64,000 nucleotides of DNA, taken from the NCBI RefSeq assembly GCF_032444005.1, contig NC_091283.1, positions 24,800,001 through 24,864,000 on the forward strand, read 5' to 3'. Shown piece after piece: positions 1 through 64,000 of this stretch. Source of the stretch: Ranitomeya imitator. Taxonomy: Eukaryota. The notes under the pieces are model-generated. The model did not search any database and was not told where the DNA came from. It saw only the letters and a list, made by a program, of their open reading frames with translations. Both the position numbers and the translations under genes were made by a program. Each line of letters opens with the position of its first letter. Within the stretch, counting starts at the first letter, position 1.

Positions 1-3000
1 GCCGCAGAGCCACGCGGAGGACAACAGACGAGAGACGCAGGTCCAGCGCGAGGAGAGTCACAGCTCAGACGTTATAACCAAATAGAAAGAATAATAAGTT
101 ATAACCTGAGATAAGAAACACAGCAACAATCAGAAAAGAGAACCTGTCTGTTCCTTACATACACTATATGGAGAAAAGTATGTGCCCCCCACATTCGGAC
201 CCCCCATCTACACCTACAGACATTAATATGGCGATGCCCTTCTCGCTCTTCTGGGAAGGATTTCTACAAGATTTTGGAGGCATCTGTGGGAGTTTTTGCC
301 CTTTCATCCAGAAGAGCATTTGTGAGGTCAGACCCTGATGTTGGGGGATGCCAGGCTAATAATCTCCATTACAGGTGTTGGATGTGTGACCCCCTCCATA
401 CTTCAGATAAGGGTCTTCCCTAACGTGTTCCCACAAGGCTGAAGCTACAAGTGTCCACAATGTCTTGTGCTGAAGGTTAAGATTTCCCTTCACAGGAGCT
501 GAGGGTCCGAGGCCGCCCCCTGATAACGACCCCATAGCATTATCCGCCTCCACCATATGTACTGGGGCACAATGCAGTCAGGGGGTAACGTCCTCTTGGA
601 ATCACCAAACCCAGACTCCGCCATCACACGCTGGATAGAGAAGTGTGACCCATCACTGCACAGAACACGTCTCCTCAAGAGTCCAGTGGTGGCGGCTTTA
701 CACCACTCTATCCGACGCTCGGCATTGTGCTTGGTGATGTACGGCTGCATGCAGCTTTTCGTCATGAAGCTCACGACTTTTTTTTTTTTTAAAACATCAT
801 TTTTATTGGTTGTTTTTTTTTTTTTTTTAAACAAATAAGTACAATACATATTGCAAATGTTGCTTTAAATTATTACATAGAAATAAAACAAACATTAATC
901 TTTGTAACACAAATAGTATTAACATATCCCCTAATGTCCACATCTAACCAGCTTCAATGATTGGAATCCGACAATCAAATCCAGAACATACACCAACTGA
1001 TGCATTTATCATGTGACAAATTTTAATTTATCCAAACTACCACTTAAATCTTCTAACAAATACCAATCTGAATTAACAAAGGACCTCATTATCTCTTGAA
1101 TTTCCCCTGTCGACAATAAGGATTCTATGAACACTCTCCATTTTTTTAAAAATCTTTTCGTCATCTTATCTTTATCCCTTTCTGCTTCTCTTTTTTCTAA
1201 ATATAGGACAGCCATTAGTCCTGCTTTAATCTCTTTTATCCCTGGGAGTGTACTAGCCAACCAATATTGCAAAATTAAACGTTTTGTCACCAAAGCAATA
1301 GTATGGAACAGATCATGTAACTGACCCCCTCTTGTTTTGCCTGTCGTATAATGAAACAGCCAGCACAACGGGCTAGAATCCACCCAGATCCCACACATCT
1401 GTAGATACATATCTTGAACCATTGTCCATAACTCTTGTGTCTTGGGACACGACCACATGCCATGCTCCATATCTGTTCTTGATGCGCCACATTTGGGGCA
1501 ACTCATCTGCCTATCAGGGTTCTGTGGAGTTGGCGGTATATTAAAGCCACATATTATTTTATGCATTATTCTAAATTGGCTATCCCTCCATTGCTCATTT
1601 ATGATATGTTCCCTTACCAATTTCCATCCATGTAGTATTTTATGCTCAAGTTCTTCATCTTTCATGTATTTTTCCCATTTGCAAAACACTTTGTCTGTCC
1701 CTGATGGTCGTAATACATCTCTCAACAACCCATATATCGAGGAGATCGATATTTCCTTAATGTCTTTAGTGACTAAGTCTCTCCACACATCTGAATCAAC
1801 CTCCTTGCTTACATCTTGTAAGAAATCTATGCATCCAAAAATTAGAACAAGCGAAAGCTATAGCCTTAAAATAGTGAACATACTTTATTTCGAACAAAAG
1901 ACGTAAAAAGACATTATCATAAAGGTAAGTAAAAAATGGATTATGCGGATACACAGTGCAAATGATATAATCGCCCCAGACTGGAGCCAGGCAATGTTAT
2001 GGGTCATAGAATACAAGGTAAGTAAAGAGCATGTAAGCGCTTCAAGAGGCTAAAAAGGTGCTAATGTGCTTTGGTGCAGCGATTTTATAATCAAGAAAAA
2101 CTGATAGGCCAAGGATTGCAAGCTAGTGCAAGTGTGAATATATCCTAGTGGATAAAGTGGCCTAACTGTATAGACAGCGGTTAAGTAAATGTTTACTATA
2201 GCAGACTGACGTGATGACCCAGAGTAAATGAGGCACAGTGGCAAGGACACATTACCTGCAGCCGTGGAGCGATTCCCCGACGCGCGTTTCGCGTGTAGCT
2301 TTGACGAGGGGTAAGGTGCAAAGTGGAGTTGCCGGCTTATATCATGTGGGGACATAATGGCAGCGGCTAAGGCGGCGCTTCCGCCGGGAAAGTCCGCCGA
2401 CGTCATCGGGCCTCGGCGTCATGCGTCGGCGCTCCTCCCCGCTCGACGCGTCAGAGCTGGGGGGTTGCACCGTAGCACAATAGACGCGTTGCCCCGGCAA
2501 CGCCCAAGCAGGACGCCCAGCGGGAGCGCACACCGCTGCAGAGGAGAGAACAGCAAGTGCTCCAGTGTGTATGGCAAGCAGCGAACAAGGACCACGCAGG
2601 GGGACTATGTCCTATGTCTGTATAATATCTCTGTGAGAAAATGGTGTGTGTAAGAGTCCTAAGAAGCTAATAGGCAGAGAGAAAATAGGTGTACCAATGG
2701 GAAAGCTTTAAAAGGGGAAGATGTGCAGTGTGGGCATGGGTTGCCTCAGGGAAAAAAGGGGAGGGGGGAAAAGGGAAGGTGTGTATATAGGCAGAAGTTA
2801 CATCTAAGGATTGACCTGCCAATTAAGGAAAACAAAAAGTAGAAAAATATGTAAAATATGGCAGTTTATACAAAAAGGACATAGGTGCCATATAGTCTAA
2901 AAAACCCTATTATGTATAACAGTGAGTCGAAAAACAGACATATGTATCAAAAAGGAGCATAAATATAATTAACATAGTATGAAAATATCCAAGACTCCAA

Positions 3001-3221
3001 TACGGAGAAGTGTGGTCCTCGTCTAGAATGGATTAGGCCGCTTGCACTGTGATGTAGTTTGCAGATCTGTTTCACTACGCCTCAGCAGTGTCCATCATGT
3101 CCATGGATATCAAAGAAAGAAGAGCATCATAGACGGATTACATGGGTGAAACTGTTGTAGAAGAAAAGCATATATGTTAATATAAAAACATGATAAAAGC
3201 ACTAAAAATACATAAAATAGG

Positions 3222-5020
3222 TTAGAGAAATGGGGCAAAACTGAGAATTTCATTTAAGCCGTATGGTTGAACTGACCCTATTCTGTGGATCCACCGGGCC
3301 TCCAGCTGGGCAAGGGATTTCCTCCAATTACCCCCTCTGGCATCTATGTAAATTTTATCTATACCAAAGGCTTTTAAAAGAGAGGCATCACAGCCGTGTG
3401 CCACTTTAAAATGCCTAGGTACCGGTTTCAGGATGGCAAGGTCTTCAATCGCCTGGGCATTGATAATATCCCGGTAGTGTTCTCTAATTCTCGTTTTGAG
3501 CGGTCTTGAAGTAAGGCCTACATAAATTTTAGAACAGGGGCAAAAAATGTAGTAAATTACCCCAATGGTATCACAAGTTATGTGTTGGGTTATTGAAAAT
3601 GTCGTTTTCCCATCCCAAGATTTGAATGTGGTGGCCCGTGCCATATTAGGGCAAGCGATGCAATTGCCGCAAGGGTAGAAGCCCCATTTAGGGCCTTTGG
3701 ATGTAAACGCCTTTTCCGGGGTGGCCCCTGGGTAGTAGCTCCGGACCAATTGGTCCTTGAGGTTTGGGGATTTCCTATATGTGATAGAGGGTCGATCCGG
3801 GAGATGCTTTGCGAGGGTATGATCGACCTTTAGGAGGGGCCAATATTTAGTAAGCGCTGATGACATATCCTTCCAATTTTGATTGTACGTGGTGATGAAA
3901 CGAATTTTCGTATCAAAAGTAGTTTTGTTGCGAGGTTTCAGTAGGTCAGTACGGTTGGCCTTTTCGGCTCTCTTTAGTGCCCTCTTTATACTTCTCTTAG
4001 AGTATCCTCTGTCCTGGAAACGCGTAGCTAATGCGGCTGCCTGCTCGGAGAAGTGCCCGTCATCGGAGCATATGCGTCTTACCCTGAGAAATTGCCCAAT
4101 CGGGATACTAGAAATAAGGGGTCGAGGGTGAGAGGAGGTGGCATGCAGGAGGGAGTTCACTGCCGTTTCTTTGCGAAATATGCTGGTCTCCAAGCATCCC
4201 CCTGGGGGACCTAGTATTTGGATGTCTAGGAAATCAATAGAGGTCTGGCTGCGTTTGTGGGTCAGTCTGATGTTGTAACCATTATCATTTAATAACCCAA
4301 TGAACTCCAGGAGGTCCTGCTCTGGGCCCTGCCATACCATAAGGATATCATCTATATAGCGGGCCCAGAACAGGACCCGCTCGATGTGGGCTACAGGTTT
4401 AGCGAAAAAGATGTCCCTTTCCCACTTTCCCATAAAAAGATTTGCATAGGAAGATGCAAAAGCCGCACCCATCGCGGTCCCCTGCTGTTGCTGGTAGATG
4501 CTCTGCTTAAAAATAAAAAAATTGTGCTCAAGAGCAAACCTAAGGAGGGTGAGGAGAAAAAAAGAACAAAGTCGGGTTGGTACTCCGACATTTCAAGGAA
4601 TGTTTGTGTGGCCTTGATACCATGTTGGTGCCGAATAGAGGTATAAAGGGACTCAACGTCCATAGTCACCAACCACATGTCAGAATCTAAAGGAATGCCC
4701 TCTATTTTTCTGAGAACGTCACTAGTGTCCTTGACATAAGAGGGGAGATCTGCGACTAGGGGTTTGAGGTAATGATCCAGGTATTTACAAATAGTCTCCG
4801 TCAAGCTACCATTACCAGAAACGATAGGGCGTCCAGGGGGGTTAAGGGGGTTTTTGTGGATTTTGGGTATGAAGTATATACACGCCATCCTAGGGTAAAG
4901 TGGGACTAGATAGTTTTTCAAATCCGCTGTTATGAGACCCTGATCAAATGCTTTATCCAAAATATCCTGCAACTCCCCTTTAAATTTGACCGTGGGGTTA
5001 AACGTCAGTTTTTTGTAGCA
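3222..5020 (-). pseudogene. Penelope RT + GIY-YIG ORF, left arm (about 600 codons, 5'-truncated, one frameshift in an A7/T7 run at 4557-4563)
   Basis: ORF 4391-5080 (PKIHKNPLNPPGRPIVS, TMDVESLYTSI) and ORF 3222-4472 (GTAMG, YIDD, CGNCIAC, GVIYY...YVG) join via a homopolymer frameshift. Confidence 0.88.
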
Positions 5021-5028
5021 GGAAATGT

Positions 5029-6356
5029 CCCTCCTTAGGTTTGCTCTTGAGCACAATTTTTTTATTTTTAAGCAGAGCATCTACCAGCAACAGCAGGGGA
5101 CCGCGATGGGTGCGGCTTTTGCATCTTCCTATGCAAATCTTTTTATGGGAAAGTGGGAAAGGGACATCTTTTTCGCTAAACCTGTAGCCCACATCGAGCG
5201 GGTCCTGTTCTGGGCCCGCTATATAGATGATATCCTTATGGTATGGCAGGGCCCAGAGCAGGACCTCCTGGAGTTCATTGGGTTATTAAATGATAATGGT
5301 TACAACATCAGACTGACCCACAAACGCAGCCAGACCTCTATTGATTTCCTAGACATCCAAATACTAGGTCCCCCAGGGGGATGCTTGGAGACCAGCATAT
5401 TTCGCAAAGAAACGGCAGTGAACTCCCTCCTGCATGCCACCTCCTCTCACCCTCGACCCCTTATTTCTAGTATCCCGATTGGGCAATTTCTCAGGGTAAG
5501 ACGCATATGCTCCGATGACGGGCACTTCTCCGAGCAGGCAGCCGCATTAGCTACGCGTTTCCAGGACAGAGGATACTCTAAGAGAAGTATAAAGAGGGCA
5601 CTAAAGAGAGCCGAAAAGGCCAACCGTACTGACCTACTGAAACCTCGCAACAAAACTACTTTTGATACGAAAATTCGTTTCATCACCACGTACAATCAAA
5701 ATTGGAAGGATATGTCATCAGCGCTTACTAAATATTGGCCCCTCCTAAAGGTCGATCATACCCTCGCAAAGCATCTCCCGGATCGACCCTCTATCACATA
5801 TAGGAAATCCCCAAACCTCAAGGACCAATTGGTCCGGAGCTACTACCCAGGGGCCACCCCGGAAAAGGCGTTTACATCCAAAGGCCCTAAATGGGGCTTC
5901 TACCCTTGCGGCAATTGCATCGCTTGCCCTAATATGGCACGGGCCACCACATTCAAATCTTGGGATGGGAAAACGACATTTTCAATAACCCAACACATAA
6001 CTTGTGATACCATTGGGGTAATTTACTACATTTTTTGCCCCTGTTCTAAAATTTATGTAGGCCTTACTTCAAGACCGCTCAAAACGAGAATTAGAGAACA
6101 CTACCGGGATATTATCAATGCCCAGGCGATTGAAGACCTTGCCATCCTGAAACCGGTACCTAGGCATTTTAAAGTGGCACACGGCTGTGATGCCTCTCTT
6201 TTAAAAGCCTTTGGTATAGATAAAATTTACATAGATGCCAGAGGGGGTAATTGGAGGAAATCCCTTGCCCAGCTGGAGGCCCGGTGGATCCACAGAATAG
6301 GGTCAGTTCAACCATACGGCTTAAATGAAATTCTCAGTTTTGCCCCATTTCTCTAA
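5029..6356 (+). pseudogene. Penelope RT C-half + Cys-rich linker + GIY-YIG endonuclease, right arm (open but 5'-truncated)
   Basis: 443-aa ORF with QQQGTAMGAAFASSYANLFM, YIDDILMVW, CGNCIAC and GVIYYIFCPCSKIYVG...RIREH. The Cys-rich linker between RT and endonuclease is typical of Neptune-type PLEs. Confidence 0.9.
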
Positions 6357-8766
6357 CCTATTTTATGTATTTTTAGTGCTTTTATCATGTTTTTATATTA
6401 ACATATATGCTTTTCTTCTACAACAGTTTCACCCATGTAATCCGTCTATGATGCTCTTCTTTCTTTGATATCCATGGACATGATGGACACTGCTGAGGCG
6501 TAGTGAAACAGATCTGCAAACTACATCACAGTGCAAGCGGCCTAATCCATTCTAGACGAGGACCACACTTCTCCGTATTGGAGTCTTGGATATTTTCATA
6601 CTATGTTAATTATATTTATGCTCCTTTTTGATACATATGTCTGTTTTTCGACTCACTGTTATACATAATAGGGTTTTTTAGACTATATGGCACCTATGTC
6701 CTTTTTGTATAAACTGCCATATTTTACATATTTTTCTACTTTTTGTTTTCCTTAATTGGCAGGTCAATCCTTAGATGTAACTTCTGCCTATATACACACC
6801 TTCCCTTTTCCCCCCTCCCCTTTTTTCCCTGAGGCAACCCATGCCCACACTGCACATCTTCCCCTTTTAAAGCTTTCCCATTGGTACACCTATTTTCTCT
6901 CTGCCTATTAGCTTCTTAGGACTCTTACACACACCATTTTCTCACAGAGATATTATACAGACATAGGACATAGTCCCCCTGCGTGGTCCTTGTTCGCTGC
7001 TTGCCATACACACTGGAGCACTTGCTGTTCTCTCCTCTGCAGCGGTGTGCGCTCCCGCTGGGCGTCCTGCTTGGGCGTTGCCGGGGCAACGCGTCTATTG
7101 TGCTACGGTGCAACCCCCCAGCTCTGACGCGTCGAGCGGGGAGGAGCGCCGACGCATGACGCCGAGGCCCGATGACGTCGGCGGACTTTCCCGGCGGAAG
7201 CGCCGCCTTAGCCGCTGCCATTATGTCCCCACATGATATAAGCCGGCAACTCCACTTTGCACCTTACCCCTCGTCAAAGCTACACGCGAAACGCGCGTCG
7301 GGGAATCGCTCCACGGCTGCAGGTAATGTGTCCTTGCCACTGTGCCTCATTTACTCTGGGTCATCACGTCAGTCTGCTATAGTAAACATTTACTTAACCG
7401 CTGTCTATACAGTTAGGCCACTTTATCCACTAGGATATATTCACACTTGCACTAGCTTGCAATCCTTGGCCTATCAGTTTTTCTTGATTATAAAATCGCT
7501 GCACCAAAGCACATTAGCACCTTTTTAGCCTCTTGAAGCGCTTACATGCTCTTTACTTACCTTGTATTCTATGACCCATAACATTGCCTGGCTCCAGTCT
7601 GGGGCGATTATATCATTTGCACTGTGTATCCGCATAATCCATTTTTTACTTACCTTTATGATAATGTCTTTTTACGTCTTTTGTTCGAAATAAAGTATGT
7701 TCACTATTTTAAGGCTATAGCTTTCGCTTGTTCTAATTTTTGGATGCATTTATCGTTTGTTAAAGCTGCCTTTCCTAGGCATGTACTCTTTCTGAGGTTA
7801 TTGTAAGAAATCTAGTACATACTGCTTCAGTTGACTATATAGCATCAAATGGAATAGCTCACGACTTTTTACACCGATGGCTTCTATTACAGGATCGCAC
7901 TGGTATCATTTTGTCAAATATCAATAAAGGCAGATGGCATGGCAAGGGGCCAGAAGTTATACCCCAGGAGCAATAGGACCGGATATTATACACTGGAGAT
8001 GATGAGGCTGAATGAGAAACCTGAGTCCTGAACGCAATGATTGACTTGTGTCCAACACTTTTCTCCATATGGTGTATATCTACTTTTAGGAAAGCTAAGT
8101 GACAGCTAGTGTGGCCGCCATTACAGTTTCCACAAGGTTTAGGCGCCGTGCTGCACACGTGTTGCTGTGATTGCCGTGCATGGAAGCTGGTCCTGTACAA
8201 TCATGGAGAGGACTCAGTGATAGTAATGGTCAGGATGACGGTTTATCATGGCAGCATCTGCATAAAAAGGTCCTTGAGTCGGCTGTCACCATATCACTAT
8301 TATATATAAATACCATGTCTTTGAAAGCATCATGTAAGAGGTTCACGTCTCCAGGGAGAAAAAAAAGCGAAAATTAACATTATTAAAATTTATCTAAAAA
8401 ATTCCATTCTCCCAGAAAATATAAAGCGGGTTGTTTTGCATTCCTCAAAAATGAATGTAATTTTGTAGAAAAAAAAAAAAAAGCATATGTACCCCAAAGT
8501 GTTTCTACTGACAAAGACAGGTCAGCCCACAAAAAACAATCCCTCAAATAATGTATTGAGGAAAGAATAAAAAATTATAATCTGAATGCAATAATAAAAA
8601 AATAAAAAATAAAATTGTCCAGTCCCAAAGGAATGTATTATTATCGTGTTCTTTTACAACTGTTGGTTCCTCTGGTATCTTCTCACTTCTCAGGTAGCTG
8701 TGGTTTAGGAAGGCGTCCATTCACTGCTGTGGGGCAGTCCCAGATTTCCCAATTCTGACATCAGGT

Positions 8767-8774
8767 TATAAATA
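8767..8774 (+). promoter_or_regulatory. TATA box of the PGRP gene
   Basis: TATAAATA about 80 bp upstream of the ATG at 8852. Confidence 0.6.
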
Positions 8775-8851
8775 CAGAAGCAGCAGAGACATTTCTTCAT
8801 CTCTACACAAGGAGTCATCAGCAGCTTCTCGGTTAGATGTGTCCTGACACC

Positions 8852-8900
8852 ATGATCTGTCTGCTCCTGACTCTGTTCCTGTCCTGAGTTGTTACACACG
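8852..8900 (+). CDS. pglyrp1: PGRP exon 1 (signal peptide MICLLLTLFLS*VVTHG) with in-frame TGA at 8885-8887
   Basis: ACCATG start, hydrophobic stretch, phase-1 donor G|GTAAG at 8900/8901 that joins in frame to exon 2 (G|GT TGC CCG = GCP). Confidence 0.75.
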
Positions 8901-8970
8901 GTAAGCTCCTGTGCAATTACTATGCTGCAACAAGGTGATTAATGCTGTAGGAAGATGGATCTTGAGCAGC

Positions 8971-9340
8971 CTAGATAGGTCCACCAGGGTCTAATCAGGC
9001 CCACCAGGGTCTAGACAGGTCCACCAGGGTCTAGACAGGTCCATAGGAGTCTAGACAGGTCCACCAGGATCTAGACAGGTTCACCAGAATCTAGATAAGT
9101 CCATCAGAGTCTAGACAGGTCCACCAGGGTCTAGACAGGTCCACCAGGGTCTAGATAGGTCAACAAGAGTCTATACAGGTCCACCAGGGTCTAGATAGAT
9201 CCACCAGGGTCTAGACAGGTCCACCAGGGTCTAGACAGATCCACCAGGGTCTAGATAGGTCAACAAGACTCTATACAGGTCCATCAGGGTCTGGACAGGT
9301 AAACCAGGGTCTATATAGGTCCACCAGAGTCTAGACAGGG
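8971..9340. repeat. 20-bp minisatellite (CTAGACAGGTCCACCAGGGT), about 18 copies, in PGRP intron 1
   Basis: Direct reading of tandem units. Confidence 0.95.
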
Positions 9341-10492
9341 CCATCATGGTCTTCTCTGCTGCAACCTCGATAGTATCAAGCCATCAGGTTGCTGGTCTTC
9401 CTCTTTGCTCCTTCTATTCTTCTGACCATGATGTCCTTCTCCAGTGATCGCTCTCTTCGTATGATGAGTCCACAGTAGGCAAGTCATAGCTTGGTGATCC
9501 TTGCTTCTAGTGACATGTCTGGCTTGATTTGTTCCAGTGAATAGAAGTGAGTGTCTAGCAAAGACTAGCTGCCTGTCCTTGACTGATGCAGAACAGAACA
9601 CATAGACGTCAGCTCACTAGCTGCAAACTGGGATCCAACCTGGCACAGATTTTCTCCAGGATTAATAGAGTCCCAAGTGCATAGAAAATAGTAGATGCAG
9701 CAATGAAGGAACTTCCAATAAAACGTCGCTATTATTCCACACCACAATAAAACCCTAACACCACACCAGAAGCTGCTGATCATCCAACACGTCTTCACTG
9801 ATTGCAGAAGTCCCCAGCGGTGACTAAGGTTTTATTACTGAGACATTGTGGAGTGATGAGCGTCTCCTGTTCCGTTGTTAACTTTTTACTATGTTTTATT
9901 GGAAATTCCTTTATTGCTGCGTCCTTCTATTGTCTGTGATTTGTCACCGGCTTCTGCGCTCCCCATTCATCTGTTTGGAGGGACAGGAAAATGGATTTCA
10001 TGTGCAAAAAAAGATCTGCTGCATTAATAATGAAAATGGAAAAAAAGAGTTGGGCCCCATTCATTATTACGGGGTCTCTCTGGGGTCCATTGTGCACCTG
10101 TTTTCCAGAATAGAAAAAAAAAGTCCAGTATGCAGAGAACTGACTTTTGTTCTAAAAACTGGCGCAAATGGGACCTCATAATACTTGCGTTGTCCTGGCA
10201 CTGGCATCCCACGGCACGGCCTGAGCCGGACCTAGAGACAGGCAAGAGCATGGCGCATCTATCTGGCTTTAGATCAAGCTCATGTCTTGCCGTCTTTGGC
10301 ATCGGCGATGGGGTAAAACTCTCATCAGAAGTGGGAGCATTAATACTTGAAGGAGACCACCTCTTGGGGACATTTGTCCATAGTAAAGTATTTAGGTATT
10401 TTTGGGCAGTTTTCTTACAAACTTAATGTAAATGGATTCAGCGGTGCCCATTTACAGCAAACATCAATGTTTCCATCTTCCTTTTGGTCAAG

Positions 10493-10694
10493 GTTGCCCG
10501 ACTATTGTAACAAGACGTCAATGGGGAGGGAAGAACCCAACCTGTCGATCCAATCTGAGGACCCCCGTGCCTAATGTGATCATCCACCACACGGAAGGGG
10601 CTTTCTGTAACTCCAGGACGACGTGTAGCGCCCAAGTCAGGAACATACAAAACTATCACATGAAGACCAGAGGCTGGTGCGACATCGGCTACAA
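10493..10694 (+). CDS. pglyrp1: PGRP exon 2
   Basis: AG acceptor at 10491-10492. Translates CPTIVTRRQWGG...VIIHHTEG...WCDIGY. GT donor at 10695. Confidence 0.93.
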
Positions 10695-11623
10695 GTGAGA
10701 GGCAAAACAAGCGTCCTGAAGGTCAAAAATGGCCGAAGGGAATAAAACTGATCACTTCTAATAGCCAAATGCTAATTTGCAATGGGAGAAAGAGTGGTTC
10801 CGGACACCCCCATCCCGTCATCCTCTGATAGCGGCTTATCTCCCCTGAAAAAAAAATCAGCCATGGAAATTTAATTCAACAAATCCTTCTTTACCCAACA
10901 TGTGGTTACTTGTGAATGTACTGTACCAAATTCACTTTAATGTGAGCTTAGCTGCACTATCGACCACGGCCATAACACATTGTGCGGAGCCGAGACTGAG
11001 ATAAAAGCAAAACATGGAAACTTCTCTATAAAATGATTTTTATTAACCCCTTCACGACATGCGCCTGTGATTGTCATAGCAAGTGAGCATTTCCGCTACA
11101 CACAGCGATCGATCGCCTGTGTGTAGCCGAGGCGATCAGAAGATCGCAGCTTCTAGTCTTCCATGGAGACTACTGAAGCAAGTAAAAAAATATATATGTT
11201 TTTAAAAACATTTTAAAAAAAATAAAAAGACGTTCAAATCACACCCCATTCGCCCAATTCAAAATAAAACAATAAAACAAAATTAAAAAAATACACATTT
11301 GGTATCACAGCGTTCTATCGGTAAACGATGTAGCGAAAAAAGTCAAAACGCCAGAATTACGGTTTTTTTTGGTCGCAGTGACATTGCATTAAAATGCAAT
11401 AACGGGCAATGAAAAGATCGTATCTGCACCAAAATGGTATCAATAAAAACGTCAGCTCGGCTCATAAAAAATAAACCCTCACCCAAACCCAAAAAAATGG
11501 AGATGCTACAGGTCTCAAAAAATGACACAATATTTTTTTTTTAACAAACTTTGTATTTTTTTTGTCATCACTTAAATAATAAAAGAACCTAGTCATGTTT
11601 AATGTCTATGAACTCGTAATGAC

Positions 11624-12168
11624 TAGAGTTGAGCGAATTTCTTCGGGTCCCCGCTAGTGATGAGCGAATATACTCGTTACTCGAGATTTCCCGAGCACGC
11701 CCGGGTGACCTCCGAGTATTTATGACTGCTCAGAGATTTAGTTTTCATCGCTGCAGCTGAATGATTTACATCTGTTAGCCAGCTTAAGTACATGTGGGGA
11801 TTCCCTAGCAGCCCCCACATGTATGCTGGCTAACAGCTGTAAATCATTCAGCTGCAGCGATGACAACAAAATCTCCGAGTACTAAAAAATACTCGGAGGA
11901 CACCCGAGCGTGCTTGAGAAATCTCGAGTAATGAGTATATTCGCTCATCACTAGTCCCCGCTTATTCGGCAAGCTATAGCACTTGCCAAATAAGCTGCAG
12001 AAGGAACCCGGATACATGGGGCGCACCGGCTGATCATTGAGCGTGTTTTTTGGGCTCTCTATGCGACACATGCTGCTGCGGTGCCAATCAGCTGGCGCGC
12101 TCCATGTATCCATGTAGTGCTATAGCTTGCCGGATAAGCGGGGACCTGAAGAAATTCGCTCAACTCTA
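11624..12168. mobile_element. hAT-like MITE (TAGAGTTGAGCG TIR) nested in the piggyBac-like element
   Basis: Long TIR TAGAGTTGAGCGAATTTCTTC / GAAGAAATTCGCTCAACTCTA. TSD only partly conserved (GTAA). Confidence 0.7.
11655..11953. mobile_element. hAT MITE (TAGTGATGAGCG TIR), innermost of three nested elements
   Basis: Near-palindromic, with perfect 8-bp TSD GTCCCCGC at 11647-11654 and 11954-11961. Confidence 0.88.
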
Positions 12169-12517
12169 GTAAAATACCTGGAGAATTATAATGGCAGAAC
12201 AGTTTTAGCATTTGGTGAACATGGTAAAAAAAAAATCCAAAAACCAGTTGTGGAATTGCAATTTCACTGCACTTGGAATTTTTTTCCCATTCTCCAGTAC
12301 AAGATATGGTAAAACCAATGGTGACGTTCAAAAGTACAACTCGTCCCGCAAGAAACAAGACCTCACATGGCCATGTTGACCAAAAAATAAAAAAAAGTTA
12401 TGGCTCTGAGAAGAAAAGGAGCAAAAAACAGAAATGCAAAAATGAAAGAAGGGTTTTGGAGTGAAGGAGTTAAAAATTGTAGATAAAATCTAATCATTTC
12501 AACCTCCCTCCATGCAG

Positions 12518-12636
12518 TTTCCTTATCGGAGAGGATGGCCTCGTGTACGAGGGCAGAGGATGGACGACACTCGGGGCGCATGCCACATCCTACAACCCCA
12601 TCTCCACAGGCATCAGCTTCATAGGCTCCTTCACCA
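12518..12636 (+). CDS. pglyrp1: PGRP exon 3
   Basis: CAG acceptor. Translates (N)[39 protein letters not shown]. Donor GTGAGT at 12637. Confidence 0.95.
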
Positions 12637-12736
12637 GTGAGTGGAGATATCTTCTGTGCATGTGACCGCGATGGTTTTGGGAAAGTTTTCTCAGTTCTCT
12701 TCTCTTTTGCTCGCGTTCTTTCTTGTTTTTTTTCAG

Positions 12737-12915
12737 ACCGTGCTCCCAACTCTGCTGCTCTGAACGCAGCGAGGAGCCTCATCGCTTGTGCGGTCTCCAA
12801 GAATCTCATCAAGGGGAGTTATGCACTGAAGGGACATCGCAATGTGATGAGCACAAGCTGCCCAGGGAACAGCCTGTACCGGGTGATTCAGGGCTGGCCG
12901 CACTTCAAGGCCTGA
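12737..12915 (+). CDS. pglyrp1: PGRP exon 4 (terminal)
   Basis: TTTCAG acceptor. Translates (N)RAPNSAALNAARSLIACAV...GHRNVMSTSCPGNSLY...FKA*. The four exons total 549 nt = 182 codons + stop. Confidence 0.95.
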
Positions 12916-14259
12916 GCTCCATGTTCCCAGAGATCCAACGTCCAGAATCCGAAGACATCATAAAGCTTCAAGAAGAGGCCAAAGCTGAGACTATCCACCG
13001 GTGGTGACGCCATGACGCTTCCCTCATCATCATTGTAGGATTATAGACACATTCATCGCATATCATTTGCCATTTTTTCCTGGTACATATTCTGTTGTAT
13101 TTTCGCACATGAGGCATGTCTACGCTCTTCTCCAGGAAAACCGTCTGAATCACAAAAAGCTGGAAGATTCAATGAATGGTTCACTGCAATGATGAGGGCC
13201 TGTTCACACATAGCATTTTTGCTGCGTTTTTTTTCCATGCAGAAAGCAGCGATTTACTGTAGCAGCAAAACCTTATTCATAAAAGCCGTTTTTTGTCCTG
13301 GCGGTTCTTCTTTAGACTGCACACGTTCACTGCTTTCAGCGGTTTTTACCCATTCAACTGAATGCATAAAAAAACGCATCAATAATGTGCGTAACTCAGG
13401 CAGCATTTTTCCTGCCACCACTCTGCGTTTTTCATGCAGACAAAAAACCGACTGCAAAAAAGCACTGTGCGAACGTCCGCTAAAGAATTCAAGGTTTCTT
13501 ATTTTCTAACACATTATTTAGAAATATATTAGTGATTGTCAATACTCTGGGCCTCTGCTAGAGCCGCAGGGTGAAGGCCGTAACACGCCGGCAGGGATCC
13601 AGTATGGCTGCTTGGGTACGGACTCCATGTGCGCCCCAGGGTCATCTTCCTGCATAAACCCATTAATCTTCTTTTTCCCTTGGTAATACGATCTCTATCC
13701 AGCATAAGGATCCGGCCGTTAAGGTCAAGAACCTCCGCATGTATGGAACAATAGTGTAAGGGGCGTACATACAAGTCCATGGATCTGAAGGCCCCGTATC
13801 TAACCGCTTAGATACCACAGTCACTGTTCACCATGGCACCTCTACTGTATAACTGCTGTGATCGGAGCCATCTCTAATGTCACCAGTTCCCGACAAGTGG
13901 CTGCTGTGTAAATGGCTGGCACCCGCCGGGTATACAATGGGGGCTTTAGGGTACACTCACATAGCAAATAGAAAAAAAAAAAAAAAGGTCCCATTCTCAT
14001 CCAGAAAAGTTGGATGATCTTTTCTCACTTGTCATCCGTGTACAATCTGTTTTTTTACTCTGCAGTTATTAATCTTTTAAAGGACAAGTTACAGTTTCCA
14101 ATGCTACAGAATTGGAACGTGCTGTAAAAATTGGATGCCATACTGATGGTCCGAGTACTGATGGTCCGCACACTGAGGGTCCGCGTACTAGTCTGCACCA
14201 CATGCAATTTTTTTTCTCATACACATGAGATTTTAAAGAGAAATTGCAGCACACTGATT

Positions 14260-16578
14260 ACAGATGAGAAATACACATACACTAGACCTCATTTTCACCC
14301 ACCTCTGTTCCATATCTAATCTCACAACCTCTCCTCCCTATCTGACCACCATCTACTCACCTTCTCATCCTTGTCCTCCTCACCTGCCCCCCAGGTCCAG
14401 CCACTACCATATCCTCGCAGAAACCTTGCACACCTTGACATTCATAGACTCTCATCTATCTGTGTCTTCCACCGCTTTCTATAACTCCACCCTCACATCA
14501 GCCATAGACTCAGTCGCCCCTCTCATGCATGGCAAAGTGCGACAAATTAATAGGCAACTCTGGCACAACAATCTCACCAAAAAACTTCGACAAGCATCCA
14601 GGGTCGCAGAGCGGCATTGGAAGAAAACACGCCTGCCTGACAACTTCACCACTTTCAAACAAGCTACACTTGCCTTCAAATTAGCCCTCACCTCTGCTAA
14701 ACAGACCTATTTCACAAACTTTATATCTTCATTATCCAAAATCCAAAACAACTGTTCAGCACATTCAACTCTCTCCTTCGCCCACCACTGCCACCTCCAA
14801 CTCCCCTTATCTCTTCTGAGGACTTTGCCACCTACTTCAAAAATAACATCGACTAAACAAGGCAAACCTTTACTGTTCCACCACCCCAACCACTCCATAT
14901 ACCAGACCTCTGCCCTTCCCTAATAACTTCCCTCTCCATCATTACTGAAGGAGAGATTACTCACCTCCTTTCCAAATCACGCCTCACCACCTGTGCATTT
15001 GACCCCATCCCTTCCCACCTGCTCCCCAACCTCACTAACACACCCATTCCAGCCCTAACCGATCTCTTCAACCTATCGCTATCTTCTGGTATCTTCCCCT
15101 CTGCCTTCAAACATGCCACCATTAAACCCATCCTCAAAAAACCTAACCTTGACACAACTGCTATGCCCAGCTATTGCCCCATATCACTGCTCCCGTTTGC
15201 TTCCAAACTCCTTGAGCAGCATGTCCATGCTCATCTTTCCTCCCACCTCCCATCTAACTCTCTCCTTGACAACCTCCAATCTGGCTTCCGCCCCCACCAC
15301 TCCACCGAAACTGCTCTGAAAATTACTAATGACTTCCAGCCAAAGCCAACAGACAGTTCTCCATCCTCCTCCTTCTCGACCTGTCCTCTGCCTCCGACAG
15401 TCGACCACTGCCTACTGCTACAGATTCTTTCTTCCCTTGGCATAGAAGACCTTGCCCTGTCCTGGATTGCCTCATACCTTTCCGACCGCACATTTAGCCT
15501 TTCCCACTCCCACACTACCTCCTCATCTGTTGGTGTCCCTCAAGGCTCTGTCCTGGGGTCTCTACTCTTTTCTATCTATACCCTTGGCCTAGGACAACTC
15601 AAAGTCCCATGGCTTCCAGAACCACCTGTACGCGGACGACACTTAGATCTACATCTCTGGCCCAGATGTCACCTCTCTGTCCAGAATCCCAGAGTGTCTG
15701 TCAACCATATCCTCCTTCTTCACCTCTGGGTTCCTAAAATTCAATATAGACAAGACCAAACTCATCATCTTTCCTCCATCTCGCGTATCTCCCCTACCCA
15801 ACCTATCTATTATGGTAAACAGCATCACACTCTCTCCCACACCTGAAATCCGCTGCCTTGGAGTAACTCTCGACTCCGCCCTGTCCTTCAAACCACACGT
15901 CCAAACTCTTGACACCTCCAACTCAAAAATATTTCCAGAATCCGTCCCTTCCTCAGCCCTCAATCTACTAAAACTCTTGTGCATGCCCTCATCATCTCCC
16001 GCCTTGATTACTGCAACACCCTCCTCTGTGGCCTCCCCGCTAACTCTCTTGCACTACTCCAGTCTGTCCTCAACGCTGCTGCCCGGCTAATCCACCTCTC
16101 TCCTCGCTACTCACATTTCTTCCCTCTGCAAATCCTTCCACTGGCTCCCAATTCCCCAACGAATCCATTTCATATTACTAACACTGACCTACAAAGCCAT
16201 CCACAACCTTTCTCATCCATATATCTCTGAACTAATCTCACAATATCTTCCGATTATTCACCACCCTCGGATCCTTCAGACGGAACCTGAAAACCCATCT
16301 CTTCAGGAAAGCCTACAGCCTGCAATAACCATTCTGCCGCCTCACCAACGACCCGAGCTGCCGCCTCACCACCACCCGAGCTGCTGCACCCCCGACCTTC
16401 TGTCTCTTCCCCATTATCCCGTAGAATGTAAGTCCACAAGGACAGGGTCCTCTCCCCTCTGTACCAGTCTGTCATTGTAAATTTGTTTACTGTAAATGAT
16501 ATCTATAACTCTGCATGTAACCCCTTCTCATGTACAGCACCACGGAATTAATGACGCTATACAAATAAATAATAATAA
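14260..16578 (+). mobile_element. Degenerate 5'-truncated L2 LINE
   Basis: Frameshifted RT pieces ([51 protein letters not shown]) and an (AAT)n-type tail at about 16565-16578. Confidence 0.88.
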
Positions 16579-17357
16579 TCTGCACTGAATAACATTGGTC
16601 CGACTGAATTACCTTTATTTCTCGCTTTGCATTCATCCGATTTATATGCCAATGTGCGCAAACCCTAATAAAATTCCAACTGGTAAGAGTTTAGCAAAAA
16701 GATTTGCAGCACCCTGTATCCAAAACAGCAAGTCAATAGACAAGAGCCCCCTGAACTTCCTTTTAGCTGCAGCTTCCCTAGTGCTGCTTCCGATTTGTAG
16801 GTCCCCCACAGCGCCAAGTGTGCGTCGCAACGTAATGATGTTGAGGGGACTACACCTGCTGATAACAGATGTTCATTTATATTTCTGTCTGCTTATTGGG
16901 GAAGAATGGGACACATTCTGACCCCACAAGAGGCATACACATTTACCCCCTATATACGCCATATAAACAGTGCTCCATTCAAGTACTTAGCGCATCTCAT
17001 AGTATATGTTATAGAGCACGTTACATCAGGACAGGGTATCATCACAAATCACGGCTGTTTACCCCCATTAGATACTGCAGTTACTAGAAGAAGGAGACTC
17101 TTCTTTACCCCATTGTTTACATCCCCCTTGCATACCAGGAACACCGCACAAGACCAGACAATATGCTGAAAAACCATGTAACAAAAACACAGAAGTTTGA
17201 GGATTCTGCTCAATGGAGCAAAGATACAAAACTGGAAATGTTAAATTCAGTTCAAGGGCAGCAACTACATTATTACGCGGGATAGAGGCCGCTCCTATAT
17301 TACACGGGATGGAGGCCGCTCATATGCGGAGAGGTTGGAAAATTTGAGTTTTTTTAA

Positions 17358-17807
17358 AGGGAATCTGTCACCTACTTTTTCGTATATAAGCTTCGGCCAC
17401 CGCCATCAGGGGCTTATCTACAGCATTCTGTATTGCATTTTGTAATGCTGTAGATAAGCCCCGGTGTAACCTGAAAGATAAGAAAAATAAGTTATATTAT
17501 ACTCACCCAGGGGCGGTCCAGTCCGATGGGCATCGCGGTCCAGGTTCGGCGCCTCCCATCTACATGCGATGACATCCTTTGCCTTGCTTCCTGTCGTGGC
17601 TCCTGCGCAGGTGTACTGTATCTGCCCTACCCGGACCGCGACGCCCATAGGACCAGACCGCCCCTGGGTGAGTATAATCTAACTTGTTTTTCTTATCTTT
17701 CAGGATACATCGGGGGCTTATCTTCAACATTACAGAATGCTGTAGATAAGCCCCTGACTGCGGTGGCCGAAGCTTATATATACGAAAAATTAGGTGACAG
17801 ATTCCCT
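17358..17807. mobile_element. T2/Kolobok-type palindromic MITE
   Basis: TTAA|AGGGAATCTGTCACCT ... AGGTGACAGATTCCCT|TTAA with long internal inverted symmetry. Confidence 0.88.
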
Positions 17808-17819
17808 TTAAGCTTAGAA

Positions 17820-18192
17820 AAAAAGACGCCTCAGAGGAGATCTCATTTACATGGATAAATACTTGTGCGGTCAGAACAGGGGCTGGCACATGACTTATTC
17901 CTACCAAAGAAGATACCAAGGACCATGGGGCAATAATTACAAGTGGAAGAAAGGCGATTCCTGCAGCTAAATAGGAAAGGGTTCTTTAAAGTTAGAGCAG
18001 TCAGACTGTGGAATGCCGACCACAAGAGGTAGTAATGGCCGACACCATAACAGCTCTTATACAAGGGCTGGATGATTTCCTCGAAAAACATAACATTGCG
18101 AGTTATAGTTAAATAAGTGACAAATGAACAATTTGTGGAGAACAGTTGAACTTGATGGACTGAGGGCTTTTTTCAACCTTTGTAACTATGTA
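17820..18192 (+). mobile_element. CR1 3'-end fragment
   Basis: Degenerate CR1 ORF2 end (GFFKVRAVRLWN-like), 3' UTR TTGAACTTGATGGAC and terminal TAACTATGTA. Confidence 0.75.
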
Positions 18193-18613
18193 TAAAAAAA
18201 GAATCATAAATTTTATTTGTCCCCAAGAATGGAATCATTAAAAATTACAAATCACGCGCTCAGAAAACAAACCCTCACATGGCTGCATCCACCAAAAAAT
18301 AAAGACTTTATAGGTCTCAGAATATGCCGGTCATACCATCAAACAAATACAGAAATGTCTCCAAATTCACGTCTCAGAACTGACACAGACAAGTGCTGGA
18401 TTCTGATGATTCCTCCAAGGTGCATCAGCTCGAGCTTTCATATATTAGAAATTATGAGGAGAAAAGTCGAGGTGATGAGTCCTGTAACAGTCTCTGACCA
18501 CTTTGTAATAATTACAATTAATAAAACAGAATTCCTTATTTTCTCTCTTTGTTATTGTAACGGCCTCTCAGGATCGAAGATCCAGCTGATTTGGCCAGAT
18601 ATCATGGACAATG

Positions 18614-19396
18614 TCAATGTTGACTTTCTAATTTGAGTGCCGCATGCTTTACATGTACTTTTTTGTGCTTGATGAGGCTGGAGTTTTGATTGAAGGCTTT
18701 CCCGCATTGGTTACAGACATACGGTCTCTCTCCGGAGTGAGTTCTCTGATGCTCAGTCAGGTTTGACCTCTGCGTGTAGCTCTTCCCGCAGGCCCTGCAC
18801 GTGTACGGCCTCAGCCCCGTGTGAGCTCTCTGGTGAGCAATGAGGTTGGAGATCTGAGTGAACCGTCGGCCGCATTCGCTGCAGGAGAACGGTTGCTCCC
18901 CTCTGTGCGCCCTCAGATGCGTAACGAGGTGAGAACTATGAGAGAACCTTTTCCCACACTCTGTGCACACATAAGGACGCTCTCCTGTGTGCGCCCTCTG
19001 ATGGGTCACAAGGTTGGATACAAGAGTAAACCTTTTTTCGCAGTCGCTGCAGACATACGGCTTCTCGCCCGAGTGTGCCCTGTGATGTGCGATTAGGTTT
19101 GAGCTGTCAGTAAAAGTTTTTTCGCAGTCGCTGCAGGCGTATGGCCGCTCTCCTGTATGCATCCTCTGGTGTTTTACAAGATTTGAGTTATCCGTAAAGC
19201 CTTTGCTGCAGATGATGCAGATGTACGGCTTCTCCCCGGTGTGGAGCCTATGGTGTGTAACCAGCGATGATCTCCGGGTGAAACTTTTCCCACAATCTGT
19301 ACATGTAAACCTCTTTCCATCCCCGGGCTGCGCCTGTTCATCCTCACACGGTGTAATGTTTGGGGCAGTGATTGCTCTTGGGTGACTTTTCTCCAT
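18614..19396 (-). CDS. C2H2 zinc-finger protein, 8 tandem fingers (last exon; upstream frame disrupted)
   Basis: 260-aa ORF with 8 CxxC-x12-HxxxH fingers and TGEKP-type linkers. Candidate acceptors at 19568 and 19576. No KRAB exon seen. Confidence 0.88.
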   Translation of the reverse strand: MEKSHPRAITAPNITPCEDEQAQPGDGKRFTCTDCGKSFTRRSSLVTHHRLHTGEKPYICIICSKGFTDNSNLVKHQRMHTGERPYACSDCEKTFTDSSNLIAHHRAHSGEKPYVCSDCEKRFTLVSNLVTHQRAHTGERPYVCTECGKRFSHSSHLVTHLRAHRGEQPFSCSECGRRFTQISNLIAHQRAHTGLRPYTCRACGKSYTQRSNLTEHQRTHSGERPYVCNQCGKAFNQNSSLIKHKKVHVKHAALKLESQH

Positions 19397-20434
19397 TTTT
19401 CACCTTGTGTCTCTTTATGACTGGATGGAGTTTCTTGACATTCGGGCGACTCAGTGACACGCACCCGCCTCTGTAAGTCTGAGCGTTGTGTCTCCTACAG
19501 TGGAATCACTTGACATCTCTCATCATTGATGGAAGGATGGTAACAGGAGCTCAGACGTACAGACGCGGCTGAAAATCTGTGAAAACAGAAAAACATTTTA
19601 TTTTTTTAAAATAATAATTTAAACTTCTTATATTGTTCCATAATCAAGTTCTGATGCTCAAGTCCCATCGTAGGCAGCTGTGAAAGAGCAGGCGGAAAAA
19701 CAATCACTGTCACCAGATTACAGCTACACAACACAAAGCAAAGGGCGGTGCTCTGAGCTCTCACAACAATGCAAATCACCCGCCGCACACTCCACAAGAC
19801 TCGCCATATACCGGAAACACCCCACAAGACCCGCCGTATACAGAGAAAACCCCTCAAGACCCGCCATATACAGAGAAAACCCCACAAGACCTGCCGTATA
19901 CCAGGAACACCCCACAAGACCTGCCGTATACCAGGAACACCCCACAAGACCTGCTGTATACCAGAGAAAATCCCACAAGACCTGCTGTATACCGGGAACA
20001 CCCCACAAGACCTGCCGTATACCAGGAACACCCCTCAAGACCCGCCGTATACCGGGAGCACCCCACAAGACCCGCCGTATACAGAGAAAACCCCACAAGA
20101 CCTGCCGTATACAGAGAAAACCCCACAAGACCTGCTGTATACCGGGAACACCGCTCAAGACCTGCCGTATACCGGGAACACCCCACAAGACCTGCCGTAT
20201 ACAGAGAAAACCCCACAAGACCTGCAGTATACAGAGAAAACCCCACAAGACCTGCTGTTTACCGGGAACATCCCTCAAGACCCGCCGTATACAGAGAAAA
20301 CCCCACAAGACCCGCCGTATACAGAGAAAACCCCCACAAGACCCGCCGTATACAGAGAAAACCCCACAAGACCCGCCGTATACAGAGAAAACCCCACAAG
20401 ACCTGCCGTATACCGGGAACACCGCTCAAGACCT

Positions 20435-23400
20435 ATAATAATAATAATAATAATTTTTATTTATATAGCGCCAACATATTCCGCAGCGCTTTACAAATTA
20501 TAGAGGGGACTTGTACATACAATAGACATTACAGCATAACAGAAATACAGTTCAAAACAGATATCAAGAGGAGTGAGGGCCCTGCTCGTAAGCTTACAAA
20601 CTATGAGGAAAAGGGGAGACACGAGAGGTGGATGGTAACAATTGCTATAGTTATTCGGACCAGCCATAGTGTAAGGCTTGGGTGTTCATGTAAAGCTGCA
20701 TGAACCAGTTAATTAATTTTTTTTTTTTTTTTTTAATATAGGCCACACAGGGATCGTTAGGTTAATGCATTGAGGCGGTAGGCCAGTCTGAACAAATGAG
20801 TTTTTAGGGCACGCTTAAAACTGTGGGGATTGGGGATTAATCGTATTATCCTAGGTAGTGCATTCCAAAGAATCGGCGCAGCACGTGTAAAGTCTTGGAG
20901 ACGGGAGTGGGAGGTTCTGATTATTGAGGATGCTAACCTGAGGTCATCAGCGGAGCGGAGGGCACGGGTAGGGTGGTAGACTGAGACCAGAGAGGAGATG
21001 TAGGGTGGTGCTGAGCCATGGAGTGCTTTGTGGATGAGGGTAGTAGTTTTGTACTGGATTCTTGAGTGGATGGGTAACCAGTGTAATGACTGGCACAAGG
21101 TAGAGGCATCGGTGTAACGGTTGGTGAGGAATATGATCCTGGCAGCAGCATTCAGGACAGATTGGAGCGGGGAGAGTTTGGTAAGAGGGAGGCCGATTAG
21201 TAGAGAGTTACAATAGTCCAGACGAGAATGAATAAGTGAAACAGTAAGAGTTTTTGCAGAGTCGAAAGTAAGAAAAGGGCGAATTCTAGAAATGTTTTTG
21301 AGATGCAGGTAAGAAGAGCGAGCCAGTGATCGGATGTGGGGGGTGAATGAAAGGTCAGAATCAAGGATGACCCCAAGGCAGCGGGCATGTTGCTTTGGAG
21401 TAATGGTGGAACCGCAAACGGAGATGGCAATGTCAGGCAAAGGTAGGTTAGTAGAGGGAGAAAACACGAGGAGTTCAGTTTTTGACAGGTTTAGTTTCAG
21501 ATAGAGGGAGGACATGATGCTAGAGACAGCGGTAAGACAATCACTGGTGTTTTCTAATAAGGCAGGCGTGAGATTAGGAGAAGAAGTGTATAGTTGGGTG
21601 TCGTCAGCATAGAGATGGTACTGGAAGCCAAATCTACTGATTGTTTGTCCAATAGGGGCAGTATACAAAGAGAAGAGGAGGGGGCCTAGGACTGATCCTT
21701 GAGGAACCCCAACAGTAAGGGGAAGGTGAGAGGAGGAGGAACCAGCGAAACATACAGTGAAGGATCGGTCAGAGAGATAGGAGGAGAACCAGGAGAGAAC
21801 GGTGTCCTTGAGGCCGATGGAGCGGAGCATAGTGAGGAGGAGCTGATGATCCACAGTATCAAATGCTGCAGAGAGATCCAAGAGAATTAGCATGGAGTAG
21901 TGACCATTAGATTTAGCTGTTAGTAGGTCATTAGAGACTTTAGTGAGGGCAGTTTCAGTAGAGTGTAAAGAGCGGAAACCAGATTGAAGAGGGTCGAGAA
22001 GAGAGTTATCTGAGAGATAGCGGGTAAGACGGGAGTGGACCAGGCGTTCGAGGAGTTTAGAGATGAAGGGAAGATTAGAGACAGGTCTATAATTAGCGGC
22101 ACAGTTTTGGTCGAGGGATGGTTTTTTAAGTAATGGATGTATGATGGCATGCTTAAATGAGGAGGGAAAAATACCGGAAGTGAGGGAAAGGTTGAATATT
22201 TTTGTTAGGTGAGAGGTGACAGCCGGGGAAAGGGACTGGAGGAAATGTGACGGAATGGGGTCACTGGTGCAAGTGGTCGGGCGAGAAGATGCAAGGAGCC
22301 TGCTTACTTCTTCTTCTGTAACTGGTTCAAAGTCAGAGAGTGAACTAGATGCAGTGGGGGAGGGAGGACAGTGCATGGTATGAAGAGATTGGGAGATGAT
22401 TTCCTGTCGAATATGGTCAATTTTTTCTTTGAAGTAATTGGCCAGATTGTCAGCACGGAGATCCGTGGTTGGGGCCTGCGCTCTTGGGTTGAGTAGGGAC
22501 TGGAACGTGTCAAAGAGACGTTTAGGGTTATTGGACAGGGAGGTGATGAGGGTGTTGAAGTAGGTTTGTTTGGAGAGGTGAAGGGCAGAATTGTATGTCT
22601 TTAGCATGAACTTATAATGGATGAAATCTTCGGGTAGATTAGATTTTCTCCACAGACGTTCTGCGCACCTGGAGCACCGCTGCAGGAAACGTGTTTGCAG
22701 CGTGTGCCACGGTTGTTGCCGTCTGTGCCGAGTTGTTTTATGTATAGGAGGAGCAGCTTCATCCAGGGCACTTTGCAGGGTTTCATTGTAATGCTTCAGA
22801 GCAGAATCAGGACATGAGATGGAGGAGATTGGGGCCAATGAGGACTGCAAGTTCTTCATAAGTTCCTGGGTGTTAATGGCCTGTATGTTTCTATAAGTGT
22901 GGAAAGTGGGGGTGACCTGAGCGGGATGGCAGTTCTTGATAGAGAATGAAAGAAGGTGGTGGTCAGAGAGTGGGAGAGGGGAGTTTGTGAAATCATCCAC
23001 TGAGCAAAGCCGGGAGAAGACCAAGTCAAGGGAGTTTCCATCTTCATGTGTTGGCGAGTTAGTATGCTGCGAGAGGCCGAAAGAGGAGGTTAGAGCCAAA
23101 AGGTGAGAAGCAGATGGGGAGAGGGGAGAGGCAATAGGGATGTTGAAATCACCCATGATAAGGGTGGGGGTGTCACAGGAAAGAAAGTGTGGAAGCCAGG
23201 TGGCAAAGTGATCCAGGAACTGATGAGAGGGGCCGGGAGGACGATACACCACCACCACTCGCATGGAGAAGGGGACGTAGAGTCTGACCACATGGACCTC
23301 AAAGGAAGGGAAGACAAGTGAGGGTACTTGGGGGATAACTTGGAAAGTACATTTTGGTGAAAGGAGCAGACCAACGCCTCCACCTGCTCTGTTGTCCGAT

Positions 23401-24564
23401 CTTGGGGTATGAGAAAAGTGTAGTGCACCATATGAAAGAGCAGCAGCAGCAGTGGTGTCTGACTGCTGGATCCAGGTTTCAGTAAGAGCCAGGAGATTAA
23501 GAGAATTAGAAAGGAAGAAGTCATGAATGAAGGAGAGTTTATTACACACAGAGCGAGAATTCCAAAGGGCACAATTCAAAGAGACAGAAGGCATGCAGGG
23601 AATATTAATAAGGTTAGAGGGGTTTCTGGGTGTAGCAATTGGGAGGTTTGACTGGCTATAACATGGGGGGCCGGGGTTTGGAGAGATGTCTCCAGCAACT
23701 AGGAGGAGGAGGATCGAAAGAGTGAGCAGATGGTTAAGTGATTTGTGAGAGCGTCTCTTGTGTTGGATGGTGGGACTGAATGGATCTGCGCTGCTAAGCA
23801 ATGTGAACAGAGCATGAGTGCTATACATAGGAGAGGCAAGGACAGAGGGGCCGATATGGATGGAGTGTAGAGAGTTAATGCAAGGGCGGTGAATGTGAGT
23901 GAATGCAGCAGCCAGGATATAGAATATGCAAATAAATATGGTGAGTATTTGTGTTGTTTCAAGTGAATAGGGAATAGATTTAGATTGTCTTACCTGTCTC
24001 CTGCCCTGTCTATCTGCCATGTTATAACTGCCGAGTACTTAGAAAAAAAAGTACTTTGAATAAAAAATACACGAATAACAGTGCACGAATGCACCCCTGC
24101 ATGAATGCTTCCCCAAGCTAAGTCTACATTTATAGAAGGCTAGCCCTTAGATCTTCCTATTTTTTTTTTTTTTTTTTTTGTGTTAAAGCTCGTTAGCAAT
24201 CAATCAAACTCAGTTGAGACAACAGGACACAATAAATGTAGTGATCAGATAAACAAATGTCCAGGTCTACATGGATCATAGACCACTTTGAAACAGTTAT
24301 GTGATCTCGCTGAGTAAGGACATGCAAAGTCAGATTAAATATCTATAAACACAAAAAATGCATAATAGGATGACTAACATATATAGATATATGCAGGATT
24401 CAATGCCGAAGATGGAATGACTCAGATACCATTCAAGCTGCTTGCTGTCAGGGACTGGAGCAATAGACATGCAGGATATTTCAGCTCAGAGAATGAATGA
24501 TCTGTTTACCATTCAAGCTGCTTGCTGTCAGGGACTGGAGCAATAGACATGCAGGATATTTCAG
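20435..24564 (-). mobile_element. Young, possibly full-length L2 LINE (about 4.1 kb)
   Basis: (TAT)n/(ATA)n tail at 20435-20455, intact ORF, no clear TSD (only CT shared). Confidence 0.92.
20757..24020 (-). CDS. L2 ORF2: hydrophobic N-terminus + 2A-like motif + APE endonuclease + reverse transcriptase (1087 aa, uninterrupted)
   Basis: GDISPNPGP; LWNSRS, LALTETW, GGGVG, MGDFN, LSDH (APE); [30 protein letters not shown] (RT). Confidence 0.95.
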
Positions 24565-25322
24565 CTGCCGTATACCGGGAACACCCCACAAGACCTGCCG
24601 TATACAGAGAAAACCCCACAAGACCTGCCGTATACCGGGAACACCGCTCAAGACCTGCCGTATACCGGGAACACCCCACAAGACCTGCCGTATACAGAGA
24701 AAACCCCACAAGACCTGCAGTATACAGAGAAAACCCCACAAGACCTGCCATATACTGGGAACACCGCTCAAGACCTGCCGTATACCGGGAACACCCCACA
24801 AGACCTGCCGTATACAGAGAAAACCCCACAAGACCTGCCGTGTACCGGGAACATTCCACAAGACCTGCCGTATACCGGGGACACCCCACAAGACCTGCCG
24901 TATACAGAGAAAACCCCACAAGACCTGCCGTGTACCGGGAACATTCCACAAGACCTGCCGTATACCGGGGACACCCCACAAGACCTGCCGTATACAGAGA
25001 AAACCCCACAAGACCTGCCGTGTACCGGGAACACCCCACAAGACCTGCCGTATACAGAGAAAACCCCACAAGACCTGCCGTGTACCGGGAACACCCCACA
25101 AGACCTGCCGTATACAGAGAAAACCCCACAAGACCTGCCGTGTACCGGGAACATTCCACAAGACCTGCCGTATACCGGGGACACCCCACAAGACCTGCCG
25201 TATACAGAGAAAACCCCACAAGACCCACCGTATACCGGGAACACCCCACAAGATCTGCCGTATACCGGGAACACCCCACAACCCCCGCCACCTCTGCTCC
25301 CCCCAAGTCCTGCTGCACCTAC

Positions 25323-25440
25323 CTGAGCCCATAGGTAGAAACTGGTTCCTGGTGGAGTTAAGGACCTGTGATGATGATGTGATCATGTGACCTGACTTGT
25401 GGGAGGAGTCAGGCTGTGAGGATTGAGGAGTCATGTGACA
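25323..25440 (-). promoter_or_regulatory. Candidate first exon/promoter of the 8-finger ZNF
   Basis: Donor CAG|GTAGGT at 25323, ATG GGC TCA G just upstream, two TCATGTGAC motifs, similarity to the KRAB-ZNF region at about 47840-47930. Confidence 0.4.
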
Positions 25441-25689
25441 TGTGCAGCAGAGCTCCTCCTCCTCTGCAGATACAACGCTCCGCTCTTCTGAGAAGGATTT
25501 CTGCTCCCCCCGCTCTGTAACATTACGGGGTCTCCACTCTGTGCCTGAGTTTTCTTCCACTTTTCAATAATATCACTCACAGGTGATGCTGGTATCAGTG
25601 ACCTCTGCATCATCGGGCTCAGGACTCCTCCATGTCTGACATTAGTGTCCTCAGCCACATAGTGCAATCACTGATCGTACAGTGTGATA

Positions 25690-27205
25690 CTGAGCTGTGC
25701 ATCTAATCCTCTCCTGTGTGATACTGACTGCTGAGCCGTGTATCTAATCCTCTCGTGTGATACTGTCTGCTGAGCCGTGTATCTAATCCTATCCTGTGTG
25801 ATACTGATTGCTGTGTATCTAATCCTATCCTGTGATACTGACTGCTGAGCTGTGTATCTAATCCTATCCTGTGTGATACTGTCTGCTGAGCTGTGTATCT
25901 AATCCTATCCTGTGTGATACTGATTGCTGAGCCATGTATCTAATCCTCTCCTGTGTGATACTGTCTGCTGAGCTGTGTATCTAATCATCTCCTGTGTGAT
26001 GCTGACTGCTGAGCCGTGTATCTAATCCTCTCCTGTATGACACTGTCTGCTGAGCTGTGTATCTAATCCTATCCTGTGTGATACTGTCTGCTGAGCCGTG
26101 TATCTAATCCTCTCCTGTGTGATACTGTCTGCTGAGCTGTGTATCTAATCCTATCCTGTGTGATACTGACTGCTGAGCTGTGTATCTAATCCTCTCCTGT
26201 GTGATACTGATTGCTGTGTATATAATCCTATCCTGTGATACTGACTGCTGAGCTGTGTATCTAATCCTATCCTGTGTGATACTGATTGCTGTGTATATAA
26301 TCCTATCCTGTGATACTATCTGCTGAGCTCTGTATCTAATCCTGTCCTGTATGACACTGTCTGCTGAGCCGTGTATCTAATCCTCTCCTGTGTGATACTG
26401 TCTGCTGAGCCGTGTATCTAATCCTCTCGTGTGATACTGTCTGCTGAGCCGTGTATCTAATCCTCTCCTGTGTGATACTGACTGCTGAGCTGTGTATCTA
26501 ATCCTCTCCTGTGTGAGTCTGCTGAGCTGTGTATCTAATCCTATCCTGTGTGATACTGTCTGCTGAGCCGTGTATCTAATCCTCTCCTGTGTGATACAGT
26601 CTGCTGAGCCGTGTATCTAATCCTCTCCTGTGTGATACTGTCTGCTGAGCTGTGTATCTAATCCTATCCTGTGTGATACTGTCTGCTGAGCTGTGTATCT
26701 AATCCTATCCTGTGTGATACTGATTGCTGTGTATCTAATCCTATCCTGTGATACTGACTGCTGAGCTGTGTATCTAATCCTATCCTGTGATACTGACTGC
26801 TGAGCTGTGTATCTAATCCTATTCTGTGTGATACTGACTGCTGATCCGTGTATCTAATCCTATACTGTGTGATACTGACTGCTGAGCCGTGTATCTAATC
26901 CTATCCTGTGTGATACTGCCTACTGATCCGTGTATCTAATCCTATCCTGTGTGATACTGACTGCTGAGCTGTGTATCTAATGCCATCCTGTGTGATACTG
27001 ACTGCTGAGCCGTGTATCTAATCCTATCCTGTGTGATACTGTCTGCTGAGCTGTGTATCTAATCCCATCCTGTGATACTGACTGCTGAGCTGTGTATCTA
27101 ATCCCATCCTGTGTGATACTGACTGCTGAGCTGTGTATCTAATCCTATCTTGTGATACTATCTGCTGAGCTGTGTATCTAATCCTATCTTGTGATACTAT
27201 CTGCT
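25690..27205. repeat. 41-bp minisatellite (GTGTATCTAATCCTCTCCTGTGTGATACTGTCTGCTGAGCC), about 37 copies
   Basis: Direct reading of tandem units. Confidence 0.95.
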
Positions 27206-27526
27206 GACCAGTAAATCTCAGACAGACGAGAATATTTCTGCCACTCGGGAATCTGACAAATTTCAGGGATAGAAGAAATCCGGCTTCTGCTGAGAAGACG
27301 GAGGAAAGACGGACAGCAAAGATGGCGAAGATAAAAACTATTTATTGTTACATATAATTTACATATTTCAAATATTAAAGTTGTGAGATATTTATCCTGA
27401 GGAGCGATCATCAGTGTCAGGTCATTTGGGGTCACCCCCTTTATCAGCTGTTTGCACCTCCTGCGGCCCCCTGAACAGAATGTACAGCTCAGTACGCCGT
27501 GTAGTGGACGTTCCTGGTACTGCAGC

Positions 27527-30500
27527 TTAGATTATGATTTATATAGCACCATTAATTCCATGGTGCTGTACATGAGAAAGGGGTTACATACAAAGTTATA
27601 GATATCGTTTACAGTGAACAAATTTACGATGACAGACTGGCAGAGGGGAGAGGACCCTGTCCTTGCGGACTTACATTCTACGGGATAATGGGGAAGAGAC
27701 AGAAGGTGGGGGGTGCAGAAGCTCTGGTGGTGGTGAGGCGGCAGCTCGGGTCGTTGGTGAGGCGGCAGCTCGGGTGGTGGTGAGGCGGCAGCTCGGGTGG
27801 TGATGAGGCGGCAGCTCGGGTGGTGGTGAGGTGGCAGCTCGGGTGGTGGTGAGGCGGCAGCTCTGGTGGTGGTCAGACGGCAGCTCGGGTGGTGGTGAGG
27901 CGGCAGCTCGGGTGGTTGGTGAGGCGGCAGCTCAGGTGGTGGTGAGGCAGCAGCTCGGGTGGTGGTGAGGCGGCAGCTCGGGTGGTGGTGAGGCGGCAGC
28001 TCGGGTGGTGGTGAGGCGGCAGCTCAGGTGGTTGGTGAGGCGGCAGCTCGGGTGGTGGTGAGGTGGCAGAATGGTTATTGCAGGCTGTAGGCTTTCCTGA
28101 AGAGATGGGTTTTCAGGTTCCGTCTGAAGGATCCGAGGGTGGTGGATAGTCGGACGTGTTGAGGCGTGGAGTTCCAGAGAATGGGGGATATTTGGGAGAA
28201 GTCTTGGAGGCGGTTGTGTGAGGAATGAGTAAGTGTGGAGTAGAGTAGGAGGTCTTGGAAGGATCGAAGATTATGTGAGGGAAGATATTGGGAGATTAGT
28301 TCAGAGCTATAGGGAGGGGACAGATTGTGGATGGCTTTGTAGATCAGTGTTAATAGTTTGAACTGGATTTGTTGGGGAATTGCGAGCCAGTGAAAAGATT
28401 TGCAGAGGGCAGAAACAGGGGAGTACAGAGGTGGATTAGCCGGGCCGCAGAGCTGAGGGCAGACTGGAGTGGTGCAAGAGAGTTAGCGGGGAGGCCACAG
28501 AGGAGGGTGTTGCAGTAGTCGAGGCGGGTGATGATGAGGGCATGGACAAGAGTTTTAGTAGATTGAGGGCTGAGGAAGGGAAGGATTCTGGAAATATTTT
28601 TGAGTTGGAGGCAACAGGAGGTGGCGAGAGTTTGAACGTGCGTTTTGAAGGACAGAGCAGAGTCGAGTTACCCCGAGGCAGCGGATTTTAGGTGCGGGAG
28701 AGAGCGTGATGCCGTTTACCATAATAGATAGGTCAGGTAGGGGAGATATGCGAGATGGGGGAAAGAAGATGATTTTCGTTTTGTCTACATTGAGTTTTAG
28801 GAAGCGAGAGATGAAGAAGGAGGATATGGCTGCTAGACACTCCGGGATTCTGGACAGCAGAGAGGTGACATCTGGGCCAGAGAGGTAGATCTGAGTGTCA
28901 TCCGCATACAGGTGGTACTGGAAGCCAAGGGACTTTATGAGTTGTCCTAGGCCAAGGGTATAGATGGAAAAGAGTAGGGGCCTCAGGACAGAGCCTTGAG
29001 GGACTCCAACAGAGAGAGGGTGGGATGAGAAGGTGGTGTGGGAGTGGGAAACGCTAAATGTGAGGTCGGAAAGGTATGAGGCGATCTAGGACAGGGCAAG
29101 GTCTTTGATACCAAGGGAAGAAAGAATCTGTAGCAGTAGGCAGTGATCGACTGTCAAAGGCAGAGGACAGGTCAAGAAGGAGGAGGATGGAGAACTGTCT
29201 GTTAGCTTTGGCTGTAAGTCATTAGTAATTTTGGTCAGAGCAGTTTCGATGGAGTGGTGGGGGCGGAAGCCAGATTGCCAAGGAGAGAGTTAGATGAGAG
29301 GTGGGAGGAAAGTTGAGCCTGGACATGCTGCTCAAGGAGTTTGGAAGCAAACGGGAGCAGTGATATGGGGCGGTAGCTGGGCATAGCAGATGGGCCAAGG
29401 TTAGTTTTTTGAGGATGGGTGTAATGGTGGCATGCTTGAAGGTAGAGGGGAAGGTACCAGAAGATAGTGATAGGTTGAAGAGATGGGTTAGGGCTGGAAT
29501 GAGCGTGTTAGTGGGGTTGGGGAGCAGATGGGAAGGGCTAGGGTCAAGTGCACAGGTGGTGAGGTGTGATTTGGAAAGGAGGCGAGTAAGCTCTCAGTCA
29601 GTGATGTTGGAGGGAGGTTATTAGGGAAGGGCAGAGGTCTGGTATATGGAGTGGTTGGGATGGTGGAGCAGTAAAGGTTTGCCTCGTATAGTCAATCTTA
29701 TTTGTGAAGTAGGTGGCAAAGTCCTCGGCAGAGATGAGGGGAGTTGGAGGTGGCAGTGGTGGGCGGCGGAGAGTTGAATGTGCTGAACAGTTGGTTTTGG
29801 GCTGTAGGATAATGAAGATACAAAGTTTGTGAAATAGGTCTGTTTAGCGGAGGTGAGGGCTAATTTAAAGGCAAGTGTAGCTTGTTTGAGAGCAGTGAAG
29901 TCGTCTGGCAGGCGTGTTTTCTTCCAATGCTGCTCCACGACCCTGGATGCTTGTCGAAGTTTTTGGTGAAATTGTTGTGCCTGGGTTGAATATTTGTCGT
30001 ACTTTGCCATGCATGAAAGGGGCGACTGAGTCTATGGCTGATGTGAGGGTGGAGTTATAGAACGCGGTGGCACTGTCTGTGTCTTGAAGATATGGAGGAC
30101 AGGGGTAGGAGAGAGTCTGAGAGTGTCTAGGTGTGCGAGGTTTCTGCGAGGATGTGGTAATGGCTGGACATGGGGGGCAGGTGAGGAGGACAAGGATGAG
30201 AAGCTGAGTAGATGGTGGTCAGATAGGGGGAAGGGAGAGGTTGTGAGATTAGATAAGGAGCAGAGGCGGGTGAAGATGAGGTCTAGCGTATGTCCGTCTG
30301 TGTGGGTGGCTGTGGAGGACCACTGAGTAAGTCCAAAGGATGAGGTAAGGGACAGGAATTAGGAGGCTGCTGGCTGGCGGGTGTCAGTAGGGATATTAAA
30401 GTCACCCATGATGATGGTGGGGATGTCAGCAGAGAGAAAGTGAAGAAGCCAAGTGGAGAATTGGTCGATGAAGGCAGTGGCTGAGCCCGGTGGTCAGTAT

Positions 30501-31283
30501 ATGACAGCCATTTGGAGTTAAGAGGGAGAGTAAATACGGACAGAGTGAATCTCGAAAGAAGGGAGGATAAGGGAGGGTGGGGGTTGGATAGGGTTGAAGG
30601 AAGTTTTTGGAAAGAAGGAAACCCACTCCTCCGCCATGTCTGTTGCCAGAGCAAGGAGTGTGGGTAAATTGGAGGCCACCGTAGCTCAGTGCTGCAGGCG
30701 AGGCCGTGTCAGGGGACGTCAGCCAGGTCTCGGTGAGGGCCAGGAAGGAAAGGTTATGGGAAGTAAAGAGATCGTGGATCACGAGGAGCTTGTTGCAGGC
30801 GGGCATTCCAAAGTGCCCCAGAGAGAGGAAGCGGGGGGGGGGGGGGGGGGAGAGGGGGGTTCAGCGCCACAGATTTTAAGTGTGAGGGATTGCAGTAGTT
30901 TCTCTTAGTGTAAGAAGGATAGGTGTGAGGATTAGTGGTATGTATGAGGCGGAGGGGGCCAGGATTGGGGGGTATGTTGCCAGCAGTGAGAAGGTGCAGA
31001 GAAAGGGAAAGCAGGTGGGTGAAGGAGAGTGATCGGCTTATATTATATTTTAGTTGGAGAGGTCTGAGGTTAAGGAGGTCTGCAGATTAAGCAAGGGGGG
31101 GGGGGGGAGTAAGAGAGAGGGGGAGATAGTTATTTGGTTCAAGGGTGCAGGGGTTTGGGGATAGTGTAGGAGGGTGAGGATTAGTGAAGCAAAAATGGTA
31201 AGGGCAAATGTGAGCATAGTTAAAGAGCAGGGTAAGAGAAGAAAAGGTAAGAAAACTTAGAAGATAGTGATTAGTCTTACCGT
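27527..31283 (-). mobile_element. Degenerate near-full-length L2 (same family as 14260-16578), inserted in a palindromic T2-like MITE remnant (about 27380-31590)
   Basis: Reverse-complement similarity to 14260-16578. Endonuclease remnants (GALWNAR, FLALTETW, GGGVG) and AGNIPPNPGP at about 30955-30985. Confidence 0.88.
27725..28070. repeat. 23-bp minisatellite (GAGGCGGCAGCTCGGGTGGTGGT), about 15 copies, inside the L2 3' UTR
   Basis: Tandem units; about 2 units at the equivalent position of the sister copy (16335-16385). Confidence 0.92.
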
Positions 31284-32819
31284 CTGACCGATTTCTGGTC
31301 TATTTCTGATGTTACACTTGAAAGATGTCACACTTCAAATGATGTCACATCTGACCAAAGTCATATCTGACCTGCTCCATTCAACATCATTCACTTCAAT
31401 TGGAACTGTGCTGCAGTACCTGAGAACGGCCACTACCCAGTGTAAGGCGCTGTCCTGTCTCGGTACACTGTGCCCTATGACTACCGGAGCACCTGGAGAC
31501 CGCTGATCATGGTGGTGCCAGGTGTCGGACCCCACTGATTTGATACTGATCACCTATCCAAAGAACAAGTCATAAATATCAAATTGTTGGACACACTATA
31601 AAACTTGCTGCATTGCTGATTGGCGCTTGTTCTCCCTAATTTATCTTAGAGTGTAAACTAAGCTAAGTGCTCTCTTCAGTGGAATTTTATCCAAAATGTG
31701 GCTTAAAAAATGGATTAGCAATTTTGAAAAATTCTGTATTTGTACACAGACGCGGCACCCGCCTATAAATACAATCAGTCCTTCTGGTCTGCGCTCAGGT
31801 ACATCACAATAATCGGAAATAAACTGATTATTCTCTTCCCTCCATCCGCACTTGCACCAATGTAGTGTTACCTTTTTGCATCCTGTTTTTCTCTTCGGAT
31901 GCTTTGAGATGATTTGGTTACACAGCTACAGGCCCTGTGCCTGCGGAGTGACCCCATATGGTTGTTGTGCTCTCCTCTATCAGTAGACGCTGATGACACC
32001 ATATCGATGTGCGACCGCTGTGAATGTGATGGGTCTCCGCTTGTCTCGTCTAAGAGGCCTCACATTTATCATTACAATTAATTGGTGCTAACGGAGTCTC
32101 CAGAAAAAACTCAATGGAAGAAACAGGATAAATGCTTTCCAGAGACCGTGACCAGTGGGGGTCACAGTAATCCGACCCACCTTAGGAAATACAATTAATA
32201 TGGCTGTCCTGATAGAATAAAGGCTAATTCACACGATGGTACAGAGGGTGAATGTTCTCGTCCGTATTAAGTCCACAATTCCTGTCCCATCGACGCGTTT
32301 CATGGCCTCCAGCAACATCATATCTGCTTGAGGCTCTTCATTCAGTTCATCAAAGCTGCGGCCATAATTCAAACACGCACCGTCCTGTAATTTAGAATTT
32401 ATGTTGTACAGTGAAAAACAGATAATAAGAAAGATGCCCCAAACTTGACATATCGGCCCCGGTCGCGACACCTTCACCTCTCCTCTTTGACGTACAAGAG
32501 AAGTTTCCTCCCTTCTATGCGACAAGTGTGAAGCGTCCTTACTACGTTCGATAACTAGCCAGCCCCCTATCCTTTCTCTGTATCAGCCGCGATGGAGAAG
32601 GGGCTGGGTTAGATATTGAAATGGTGCAGTCAGCCAGCCCCCTGTAAGTGCGTCACCGCAGGAATCACTCTACTATGTAAGAAAATCAAGGCAGAAGAGG
32701 AGATTCCGGGTGGCTTTGTAAATTTGTATATTAGTAACTTTCATCTTTTTTCATTCTACACACTTTTTTTTTCTAGCTGGGTATCCCCTTAAATTATTTT
32801 CCTGCAACAACCCCCTTAA

Positions 32820-33005
32820 GGCCGGAGTCACACTACAGCGAGATACGGTCGATTCTTGCAGGTTAAAAACAAGCTCTGGCACCGTCACTCCGGAGCGGCT
32901 CCATGTATTGCTATGCGGCCACACGCTCCGCTCTGGAGTGCCGCTGCCAGAGCTTGGTTTTAACCTGCGAGACTCGGCCGTATCTCGCTGTGTGTGATCC
33001 CGGCC
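32820..33005. mobile_element. Short palindromic Harbinger-like MITE just downstream of the KRAB-ZNF stop
   Basis: GGCCGGAGTCACACT ... TGTGTGATCCCGGCC, flanked by TAA/TTA. Confidence 0.7.
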
Positions 33006-33091
33006 TTATACATAAACTATTAAGCGACTGCTTAGTTGGAAATGACTACAAGAATCGTGGGACACTGCAGTATCTCGCGGAAAATCAATTC

Positions 33092-35547
33092 TTAGAATCT
33101 TGCATCTTCTTCCTCTTTGATTTCCAGCTTTACAGTAATGTGATTAAAATCTTCTTGGTTTTCAGAAATGTCATCTACTGAATTATGAGGCTTTTCAGGT
33201 CGACTTGAGGGTCCACAATCGCCTGTTTCGCCGGCTGCGTGAGTTTTCTGGTGTTTGATGAGAGCAGACCTCCTTGCATAGCTCAGTCCACACACGGTGC
33301 ACATGAACGGCTTTTCTCCTGTATGAAGTCTCACATGTTCGACGAGCGACGATTTCCAGTTGAAGCTCTTGTCGCATTCAGAACAAGAGAATGGTTTCCT
33401 CTCTTTGTGGACAGCCTGATGCTTGATTAGTTTGGAACTGTCTGTGAAGCCTTGGCCACATTCTGAGCAAGTGTATGGCTTCTCCTCCTCGATGTGATCA
33501 CATTTGTGTCTATCTAGAAGAGATTTCTGACTAAAACTTTTCAGACACTGGGGACATGAAAATGACTTCTCCCCAGTATGTATTTTTCTATGGTTTATGA
33601 GAGCAGAGTTGACATTGAAGCATTTTCCACAGTCTGAACAGGAGTATGGTTTCTCCCCAGTGTGGCTGCTAACATGTTTGTCAAGATGCGATTTCTGAGA
33701 GAAGGCCTTTCCACACTCAGAACATGAAAACTGATTGACGTCCTTGTGAACTTTCTCGTGCTCAGTAAGGCTTGAGTATTGAGTAAAGGTTTTGCCACAC
33801 TCAGAACAGATATATGGCTTTTCGTCATCATGTAGGACCAGGTGCCGCTCCATATGGGCTTTCGTTAGAAAGCACTTCTCACAATGAAGGCATGAAAATT
33901 GCTTCTCTCCTGAGTGAGTTTTAACATGCTGCTTGAGACTGGATTTACTACAAAAGCATTTTTCACACTCCGGACAGGAGAACGTCTTCCTTCCCGTGTG
34001 GATTATGAGATGCCTGGTAAGATCTGACTTGGTGAAGAAATTTTTAGTACACTCTCGGCATGAAAATTGCTTCACTTTGTTGTGAACTCTCTCATGTTTC
34101 ACAACTTGACATTTCTGGCTAAAGCGCTTCTGACAGATAGGACATTCAAATGGTTTTTCTCCGGTGTGGATCCTCAAGTGTTTGATCAGGGCAGATTTCT
34201 GAGCAAAACGTTTGTCGCATTCAGAGCAGGCATGTGATTTCACTCCTGTATGAACATGCTGGTGATTGCCAAGGTTTGACATGCTGCTAAAACGCTTCCC
34301 ACAAATGGAGCAGGAATATGGCTTCTCCCCTGAGTGAGATCTTAGATGCTTCAGGAGTTCGGACTGGTAAGTAAAGACTTTCTCACAATCTTTATAAGGG
34401 CAGGTCTTCTTATTGTGGACCTTTTGGTGCTGGGTCAGCGCCAACTCTCTCGTAAAGCACTTTCCGCACTCGGCACAAGAAAAGCGAGCGTCTTCACAGT
34501 GCACCACCTGGTGCCGTATCAGATGCCTTTTGCGGCTAAACCTCTTATTGCAGCCTGAGCACGCATATGGCTTCTCTCCTGTGTGTGTCCTTTGATGCTG
34601 CTCCAGGTTAGATCGTTTATAGAAAGATTTATCACATTCAGAGCAAGAAAAAAGTTTGTCGATTGAGTGAACTCGCTGGTGCTCCACCAGAGAAGACTTC
34701 CAACGAAAAGTTTTTGTGCATTGCGAGCAAGAAAATGGCTTCTCACCAGTGTGAATCCTCACGTGTTCCAAAAGGGACGACTTCCACCGAAACCGCCTTT
34801 GGCATTCGGAACATGAAAACGGCTTATTACTAGAGTGCACCAGTTTATGTTTCGCGTGGTCGGCAGCGGATGAAGAACGAACACCACATTCCCAACAAAA
34901 GAAGAACTTCTCTGCAGAATGGGTTATTTTATGCTTCTCCAGATGTGACTTCTGCCTGAAACACCTCCCGCACATAGAACAGGTGTACGGCTTCTCACCC
35001 GTATGGATCCGCAAGTGTTTAACAAGGCCTGAACTTATGCTGAAGCTTTTGCCACATACGGTGCAAACATACGGTTTCTGCCCCCCATGGATTTTCTCAT
35101 GTATGATAAGATCGGACTTCTGCATGAAAAGCTTTCCACATTCCAAGCAAGAAAACGCTGTCTCTCCTTTGTGGATCCGACTGTGCAAGAAAAACGTTGA
35201 GTACTGTGTGAAACATTTTCCACATTCTGGACATATCAGCGGTTTTCGGTCAGAGTGAGTGACCTGATGCCTCACAAGATGCGATTTTGTGCTGTAACTC
35301 TTTCGACATTCATGGCAAAAGTATGGCTTCACAACGGCGAGGGATTTCTGGGGTTTTTTAAGAGCAAGCTTATTAGGGAAGGGCTTTTTGAGTTCAAAGA
35401 AGGGAAAAGATTGATTCCGCTTTTCTGTTTCAACAGGTTCGGCAGGTAGCAATAACTTGTCCTTATCTTCAGGATTTTCCCTTGTTGCTGGAGGAGTTGC
35501 TGAGGCTGCAGACAGGATACAGGGAGCCGGCTGCAATACATCTTCAT
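33092..35547 (-). CDS. KRAB zinc-finger gene, terminal exon with 25 C2H2 fingers
   Basis: Acceptor TTTTCAG|ATGAAG at 35547 (phase 1). Open frame to the stop at 33092. 25 fingers counted. Confidence 0.95.
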
Positions 35548-35798
35548 CTGAAAAAAATAGGGAAAAAATTATTTCTGTGCACAGAAACACTATGCAATGT
35601 TCATCGAAAAATGGAAAAAAAATTAAATTTTCTAATTTTGGAGCCGCTTCCAAACGCCCTTTTTAATGGGAACATCTGCAAGAAATTACAGACAACATGA
35701 AAAAAGAAAGCGCAAAATAAAGCACTCTCCGGTCAAGAGACGTTTCCATGTGACATTTACTCTACTGTCACTTTGTAACCAAAGATGATGAACCTTAC

Positions 35799-35900
35799 CT
35801 GGGCGACTCTGCGCTATCGTGTGCGGCCATCGCTCTGGGACCCAGGGCTCCTCCATGTTTTCGATCTTTGCTATAATCTCGGGTTTTACAGTGACGTCAC
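35799..35900 (-). CDS. KRAB-B box exon
   Basis: 102-nt phase 1-1 exon GDVTVKPEIIAKIENMEEPWVPERWPHTIAQSRP with AG acceptor and GTAAG donor. Confidence 0.88.
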
Positions 35901-36249
35901 CTTGGTGATAGAAGACACAGAAGTGAATCTTTCCATCAGATGTGATGGTCGAGGAAGATCTCAGAAATCGATCTCGATTCTCTGCATTTCTTATAAATTG
36001 CTACTTACAGGGGTCGTCCCACTAGAATCTCCCCTGTCCATGTGTGTTAGGCTCATTGACCTAATTGTCTGGATTCCCCGCCCGGGACCCTTCCACCTGC
36101 ACCTTGCCTTATAGAGGAGAATATGCACCACACATGATCTGAAGCTGCAGCCGGATCCATGTGCCGCCATACAGGCTCCTGCGTGGTTATAGCGCGCCGA
36201 AGGGCCAAAATGAAACCCCAAAGACCTACAAGATGAGAGGACGACCTAC

Positions 36250-36373
36250 CAACAGAGACGAGACATCGGAAGTTTTCCATCATCACTTCCTTATATATTT
36301 CTTTCTCTGTCAGCTGCAGACATCGCCACTCCTCCTGCGAGAAATACACCGCTACTTCATCAAAGGTCGGCAT
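36250..36373 (-). CDS. KRAB-A box exon
   Basis: MPTFDEVAVYFSQEEWRCLQLTEKEIYKEVMMENFRCLVSV; polypyrimidine-CAG acceptor, phase-1 donor GTAGGT. Confidence 0.93.
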
Positions 36374-36427
36374 CTGCGGGAGGAAGAGGAACAAAGCTGA
36401 TGTTTGTATATAATGTGTGTGTACATA

Positions 36428-38028
36428 CACTACTGTTCAAAAGTTTAGGGTCACTTAGAAATGTCCTTATTTTTGAAAGAAAAGCAGTTTTTTCCAACGA
36501 AGCTAATATTAAATCATTCAGAAATACACTCTATACATTGTTAATGTGGTAAATGACTATTTTAGCTGCAGACGTCTGGTTTGTAATGCAATATCTTCAT
36601 GGGTGTATAGAGGCTCATTTCCAACAACCATCACTCCAGTGTTCTTATGGTACTTTGTGTTTGCTAACTGTGTAAGAAGGCTAATGGAGGGTTAGAATAC
36701 TCTTGAAAACCCTTGTGCAAGTATGTTAGCACAGCTGAAAACAGTTTGGCTGATTAGAGAACCTATAAACCTGACTTTCCTTTGGAGAATCTGGAGCATA
36801 ACGTTTGTTGGTTCCATTAAACTCTCAAAATGGCCAGAAAAAAAGAACTTTCATGTGAAACTCGACAGTCTATTCTTGTTCTTAGAAATGAAAGCTATTC
36901 TATGTGAGAAATTGCCAAGAAACTGAAGATTTCCTACAACGGTGTGTCCTACTCCCTTCAGAGGAGAGCACAAACAGGCTCTAACCAGAGTAGAAAGAGA
37001 AGTGGGAGGCCCCGCTGCATAACTGAGCAACAAGACAAGTACATTAGAGTCTGAAGTTTGAGAAATCGACGGCTCACAGGTCCTCAACTGGCAGCTGCAT
37101 TAAATAGTACACGCTAAACACCAGTGTCAACGTCTACAGGGAAGAGGCGACTCCGGGATGCTGGCCTTCAGGGCAGAGTGCCAAAGAAAAAGCTATATCT
37201 GAGATTGGCTAATAAAAGGAAAAGATTAATATGGGCAAAAGAACACAGACATTGGACAGAGGAAGATTGGAAAAAAGTGTTATGGACAGACAGATCCAAG
37301 TTTGAAGTGTTTGGATCACACAGAAGAACATTTGTGAGATGCAGAACAGCTGAAAAGATGCTGGATGAGTGTGACGCCATCTGTCAAGCATGGTGGAGGT
37401 AATGTGATGGTCTGGGGTTGCTTTGGTGCTGGTAAAGTGGGAGATTTGTACAAGGTAAAAGGGATTTTGAATAAGGAAGGCTATCACTCCATTTTATAAT
37501 GCCATGCCATATCCTGTGGACAGTGCTTGATTGGAGCCAATTTCATCCTACAACAGGACAATGACCCAAAGCCACCTCCAAATTATGCAATAACTATTTA
37601 GGGAAGAAGCAGCAGCTGGTATCTATCTGTAATGGAGTGGCCAGCGCAGTCACCAGATCTCAGCCCCATTGACCTGTTGTGGGAGCAGCTTGACCGTATG
37701 GTGCCAAAAAAGTGCCCATCAACCAAACCAACTTGTGGGAGAGGCTTCTGGAAGCATGGGGGGAAATGTCTACAGATTATCTCAGCAAATTAACTGCTAG
37801 AATGCCAAAGGTCTGCAATGCTGGAATTGCTGCAAAGGAGCATTCTGTGACGAAAGCAAAGTTTGAAGGAGAAAATTATTATTTCAAAGAAAAATCTTTT
37901 TTTCGAACCTTGTCAATGTCCGGATGAGATTTTACATTCATTTGGCAACTCGTATGATTAATAAAAGTATGAGTTATCATGGAAAACACAAAATTGTCTA
38001 GGTGACCCTAAACTTTGGAACTGTAGTG
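36428..38028 (+). mobile_element. Degenerate Tc1-like transposon
   Basis: TA-flanked TIRs CACTACTGTTCAAAAGTTTAGGGTCAC / GTGACCCTAAACTTTGGAACTGTAGTG. Broken transposase (KRLIWAKEHRHWTEEDWKKVLWTD). Confidence 0.88.
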
Positions 38029-38034
38029 TATATA

Positions 38035-39638
38035 CAGTGGGGCAAAAAAGTATTTAGTCAGTCAGCAATAGTGCAAGTTCCACCACTTAAAAAGATGAGA
38101 GGCGTCTGTAATTTACATCATAGGTAGACCTCAACTATGGGAGACAAACTGAGAAAAAAAAAATCCAGAAAATCACATTGTCTGTTTTTTTAGCATTTTA
38201 TTTGCATATTATGGTGGAAAATAAGTATTTGGTCAGAAACAAAATTTAATCTCAATACTTTATAATATATCCTTTGTTGGCAATGACAGAGGTCAAACGT
38301 TTTCTGTAAGTCTTCACAAGGTTGCCACACACTGTTGTTGGTATGTTGGCCCATTCCTCCATGCAGATCTCCCCTAGAGCAGTGATGTTTTTGGCTTTTC
38401 GCTTGGCAACACTTTCAACTCCCTCCAAAGGTTTTCTATAGGGTTGAGATCTGGAGACTGGCTAGGCCACTCCAGGACCTTGAAATGCTTCTTACGAAGC
38501 CACTCCTTCGTTGCCCTGGCGGTGTGCTTTGGATCATTGTCATGTTGGAAGAGCCAGCCACGTTTCATCTTCAATGCCCTTGCTGATGGAAGGAGGTTTG
38601 CACTCAAAATCTCACGATACATGGCCCCATTCATTCTTTCATGTACCCGGATCAGTCGTCCTGGCCCCTTTGCAGAGAAACAGCCCCAAAGCATGATGTT
38701 TCCACCACCATGCTTTACAGTAGGTATGGTGTTTGATGGATGCAACTCAGTATTCTTTTTCCTCCAAACACGACAAGTTGTGTTTCTACCAAACAGTTCC
38801 AGTTTGGTTTCATCAGACCATAGGACATTCTCCCAAAACTCCTCTGGATCATCCAAATGCTCTCTAGCAAACTTCAGACGGGCCCGGACATGTACTGGCT
38901 TAAGCAGTGGGACACGTCTGGCACTGCAGGATCTGAGTCCATGGTGGCATAGTGTGTTACTTATGGTAGGCCTTGTTACATTGGTCCCAGCTCTCTGCAG
39001 TTCATTCACTAGGTCCCCCCGCGTGGTTCTGGGATTTTTGCTCACCGTTCTTGTGATCATTCTGACCCCAAGGGGTGGGATTTTGCGTGGAGCCCCAGAT
39101 CGAGGGAGATTATCAGTGGTCTTGTATGTCTTCCATTTTCTAATTATTGCTCCCACTGTTGATTTCTTCACTCCAAGCTGGTTGGCTATTGCAGATTCAG
39201 TCTTCCCAGCCTGGTGCAGGGCTACAATTTTGTTTCTGGTGTCCTTTGACAGCTCTTTGGTCTTCACCATAGTGGAGTTTGGAGTCAGACTGTTTTAGGG
39301 TGTGCACAGGTGTCTTTTTATACTGATAACAAGTTTAAACAGGTGCCATTACTACAGGTAATGAGTGGAGGAAAGAGGAGACTCTTAAAGAAGAAGTTAC
39401 AGGTCTGTGAGAGCCAGAAATCTTGATTGTTTGTTTCTGACCAAATACTTATTTTCCACCATAATATGCAAATAAATTGTTAAAAAAAACAGACAATGTG
39501 ATTTTCTGGATTTTTTTTTCTCAGTTTGTCTCCCATAGTTGAGGTCTACCTATGATGTAAATTACAGACGCCTCTCATCTTTTTAAGTGGTGGAACTTGC
39601 ACTATTGCTGACTGACTAAATACTTTTTTGCCCCACTG
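38035..39638 (-). mobile_element. Young Tc1 (IR/DR type, about 200-bp TIRs), 1604 bp
   Basis: TA|CAGTGGGGCAAAAAAGTATTTAGTCAG ... CTGACTAAATACTTTTTTGCCCCACTG|TA with near-identical long TIRs. Confidence 0.95.
38252..39270 (-). pseudogene. Tc1 transposase, DD34E intact, single small frameshifting deletion near 38412
   Basis: 298-aa [11 protein letters not shown]...WSDE...QHDND...SPDLNPIE. The alternate frame continues [12 protein letters not shown]...KGYIIKY* to 38252. Confidence 0.88.
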
Positions 39639-41615
39639 TATATCTGTATTTAATGTATGTATATATATATGGAAATTAAAGGGAGGAAATTCAAATATTT
39701 TTTTTAAATCTGCAGTTTTTTTTACATTTTGTGCATTTATTCATCTGTTTACTGTCAATGAATGTAGGTGAATATTTCACAGTAAAGTTATCAGAGCTCA
39801 TCCTGGGTCCTAACCGCCTCCCATCACCTTCATCCCGGAATCACGTCCTCCGCCTGTCACCTTCATCCTAGGGCCGCGTCCTATAATAATGCCATGTTCA
39901 GTGTCACAGCTGAGATCCGGTGCAGTGTGTCCGGTGCCCCAGCTGACAGCTCTCTATCCTATTCACTGTGCAGCAGAGCAGTGTGCTGTGCTCTCGTCCT
40001 CCACCTGTCACCCTGATCCCGGGGTCCCATCCTCCACCCGTCACCCTGATCCCGGGGTCCCATCCTCCACCCTCATCCCGTGGTCCCATCCTCCATCCGT
40101 CACCCTCATCCCGGGGTCCCGTCCTCCATCCGTCACCCTGATCCCGGGGTCCCGTCCTCCATCTGTCACCCTCATCCCGGGGTCCCGTCCTCCATCTGTC
40201 ACCCTCATCCCGGGGTCCCGTCCTCCATCCGTCACCCTCATCCCGGGGTCCCGTCCTCCATCCGTCACCCTGATCCCGGGGTCCCGTCCTCCATCCGTCA
40301 CCCTGATCCCGGGGTCCCGTCCTCCATCCGTCACCCTGATCCCGGGGTCCCGTCCTCCATCTGTCACCCTCATCCCGGGGTCCCATCCTCCATCCGTCAC
40401 CCTCATCCCGGGCTCCCGTCCTCCATCCGTCACCCTCATCCCAGGGTCCCATCCTCCATCCGTCACCCTCATCCCAGGGTCCCCTCCTCCGCCCCGTCAC
40501 CCTCATCCCGGGGTCCCCTCCTCCGCCCCATCACCATCATCCCGGGGTCCCGTCCTCCATCTGTCACCCTCATCCCGGGGTCCCATCCTCCATCCGTCAC
40601 CCTGATCCCGGGGTCCCGTCCTCCACCCGTCACCCTCATCCCGGGGTTCCGTCCTCCATCCGTCACCCTCATCCCGGGGTCCCATCCTCTGCCCCGTCAC
40701 CCTCATCCCGGGGTCCCATCCTCCATCCGTCACCCTCATGTCGGGGTCCCCTCCTCCACCCACTCACCCTCATCCCAGGGTCCCCTCCTCCGCCCCGTCA
40801 CCCTCATCCCGGGGTCCCGTCCTCCGCCCCCCTCACAACCATCCCGGGGTCCCGTCCTCCATCCCGGGGTCCCGTCCTCCATCTGTCACCCTCATCCCGG
40901 GGTCCCATCCTCCATCCGTCACCCTGATCCCGGGGTCCCGTCCTCCATCCGTCACCCTCATCCCGGGGTTCCGTCCTCCATCCGTCACCCTCATCCCGGG
41001 GTCCCGGCCTCCATCCGTCACCCTCATCCCAGGGTCCCATCCTCCATCCGTCACCCTCATCCCAGGGTCCCCTCCTCCGCCCCGTCACCCTCATCCCAGG
41101 GTCCCCTCCTCCGCCCCGTCACCCTCATCCCAGGGTCCCCTCCTCCGTCCTGTCACCATCATCCCGGGGTCCCGTCCTCCATCCGTCACCCTCATCCCAG
41201 GGTCCCGTCCTCCATCCGTCACCCTCATCCCGGGGTCCCATCCTCCGCCCCGTCACCCTCATCCCAAAGTCCCGTCCTCCATCCGTCACCCTCATCCCAG
41301 GGTCCCCTCCTCCGCCCCGTCACCCTCATCCCGGGGTCCCGTCCTCCGATCCCCTCACAACCATCCCGGGGTCCCGTCCTCCATCCGTCACCCTCATCCC
41401 AGGGTCTCGTCCTCCATCCGTCACTCTCATCCCGGGGTCCCGTCCTCCATCCGTCACCCTCATCCCGGGGTCCCCTCCTCCATCCGTCACCCCCATCCCG
41501 GGGTCCCGTCCTCCATCCGTCACCATCATCCCGGGGTCCGTCCTCCATCCGTCACCCTCATCCCGGGGTCCCCTCCTCCATCCGTCACCCCCATCCCGGG
41601 GTCCCGTCCTCCATC

Positions 41616-44615
41616 CAGGGCCAGCGTTTGGCACAGGCAGACGCCTGGGGCCCCCACCTAGAAAGGGGGCCTCCTACCTCTGCAGCCCCTGTATGAAGTG
41701 CCTAGAGGGTGTAGAGCAGTGGCGTCTCTCCCAAACCCCCCTTGAGACCCCCTCAGTGCTGTGATTTACTCATGTGCTCCCAGAGCTCTGTGCTGTTTGC
41801 TGTAGGATCAGGTTTCACAGTCACATACAGCAGCCATTGGCTCTGACCACAGTCACTGCTTGTAATCTGAAAGTGCGACCTGCTGTCACGACAGTCTGGA
41901 TGACACAAGGCAGTAATATTGTCTGCTGAATCAGGGTATTTATTATATAGAAATAAATGAATTCCCACGTGAAATAATAAGGGTAAACCATACACATATA
42001 GTACAGGTGTGCATAGGAATCAGCGTTTTTGGTGCATTTTTTTTTTGCAGCCAAAGCCTACTCTCTTGGTAGTAAAAACACTACCTTCAAAACACCCTTT
42101 TTTTTAGGGTATGTGCAGAGGATCTGGAAATGGCAGCACCTTGGACGCAGCGGACATGTGCTGCTGTCCAAAGTGCTGCCATCTTTTGAACACAGGTGAT
42201 TCCGCGTGTGTTCATTGATCTGTGCGGAATCACCGCGTCCTATACATTGCACGGGTGAGATTTCTCTTGTGGAGACTCGCGTCTACGCCAGATGAATTGG
42301 CATGCTGGGGTCTGGACAGACGCACCGCATGTCCGTCTCCGCAGGTGAGGTGCGGGTGTCAGTGCACGCATAGTAGAGATGGAATTTCTTGAAATCCCCT
42401 CCACTATACTGTAACATCTGGCCGCTGCGGGTTGGACGCTGCACAAGTACACAGCAGCCGACCCGCAGCGTTTACTGATTGCGGGCACACACCCTTAGAG
42501 CTTTTGCTGTTTGTTTTTTTACAGTATGGATTTTGTCTACAGTACATGTTTAATAAAGTTAGTGTTATTCACAAAAAACGCAGCAAAAAACAACATTGCA
42601 ACATTTGCAGCATGTTTTAAACCTTTTCATTGCTTTCTACGGGTGAAAATAATTGCTGAAAGTGACACGCTGCAGATTTAAAAAAAGGCTGCAGTTGTGA
42701 AATTCTGTCAGGGGAAATAAAAGGGTGTGCAGGAGATTTCTGAAAATCTCAGTTTTTGCTTGTGCTGTAAAATGCTGTAAACTTCTTATTTGCAGAAGAA
42801 AAAGCTGCAAACCTTCTGCATATGAACATGGCGAAAAGCTGCTTTCTAAAGTGCCAGCAAAACATAGGAGATTTCCGAAATCTCCTGCAGGCGCTTGTTT
42901 GTTTTCTGACTGGATTTCAGAACTGTAGCGCTTTTTAAATCCCCTCAGCTTTACCTGCAGATTTACCGCAGATTTATCGTGGAATTACCGCGGTTTTTGT
43001 GCAGTTTTCAACAGCGTTTTTACACCTGCGGATTCCTATTATGGAGCAGGTGTAAAACGCTGCGGAATCTGCTCAAAGAATTGACATGCTGCAGAAAATA
43101 CAACGCAGCGTTTCCGCGCGGTATTTTCCGCAGCATGTGCACTGCGGATTTTGTTTTCCAGACGTTTACATGGTGCTGTAAACTCATGGAAAACTGCTGC
43201 AGATCCGCAGCAAAATCCGCAACGTGTGCACATACCCTGAGAAACACGTCACCACTTCTGTAGTTCTCACCCTCCTGGTTTTGGCTTACATATGCTGATG
43301 TGAAATACTGACCAAACCCTCAACGTGTGAACGTGGCCTTAAACATACTGTAGACAAAACAAACATCCTCACTCCAAAAAAAAGCTGAAAAAAGTGGGAA
43401 GAACACCACAAAACAAGCGGAAAACAGGTGTTTTGAACGCAACATTTTTACTGCTAATAGAAAAGGTTTTGGCTACTGAAAAAAATGCTGCATGTGAACA
43501 TAGTCTTAGGCTGGTTTCACATTTGCGTTTTTTTGGGTGCGTTTTTGCGGTAAAAACCGCAAAAAACGCATGGTGAAAAAACGCATGTAAACGCATGCAA
43601 ACGCTGCGTTTTTTTGACGCATGCGTTTTTGTATGTGGTGTAAAAAACGCGGCGTTTTACCGCGTTTACATGCGTTTTTTCATGCGTTTGCGTTTTTTAA
43701 ACGCATGCTGAGAAATGTGTGACAGCTGCCAATCTTCAAAATAAAGTAAAAAACCCACTATAAACAGAAATAGTTAGGGTTAGGGATCATAACACTAACC
43801 CTAAAGGGATCCTAACCCTACCCCTAAGGGATCCTAACCCTACCCCTAACCCTACCCCTAACCATAAAGGGATTAGGGGTAGGGTTAGGATCCCTTAGGG
43901 TTAGGGTTAGGATCCCTTAGGGTTAGGGGTAGGGTTAGGATCCCTTTATCACCTTTACGTTGGGGGGTGGCATATTAGTGTGTTTTCAGGTTTTTTAATA
44001 AAAAAACGCATGCGTTTTTTACCGCAAAAAACGCATGCACCAAAAAACGCATGCGTCCCCATTGACTCCAATGTATTTTTTGACCAAAAAAAAAACGCAT
44101 GAAAACGCATGCGTTTTTTTTGGTCCCAAAAACGCTTCTAAAAATACTACAAGTAGCATTTTAGAAAAAAACGCATGCAGTAAAAAAACGCATGTGTTGC
44201 AAAACGCGACCAAACGCATACACAAAAAAAGCATGCGTTTTCAATGTTAAATATAGGAAAAAAAAACGCTGCAGACAAAAACGCAAGTGTGAAACCAGCC
44301 TTAGTCTGAAATGCTATGTCTATCTGTGGTGTTACATAGGACTGCAGGTGACATCTACTACATTATCTGTACTCAGAGTTATCACTGTTTTATCTGAAGA
44401 GTTAAAAAAAAATTAAGAGGGGGTTGGGAGCAACTCTTTGTCTTGGGTCCCCAATCTTTTCTGACCCTAGCAACGCCCCTGCGTACAGCTAATAGTGGCA
44501 GACCCGTTGGCCGATATAAGGCCCCTAAATATGGGGGCCACAGTGCAATGTTATCATTTGGGGCCCCCACTTTAAATTTTTGCCTAGGGCCCCACTTTGT
44601 CTAAAACCGGCCCTG
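41616..44615. mobile_element. 3.0-kb composite non-autonomous hAT-like element containing nested MITEs
   Basis: Termini CAGGGCC...GGCCCTG and 8-bp TSD CCTCCATC (41608-41615, 44616-44623) that repeats part of the unit out of array phase. No transposase seen. Confidence 0.75.
43509..44300. mobile_element. PIF/Harbinger MITE with internal telomere-like hexamers
   Basis: TTA|GGCTGGTTTCACA...GTGTGAAACCAGCC|TTA. TAACCC/GGGTTA-type units at about 43770-43945. Confidence 0.85.
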
Positions 44616-47600
44616 CCTCCATCCATCACCATCATCCCGGGGTCCGTCCTCCGCCCACTCACCCTCATCCCGGGGTCCCATCCTCCGCCCACTCACCCTC
44701 ATCCCGGGGTCCCGTCCTCCATCCGTCACCCTCATCCCGGGGTCCCGTCCTCCGCCCACTCACCCTCATCCCGGGGTCCGTCCTCCGCCCACTCACCCTC
44801 ATCCCGGGGTCCCGTCCTCCATCCGTCACCTTCATCCCGGGGTCCCGTCCTCCGCCCACTCACCCTCATCCCGGGGTCCCGTCCTCCGCCCACTCACCCT
44901 CATCCCAGGGTCCCGTCCTCCGCCCACTCACCCTCATCCCGGGGTCCGTCCTCCGCCCACTCACCCTCATCCCGGGGTCCCGTCCTCCGCCCACTCACCC
45001 TCATCCCAGGGTCCCGTCCTCCGCCCACTCACCCTCATCCCGGGGTCCCGTCCTCCATCCGTCACCCTCATCCCGGGGTCCCGTCCTCCATCCGTCACCC
45101 TCATCCCAGGGTCCGTCCTCCGCCCACTCACCCTCATCCCGGGGTCCCGTCCTCCGCCCACTCACCCTCATCCCGGGGTCCCGTCCTCCATCCGTCACCC
45201 TGATCCCGGGGTCCCGTCCTCCATCCGTCACCCTCATCCCGGGGTCCCGTCCTCCGCCCACTTACCCTCATCCCGGGGTCCCGTCCTCCGCCCACTCACC
45301 CTCATCCCGGGGTCCCGTCCTCCATCCGTCACCCTCATCCCGGGGTCCCATCCTCCATCCGTCACCCTCATCCCAGGGTCCGTCCTCCATCCGTCACCCT
45401 CATCCCGGGGTCCGTCCTCCGCCCACTCACCCTCATCCCGGGGTCCCGTCCTCCATCCGTCACCCTCATCCCGGGGTCCCGTCCTCCATCCGTCACCCTC
45501 ATCCCGGGGTCCGTTCTCCGCCCACTCACCCTCATCCCGGGGTCCCGTCCTCCATCCGTCACCCTCATCCCGGGGTCCGTCCTCCGCCCACTCACCCTCA
45601 TCCCGGGGTCCCGTCCTCCATCCGACACCCTCATCCCGGGGTCCGTCCTCCGCCCACTCACCCTCATCCCGGGGTCCCGTCCTCCGCCCACTCACCCTCA
45701 TCCCGGGGTCCCGTCCTCCATCCGTCACCCTCATCCCGGGGTCCCGTCCTCCATCCGTCACCCTCATCCCAGGGTCCGTCCTCCATCCGTCACCCTCATC
45801 CCGGGGTCCGTCCTCCGCCCACTCACCCTCATCCCGGGGTCCCGTCCTCCATCCGTCACCCTCATCCCGGGGTCCCGTCCTCCATCCGTCACCCTCATCC
45901 CGGGGTCCGTCCTCCGCCCACTCACCCTCATCCCGGGGTCCCGTCCTCCATCCGTCACCCTCATCCCGGGGTCCGTCCTCCGCCCACTCACCCTCATCCC
46001 GGGGTCCCGTCCTCCATCCGTCACCCTCATCCCAGGGTCCGTCCTCCGCCCACTCACCCTCATCCCGGGGTCCGTCCTCCGCCCACTCACCCTCATCCCG
46101 GGGTCCCGTCCTCCATCCGTCACCCTCATCCCAGGGTCCCGTCCTCCGCCCACTCACCCTCATCCCGGGGTCCCATCCTCCATCCCGGGGTCCCGTCCTC
46201 CATCCCGGGCTCCCGTCCTCCATCCCGGGGTCCCGTCCTCCATCCGTCACCCTCATCCCGTCCTCCATCCGTCACCCTCATCCCGGGGTCCCGTCCTCCG
46301 CCCACTCACCCTCATCCCGGGGTCCCGTCCTCCATCCGTCACCCTCATCCCGGGGTCCCGTCCTCCGCCCACTCACCCTCATCCCGGGGTCCCGTCCTCC
46401 GCCCACTCACCCTCATCCCAGGGTGCCGTCCTCCGCCCACTCACCCTCATCCCGGGGTCCGTCCTCCGCCCACTCACCCTCATCCCAGGGTCCCGTCCTC
46501 CGCCCACTCACCCTCATCCCGGGGTCCCGTCCTCCATCCGTCACCCTCATCCTGGGGTCCCGTCCTCCATCCGTCACCCTCATCCCGGGGTCCCGTCCTC
46601 CGCCCACTCACCCTCATCCCGGGGTCCCGTCCTCCGCCCACTCACCCTCATCCCGGGGTCCTGTCCTCCATCCGTCACCCTCATCCCGGGGTCCCGTCCT
46701 CCGCCCACTCACCCTCATCCCAGGGACCCGTCCTCCGCCCACTCACCCTCATCCCAGGGTCCCGTACTCCATCCGTCACCCTCATCCCGGGGTCCCGTCC
46801 TCCATCCGTCACCCTCATCCCAAGGTCCGTCCTCCATCCGTCACCCTCATCCCGGGGTCCGTCCTCCGCCCACTCACCCTCATCCCGGGGTCCCGTCCTC
46901 CATCCGTCACCCTCATCCCGGGGTCCGTCCTCCGCCCACTCACCCTCATCCCGGGGTCCCGTCCTCCGCCCACTCACCCTCATCCCGGGGTCCCGTCCTC
47001 CATCCGTCACCCTCATCCCGGGGTCCGTCCTCCGCCCACTCACCCTCATCCCGGGGTCCCGTCCTCCATCCGTCACCCTCATCCCGGGGTCCGTCCTCCC
47101 CCCCACTCACCCTCATCCCGGGGTCCCGTCCTCCATCCGTCACCCTCATCCCAGGGTCCGTCCTCCGCCCACTCACCCTCATCCCAGGGTCCGTCCTCCG
47201 CCCACTCACCCTCATCCCAGGGTCCCATCCTCCACCCGTCACCCTCATCCCGGGGTCCCGTCCTCCATCCGTCACCCTCATCCCGGGGTCCGTCCTCCGC
47301 CCACTCACCCTCATCCCGGGGTCCCATCCTCCGCCCACTCACCCTCATCCCGGGGTCCCGTCCTCCATCCGTCATCCTCATCCCGGGGTCCTGTCCTCCA
47401 TCCGTCACCCTCATCCCGGGGTCCTGTCCTCCATCCGTCACCCTCATCCCGGGGTCCCGTCCTCCATCCCGGGGTCCCGTCCTCCATCCGTCACCCTCAT
47501 CCTCCGCCCCGTCCTATAATAATGCCATGCAGTGTCACAGCTGAGATCCGGCGCAGTGTGTCCGGCGCCCCAGCTCTCTATCCCGTACACTGTGCAGCAG

Positions 47601-47728
47601 CGTGCTGTGAGCCGAGTACAAACCGCATCTGGCAGGAGCCGCACACGTGGATATGACCGTGTACACACCGCCCCGTGAACATCGCTGGGGAATACATCGG
47701 CGATACAGAACGCACATCTGCTTGCAGA

Positions 47729-47930
47729 ACTACAAGTCCCAGAAGTAACTCTGAGTCTATCCAGAAATACAGGGGGAAGAGAACCGACTGGAATTTGTAG
47801 TTCCCCACCAGGAGCGACGCTAAACCGCCTCCTCCTCACCTGCACCAACCCCGGGAGCAGCGACACAGGACCTGCGGTGACGTCATGGTCATGTGACAAG
47901 TCACAAGTGAGGGTGGAGTCAGAGCTGTGC
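47729..47930 (-). promoter_or_regulatory. Candidate promoter/first exon of the KRAB-ZNF gene
   Basis: ACTACAAGTCCCAGAA (47729-47744) and reverse ACTACAAATTCC (47790-47801), both ZNF143/SBS-like; CRE TGACGTCA at about 47878; donor CAG|GTGAG at 47840; CpG-rich. Confidence 0.55.
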
Positions 47931-48529
47931 GCGTCCCAGTGTAGCCGGGCCCAACACTTTTCTCCATAGAGCGATCGTTGTAACTTCCTGCAGTCACCAC
48001 TAGGGGGAGATTTATTATTCCTGAGCTGTTATCGCCAAGCTTCTATCCAGCTCCCCCTGGTGGCCGCTCCGTAGCTGCGCACCTTACTGTAGCTGCTTCT
48101 ATAAATGTGTAAGTATATAGCAATTGTCTGTCCTTATGCAGAAGAAAAAGTGGCTGCAGTGTAAAGCATGGAGGGCAGAACAGTGGTCTGAGCCTGTAGT
48201 GAAATTATTCATCTAAACTACCCCAGAAAAGCATCCATTTGCTCTTCATATGCACGACCAGCCTTATTTTCACCTTATGTTGTCCCTGGTGCTCACACAA
48301 TCTGGTCTCCCTGTCCAATTCTGATGTATGGCCATTATAGGGGGAGAAAAAATGTCCGACATTCAGGACCCCATATATGAGCCAAGTGCACTGCAGTAAA
48401 GATGTCCAAACAGATTAGATCACTACTGGCGCACGCACGCACGCACGCACGCACACACTTCTCACTGGGGAGCTCCGGCTACTTCAGGTAAACGTTTTCT
48501 CACCTCAGTGCTGGTTTCACAGCTACCAA

Positions 48530-49850
48530 GCTCAGTACTGATGTATATTGTCCTCTATGCTGCTGCATTCTAGTGTTTTATCCCACACTAGTGCTGGATA
48601 CAGAGCTACCCTGCTCAGGACTCCTGTATAATGTCCTCCATGCTGCTGGTTTTCTAATCAGTCTTTTATCTGATGCCGGAGCTGGATTCACTGCTACATT
48701 GGTCAGTATTGCTTTATAATGTCTTTCAGGCCTCTGCCTTCTAGCTAGTGTTTTCTCTCTTTCCACTAATGGATTCACAGCTACACTGCTCATTCCTGAT
48801 GTATAACGTTCCTCATGCCGCTGTATCCTAGTATGTTTTATCTCACCCCAGTTATGGATGCACAGCTACCCTGCCCAGTACTACGGTATAATGTCCTACG
48901 TGCTGCTGCATTGTAGTCTTTTCTCTCACCACAATACTAGATTCCCAGCTACCCTGCTGAGTACTAGTGTATAATGTTCTCCATGCTGCTGCATTCTAGT
49001 GTTTTATTTCACATCAGTTCTGGGTTCACAGCTACACCGCTTAGTAATGTAGTGTAATGTTCTATATGTGCCAGTCACTACACTGGCTGCCCATCCGCTA
49101 CAGAGTGCAATATAAACTCATCACTCTCACCCACAAACCGCTCCATGGTTCAGCACCACCGTATATCTCCATCATCTCAGTCTATCACCCCACCCGTGCC
49201 CTCCATTCTGCTAACAGCCCAAGACTAACATCCTCCATAATCCAAACCTTCCACTCCCATCTCCAAGGCTTCTCTCATGCTGCGACAATTCTCCGGAATG
49301 CACTACCCAGGACAATTCGATGAATTCCTAATATCCAATTTAAGTGTGGCCTAAAAACGCATTTCTTCAGACTGACTCACCACCTCACTCATATAACTAT
49401 CCCCGTTTTGCCCATACAAAAAATCAGAACCCTCGTATCATCTGTTCTCACCCTCCCCTCACTTATTACCCTCAGTGTCTGTGCTGTGCACACACTGGCC
49501 GCTGACCGGTTCATGCAGTGTTCTGTGAACTCCCTATTTATTATATTATGGCCGGACCCTACAATACAAGCAGTTGTGACCATTTACCATTCACGCCCCC
49601 CTATTTCCTCATAGATTGTAGCTTGTGAGCAGCCGGACCCCCCACTGCTCCTGGTATCTGAGTTTTGTGGTACACTGTAATATCTTTATCGTCTGTACAA
49701 GTCTCCTCTAAAATGTAAAGTGCTGCGGAATATAGAAATACAATTATTATTACGTTCTGCACCTTTCTTGTGTTCTTTTTCTAAATCCAGTTGTGGGATT
49801 CACAGCTACACTGCTCAGTACTGCTCTAAAATGTCCTCCATGCTGCTACC
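48530..49850. repeat. Degenerate about 65-70-bp tandem repeat (GGATTCACAGCTAC...CTCAGTACT...TATAATGTCCTCCATGCTGCTG), interrupted by an L2 fragment
   Basis: Recurring CACAGCTAC / ATGCTGCTG motifs over 48530-49050 and again at 49790-49850. Confidence 0.7.
49066..49750 (+). mobile_element. L2 3' fragment
   Basis: [17 protein letters not shown]...SAPPYIS, matching the C-terminus of the intact L2 ORF. 3' UTR ends TGTAAAGTGCTGCGGAATAT...ATTATTATTA. Confidence 0.85.
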
Positions 49851-50218
49851 ACGACTAAACATAAGCTGCCTGGTATCCTTTCATGTCTGTGTGCGGTGTA
49901 TAGGAGACGCCACCGCGGCTCGTCTCCACCCAGTAGCTCAGAGACACCTGAACGTTAGAGGAAAGGTGACATATTGCCCCGACGCGGCATTAGGGTCAGT
50001 CTATATTACCAGTAACGAGACTGAACAGGAAAGCTTTATGGAGGCTTTTACTTCACCCCCGTCTGCTGTCATACAGGGGGTCCCGGGAACACCGGGCGGG
50101 GGAGGGCGTAGAAGTGAAGTTTAGCTATAACGGGCGAGCAGAACAATCTGGAAGAAACGCTGGTGATATAAATAATGTAAAAAAAATAATATATATAAAA
50201 ATATACACAGCTCAGCGG

Positions 50219-50852
50219 CTACAAGTCAAAGTAGTCCGGAGAGTGTCTGTGACTCCGGGGCGACGGGTCGATGGAGGAGGGGGATGACGATGGAGAAGAA
50301 TTTGGCTGCAGACCATGGGTGAACTCCGGCTCCCGAGATCTCTGGGGGGCCGGGGGTTTGTGTGATGGGTCGCGTGCTGGCATCGAGTGTTGGGGGGACG
50401 TTGGCCGCTGGTGTCGTTGTCTCCGGGCGGGTTGTGGTGGGATCCGGATGGAGTTGTTGCCGTGCCGATGTGTGACCGGCGGCGCCCCCATGAACCGCTT
50501 CACCACGTGCATCATGCTCAACTGCATGTCGATTTTTCTCTCCTCGGGAACTTTTTTGACAAAAGGCAGGAGGCTCCTCAGGAAGGTCTCGTCCGGGTCG
50601 CTTCTCTCCTCGCTCTTCTCTCTCAGGGTGTTCATGACGTCCAGCAGGTGCGTTTCCCAGTCGCTCTCTGACGCTTTTGCAGCTTTTTTCCGGTTTCTTT
50701 TTGGTGCCGGGGGTGTAGGTGCTGGCGGCAGCGCTGGCGGAGGAGGAGGAGGAGTGCAGCTCGCTGACCCTTCTACGTCTATCGGCTGCAGAATTTCCAC
50801 AGGTTCCCGGTTATTGCTGCTGGATGTGGGCGCAGCGCTGCCAGCGAAGGGG
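50219..50852 (-). CDS. MADF/BESS gene exon 3: Pro/Ser-rich linker, basic NLS-like PKRNRKK, BESS-like motif
   Basis: Acceptor TCTTTAG|C at 50852 (phase 2, matches the exon 2 end). DPDETFLRSLLPFVKKVPEERKIDMQLSMMHVV. Confidence 0.8.
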
Positions 50853-51005
50853 CTAAAGACAGAAACAGCAGTCACACACCAGAATACACAATGCGCCGTC
50901 CATTAAAGCTCCTCTTACTCTACAGTTTAGAAATCTTTCTCATACTTGGACGCATTATACTGTATCCCTCAGTGCATCTAGTCATAACGGTACAAACTGG
51001 TGATC

Positions 51006-51628
51006 CTCCTCAGGCAAGCAATTCCAGATTCTCACTGCCCTAACAGTAAAGAATCCTCTTCTATGTTGGTGGAAAAACCTTCTCTCCTCCAGACGCAAAG
51101 AATGCCCCCTTGTGCCCGTCACCTTCCTTGGTATAAACAGATGCTCAGAGAGATATTTGTATTGTCCCCTTATATACTTATACATGGTTATTAGATCGCC
51201 CCTCAGTCGTCTTTTTTCTAGACTAAATAATCCTAATTTCGCTAATCTATCTGGGTATTGTAGTTCTCCCATCCCCTTTATTAATTTTGTTGCCCTCCTT
51301 TGTACTCTCTCTAGTTCCATTATATCCTTCCTGAGCACCGGTGCCCAAAACTGGACACAGTACTCCATGTGCGGTCTAACTAGGGATTTGTACAGAGGCA
51401 GTATAATGCTCTCATCATGTGTATCCAGACCTCTTTTAATGCACCCCATGATCCTGTTTGCCTTGGCAGCTGCTGCCTGGCACTGGCTGCTCCAGGTAAG
51501 TTTATCATTAACTAGGATCCCCAAGTCCTTCTCCCTGTCAGATTTACCCAGTGGTTTCCCGTTCAGTGTGTAATGGTGATATTGATTCCCTCTTCCCATG
51601 TGTATAACCTTACATTTATCATTGTTAA
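51006..51628 (-). mobile_element. CR1 ORF2 C-terminal fragment truncated at both ends
   Basis: KVIHMG...EKDLGILV...KANRIMGCIKRG...RPHMEYCVQFWAP...RGHSLRLEE...RAVRIWNCLPEE. Confidence 0.92.
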
Positions 51629-51664
51629 GTAATGCTCTAAAATGCTTTATTGGAATGAACCAGC

Positions 51665-52410
51665 AGCGGCACTCAGCTGTACTTGTGGCTGCGCTCGGCT
51701 GTACATCTGGCTGCATTCAGCTGTACTTGGCAGTAAACTGGGCTGCGCTCGGCTGGATGTGCTGCTGTGCTTGGCGGTACTTCCACCTGCACTCGGCTGT
51801 GACTGTGCTCGGCTGTACATGTCTGCAGTCGGCTGTACTCAGCAGAACATGAAGCTGTACTCGGCGGTACATCTGGCTGCACTCGGCTCTGTGCACGGCT
51901 GCGCTGGGCTGTACTCGGCTGTATATCTGGCTGCACTCGGCTGTATGTGTGGCTGCGCTGGGCTGTACTCGGCTGTACATCTGGCTGCACTCGGCTGTAT
52001 GTGCGGCTGCGCTGGGCTGTACTCGGCTGTACATCTGACTGCACTCAGCTGTATGTGCGGCTGCGCTGGGCTGTACATCTGGCTGCGCTGGGCTGTACTC
52101 GGCTGTACATCTGGCTGCACTCGGCTGTATGTGCGGCTGCGCTGGGCTGTACTCAGCAGTACATCTGGCTGCGCTTGTCTGGACGTGCAGCAGTACTCAG
52201 CAGAACGTGAGGCTGCGCTCGGCTGTATGTGCGGCTGCGCTGGGCTGTACTTGGCTGTACATCTGGCTGCGCTGGGCTGTACTCGGCTGTACATCTGGCT
52301 GCACTCGGCTGTATGTGCAGCTGCGCTGGGCTGTACTCAGCAGTACATCTTGCTGCGCTTGTCTGGACGTGCAGCTGTACTCAGCAGAACGTGCGGCTGC
52401 GCTCGGCTGT
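51665..52410. repeat. Degenerate GCT-rich minisatellite (GGCTGCGCTGGGCTGTACTCGGCTGTACATCT type)
   Basis: Tandem 10/20/30-bp subunits. Confidence 0.88.
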
Positions 52411-52568
52411 CTCCAGAAGTCTCAACAACAATAATAAATGGAAATCTGCATGATTCTAACAAGGAATGTAAGAGCAGTTCTCAGGACGGTCGGGGGTCCC
52501 AGTGATCAGACCACTACCGATCAGGTGGGGCATATGTGATACCTTTAAATGTTAGGAATATCCCTTTA

Positions 52569-52917
52569 GGCTGTGTGCACACGCTGCGGATTTTGTTGCG
52601 GATCCCCTGCAGTTTTGACGCTGAGGATTCACAGCAGTTTTCCCTGAGTTTACAGAACCATGTAAACCTATGGAAAACAAAATCCGCAGTGCACATGCTG
52701 CAGAAAAAAACATGTGGAAACGCTGCGTTGTTTATTCCGCAGCATGTCAATTCTTTGTGCGGATTCCGCTGCGGTTTACACCTGCTCCATAATAGGAATC
52801 CGCAGGTGTAAAACCGCAGGTGGAATACGCAAAAAAAAAAAAGCGGTAAAACGCAGTGCGGTTTGCCTGTGGATTTACCAAAATCCGCAGGACTTTCCGC
52901 AACGTTTGCACGTAGCC
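52569..52917. mobile_element. Harbinger-like MITE (a related copy lies in the opposite orientation at about 42945-43240)
   Basis: TTA|GGCTGTGTGCACACG ... CGTTTGCACGTAGCC; antisense ORFs are nearly identical to those at 42979-43263. Confidence 0.75.
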
Positions 52918-53347
52918 TCAAAGAGGTGACACTAAACAGCTTCTGATCTTGAGGCAGCCAGAGCAGAATTCACAGTTCTGCTGCATTTCCCTAAATTCAG
53001 GGTCTCCTTTGACTGCCTGTGTCACGCGCCGCCCCCAAGGCCGCGACCAGACACGTGATGGGGCCGCATTACTCGCTGCTCCTTTATAAGGCGCCATACT
53101 TCATCTCCTCCCTGGTGATAGTGTTGGTGTCCCAGAAGTAAAGCGTTCCTTCTGATTCACTGCTCCTCCAGCGTGGCATCTGTCCTAACAGGACAATCCC
53201 TTTAAGTGGGGCGGTCACATTACCAGCTTGTTCCTCCGGAGAGTCGCCCTTCAGGAGGAGAGCAGATTTTTTTCCCCGGGGGCATTGCCTGGCTTCTGAG
53301 ACCCCTACAGTAGATGGGTGGTCTCCATGAGACGCAGCGGCACTCAC

Positions 53348-53510
53348 TCTCTCAGCCTCATGGTGGGCTCCAGGAACAGCAGACCCTCGTAGTGAACGTA
53401 TTTCCTCCTCCGAAGTGTCGGGAGCCCGCAGTTCTCCAGCTTCTTCTGCAGGGTCAGCTCCCGCCTGAAGCAATCCTTCAGCGACCTCCACCGCGTCTGG
53501 ATTTCTTTGG
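53348..53510 (-). CDS. MADF/BESS gene exon 2 (C-half of MADF domain)
   Basis: CCGCAG| acceptor, (A)KEIQTRWRSLKDCFRRELTLQKK...RRRKYVHYEGLLFLEPTMRLR, donor GA|GTGAGT; 163 nt, phase 1-2. Confidence 0.85.
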
Positions 53511-54299
53511 CTGCGGACGGTATGTAATAAAGATGAGCAGCTGAATAACGGAGGACAGAGATAGGGTTAAACTTAGAAATTACACAAGTTATTACACTCT
53601 GGAGGGATATATTGGTACCGATCTGCCTGATCATCAACGTCTCTGGGGCCTCAAATAAAACCTATTAAAATTGTCTATCGAGCATATAAAGTAACGAAAA
53701 GTAGAGAGCGACCAATCACATCCATCCATCCAATGCTGGAATCTGCAGATTATGGGGACACGGACTAGCACGGTGTATGAGTGTTCTCTCTGTATCACAC
53801 AGTGTATGCTGATACTTCGGCCGGCAATGTTTTATGGGTGTACTTTATTTCTAGCGCTGTGTTTGGAGATACCTAGGACGGCGCTGTGCACTGGTTATGG
53901 GCGGACGCTGTCCGGCACTGTGCATAGTGATACATGGGCTGGCACTGGGTGGGGGTGTACTCTCTTTTTAAAAAGCTTTTATTGAAAGATTCCACAAAAT
54001 AAGATAACAAACATAATAAACAAATAATCCGTATATCAAAGTAAAGTAAACAAATAAATGAAACATAACCTTCAGTATAATATATTCTACCATTGCACTT
54101 CTTAACCAGCAGAGTCTTTATAAAAAAGCTCGTACCAGGTGAGGTTATAATAGACACATGATATTAATCCTACACAAATCATCACTCATGGTCCAGAATG
54201 GAGAGATATCAGGGAAGAGACCATGGCGCCAGGAGCCAAATGTGTCAATGGAGAGTTACACCACCTTTCCCAAATCTGAAATTTCTGGGGACATCCTCT

Positions 54300-55760
54300 G
54301 TTTGGGTGCACGCTGACTGGCACTGAGTATGGGGACACTAAGGTCTGTGGGTGCACGCTGACTGGCACGGAGTATGGGGACACTAAGGTCTGTGCTGCAC
54401 GCTGACTGGCACCGAGTATGGGGACACTAAGGTCTGTGGGCGCACGCTGACTGGCACCGAGTATGGGGACACTAAGGTCTGTGGGTGCACGCTGACTGGC
54501 ACGGAGTATGGGGACACTAAGGTCTGTGCTGCACGCTGACTGGCACCGAGTATGGGGACACTAAGGTCTGTGGGCGCACGCTGACTGGCACCGAGTATGG
54601 GGACACTAAGGTCTGTGGGCGCACGCTGACTGGCACTGTGTATGGGGACACTAAGGTCTGTGGGCGCACGCTGACTGGCACTGAGTATGGGGACACTAAG
54701 GTCTGTGGGCGCACGCTGACTGGCACTGAGTATGGGGACACTAAGGTCTGTGGGCGCACGCTGACTGGCACTGAGTATGGGGACACTAAGGTCTGTGGCG
54801 CACGCTGACTGGCACTGAGTATGGGGACACTAAGGTCTGTGGGCGCACGCTGACTGGCACCGAGTATGGGGACACTAAGGTCTGTGGGCGCACGCTGACT
54901 GGCACTGTGTATGGGGACACTAAGGTCTGTGGGCGCACGCTGACTGGCACTGTGTATGGGGACACTAAGGTCTGTGGGCGCACGCTGACTGGCACTGAGT
55001 ATGGGGACACTAAGGTCTGTGGTGCACGCTGACTGGCACCGAGTATGGGGACACTAAGGTCTGTGGGCGCACGCTGACTGGCACTGAGTATGGGGACACT
55101 AAGGTCTGTGGGCGCACGCTGACTGGCACTGAGTATGGGGACACTAAGGTCTGTGGGCGCACGCTGACTGGCACTGAGTATGGGGACACTAAGGTCTGTG
55201 GGCGCACGCTGACTGGCACTGAGTATGGGGACACTAAGGTCTGTGGGCGCACGCTGACTGGCACTGAGTATGGGGACACTAAAGTCTGTGGGCGCACGCT
55301 GACTGGCACCGAGTATGGGGACACTAAGGTCTGTGGGTGCACGCTGACTGGCACCGAGTATGGGGACACTAAGGTCTGTGGGCGCACGCTGACTGGCACT
55401 GAGTATGGGGACACTAAGGTCTGTGGGCGCACGCTGACTGGCACTGAGTATGGGGACACTAAGGTCTGTGGGCGCACGCTGACTGGCACTGAGTATGGGG
55501 ACACTAAGGTCTGTGGCGCACGCTGACTGGCACTGAGTATGGGGACACTAAGGTCTGTGGGCGCACGCTGACTGGCACTGAGTATGGGGACACTAAGGTC
55601 TGTGGGCGCACGCTGACTGGCACTGAGTATGGGGACACTAAGGTCTGTGGGCGCACGCTGACTGGCACTGAGTATGGGGACACTAAGGTCTGTGGTGCAC
55701 GCTGACTGGCACTGAGTATGGGGACACTAAGGTCTGTGGGCACACGCTGACTGGCACGGA
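54300..55760. repeat. 45-bp minisatellite (GGGACACTAAGGTCTGTGGGCGCACGCTGACTGGCACTGAGTATG), about 32 highly homogeneous copies
   Basis: Direct reading; period 45. Confidence 0.96.
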
Positions 55761-56401
55761 GTATGGATATTCTCATTATCCGGATTCTTATTCTCAAGCT
55801 TTTTTGTTTATCATTTTGTTTCCAATCTGTATATATAATTGCCTAAGGGTCATTTTATTATTATTATTATTTATTATTATAGCGCCATTTATTCCATGGC
55901 GCTTTACATGTGAGGAGGGGTATACATAATAAAACAAGTACAATAATCATTTCCATCTTTCCGTCTGTCCTTCTGTCACGGATATTCATTGGTCGCGGCC
56001 TCTGTCTGTCATGGAAATCCAAGTCGCTGATTGGTCGTGGCAAAACGCCCATGACCATAGCGACGGGCACAGTCCGCCGGCAAAATGGCCGCTCCTTCCT
56101 CCCCGCAGTCAGTGCCCGCACCATTATCCCCTCCAGTCAGCCCTCACACAGGGTTAATGCCAGCGTTAATGGACCGCGGTGTAACGCACTCCATTAACGC
56201 AGCTATCTGCGTATGCAGCATCAATAGTAAAAATATCTAATGTTACAAATAATAATAAAAAAAAACAAAACGTTATTCTCACCCTCCGACGTGCACGGTG
56301 TCCTCGGCAGTGCAAGCGGCAGGTTCCGGTGCCAAGGATGCTATGTGAAAAGGACCTTCCATGACGTCACGTTCATGTGACCGCGACGTCATCACAGGTC
56401 C

Positions 56402-56649
56402 AGGTAAAGAAGCTGCGGAGACACCATCACGTGTTTCTCGACGCAAGCAGTGAATAGCCAGGCCTTTCCCCGGGAAAGACGTCGAGAAACACGTGATGGT
56501 GTCTCCGCAGCTTCTTTACCTGCATCTGCATATTTCCCATAAGGGATGGGGGCAGTGTTCTGGAATCACTGCGTTGAGAAACACGTGATGGTGTCTCCGC
56601 GGTGTTGGATGTTTTGGTCTCCCCGAGGCCAATCATCTGTGCCTTTATA
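56402..56649. mobile_element. 248-bp insertion with terminal inversion and 14-bp TSD (Penelope-like architecture)
   Basis: TSD GTCATCACAGGTCC at 56388-56401 and 56650-56663; about 42-bp perfect inverted arms in 56401-56522. Confidence 0.7.
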
Positions 56650-56774
56650 GTCATCACAGGTCCTGCACTCATACCAACCCTGGGACCGGAAGCTGCCGTG
56701 GACTACAAGCGACCCTCGGAAAGGTGAGTATATGTTTATTTTTTATTTTAAGTCTTTTTCAACTTGTTACATAC

Positions 56775-57572
56775 GTGGCTGGGCAATATACTACGTGGCT
56801 GGGCAATATACTACGTCGCTGGGCAACATACTACGTGGCTGGGCAATATACTACGTGGCTGGGCAATATACTACGTGGCTGGGCAATATACTACGTGGCT
56901 GGGCAACTGGGCAATATACTACGTGACTGGGCAACTGGGCAATATACTACGTGGCTGGGCAATATACTACGTGGCTGGGCAATATACTACGTGGCTGGGC
57001 AACATACTACGTGGCGGGGCAATATACTACGTGGCGGGGCAATATACTACGTGGCGGGGCAATATACTACGTGGCGGGGCAATATACTACGTGGCGGGGC
57101 AATATACTACGTGGCGGGGCAATATACTACGTGGCGGGGCAATATACTACGTGGCGGGGCAATATACTACGTGGCGGGGCAATATACTACGTGGCTGGGC
57201 AATATACAACGTGGCGGGGCAATATACTACGTGGCGGGGCAATATACTACGTGGCGGGGCAATATACTACGTGGCGGGGCAATATACTACGTGGCGGGGC
57301 AATATACTACGTGGCGGGGCAATATACTACGTGGCGGGGCAATATACTACGTGGCGGGGCAATATACTACGTGGCGGGGCAATATACTACGTGGCTGGGC
57401 AATATACTACGTGGCTGGGCAATATACTACGTGGCTGGGCAATATACTACGTGGCGGGGCAATATACTACGTGGCGGGGCAATATACTACGTGGCAGGGC
57501 AATATACTACGTGGCTGGGCAACATACTACGTGGCGGGGCAATATACTACGTGACTGGGCAATATACTACGT
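56775..57572. repeat. 20-bp minisatellite (GGGCAATATACTACGTGGCG/CT), about 39 copies, inside the Helitron-like element
   Basis: Direct reading. Confidence 0.96.
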
Positions 57573-57657
57573 GGACATGCATATTCTAGAATACCCGATG
57601 CGTTAGAATCAGGCCACCATCTAGTATTTACATAGCCACCATAAAGCCCAGTCTCAC

Positions 57658-57844
57658 CTTTGAGATTTTTCTCTCTTTCGCTGCATAGATCCCAATCTGG
57701 AACAACGACAGCGCAGATCTCATCCCACGCTTTCTTCTTCTTGTAGCGGTCCGCGTAGGAAGGCACTTTGGGGTCATAGAGCTCAGGACGATCGTGCACC
57801 ATCTGAATCAGCAGATCGATGTCGATGACCATTTTGGAAGACAT
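57658..57844 (-). CDS. MADF/BESS gene exon 1 (N-half of MADF/Myb-SANT domain)
   Basis: MSSKMVIDIDLLIQMVHDRPELYDPKVPSYADRYKKKKAWDEIC...EKNLK; phase-1 donor G|GTGAGA. The three exons total 984 nt = 327 aa + stop. Confidence 0.85.
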
Positions 57845-58004
57845 CCGGTGGACCCTGCTGTATTTCTCTCTTCCTGGCTCGTCATACAAAGAGGGAGGAG
57901 AAACCTTGCTACATAAATGTCACCATATCAAATTTCTAAACTGCAAATAAAATAAATGACATTGGTACAGATAGTACTGCATCCCTGCCTCTTCCTGTAT
58001 ATTG

Positions 58005-58455
58005 CGTAGGCACAGATAGTACGGCTTCCTGCAATAAATAGTAAAGGCACAGACAGTACTGCTTCCTGCGATAGTATAGGCACAGATAGTACTGCTTCCT
58101 GTAATAAATATTAAAAGGCACAGATAGTACTGCTTTCTGTAATAAAAAGTATAGGCACAGATAGTACTGCTTTCTGCAATAAGTTAGTATAGGCACAGAT
58201 AGTACTGCTTTCTGTAATAAATATTAAAGGCACAGATAGTACGGCTTCCTGCAATAAATGGTATAGGCACAGATAGTACTGCTTTCTGTAATAAATGGTA
58301 TAGGCACAGATAGTACTTCTAGCTGCAATAAATGGTATAGGCACAGATAGTACTGCTTCCTGCAATAAATGGTATAGGCACAGATAGTACTGCTTCCTGC
58401 AATAAATGGTATAGGCACAGATAGTACGGCTTCCTGCAATAAATGGTATAGGCAC
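58005..58455. repeat. 37-bp minisatellite (AGGCACAGATAGTACTGCTTCCTGCAATAAATGGTAT), about 12 copies
   Basis: Direct reading. Confidence 0.92.
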
Positions 58456-59434
58456 AGATCGCACTGTAGCCTAGTCCCTTCCTGCTTTATCCCTCACTCT
58501 AAGACCCCTTCACACGTACGTGACCGCAAATACGAACACACGCACACCCATTGTGTTCAATGGTATTGCGCACAGGTCAGGTTTTTACACAGACCATGTG
58601 AAAAACCCGCAGACATGTCAATTTTTTTTATCAGCAACACAGACAAAATGGGTGATGCGTGTGTCATCAGTGTGACGCGCGTGTCATCAGTGTGACACGT
58701 ACCAGGGCCTGGGAAGAAGCGATACAGTTCACGCTGTTCCCAAGAAATTACTGCTGAAGACAATTCATCATTGTCTCTTGGTTTCCCTGTGATCAGCGCC
58801 ACCCGGTGACTATGATGGAAGTTGAATTCGGCACCCGCTGTGTACATCCTGTGTAAAATAAAGAATTAAAGTAAACGGCGTTGGCTTCATAACCAGAAGA
58901 GGGAAAGTTAACGGATGGGGGTTGATGTTGATAATCTTGGACAATATCCTATAAGGTTCCCATGCTATTAATAACAGCTCACAGCTGTGTGCTTAGCCTT
59001 TGCTTGTGAATTTATGGGGGACCCCAGAAAAAAAATGACATAGGGTCCCTCTATAAATTCAAACCAGCAAAGGCTGTGGGTTGATATTAATAGCCTGGGA
59101 AGGAGCCAGAGATATTTTTCCCTCTCCCAGGCTATCAACATCAGCTCTCAGCCGCCCCAGAAACGGTACACCCATAAGATGACCAAATCTGGCACTTAGC
59201 CTCGCTCTTCCTACTTGCCATGCGTGCGCTGACAAGAGGGGTAAAAGGGTTGGGGTTGATGTCAGCTTTGTATTGGCAGCTGACAACAAGCCCATGGGTT
59301 AGTAATGAAGAGGCGTCTTTAAGACCCTCCGCAACAAGAATAAAATCCTTTATTTGAAATAAAACTCAACACCGTACTTTACACATTCATTTAAAAATAA
59401 CAAACAACCATTACACTTACCTTACGCCTTAAGA

Positions 59435-62400
59435 CTTTAAAGGTCCAGTAGAAAAGCGTGGTGTCTTAAGAAAACTAGAAGGAAACCGTAAAGTAAAACA
59501 GAAAACGAATGCTTAACTCCAAATCAAATCGCAGCACACATTGTTAACACCTCAAGAACCCCTAAAGACCGAGCTCATACCACAGAAGTTATAAATAAAT
59601 TTAAGCTTCTAAAATCATCTGTGGCATCAACTGAAGAATATTCCCGTCCTTTCACAACTTGTGACATTGAAATTGCCCTTGTTGATACAAAAAGTAACAA
59701 AGCTCCTGGATTTGATGGGATTCATCCCGAATTTCTCAAAAATTGTGGGCCTTTTGCGAAAAAATGGCTGGCAAAGTTCTTCTCAGATATCATGGAGAAT
59801 GCTCAAGTCCCCAGTTAATTAAAATAGGCAAAGATCATTGATTTGTTAAAACCTGGGAAGCCTGAAGATAATCCATGCTTTATTGAGTTGCCTATATTCG
59901 CTTTTAGAACGCTTAATCTATAACAAGATCAATTTAAAGATTTTCGACTCAATACCTGTAGAGCAAGCCGGCTTTAGACGTGATCGAAACTGCGGTGAAC
60001 AAGTTTTAGCCTTGATGACTTTAATCGAAGCTGAATTTCAAAAGAACAAGAAGGTCTCAGCGGCGTTCATCGATCTTTCTGCCGCATATAACACTGTGTG
60101 GAGGGAAGGACTTCTATACAAGTTTCCGAAGGTGATTCAATGTAAGAAAATGATGTACCTCTTGAATAATATGATTGCAAATCGAACCTTTCAACTTATC
60201 ATGGGTGATTCAACCAGTTGTAAGAAAACCTTAAACAATGGTTTGGCCCCAGGATCAGTGCTGGCACCTCTCCTGTTTGCCTTGTACCTAGCTGACATTC
60301 CTGACTCAATATCACAGAAATTTGGATACGCCGATGACTGGGCACTTGCTACAGAGAGCAAAACAATGGAGGAAGCAGAGGAGGTTCTAACAGAAGATCT
60401 CAGTGTAATGGGAAAGTATTTTCGACAATGGAGGCTAAAGCCCAATCCATCAAAAACGGAAGTATGTTGCTTTCATTTCCACAACGCAAGTGCAAGACTG
60501 AACTCAAAGTACATTTTGGAAGTCAACTTGTCAAAACACAACTACAATCCCAAGTATTTAGGCGTAATCCTTGATAGAAGCCTAACCATCAAATCTCACT
60601 TGGAAAAGACAGCACAGAAACTGAAAACACGCAATAATATTATTTAGAAACTCTGCGGATCCTCCTGGGGTTCTTCAACACCTGTCTTGAGAACATCTAC
60701 CCTTGCCTTGGTGTACTCTGCTGCAGAATATTGTGCTCCAGTATGGCTGAATAGTTGTCACGTGAATGCAATCGACAATCAGCCGAACAACTCTATGTGC
60801 ATAATATCTGGTGCTATCAGACCTACGCCCGTCCACTGGTTACCTGTCTTGAGCCACATCGCACCTGCAAATCTGAGAAGACAAAAGCTCCTACTTAAAG
60901 AATACACCAAAGTAGTGAATAAGGAAAATCTCCAAATATCCAAGATGTTCTAATACAGCGACTGAAATCAAGACATCCACCCCTCCGAACCGCAATTACC
61001 CTGTATGAACAGGATTTCAATTTAGAAGAGAAATGGCGTGAACTTTGGTTCAGTGCAGTAGACGGTGAGCCTCAAACGTTTCCTCACTTTCAATATCCAC
61101 CACCAGGCTTCAATCTGATAAGGAAAACCTGGGTCACTCTGAATCGTATCAGAACAAACTTTGGTGTCGGTGCAGATCTTTTTTTTGTTCAAATAGATTT
61201 TTATTAAGAATAACGAGGCAATTAACATGTTACATTCACATTTTCAATACAAAGTTTCCCCCCCCCACCCCTTCAAACAACCCCCTTCAAACCCAAGACC
61301 CCCCGCCCCCACCCAACAAAGCAGCTCACCTTGCTAGTTACTTCCATCATTAAAACAATAGAATATCCAATCCCTCAACCGATCATATAAGCCACACTTT
61401 ACATTACTATCCCATAGCAATCCATGAAGACCACATTTTATTGAACATTTCAGTTTTCCCTCTCTTCTTATAAATCCCTTTTCCAGTGTCAGGCCGTTTC
61501 ACATACTGGAGGAACTCTCCTCTTGACGGCGGCTCTTCCCTAATCCAGTTTCGAGCTATTACCTTCCTAGCCATGTATAACAATCTGGCTATAGCTATCT
61601 TTAGGTGTTTATCCACCCCAATCTCATCCACGCATCCCAACAAACAGACAACTGGGTCCCTTGGCACCGTGCAACCATACGCACCTTCCATACGACTCAA
61701 AACTACCACCCAGAAGGCAGCCAACCTCGGACATGTCCACATCATATGGAGTATATCAGCATCTGCAGTTTTACACCTCGGACATTCAGAGTCATTACGC
61801 AATCCTGCCTTGTGTAACACCATCGGAGACTTATAAACCCTGTGTATCACATAGAGCTGTGACAGTCTATACGGTTCACTCAGCGACAGTCTTGGGACCC
61901 ATTCCAACACCGACTCCCAAGTCTCATTCTCCATTGGACCCAGATCCCTCTCCCACTTAGCTCTTGCCATTATTGGAAACCCCAATAGGAAAGTGTGCAA
62001 CAAATCTTTATACAGAGTGGATATGACCCCTCCAGTAGTCCCATCATTACACACATACTCCAGTACTATATCCCTTTGAATCCTAATACCTCCGTCCCTA
62101 CTCTGAGCTCCAAAGGCATGCCTCATCCGCAAATACTGATACTCCCCTGCAGTCCCAAGACCAAATTCCGCCTGCAATTGGGAAAATTATTTCAATTCAC
62201 CTCGCTCAATTATTTGATACACATACTGAATACCAGCCACTCTATCAGTACCCCCAGTGCCTCAAATTCCTTCAGGTTGTTGTTATGCCATAGCGGCGAG
62301 TATCTAGTCAAGTCCGTGATCCCACGTATATGCCTCAATCTACTCCACAGCTTGCGTATCAACAGCACAGTCGGATGTAACTTCCCCAGACTCTCCAAGG

Positions 62401-63150
62401 ATCCATCCTCCAAACATTGTACTACTGGCCTTCTTTTTGTCACCACTTCCATCAACCGCTGTACCGCTCCAGATGACCCTTCATGAGCCCAGCCCTTTAA
62501 ATGTTGACTCTGGGCTGCAAGAAAATACAATTCAGGGTTAGGCAATGCCAGGCCCCCATCATCCTTGGGTCGCTGAAGTGTCTCCAGTCTGATACGCGGA
62601 TGCTGTCTCCCCCATACAGAGAGTTGATCTGTCTAAATTTCCCGCGTGGTATCCAAACCGGCGCATTGTGGAGAATATACAATATTTTCGGCATCAGAAT
62701 CATTTTGATAAGATTCACCCTACCTACCACAGACAAATGCAGTTTAAGCCAAGCATCCGCTTTTGCCCTAAGGACACCTAAGATTGGAGTCAGATTTCTA
62801 TGTATATAATCAGTGACCGGCATAGATACCCATATTCCAAGGTACTTAAATTTACTCGTCACCACCAGTCGCCCATGTCTGTGCAGATCTTATACACAAG
62901 TGGGAACAATCTGACTCCTGCCTGTGACTGTGGAGCCGACCGTCAAAGAATTCAGATCATTATCGAGGAGTGTCCCCTCAGATCTTACACTGGTGACAAG
63001 TATGATTTCTACACTGGAAATGACAATGTTATTGCATACATAGAAAACCGCGATATCCAACTCGGATTTCCGTTCCTTTGTTCTTTTCAAACACTGTTTA
63101 CGGTTTGTTATTTATTCTTATATGATGTTAAAATATACGTTCATACGATT
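59435..63150 (+). mobile_element. Degenerate 5'-truncated Vingi/Ingi-like LINE (59435-61180 and 62876-63150), split by an L1
   Basis: KAPGFDGI, QAGFRRDRNCGEQVLAL, FIDLSAAYNTVW, GSVLAPLLF, YADDWALA, LALVYSAAEYCAPVW, WLPVLSHIAP; C-terminal CDCG...EECP; 3' CATACGATTAAAAA. Confidence 0.8.
61181..62875 (-). mobile_element. 5'-truncated L1/Tx1-like LINE
   Basis: T-rich tail at 61181. ORF pieces FKYLGIW, GRVNLIKMILMPK, CPRCKTADADILHMMWTCP. 16-bp TSD TGTC[G/T]GTGCAGATCTT (61165-61180, 62876-62891) with one mismatch. Confidence 0.9.
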
Positions 63151-63631
63151 AAAAACCTTACGCCTAATCCACTGAAGCCCATGTCCCCTGTAAAAATAAA
63201 AACACCAAAGTAATAAACAACCATTTCCCTGCATGTCCTATGTGAAGATAATCCAATTGTCCCTTGACGAGTCTAGCACTATAACATCTACAGGCTGAAC
63301 AGTGGCATGGTGCGAGCGTTCAGTCTGCCATCCAGCAGAGACACCGAGATGTGCGTGATGGCACATTCACCTCACTGACGTCACCGCTAGCGTGAGAAAG
63401 TTCTCACATGGATACATTATCTTCACGTCAGTCAGGCAAGGCATTTGGTTATTATTTTTGCTTTTTCACTGGGGACATGGGCATCGGAGGATTATCTTCA
63501 CGTCGGACAGGTGAGAGATATGGTTATTTATTATTTGTTTGTTTGTTTGTTTTTTTTACAGAGGACATGGGCTTCAATGGATTATAGGCGTGAGTATAAC
63601 TTTGTTTTTTATTTTTAATTAAATGTGTTAA

Positions 63632-64000
63632 CCCCTTTCTGCCAGCTGACGGAATAGTACGTCAGCTGGCAGATCCCCTGCTTTGAGGTGGGCTCCGGCG
63701 GTGAGCCCACCTCAAAGCCGCGACATGTCAGCTGTTTTGTACAGCTGACATGTGCGCGCAATGAGCGCGAGCGGAATCGCGATCCGCCCGCGCCCATTAA
63801 CTAGTTAAATGCCGCCGTCAAGCGCTGACAGCGGCATTTAACTAGCGCTCCCACTGCTGACCCCCGGTTTTTTTTGTGGTGTCAAATAAAATTGGTATAC
63901 TTTTGGTAATTATTTTTTGCGTTGTGTGGTGATCCTACAATTATGTGCATGTACCTGTTTTCTTCTCTATGGTGCCCACTGCTGACCCCCGTCACATGAT
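63632..64000. mobile_element. Left end of a piggyBac-like non-autonomous element
   Basis: TTAA|CCCCTTTCTGCCAGCTGACG...CGTCAGCTGGCAG terminal hairpin; right end not seen in the window. Confidence 0.6.

What the first reader, a model, noticed from the sequence alone, without database searches (positions are those of the whole stretch)
50219..57844. Intact three-exon MADF + BESS-like gene with no transposase: candidate domesticated Harbinger DNA-binding gene
Seen: three exons with matching phases (1 and 2) splice to an uninterrupted 327-aa protein comprising a MADF (Trp-spaced Myb/SANT-like) domain, a Pro-rich linker, a basic NLS-like patch and a BESS-like helix pair. The introns (2.5 and 4.1 kb) have absorbed a CR1, MITEs, a Helitron-like element, a PLE-like insert and three VNTRs while the exons stayed clean. 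Known: PIF/Harbinger transposons encode a Myb/SANT/MADF protein plus a DDE nuclease, and both have been domesticated (for example NAIF1 and HARBI1); MADF-BESS factors are best known from insects (Adf-1). No nuclease or enclosing TIRs are seen here. Inference: a host-retained transcription or chromatin factor, co-oriented with and directly upstream of a KRAB-ZNF cluster, possibly binding the Harbinger MITEs that are abundant here.
Basis: partly seen in the sequence, partly recalled or inferred. Interest (0 to 1): 0.7.

Follow-up and report, generated by a model that had tools for sequence, protein, structure and literature searches.

The report
Frog MADF gene from Harbinger transposon
The three exons are real, spliced and conserved, but they are only the last part of a longer frog gene whose DNA-binding module has the same build as the helper gene of a Harbinger jumping gene, so this is a tamed transposon gene of a known kind, not a stand-alone 327-residue gene.

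Summary
The three minus-strand exons exist and splice as predicted. Pfam finds MADF split over exons 1-2 and BESS in exon 3. RNA-type contigs from four runs (three organisms) skip 50852>53348 at GT..AG and leave the genome at the 53510 acceptor.

The 327-aa model is incomplete. The Ranitomeya variabilis ortholog has 495 aa. Its residues 150-495 are these exons, and its residues 1-149 have no match in the window, so the upstream exons lie beyond 64000. ATG 57844 is internal, and the exon starts at a conserved acceptor (first base 57873).

Orthologs sit at one locus each in at least 12 neobatrachian frogs. dN/dS against Eleutherodactylus is 0.08-0.16. No TIRs or DDE nuclease are nearby.

A multi-copy Xenopus MADF gene lying beside a DDE_Tnp_4 transposase aligns end to end (E 3e-35). 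It has the same three exons (190/163/640 against 187/163/634 nt, phases 1 and 2) and the same start position. This supports a Harbinger origin. A damselfly MADF-BESS gene shares the layout and the domain tree is unresolved, so the direction of transfer is inferred.

In other frogs the shared 5' exons are modelled onto alternative MADF cassettes. The scan had noted another MADF-BESS gene elsewhere in this genome, at a different locus.

The parts
57658..57873 (-). Exon A1 (216 nt, phase 1 at both ends). It encodes GREKYSRVHR, then the internal Met (ATG 57844-57842), then the first half of MADF (57811-57662). The acceptor AG is at 57875-57874 and the donor GT at 57657-57656.
   Evidence: Sequence. 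Pfam MADF 1-52/84. 100% identical to residues 150-221 of R. variabilis P0167. The CAG acceptor is conserved in Eleutherodactylus and Nanorana.
53511..57657 (-). Intron (4147 nt). It holds VNTRs at 54303-55766 (45-nt unit, 33 copies) and 56772-57574 (20-nt unit, 39 copies), and a small insert with inverted arms at 56395-56600.
   Evidence: RNA contigs carry no match to 53513-53700, the only part of this intron that was laid.
53348..53510 (-). Exon A2 (163 nt): second half of MADF (53505-53371).
   Evidence: Sequence. Pfam MADF 44-84/84. Covered by contigs of four runs. 100% identical to P0167 residues 222-275.
50853..53347 (-). Intron (2495 nt). It holds a LINE-like ORF at 50982-51716, a VNTR at 51669-52410 and a high-copy repeat at 52520-52882.
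   Evidence: The joint 50852>53348 (skips 2495 nt, GT..AG on the minus strand) is seen in contigs of X1, X5 and X10, and shifted by one base in X14. VNTR.
50219..50852 (-). Exon A3, coding part (634 nt including TAG 50221-50219). It holds the Pro-rich linker, the basic patch KRNRKKAAK (50701-50675), BESS (50599-50501) and a disordered Ser/Pro tail ending in YFDL. The 3' UTR runs on below 50219, at least past 50100.
   Evidence: Pfam BESS 23.3 bits. Contigs run from 50100 to 50852. Helices predicted at the BESS position in the ortholog.
57874..64000 (-). Part of the long upstream intron of the same gene. It holds no N-terminal coding exon, only a VNTR at 58007-58466 and reverse-transcriptase fragments at 59850-62186.
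   Evidence: tblastn of P0167, P0170 and P0166 residues 1-149 finds nothing in the window. RVT_1 hits. The R. variabilis gene range is 42.5 kb.
33095..36436 (-). Neighbouring KRAB zinc-finger gene on the same strand, downstream: KRAB box at 36056-36436 and a 21-finger exon at 33095-35662. This is context, not part of the MADF gene.
   Evidence: Pfam KRAB 68.6 bits. zf-C2H2, 21 stretches.

Best explanation
The three exons are the last three exons of a longer host gene of neobatrachian frogs. I call this MADF-BESS module 'cassette A'. The gene is the ortholog of Ranitomeya variabilis LOC143806208 and Bufo gargarizans LOC122945997, both deposited as 'uncharacterized protein'.

The module descends from the accessory (Myb-like/MADF) gene of a PIF/Harbinger transposon. 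It keeps that gene's three exons, intron phases, start-codon position, MADF - linker - BESS-like order and C-terminal F.DL ending. An acceptor 29 nt upstream of the old ATG now splices it onto upstream host exons. These exons encode an acidic region rich in psi-K-x-E motifs (hydrophobic residue-Lys-x-Glu) and lie outside this window.

Inferred mechanism: MADF binds DNA sequence-specifically, BESS mediates protein contacts, and the N-terminal region supplies the effector part. The product would therefore be a nuclear transcription or chromatin factor.

Shown here: the exons, the splicing of intron 2, the domains, conservation, purifying selection, the absence of transposon ends and nuclease, and homology to a transposon-borne gene.
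Inferred: the direction of descent, DNA binding, and the function of the N-terminal region.
For: - Splice sites and phases.
- MADF and BESS above Pfam gathering scores. Complete MADF (55.3 bits) and BESS in the ortholog.
- Spliced contigs in four runs from three organisms. All in-exon indels are multiples of 3 (+21, -12, +12, -6).
- Exon-1 HMMER search: frog proteins of 413-552 aa carry the match at residues 127-260. They are RefSeq single-locus genes.
- P0167 residues 150-495 map onto the three exons at 100%, 100% and 85% identity. Residues 1-149 are absent from the window.
- The gene range is 42.5 kb in R. variabilis.
- The same exon set is found in Nanorana and Eleutherodactylus DNA.
- dN/dS is 0.08, 0.16 and 0.135 for the three exons against E. 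coqui.
- The acceptor is conserved.
- No TIRs and no DDE nuclease.
- Xenopus P0094 is present at six loci at 98% identity or more. It lies 2 kb from a DDE_Tnp_4 gene and aligns end to end with the cassette at E 3e-35.
- P0094 has exons of 190/163/640 nt with phases 1 and 2.
- Within the protein set gathered here, the best non-self matches of P0094 are frog host MADF-BESS genes.
Against: - A damselfly Adf-1-like gene has the same three-exon layout. The layout is therefore a trait of this MADF-BESS lineage and not proof of descent from a frog Harbinger.
- The MADF-domain tree does not resolve the deep branches.
- BESS is not detected by Pfam in the Xenopus transposon protein; it is only aligned in register.
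- The exon A1 to A2 joint and the link to upstream exons were not seen directly in this species. The laid stretch ended at 53700, and the upstream exons are outside the window.
- An internal promoter that yields the 327-aa product is not excluded.
- Microsynteny between species was not tested.
Confidence: 0.78

Rival explanations
1. It is a stand-alone three-exon gene. Transcription would start just upstream of 57873-57931 and translation at ATG 57844, giving a 327-aa MADF-BESS protein, alone or alongside the long form.
For: - The ATG sits at the position of the start codon of the transposon gene and of the damselfly gene.
- 327 aa is the size of such proteins.
- One contig (X5) runs about 60 nt past the acceptor, and I could not see what those letters are.
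Against: - The ten codons before the Met are conserved as protein (GREKYSRVHR, identical in R. variabilis; GREKDGRVHR in E. coqui).
- A conserved polypyrimidine-CAG acceptor precedes them.
- All deposited orthologs carry the N-terminal region.
- Bufo has lost the Met.
Confidence: 0.1
2. It is a non-autonomous or decaying Harbinger copy. The MADF gene would still be part of a mobile element whose transposase was lost or lies on the flanks.
For: Harbingers with MADF partners are noted as young and multi-copy in this genome (earlier notes). Xenopus carries such a gene in a real element.
Against: - No TIRs enclose it and no DDE_Tnp_4 lies within 26-64 kb.
- Orthologs exist at one locus per species, from Hyloidea to Ranoidea and Myobatrachidae.
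- dN/dS is 0.08-0.16.
- The introns have grown to 2.5 and 4.1 kb with nested repeats.
- It is spliced onto host exons in other species.
- No multi-copy close relative was found.
Confidence: 0.02
3. The direction is the reverse. An old host MADF-BESS gene with this three-exon layout (as in insects) was inherited by frogs, and frog Harbingers captured a copy of it as their accessory gene.
For: The same exon layout occurs in a damselfly gene with no transposase within 3 kb. The tree is unresolved. Some insect proteins score as high against the cassette as the Xenopus transposon protein does.
Against: - A Myb-like/MADF second gene is a general trait of the PIF/Harbinger superfamily (PMC9710019, PMC9392472). 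Capture in frogs would therefore need a replacement of the resident gene.
- Among the hits whose source was looked up, the vertebrate ones were all frogs. This patchy spread fits a transposon origin.
- The damselfly gene may itself be transposon-derived.
Confidence: 0.1

Closest known systems
MADF accessory gene of a Xenopus laevis PIF/Harbinger element (P0094, LOC121397962 and five near-identical loci)
   Same: - Three exons of almost the same sizes and the same phases.
- Start at the same position.
- A complete MADF split at the same codon.
- A linker and a BESS-like block in register.
- A C-terminal F.DL ending.
- 28% identity end to end, about 45% in MADF.
   Different: - P0094 is multi-copy and sits beside a DDE_Tnp_4 transposase. 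The window gene has one locus per species and no nuclease.
- The window gene is spliced onto host 5' exons.
- Its BESS passes Pfam's cut-off, whereas that of P0094 does not.
NAIF1 and MSANTD1-4, vertebrate genes derived from the Harbinger Myb-like gene (PMC9392472)
   Same: Host genes made from the Harbinger DNA-binding partner. No transposase, conserved, under purifying selection.
   Different: - Those genes date to the base of jawed vertebrates or sarcopterygians and match Myb_DNA-bind_4/5.
- This gene was found only in frogs among the hits whose source I looked up.
- It matches MADF (55 bits) and BESS, and scores below the cut-off for Myb_DNA-bind_4/5.
Teleost ADF-1L (PMC11893794) and the insect MADF genes co-domesticated with PIF transposases (PMC9710019)
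   Same: MADF proteins proposed to be Harbinger-derived host factors. The insect cases have dN/dS around 0.18, as here.
   Different: - No adjacent domesticated transposase is seen here.
- This gene is a frog lineage.
- It is fused to extra 5' exons.
Frog 'transcription factor Adf-1-like' genes of 236-256 aa (P0012, and P0177 in R. imitator)
   Same: Closest paralog family, 43-46% identical over MADF, linker and BESS. It shares the motif KEIQTRWRSLKDCFRREL.
   Different: - These are short stand-alone proteins without the N-terminal region.
- They sit at a different locus, beside ADRM1 in Bufo.
Drosophila Adf-1 and the MADF-BESS family
   Same: Domain order: MADF at the front, BESS behind.
   Different: About 30% identity. 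No orthology. Function has been studied only in flies.

Membership tests
MADF domain proteins (Pfam PF10545) | Match to the MADF profile above the gathering score, over the whole domain | tested here: met
   Exon 1 covers profile 1-52 (36.9 bits) and exon 2 covers 44-84 (23.9 bits); cut-off 22. The ortholog, identical in this part, covers 1-84/84 at 55.3 bits.
MADF domain proteins (Pfam PF10545) | Spaced tryptophans and a helical Myb/SANT-like fold | tested here: met
   W50, W61 and W80 are invariant in 25 aligned cassettes. The AF2 model has helices 19-27, 43-57, 66-99 and 114-123 with block-mean pLDDT of 79 to 97. No solved-structure match better than E 3.
MADF domain proteins (Pfam PF10545) | Sequence-specific DNA binding | not testable with these tools
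   Needs DAP-seq, PBM or ChIP.
BESS motif (Pfam PF02944) | Match above the gathering score; two helices | tested here: met
   23.3 bits against a cut-off of 21 in exon 3, residues 85-117. Helices 211-224 and 228-246 in the model, with block-mean pLDDT of 73 to 88.
Domesticated transposon gene | Homology to a protein carried by a bona fide element | tested here: met
   P0094 lies beside DDE_Tnp_4 and is multi-copy. E 3e-35 end to end. Same exon structure.
Domesticated transposon gene | No TIRs, target-site duplication or transposase at the locus | tested here: met
Domesticated transposon gene | Orthologs at one conserved site in several species | tested here: inconclusive
   There is one locus per species in at least 12 frog species. 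The same exon set is present in Nanorana and E. coqui DNA.
Domesticated transposon gene | Purifying selection and expression | tested here: met
   dN/dS 0.08-0.16. In-frame indels only, and spliced contigs. In the tail, the listed differences from two related organisms give about 0.5.
Autonomous or decaying PIF/Harbinger element | TIRs, a DDE_Tnp_4 nuclease gene, multiple near-identical copies | tested here: not met
NAIF1 / MSANTD family | Myb_DNA-bind_4 or Myb_DNA-bind_5 as the best domain; orthologs across jawed vertebrates | tested here: not met
   20.3 and 19.5 bits, both below the cut-offs, against 55.3 bits for MADF. Among hits whose source was looked up, the vertebrate ones were all frogs.
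Locus with shared 5' exons and alternative DNA-binding 3' cassettes (lola / mod(mdg4) type) | One 5' exon set spliced to two or more alternative terminal cassettes | not testable with these tools
   Seen only in deposited models of other frogs. The 5' part of this locus lies outside the window.

The most novel reading that the evidence does not exclude
The frog locus would be a vertebrate counterpart of Drosophila lola or mod(mdg4). One acidic N-terminal region, rich in SUMO-type motifs, would be alternatively spliced to two or three tandem MADF-BESS DNA-binding cassettes of transposon origin. The window holds the distal cassette. In toads, a splice inside the MADF domain even swaps its second half. 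One gene would thereby yield factors with different DNA specificities, perhaps aimed at Harbinger-derived repeats.
Probability: 0.4. Interest if true: 0.65.

Novelty: new member of a known kind. Interest (0 to 1): 0.5.

Why it matters
Known vertebrate genes made from the Harbinger DNA-binding partner (NAIF1, MSANTD1-4) are ancient and have lost most traces of their origin. This frog gene still shows the transposon gene's exon plan and start codon, buried inside a longer host gene. That records how a transposon gene can be captured: a new acceptor arose in its old leader. It also gives a frog-specific DNA-binding factor to test against the Harbinger MITEs that fill these genomes. The gene itself is already present in public annotations as an uncharacterised protein, so the gain is in interpretation and not in the discovery of a new kind of element.

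Tried and rejected
- **Word search with exon 3:** no hit, because the orthologs (413-552 aa) fall outside the tool's length limit. This is not evidence of absence.
- **N-terminal exons in the window:** regex and relaxed tblastn searches found none.
- **Inverted repeats around the gene:** only chance pairs and intron-internal pairs.
- **MADF-domain tree of 50 rows:** the A family (with one Bufo chimeric isoform inside it) and the short Adf-1-like family each come out as a group, but the deep nodes are open, so the tree cannot place the Harbinger protein.
- **PDB by sequence:** only spurious prolactin rows.
- **Foldseek against PDB with the whole model:** nothing below E 3; a weak match to the Zeste DNA-binding domain.
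- **The search of earlier findings by sequence, and by words on cassettes:** blank.
In Bufo the paralog lies beside ADRM1, and the R. imitator and E. coqui products are not on record.
- **Cassette C of Bufo (second half of P0001):** no match in the window's intron.
- **Joined sequence:** The deposited ortholog P0167 stood in for the full protein.
- **One exception:** a script briefly concatenated the three exons of the deposited Xenopus gene, only to find the boundaries that reproduce its deposited product. Nothing was saved or printed.


Full report
**1. The observation**

On the minus strand, the three stretches 57844-57658, 53510-53348 and 50852-50219 are open in one continuous frame. Both introns start with GT and end with AG. 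The lengths are 187, 163 and 634 nt, so the intron phases are 1 and 2, giving 327 codons before the TAG at 50221-50219.

- Pfam places MADF profile positions 1-52 in exon 1 (36.9 bits), positions 44-84 in exon 2 (23.9 bits), and BESS 1-33/35 in exon 3 (23.3 bits). Each is above its gathering score, and the two MADF halves meet at the splice.
- The three intronic VNTRs are real.
- No inverted repeats enclose the gene.
- No Harbinger nuclease domain was found in the long ORFs, or in 92 ORF pieces of at least 75 aa from 26-64 kb. Those gave only reverse transcriptase, a Tc1 transposase, an endonuclease fragment and one KRAB box.

**2. Expression and splicing**

Exon 3 is held by twenty small contig sets. 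Each of the four laid holds 36-66 million letters, far too little for a frog genome. The tool only guesses that they are RNA, but the intron-less joints make them transcript assemblies.

I laid four of them on 50100-53700: two match the window almost exactly and are taken to be its species (one is labelled organism A, the other carries no organism label), plus organism B and organism C.
- In each run one contig covers exon 3, skips 50852>53348 (2495 nt, GT..AG on the minus strand; shifted by one base in the organism C run) and covers exon 2.
- Each then leaves the genome at 53512, which is the acceptor plus two ambiguous letters, and runs on for 64, 274, 83 or 19 letters.
- The second intron is therefore shown directly. 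The first is shown only by the break point.
- Organisms B and C differ by about 6% in exon 3. Their four indels there (+21, -12, +12, -6) are all multiples of three.
- The differences listed for the tail are 8 synonymous and 12 non-synonymous on 75 and 225 sites, a ratio of about 0.5.

**3. The model is incomplete**

A word search with exon 3 found nothing. This was a length artefact. They are RefSeq or GenBank products of single loci in these species:
- Hyloidea: Bufo (two species), Dendropsophus, Rhinoderma, Engystomops, Eleutherodactylus, Anomaloglossus, Phyllobates, Ranitomeya variabilis.
- Myobatrachidae: Pseudophryne.
- Ranoidea: Staurois, Hyperolius, Pyxicephalus, Mantella, Nanorana.

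The R. variabilis protein P0167 (LOC143806208, 495 aa) maps onto the window as follows:

| P0167 residues | Window | Identity |
|---|---|---|
| 150-221 | 57874-57659 | 100% |
| 222-275 | exon 2 | 100% |
| 277-495 | exon 3 | 85% |
| 1-149 | no match anywhere | - |

- The frame upstream of ATG 57844 is open to 57919.
- The ten residues before the Met (GREKYSRVHR) are conserved.
- A polypyrimidine-CAG acceptor at 57875/57874 aligns with those of Eleutherodactylus and Nanorana.
- Bufo has Ile at the 'start' Met.
- In R. variabilis the gene spans 42.5 kb.

So the first exon is 57873-57658, the ATG is internal, and the 5' exons lie beyond the window's end.

**4. A host gene under constraint**

The same three exons, preceded by N-terminal exons, are present in Nanorana and Eleutherodactylus DNA. 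Nei-Gojobori estimates, summed exon by exon against E. coqui, give dN/dS of 0.08, 0.16 and 0.135. A search with the MADF-BESS part of the ortholog found only single-locus frog genes and no multi-copy family.

**5. Link to Harbinger**

Among the weaker hits is a Xenopus laevis protein of 330 aa (P0094), present at six loci at 98% identity or more.
- At one locus a 398-aa DDE_Tnp_4 gene lies 2 kb away in convergent orientation. This is a two-gene Harbinger.
- P0094 aligns with the cassette from its second residues to the BESS position (E 3e-35). Identity is about 45% in MADF, with the block F..L.P....VPE in register.
- Its gene has three exons of 190, 163 and 640 nt with phases 1 and 2, against 187 (counted from the ATG), 163 and 634 nt here.
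- It starts MSLTKLYVDTD against MSSKMVIDID, and ends FTDL against YFDL.

Caveats:
- A damselfly Adf-1-like gene has the same exon layout.
- Pfam does not call BESS in P0094.
- A maximum-likelihood tree of 50 MADF domains leaves the deep nodes open.
- Within the set gathered here, the best non-self matches of P0094 are the frog host families. That set was chosen by likeness to exon 1, so it is biased.

Descent from a Harbinger accessory gene is therefore the best reading but is not proven. Capture in the reverse direction keeps about one chance in ten.

**6. What it probably does**

The AF2 model of the ortholog's cassette gives a confident helical MADF (block-mean pLDDT 79-97, mostly 94-97) and helices at the BESS position (72-88). 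The linker and tail are disordered. From what is known of the family, MADF binds DNA and BESS mediates protein contacts. The N-terminal region of the orthologs carries several psi-K-x-E motifs in acidic surroundings; I read these as sumoylation-type sites, which is an inference. The likely product is a nuclear transcription or chromatin factor. Binding to Harbinger MITEs remains an untested idea.

**7. Known relatives and novelty**

- NAIF1 and MSANTD1-4 are the described vertebrate genes derived from the Harbinger Myb-like partner (PMC9392472).
- A teleost ADF-1L (PMC11893794) and insect MADF genes (PMC9710019) are further cases.
- This gene is none of them. Myb_DNA-bind_4/5 score below their cut-offs, and among the hits whose source I looked up the vertebrate ones were all frogs.
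- No paper in the searched library pairs MADF with frogs.
- The gene is nevertheless annotated in public records as an uncharacterised protein. I therefore class it as a new member of a known kind.
- The scan had earlier noted another MADF-BESS gene of this genome, in a parp2 intron. I could not connect it with the short paralog family found here.

**8. Seen in passing**

Deposited models of Bufo, Rhinoderma and R. variabilis join one 5' exon set to different MADF-BESS cassettes. One toad isoform switches cassettes inside the MADF domain. If this is real, the locus works like lola or mod(mdg4). It cannot be tested from this window.

Noticed in passing
outside the window (5' of 64000); deposited models of other frogs: One 5' exon set is modelled onto different MADF-BESS cassettes. 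Bufo gargarizans LOC122945997 gives products of 568, 491 and 512 aa with one start and ends at 31.5, 52.2 and 59.7 kb. Rhinoderma LOC142659953 has isoforms X2 and X4. R. variabilis has products of 559 and 495 aa. This is a lola/mod(mdg4)-like layout in a vertebrate.
   Followed up: partly
Bufo proteins P0001 and P0151 (no locus DNA): A toad isoform joins the first MADF half of cassette A to the second half, linker and BESS of another cassette. This is a splice inside the DNA-binding domain. The window's intron holds no match to that other cassette.
   Followed up: partly
window 33095-36436, minus strand: A KRAB box (36056-36436) and a 21-finger C2H2 exon (33095-35662) lie on the same strand, 14 kb downstream of the MADF gene.
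   Followed up: partly
protein P0006 (Anomaloglossus baeobatrachus): A frog protein combines KRAB boxes with three MADF domains, so MADF has entered KRAB-type repressor genes in frogs.
   Followed up: no
window 50947-51672 and 52520-52882: Intronic repeats (a LINE-like ORF and a short repeat) are covered by transcript contigs at summed depths in the thousands, against about 10 for the exons. These repeat families are highly expressed.
   Followed up: no
window 56395-56600: A small insert has 49-nt arms that are 96% complementary, plus a third 31-nt copy. This is the site of the 'miniature Penelope-like' note.
   Followed up: no
window 38377-39294, minus strand: A Tc1/Sleeping Beauty-type transposase ORF (HTH_SB, HTH_Tnp_Tc3_2, DDE_3), 298 aa open.
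   Followed up: no
window 40001-42000 and 44001-48000: Blocks with G+C of 0.62-0.67 and strong negative GC skew hold very long ORFs without any Pfam match (for example 44597-47656, 1019 aa). They are probably satellite or minisatellite arrays.
   Followed up: no
L004 3001-8372 (Hetaerina americana): A damselfly Adf-1-like gene starts MSSTRVY and has the same three-exon plan as the frog cassette and the Xenopus Harbinger gene. Either the plan is ancient or this insect gene is also transposon-derived.
   Followed up: partly
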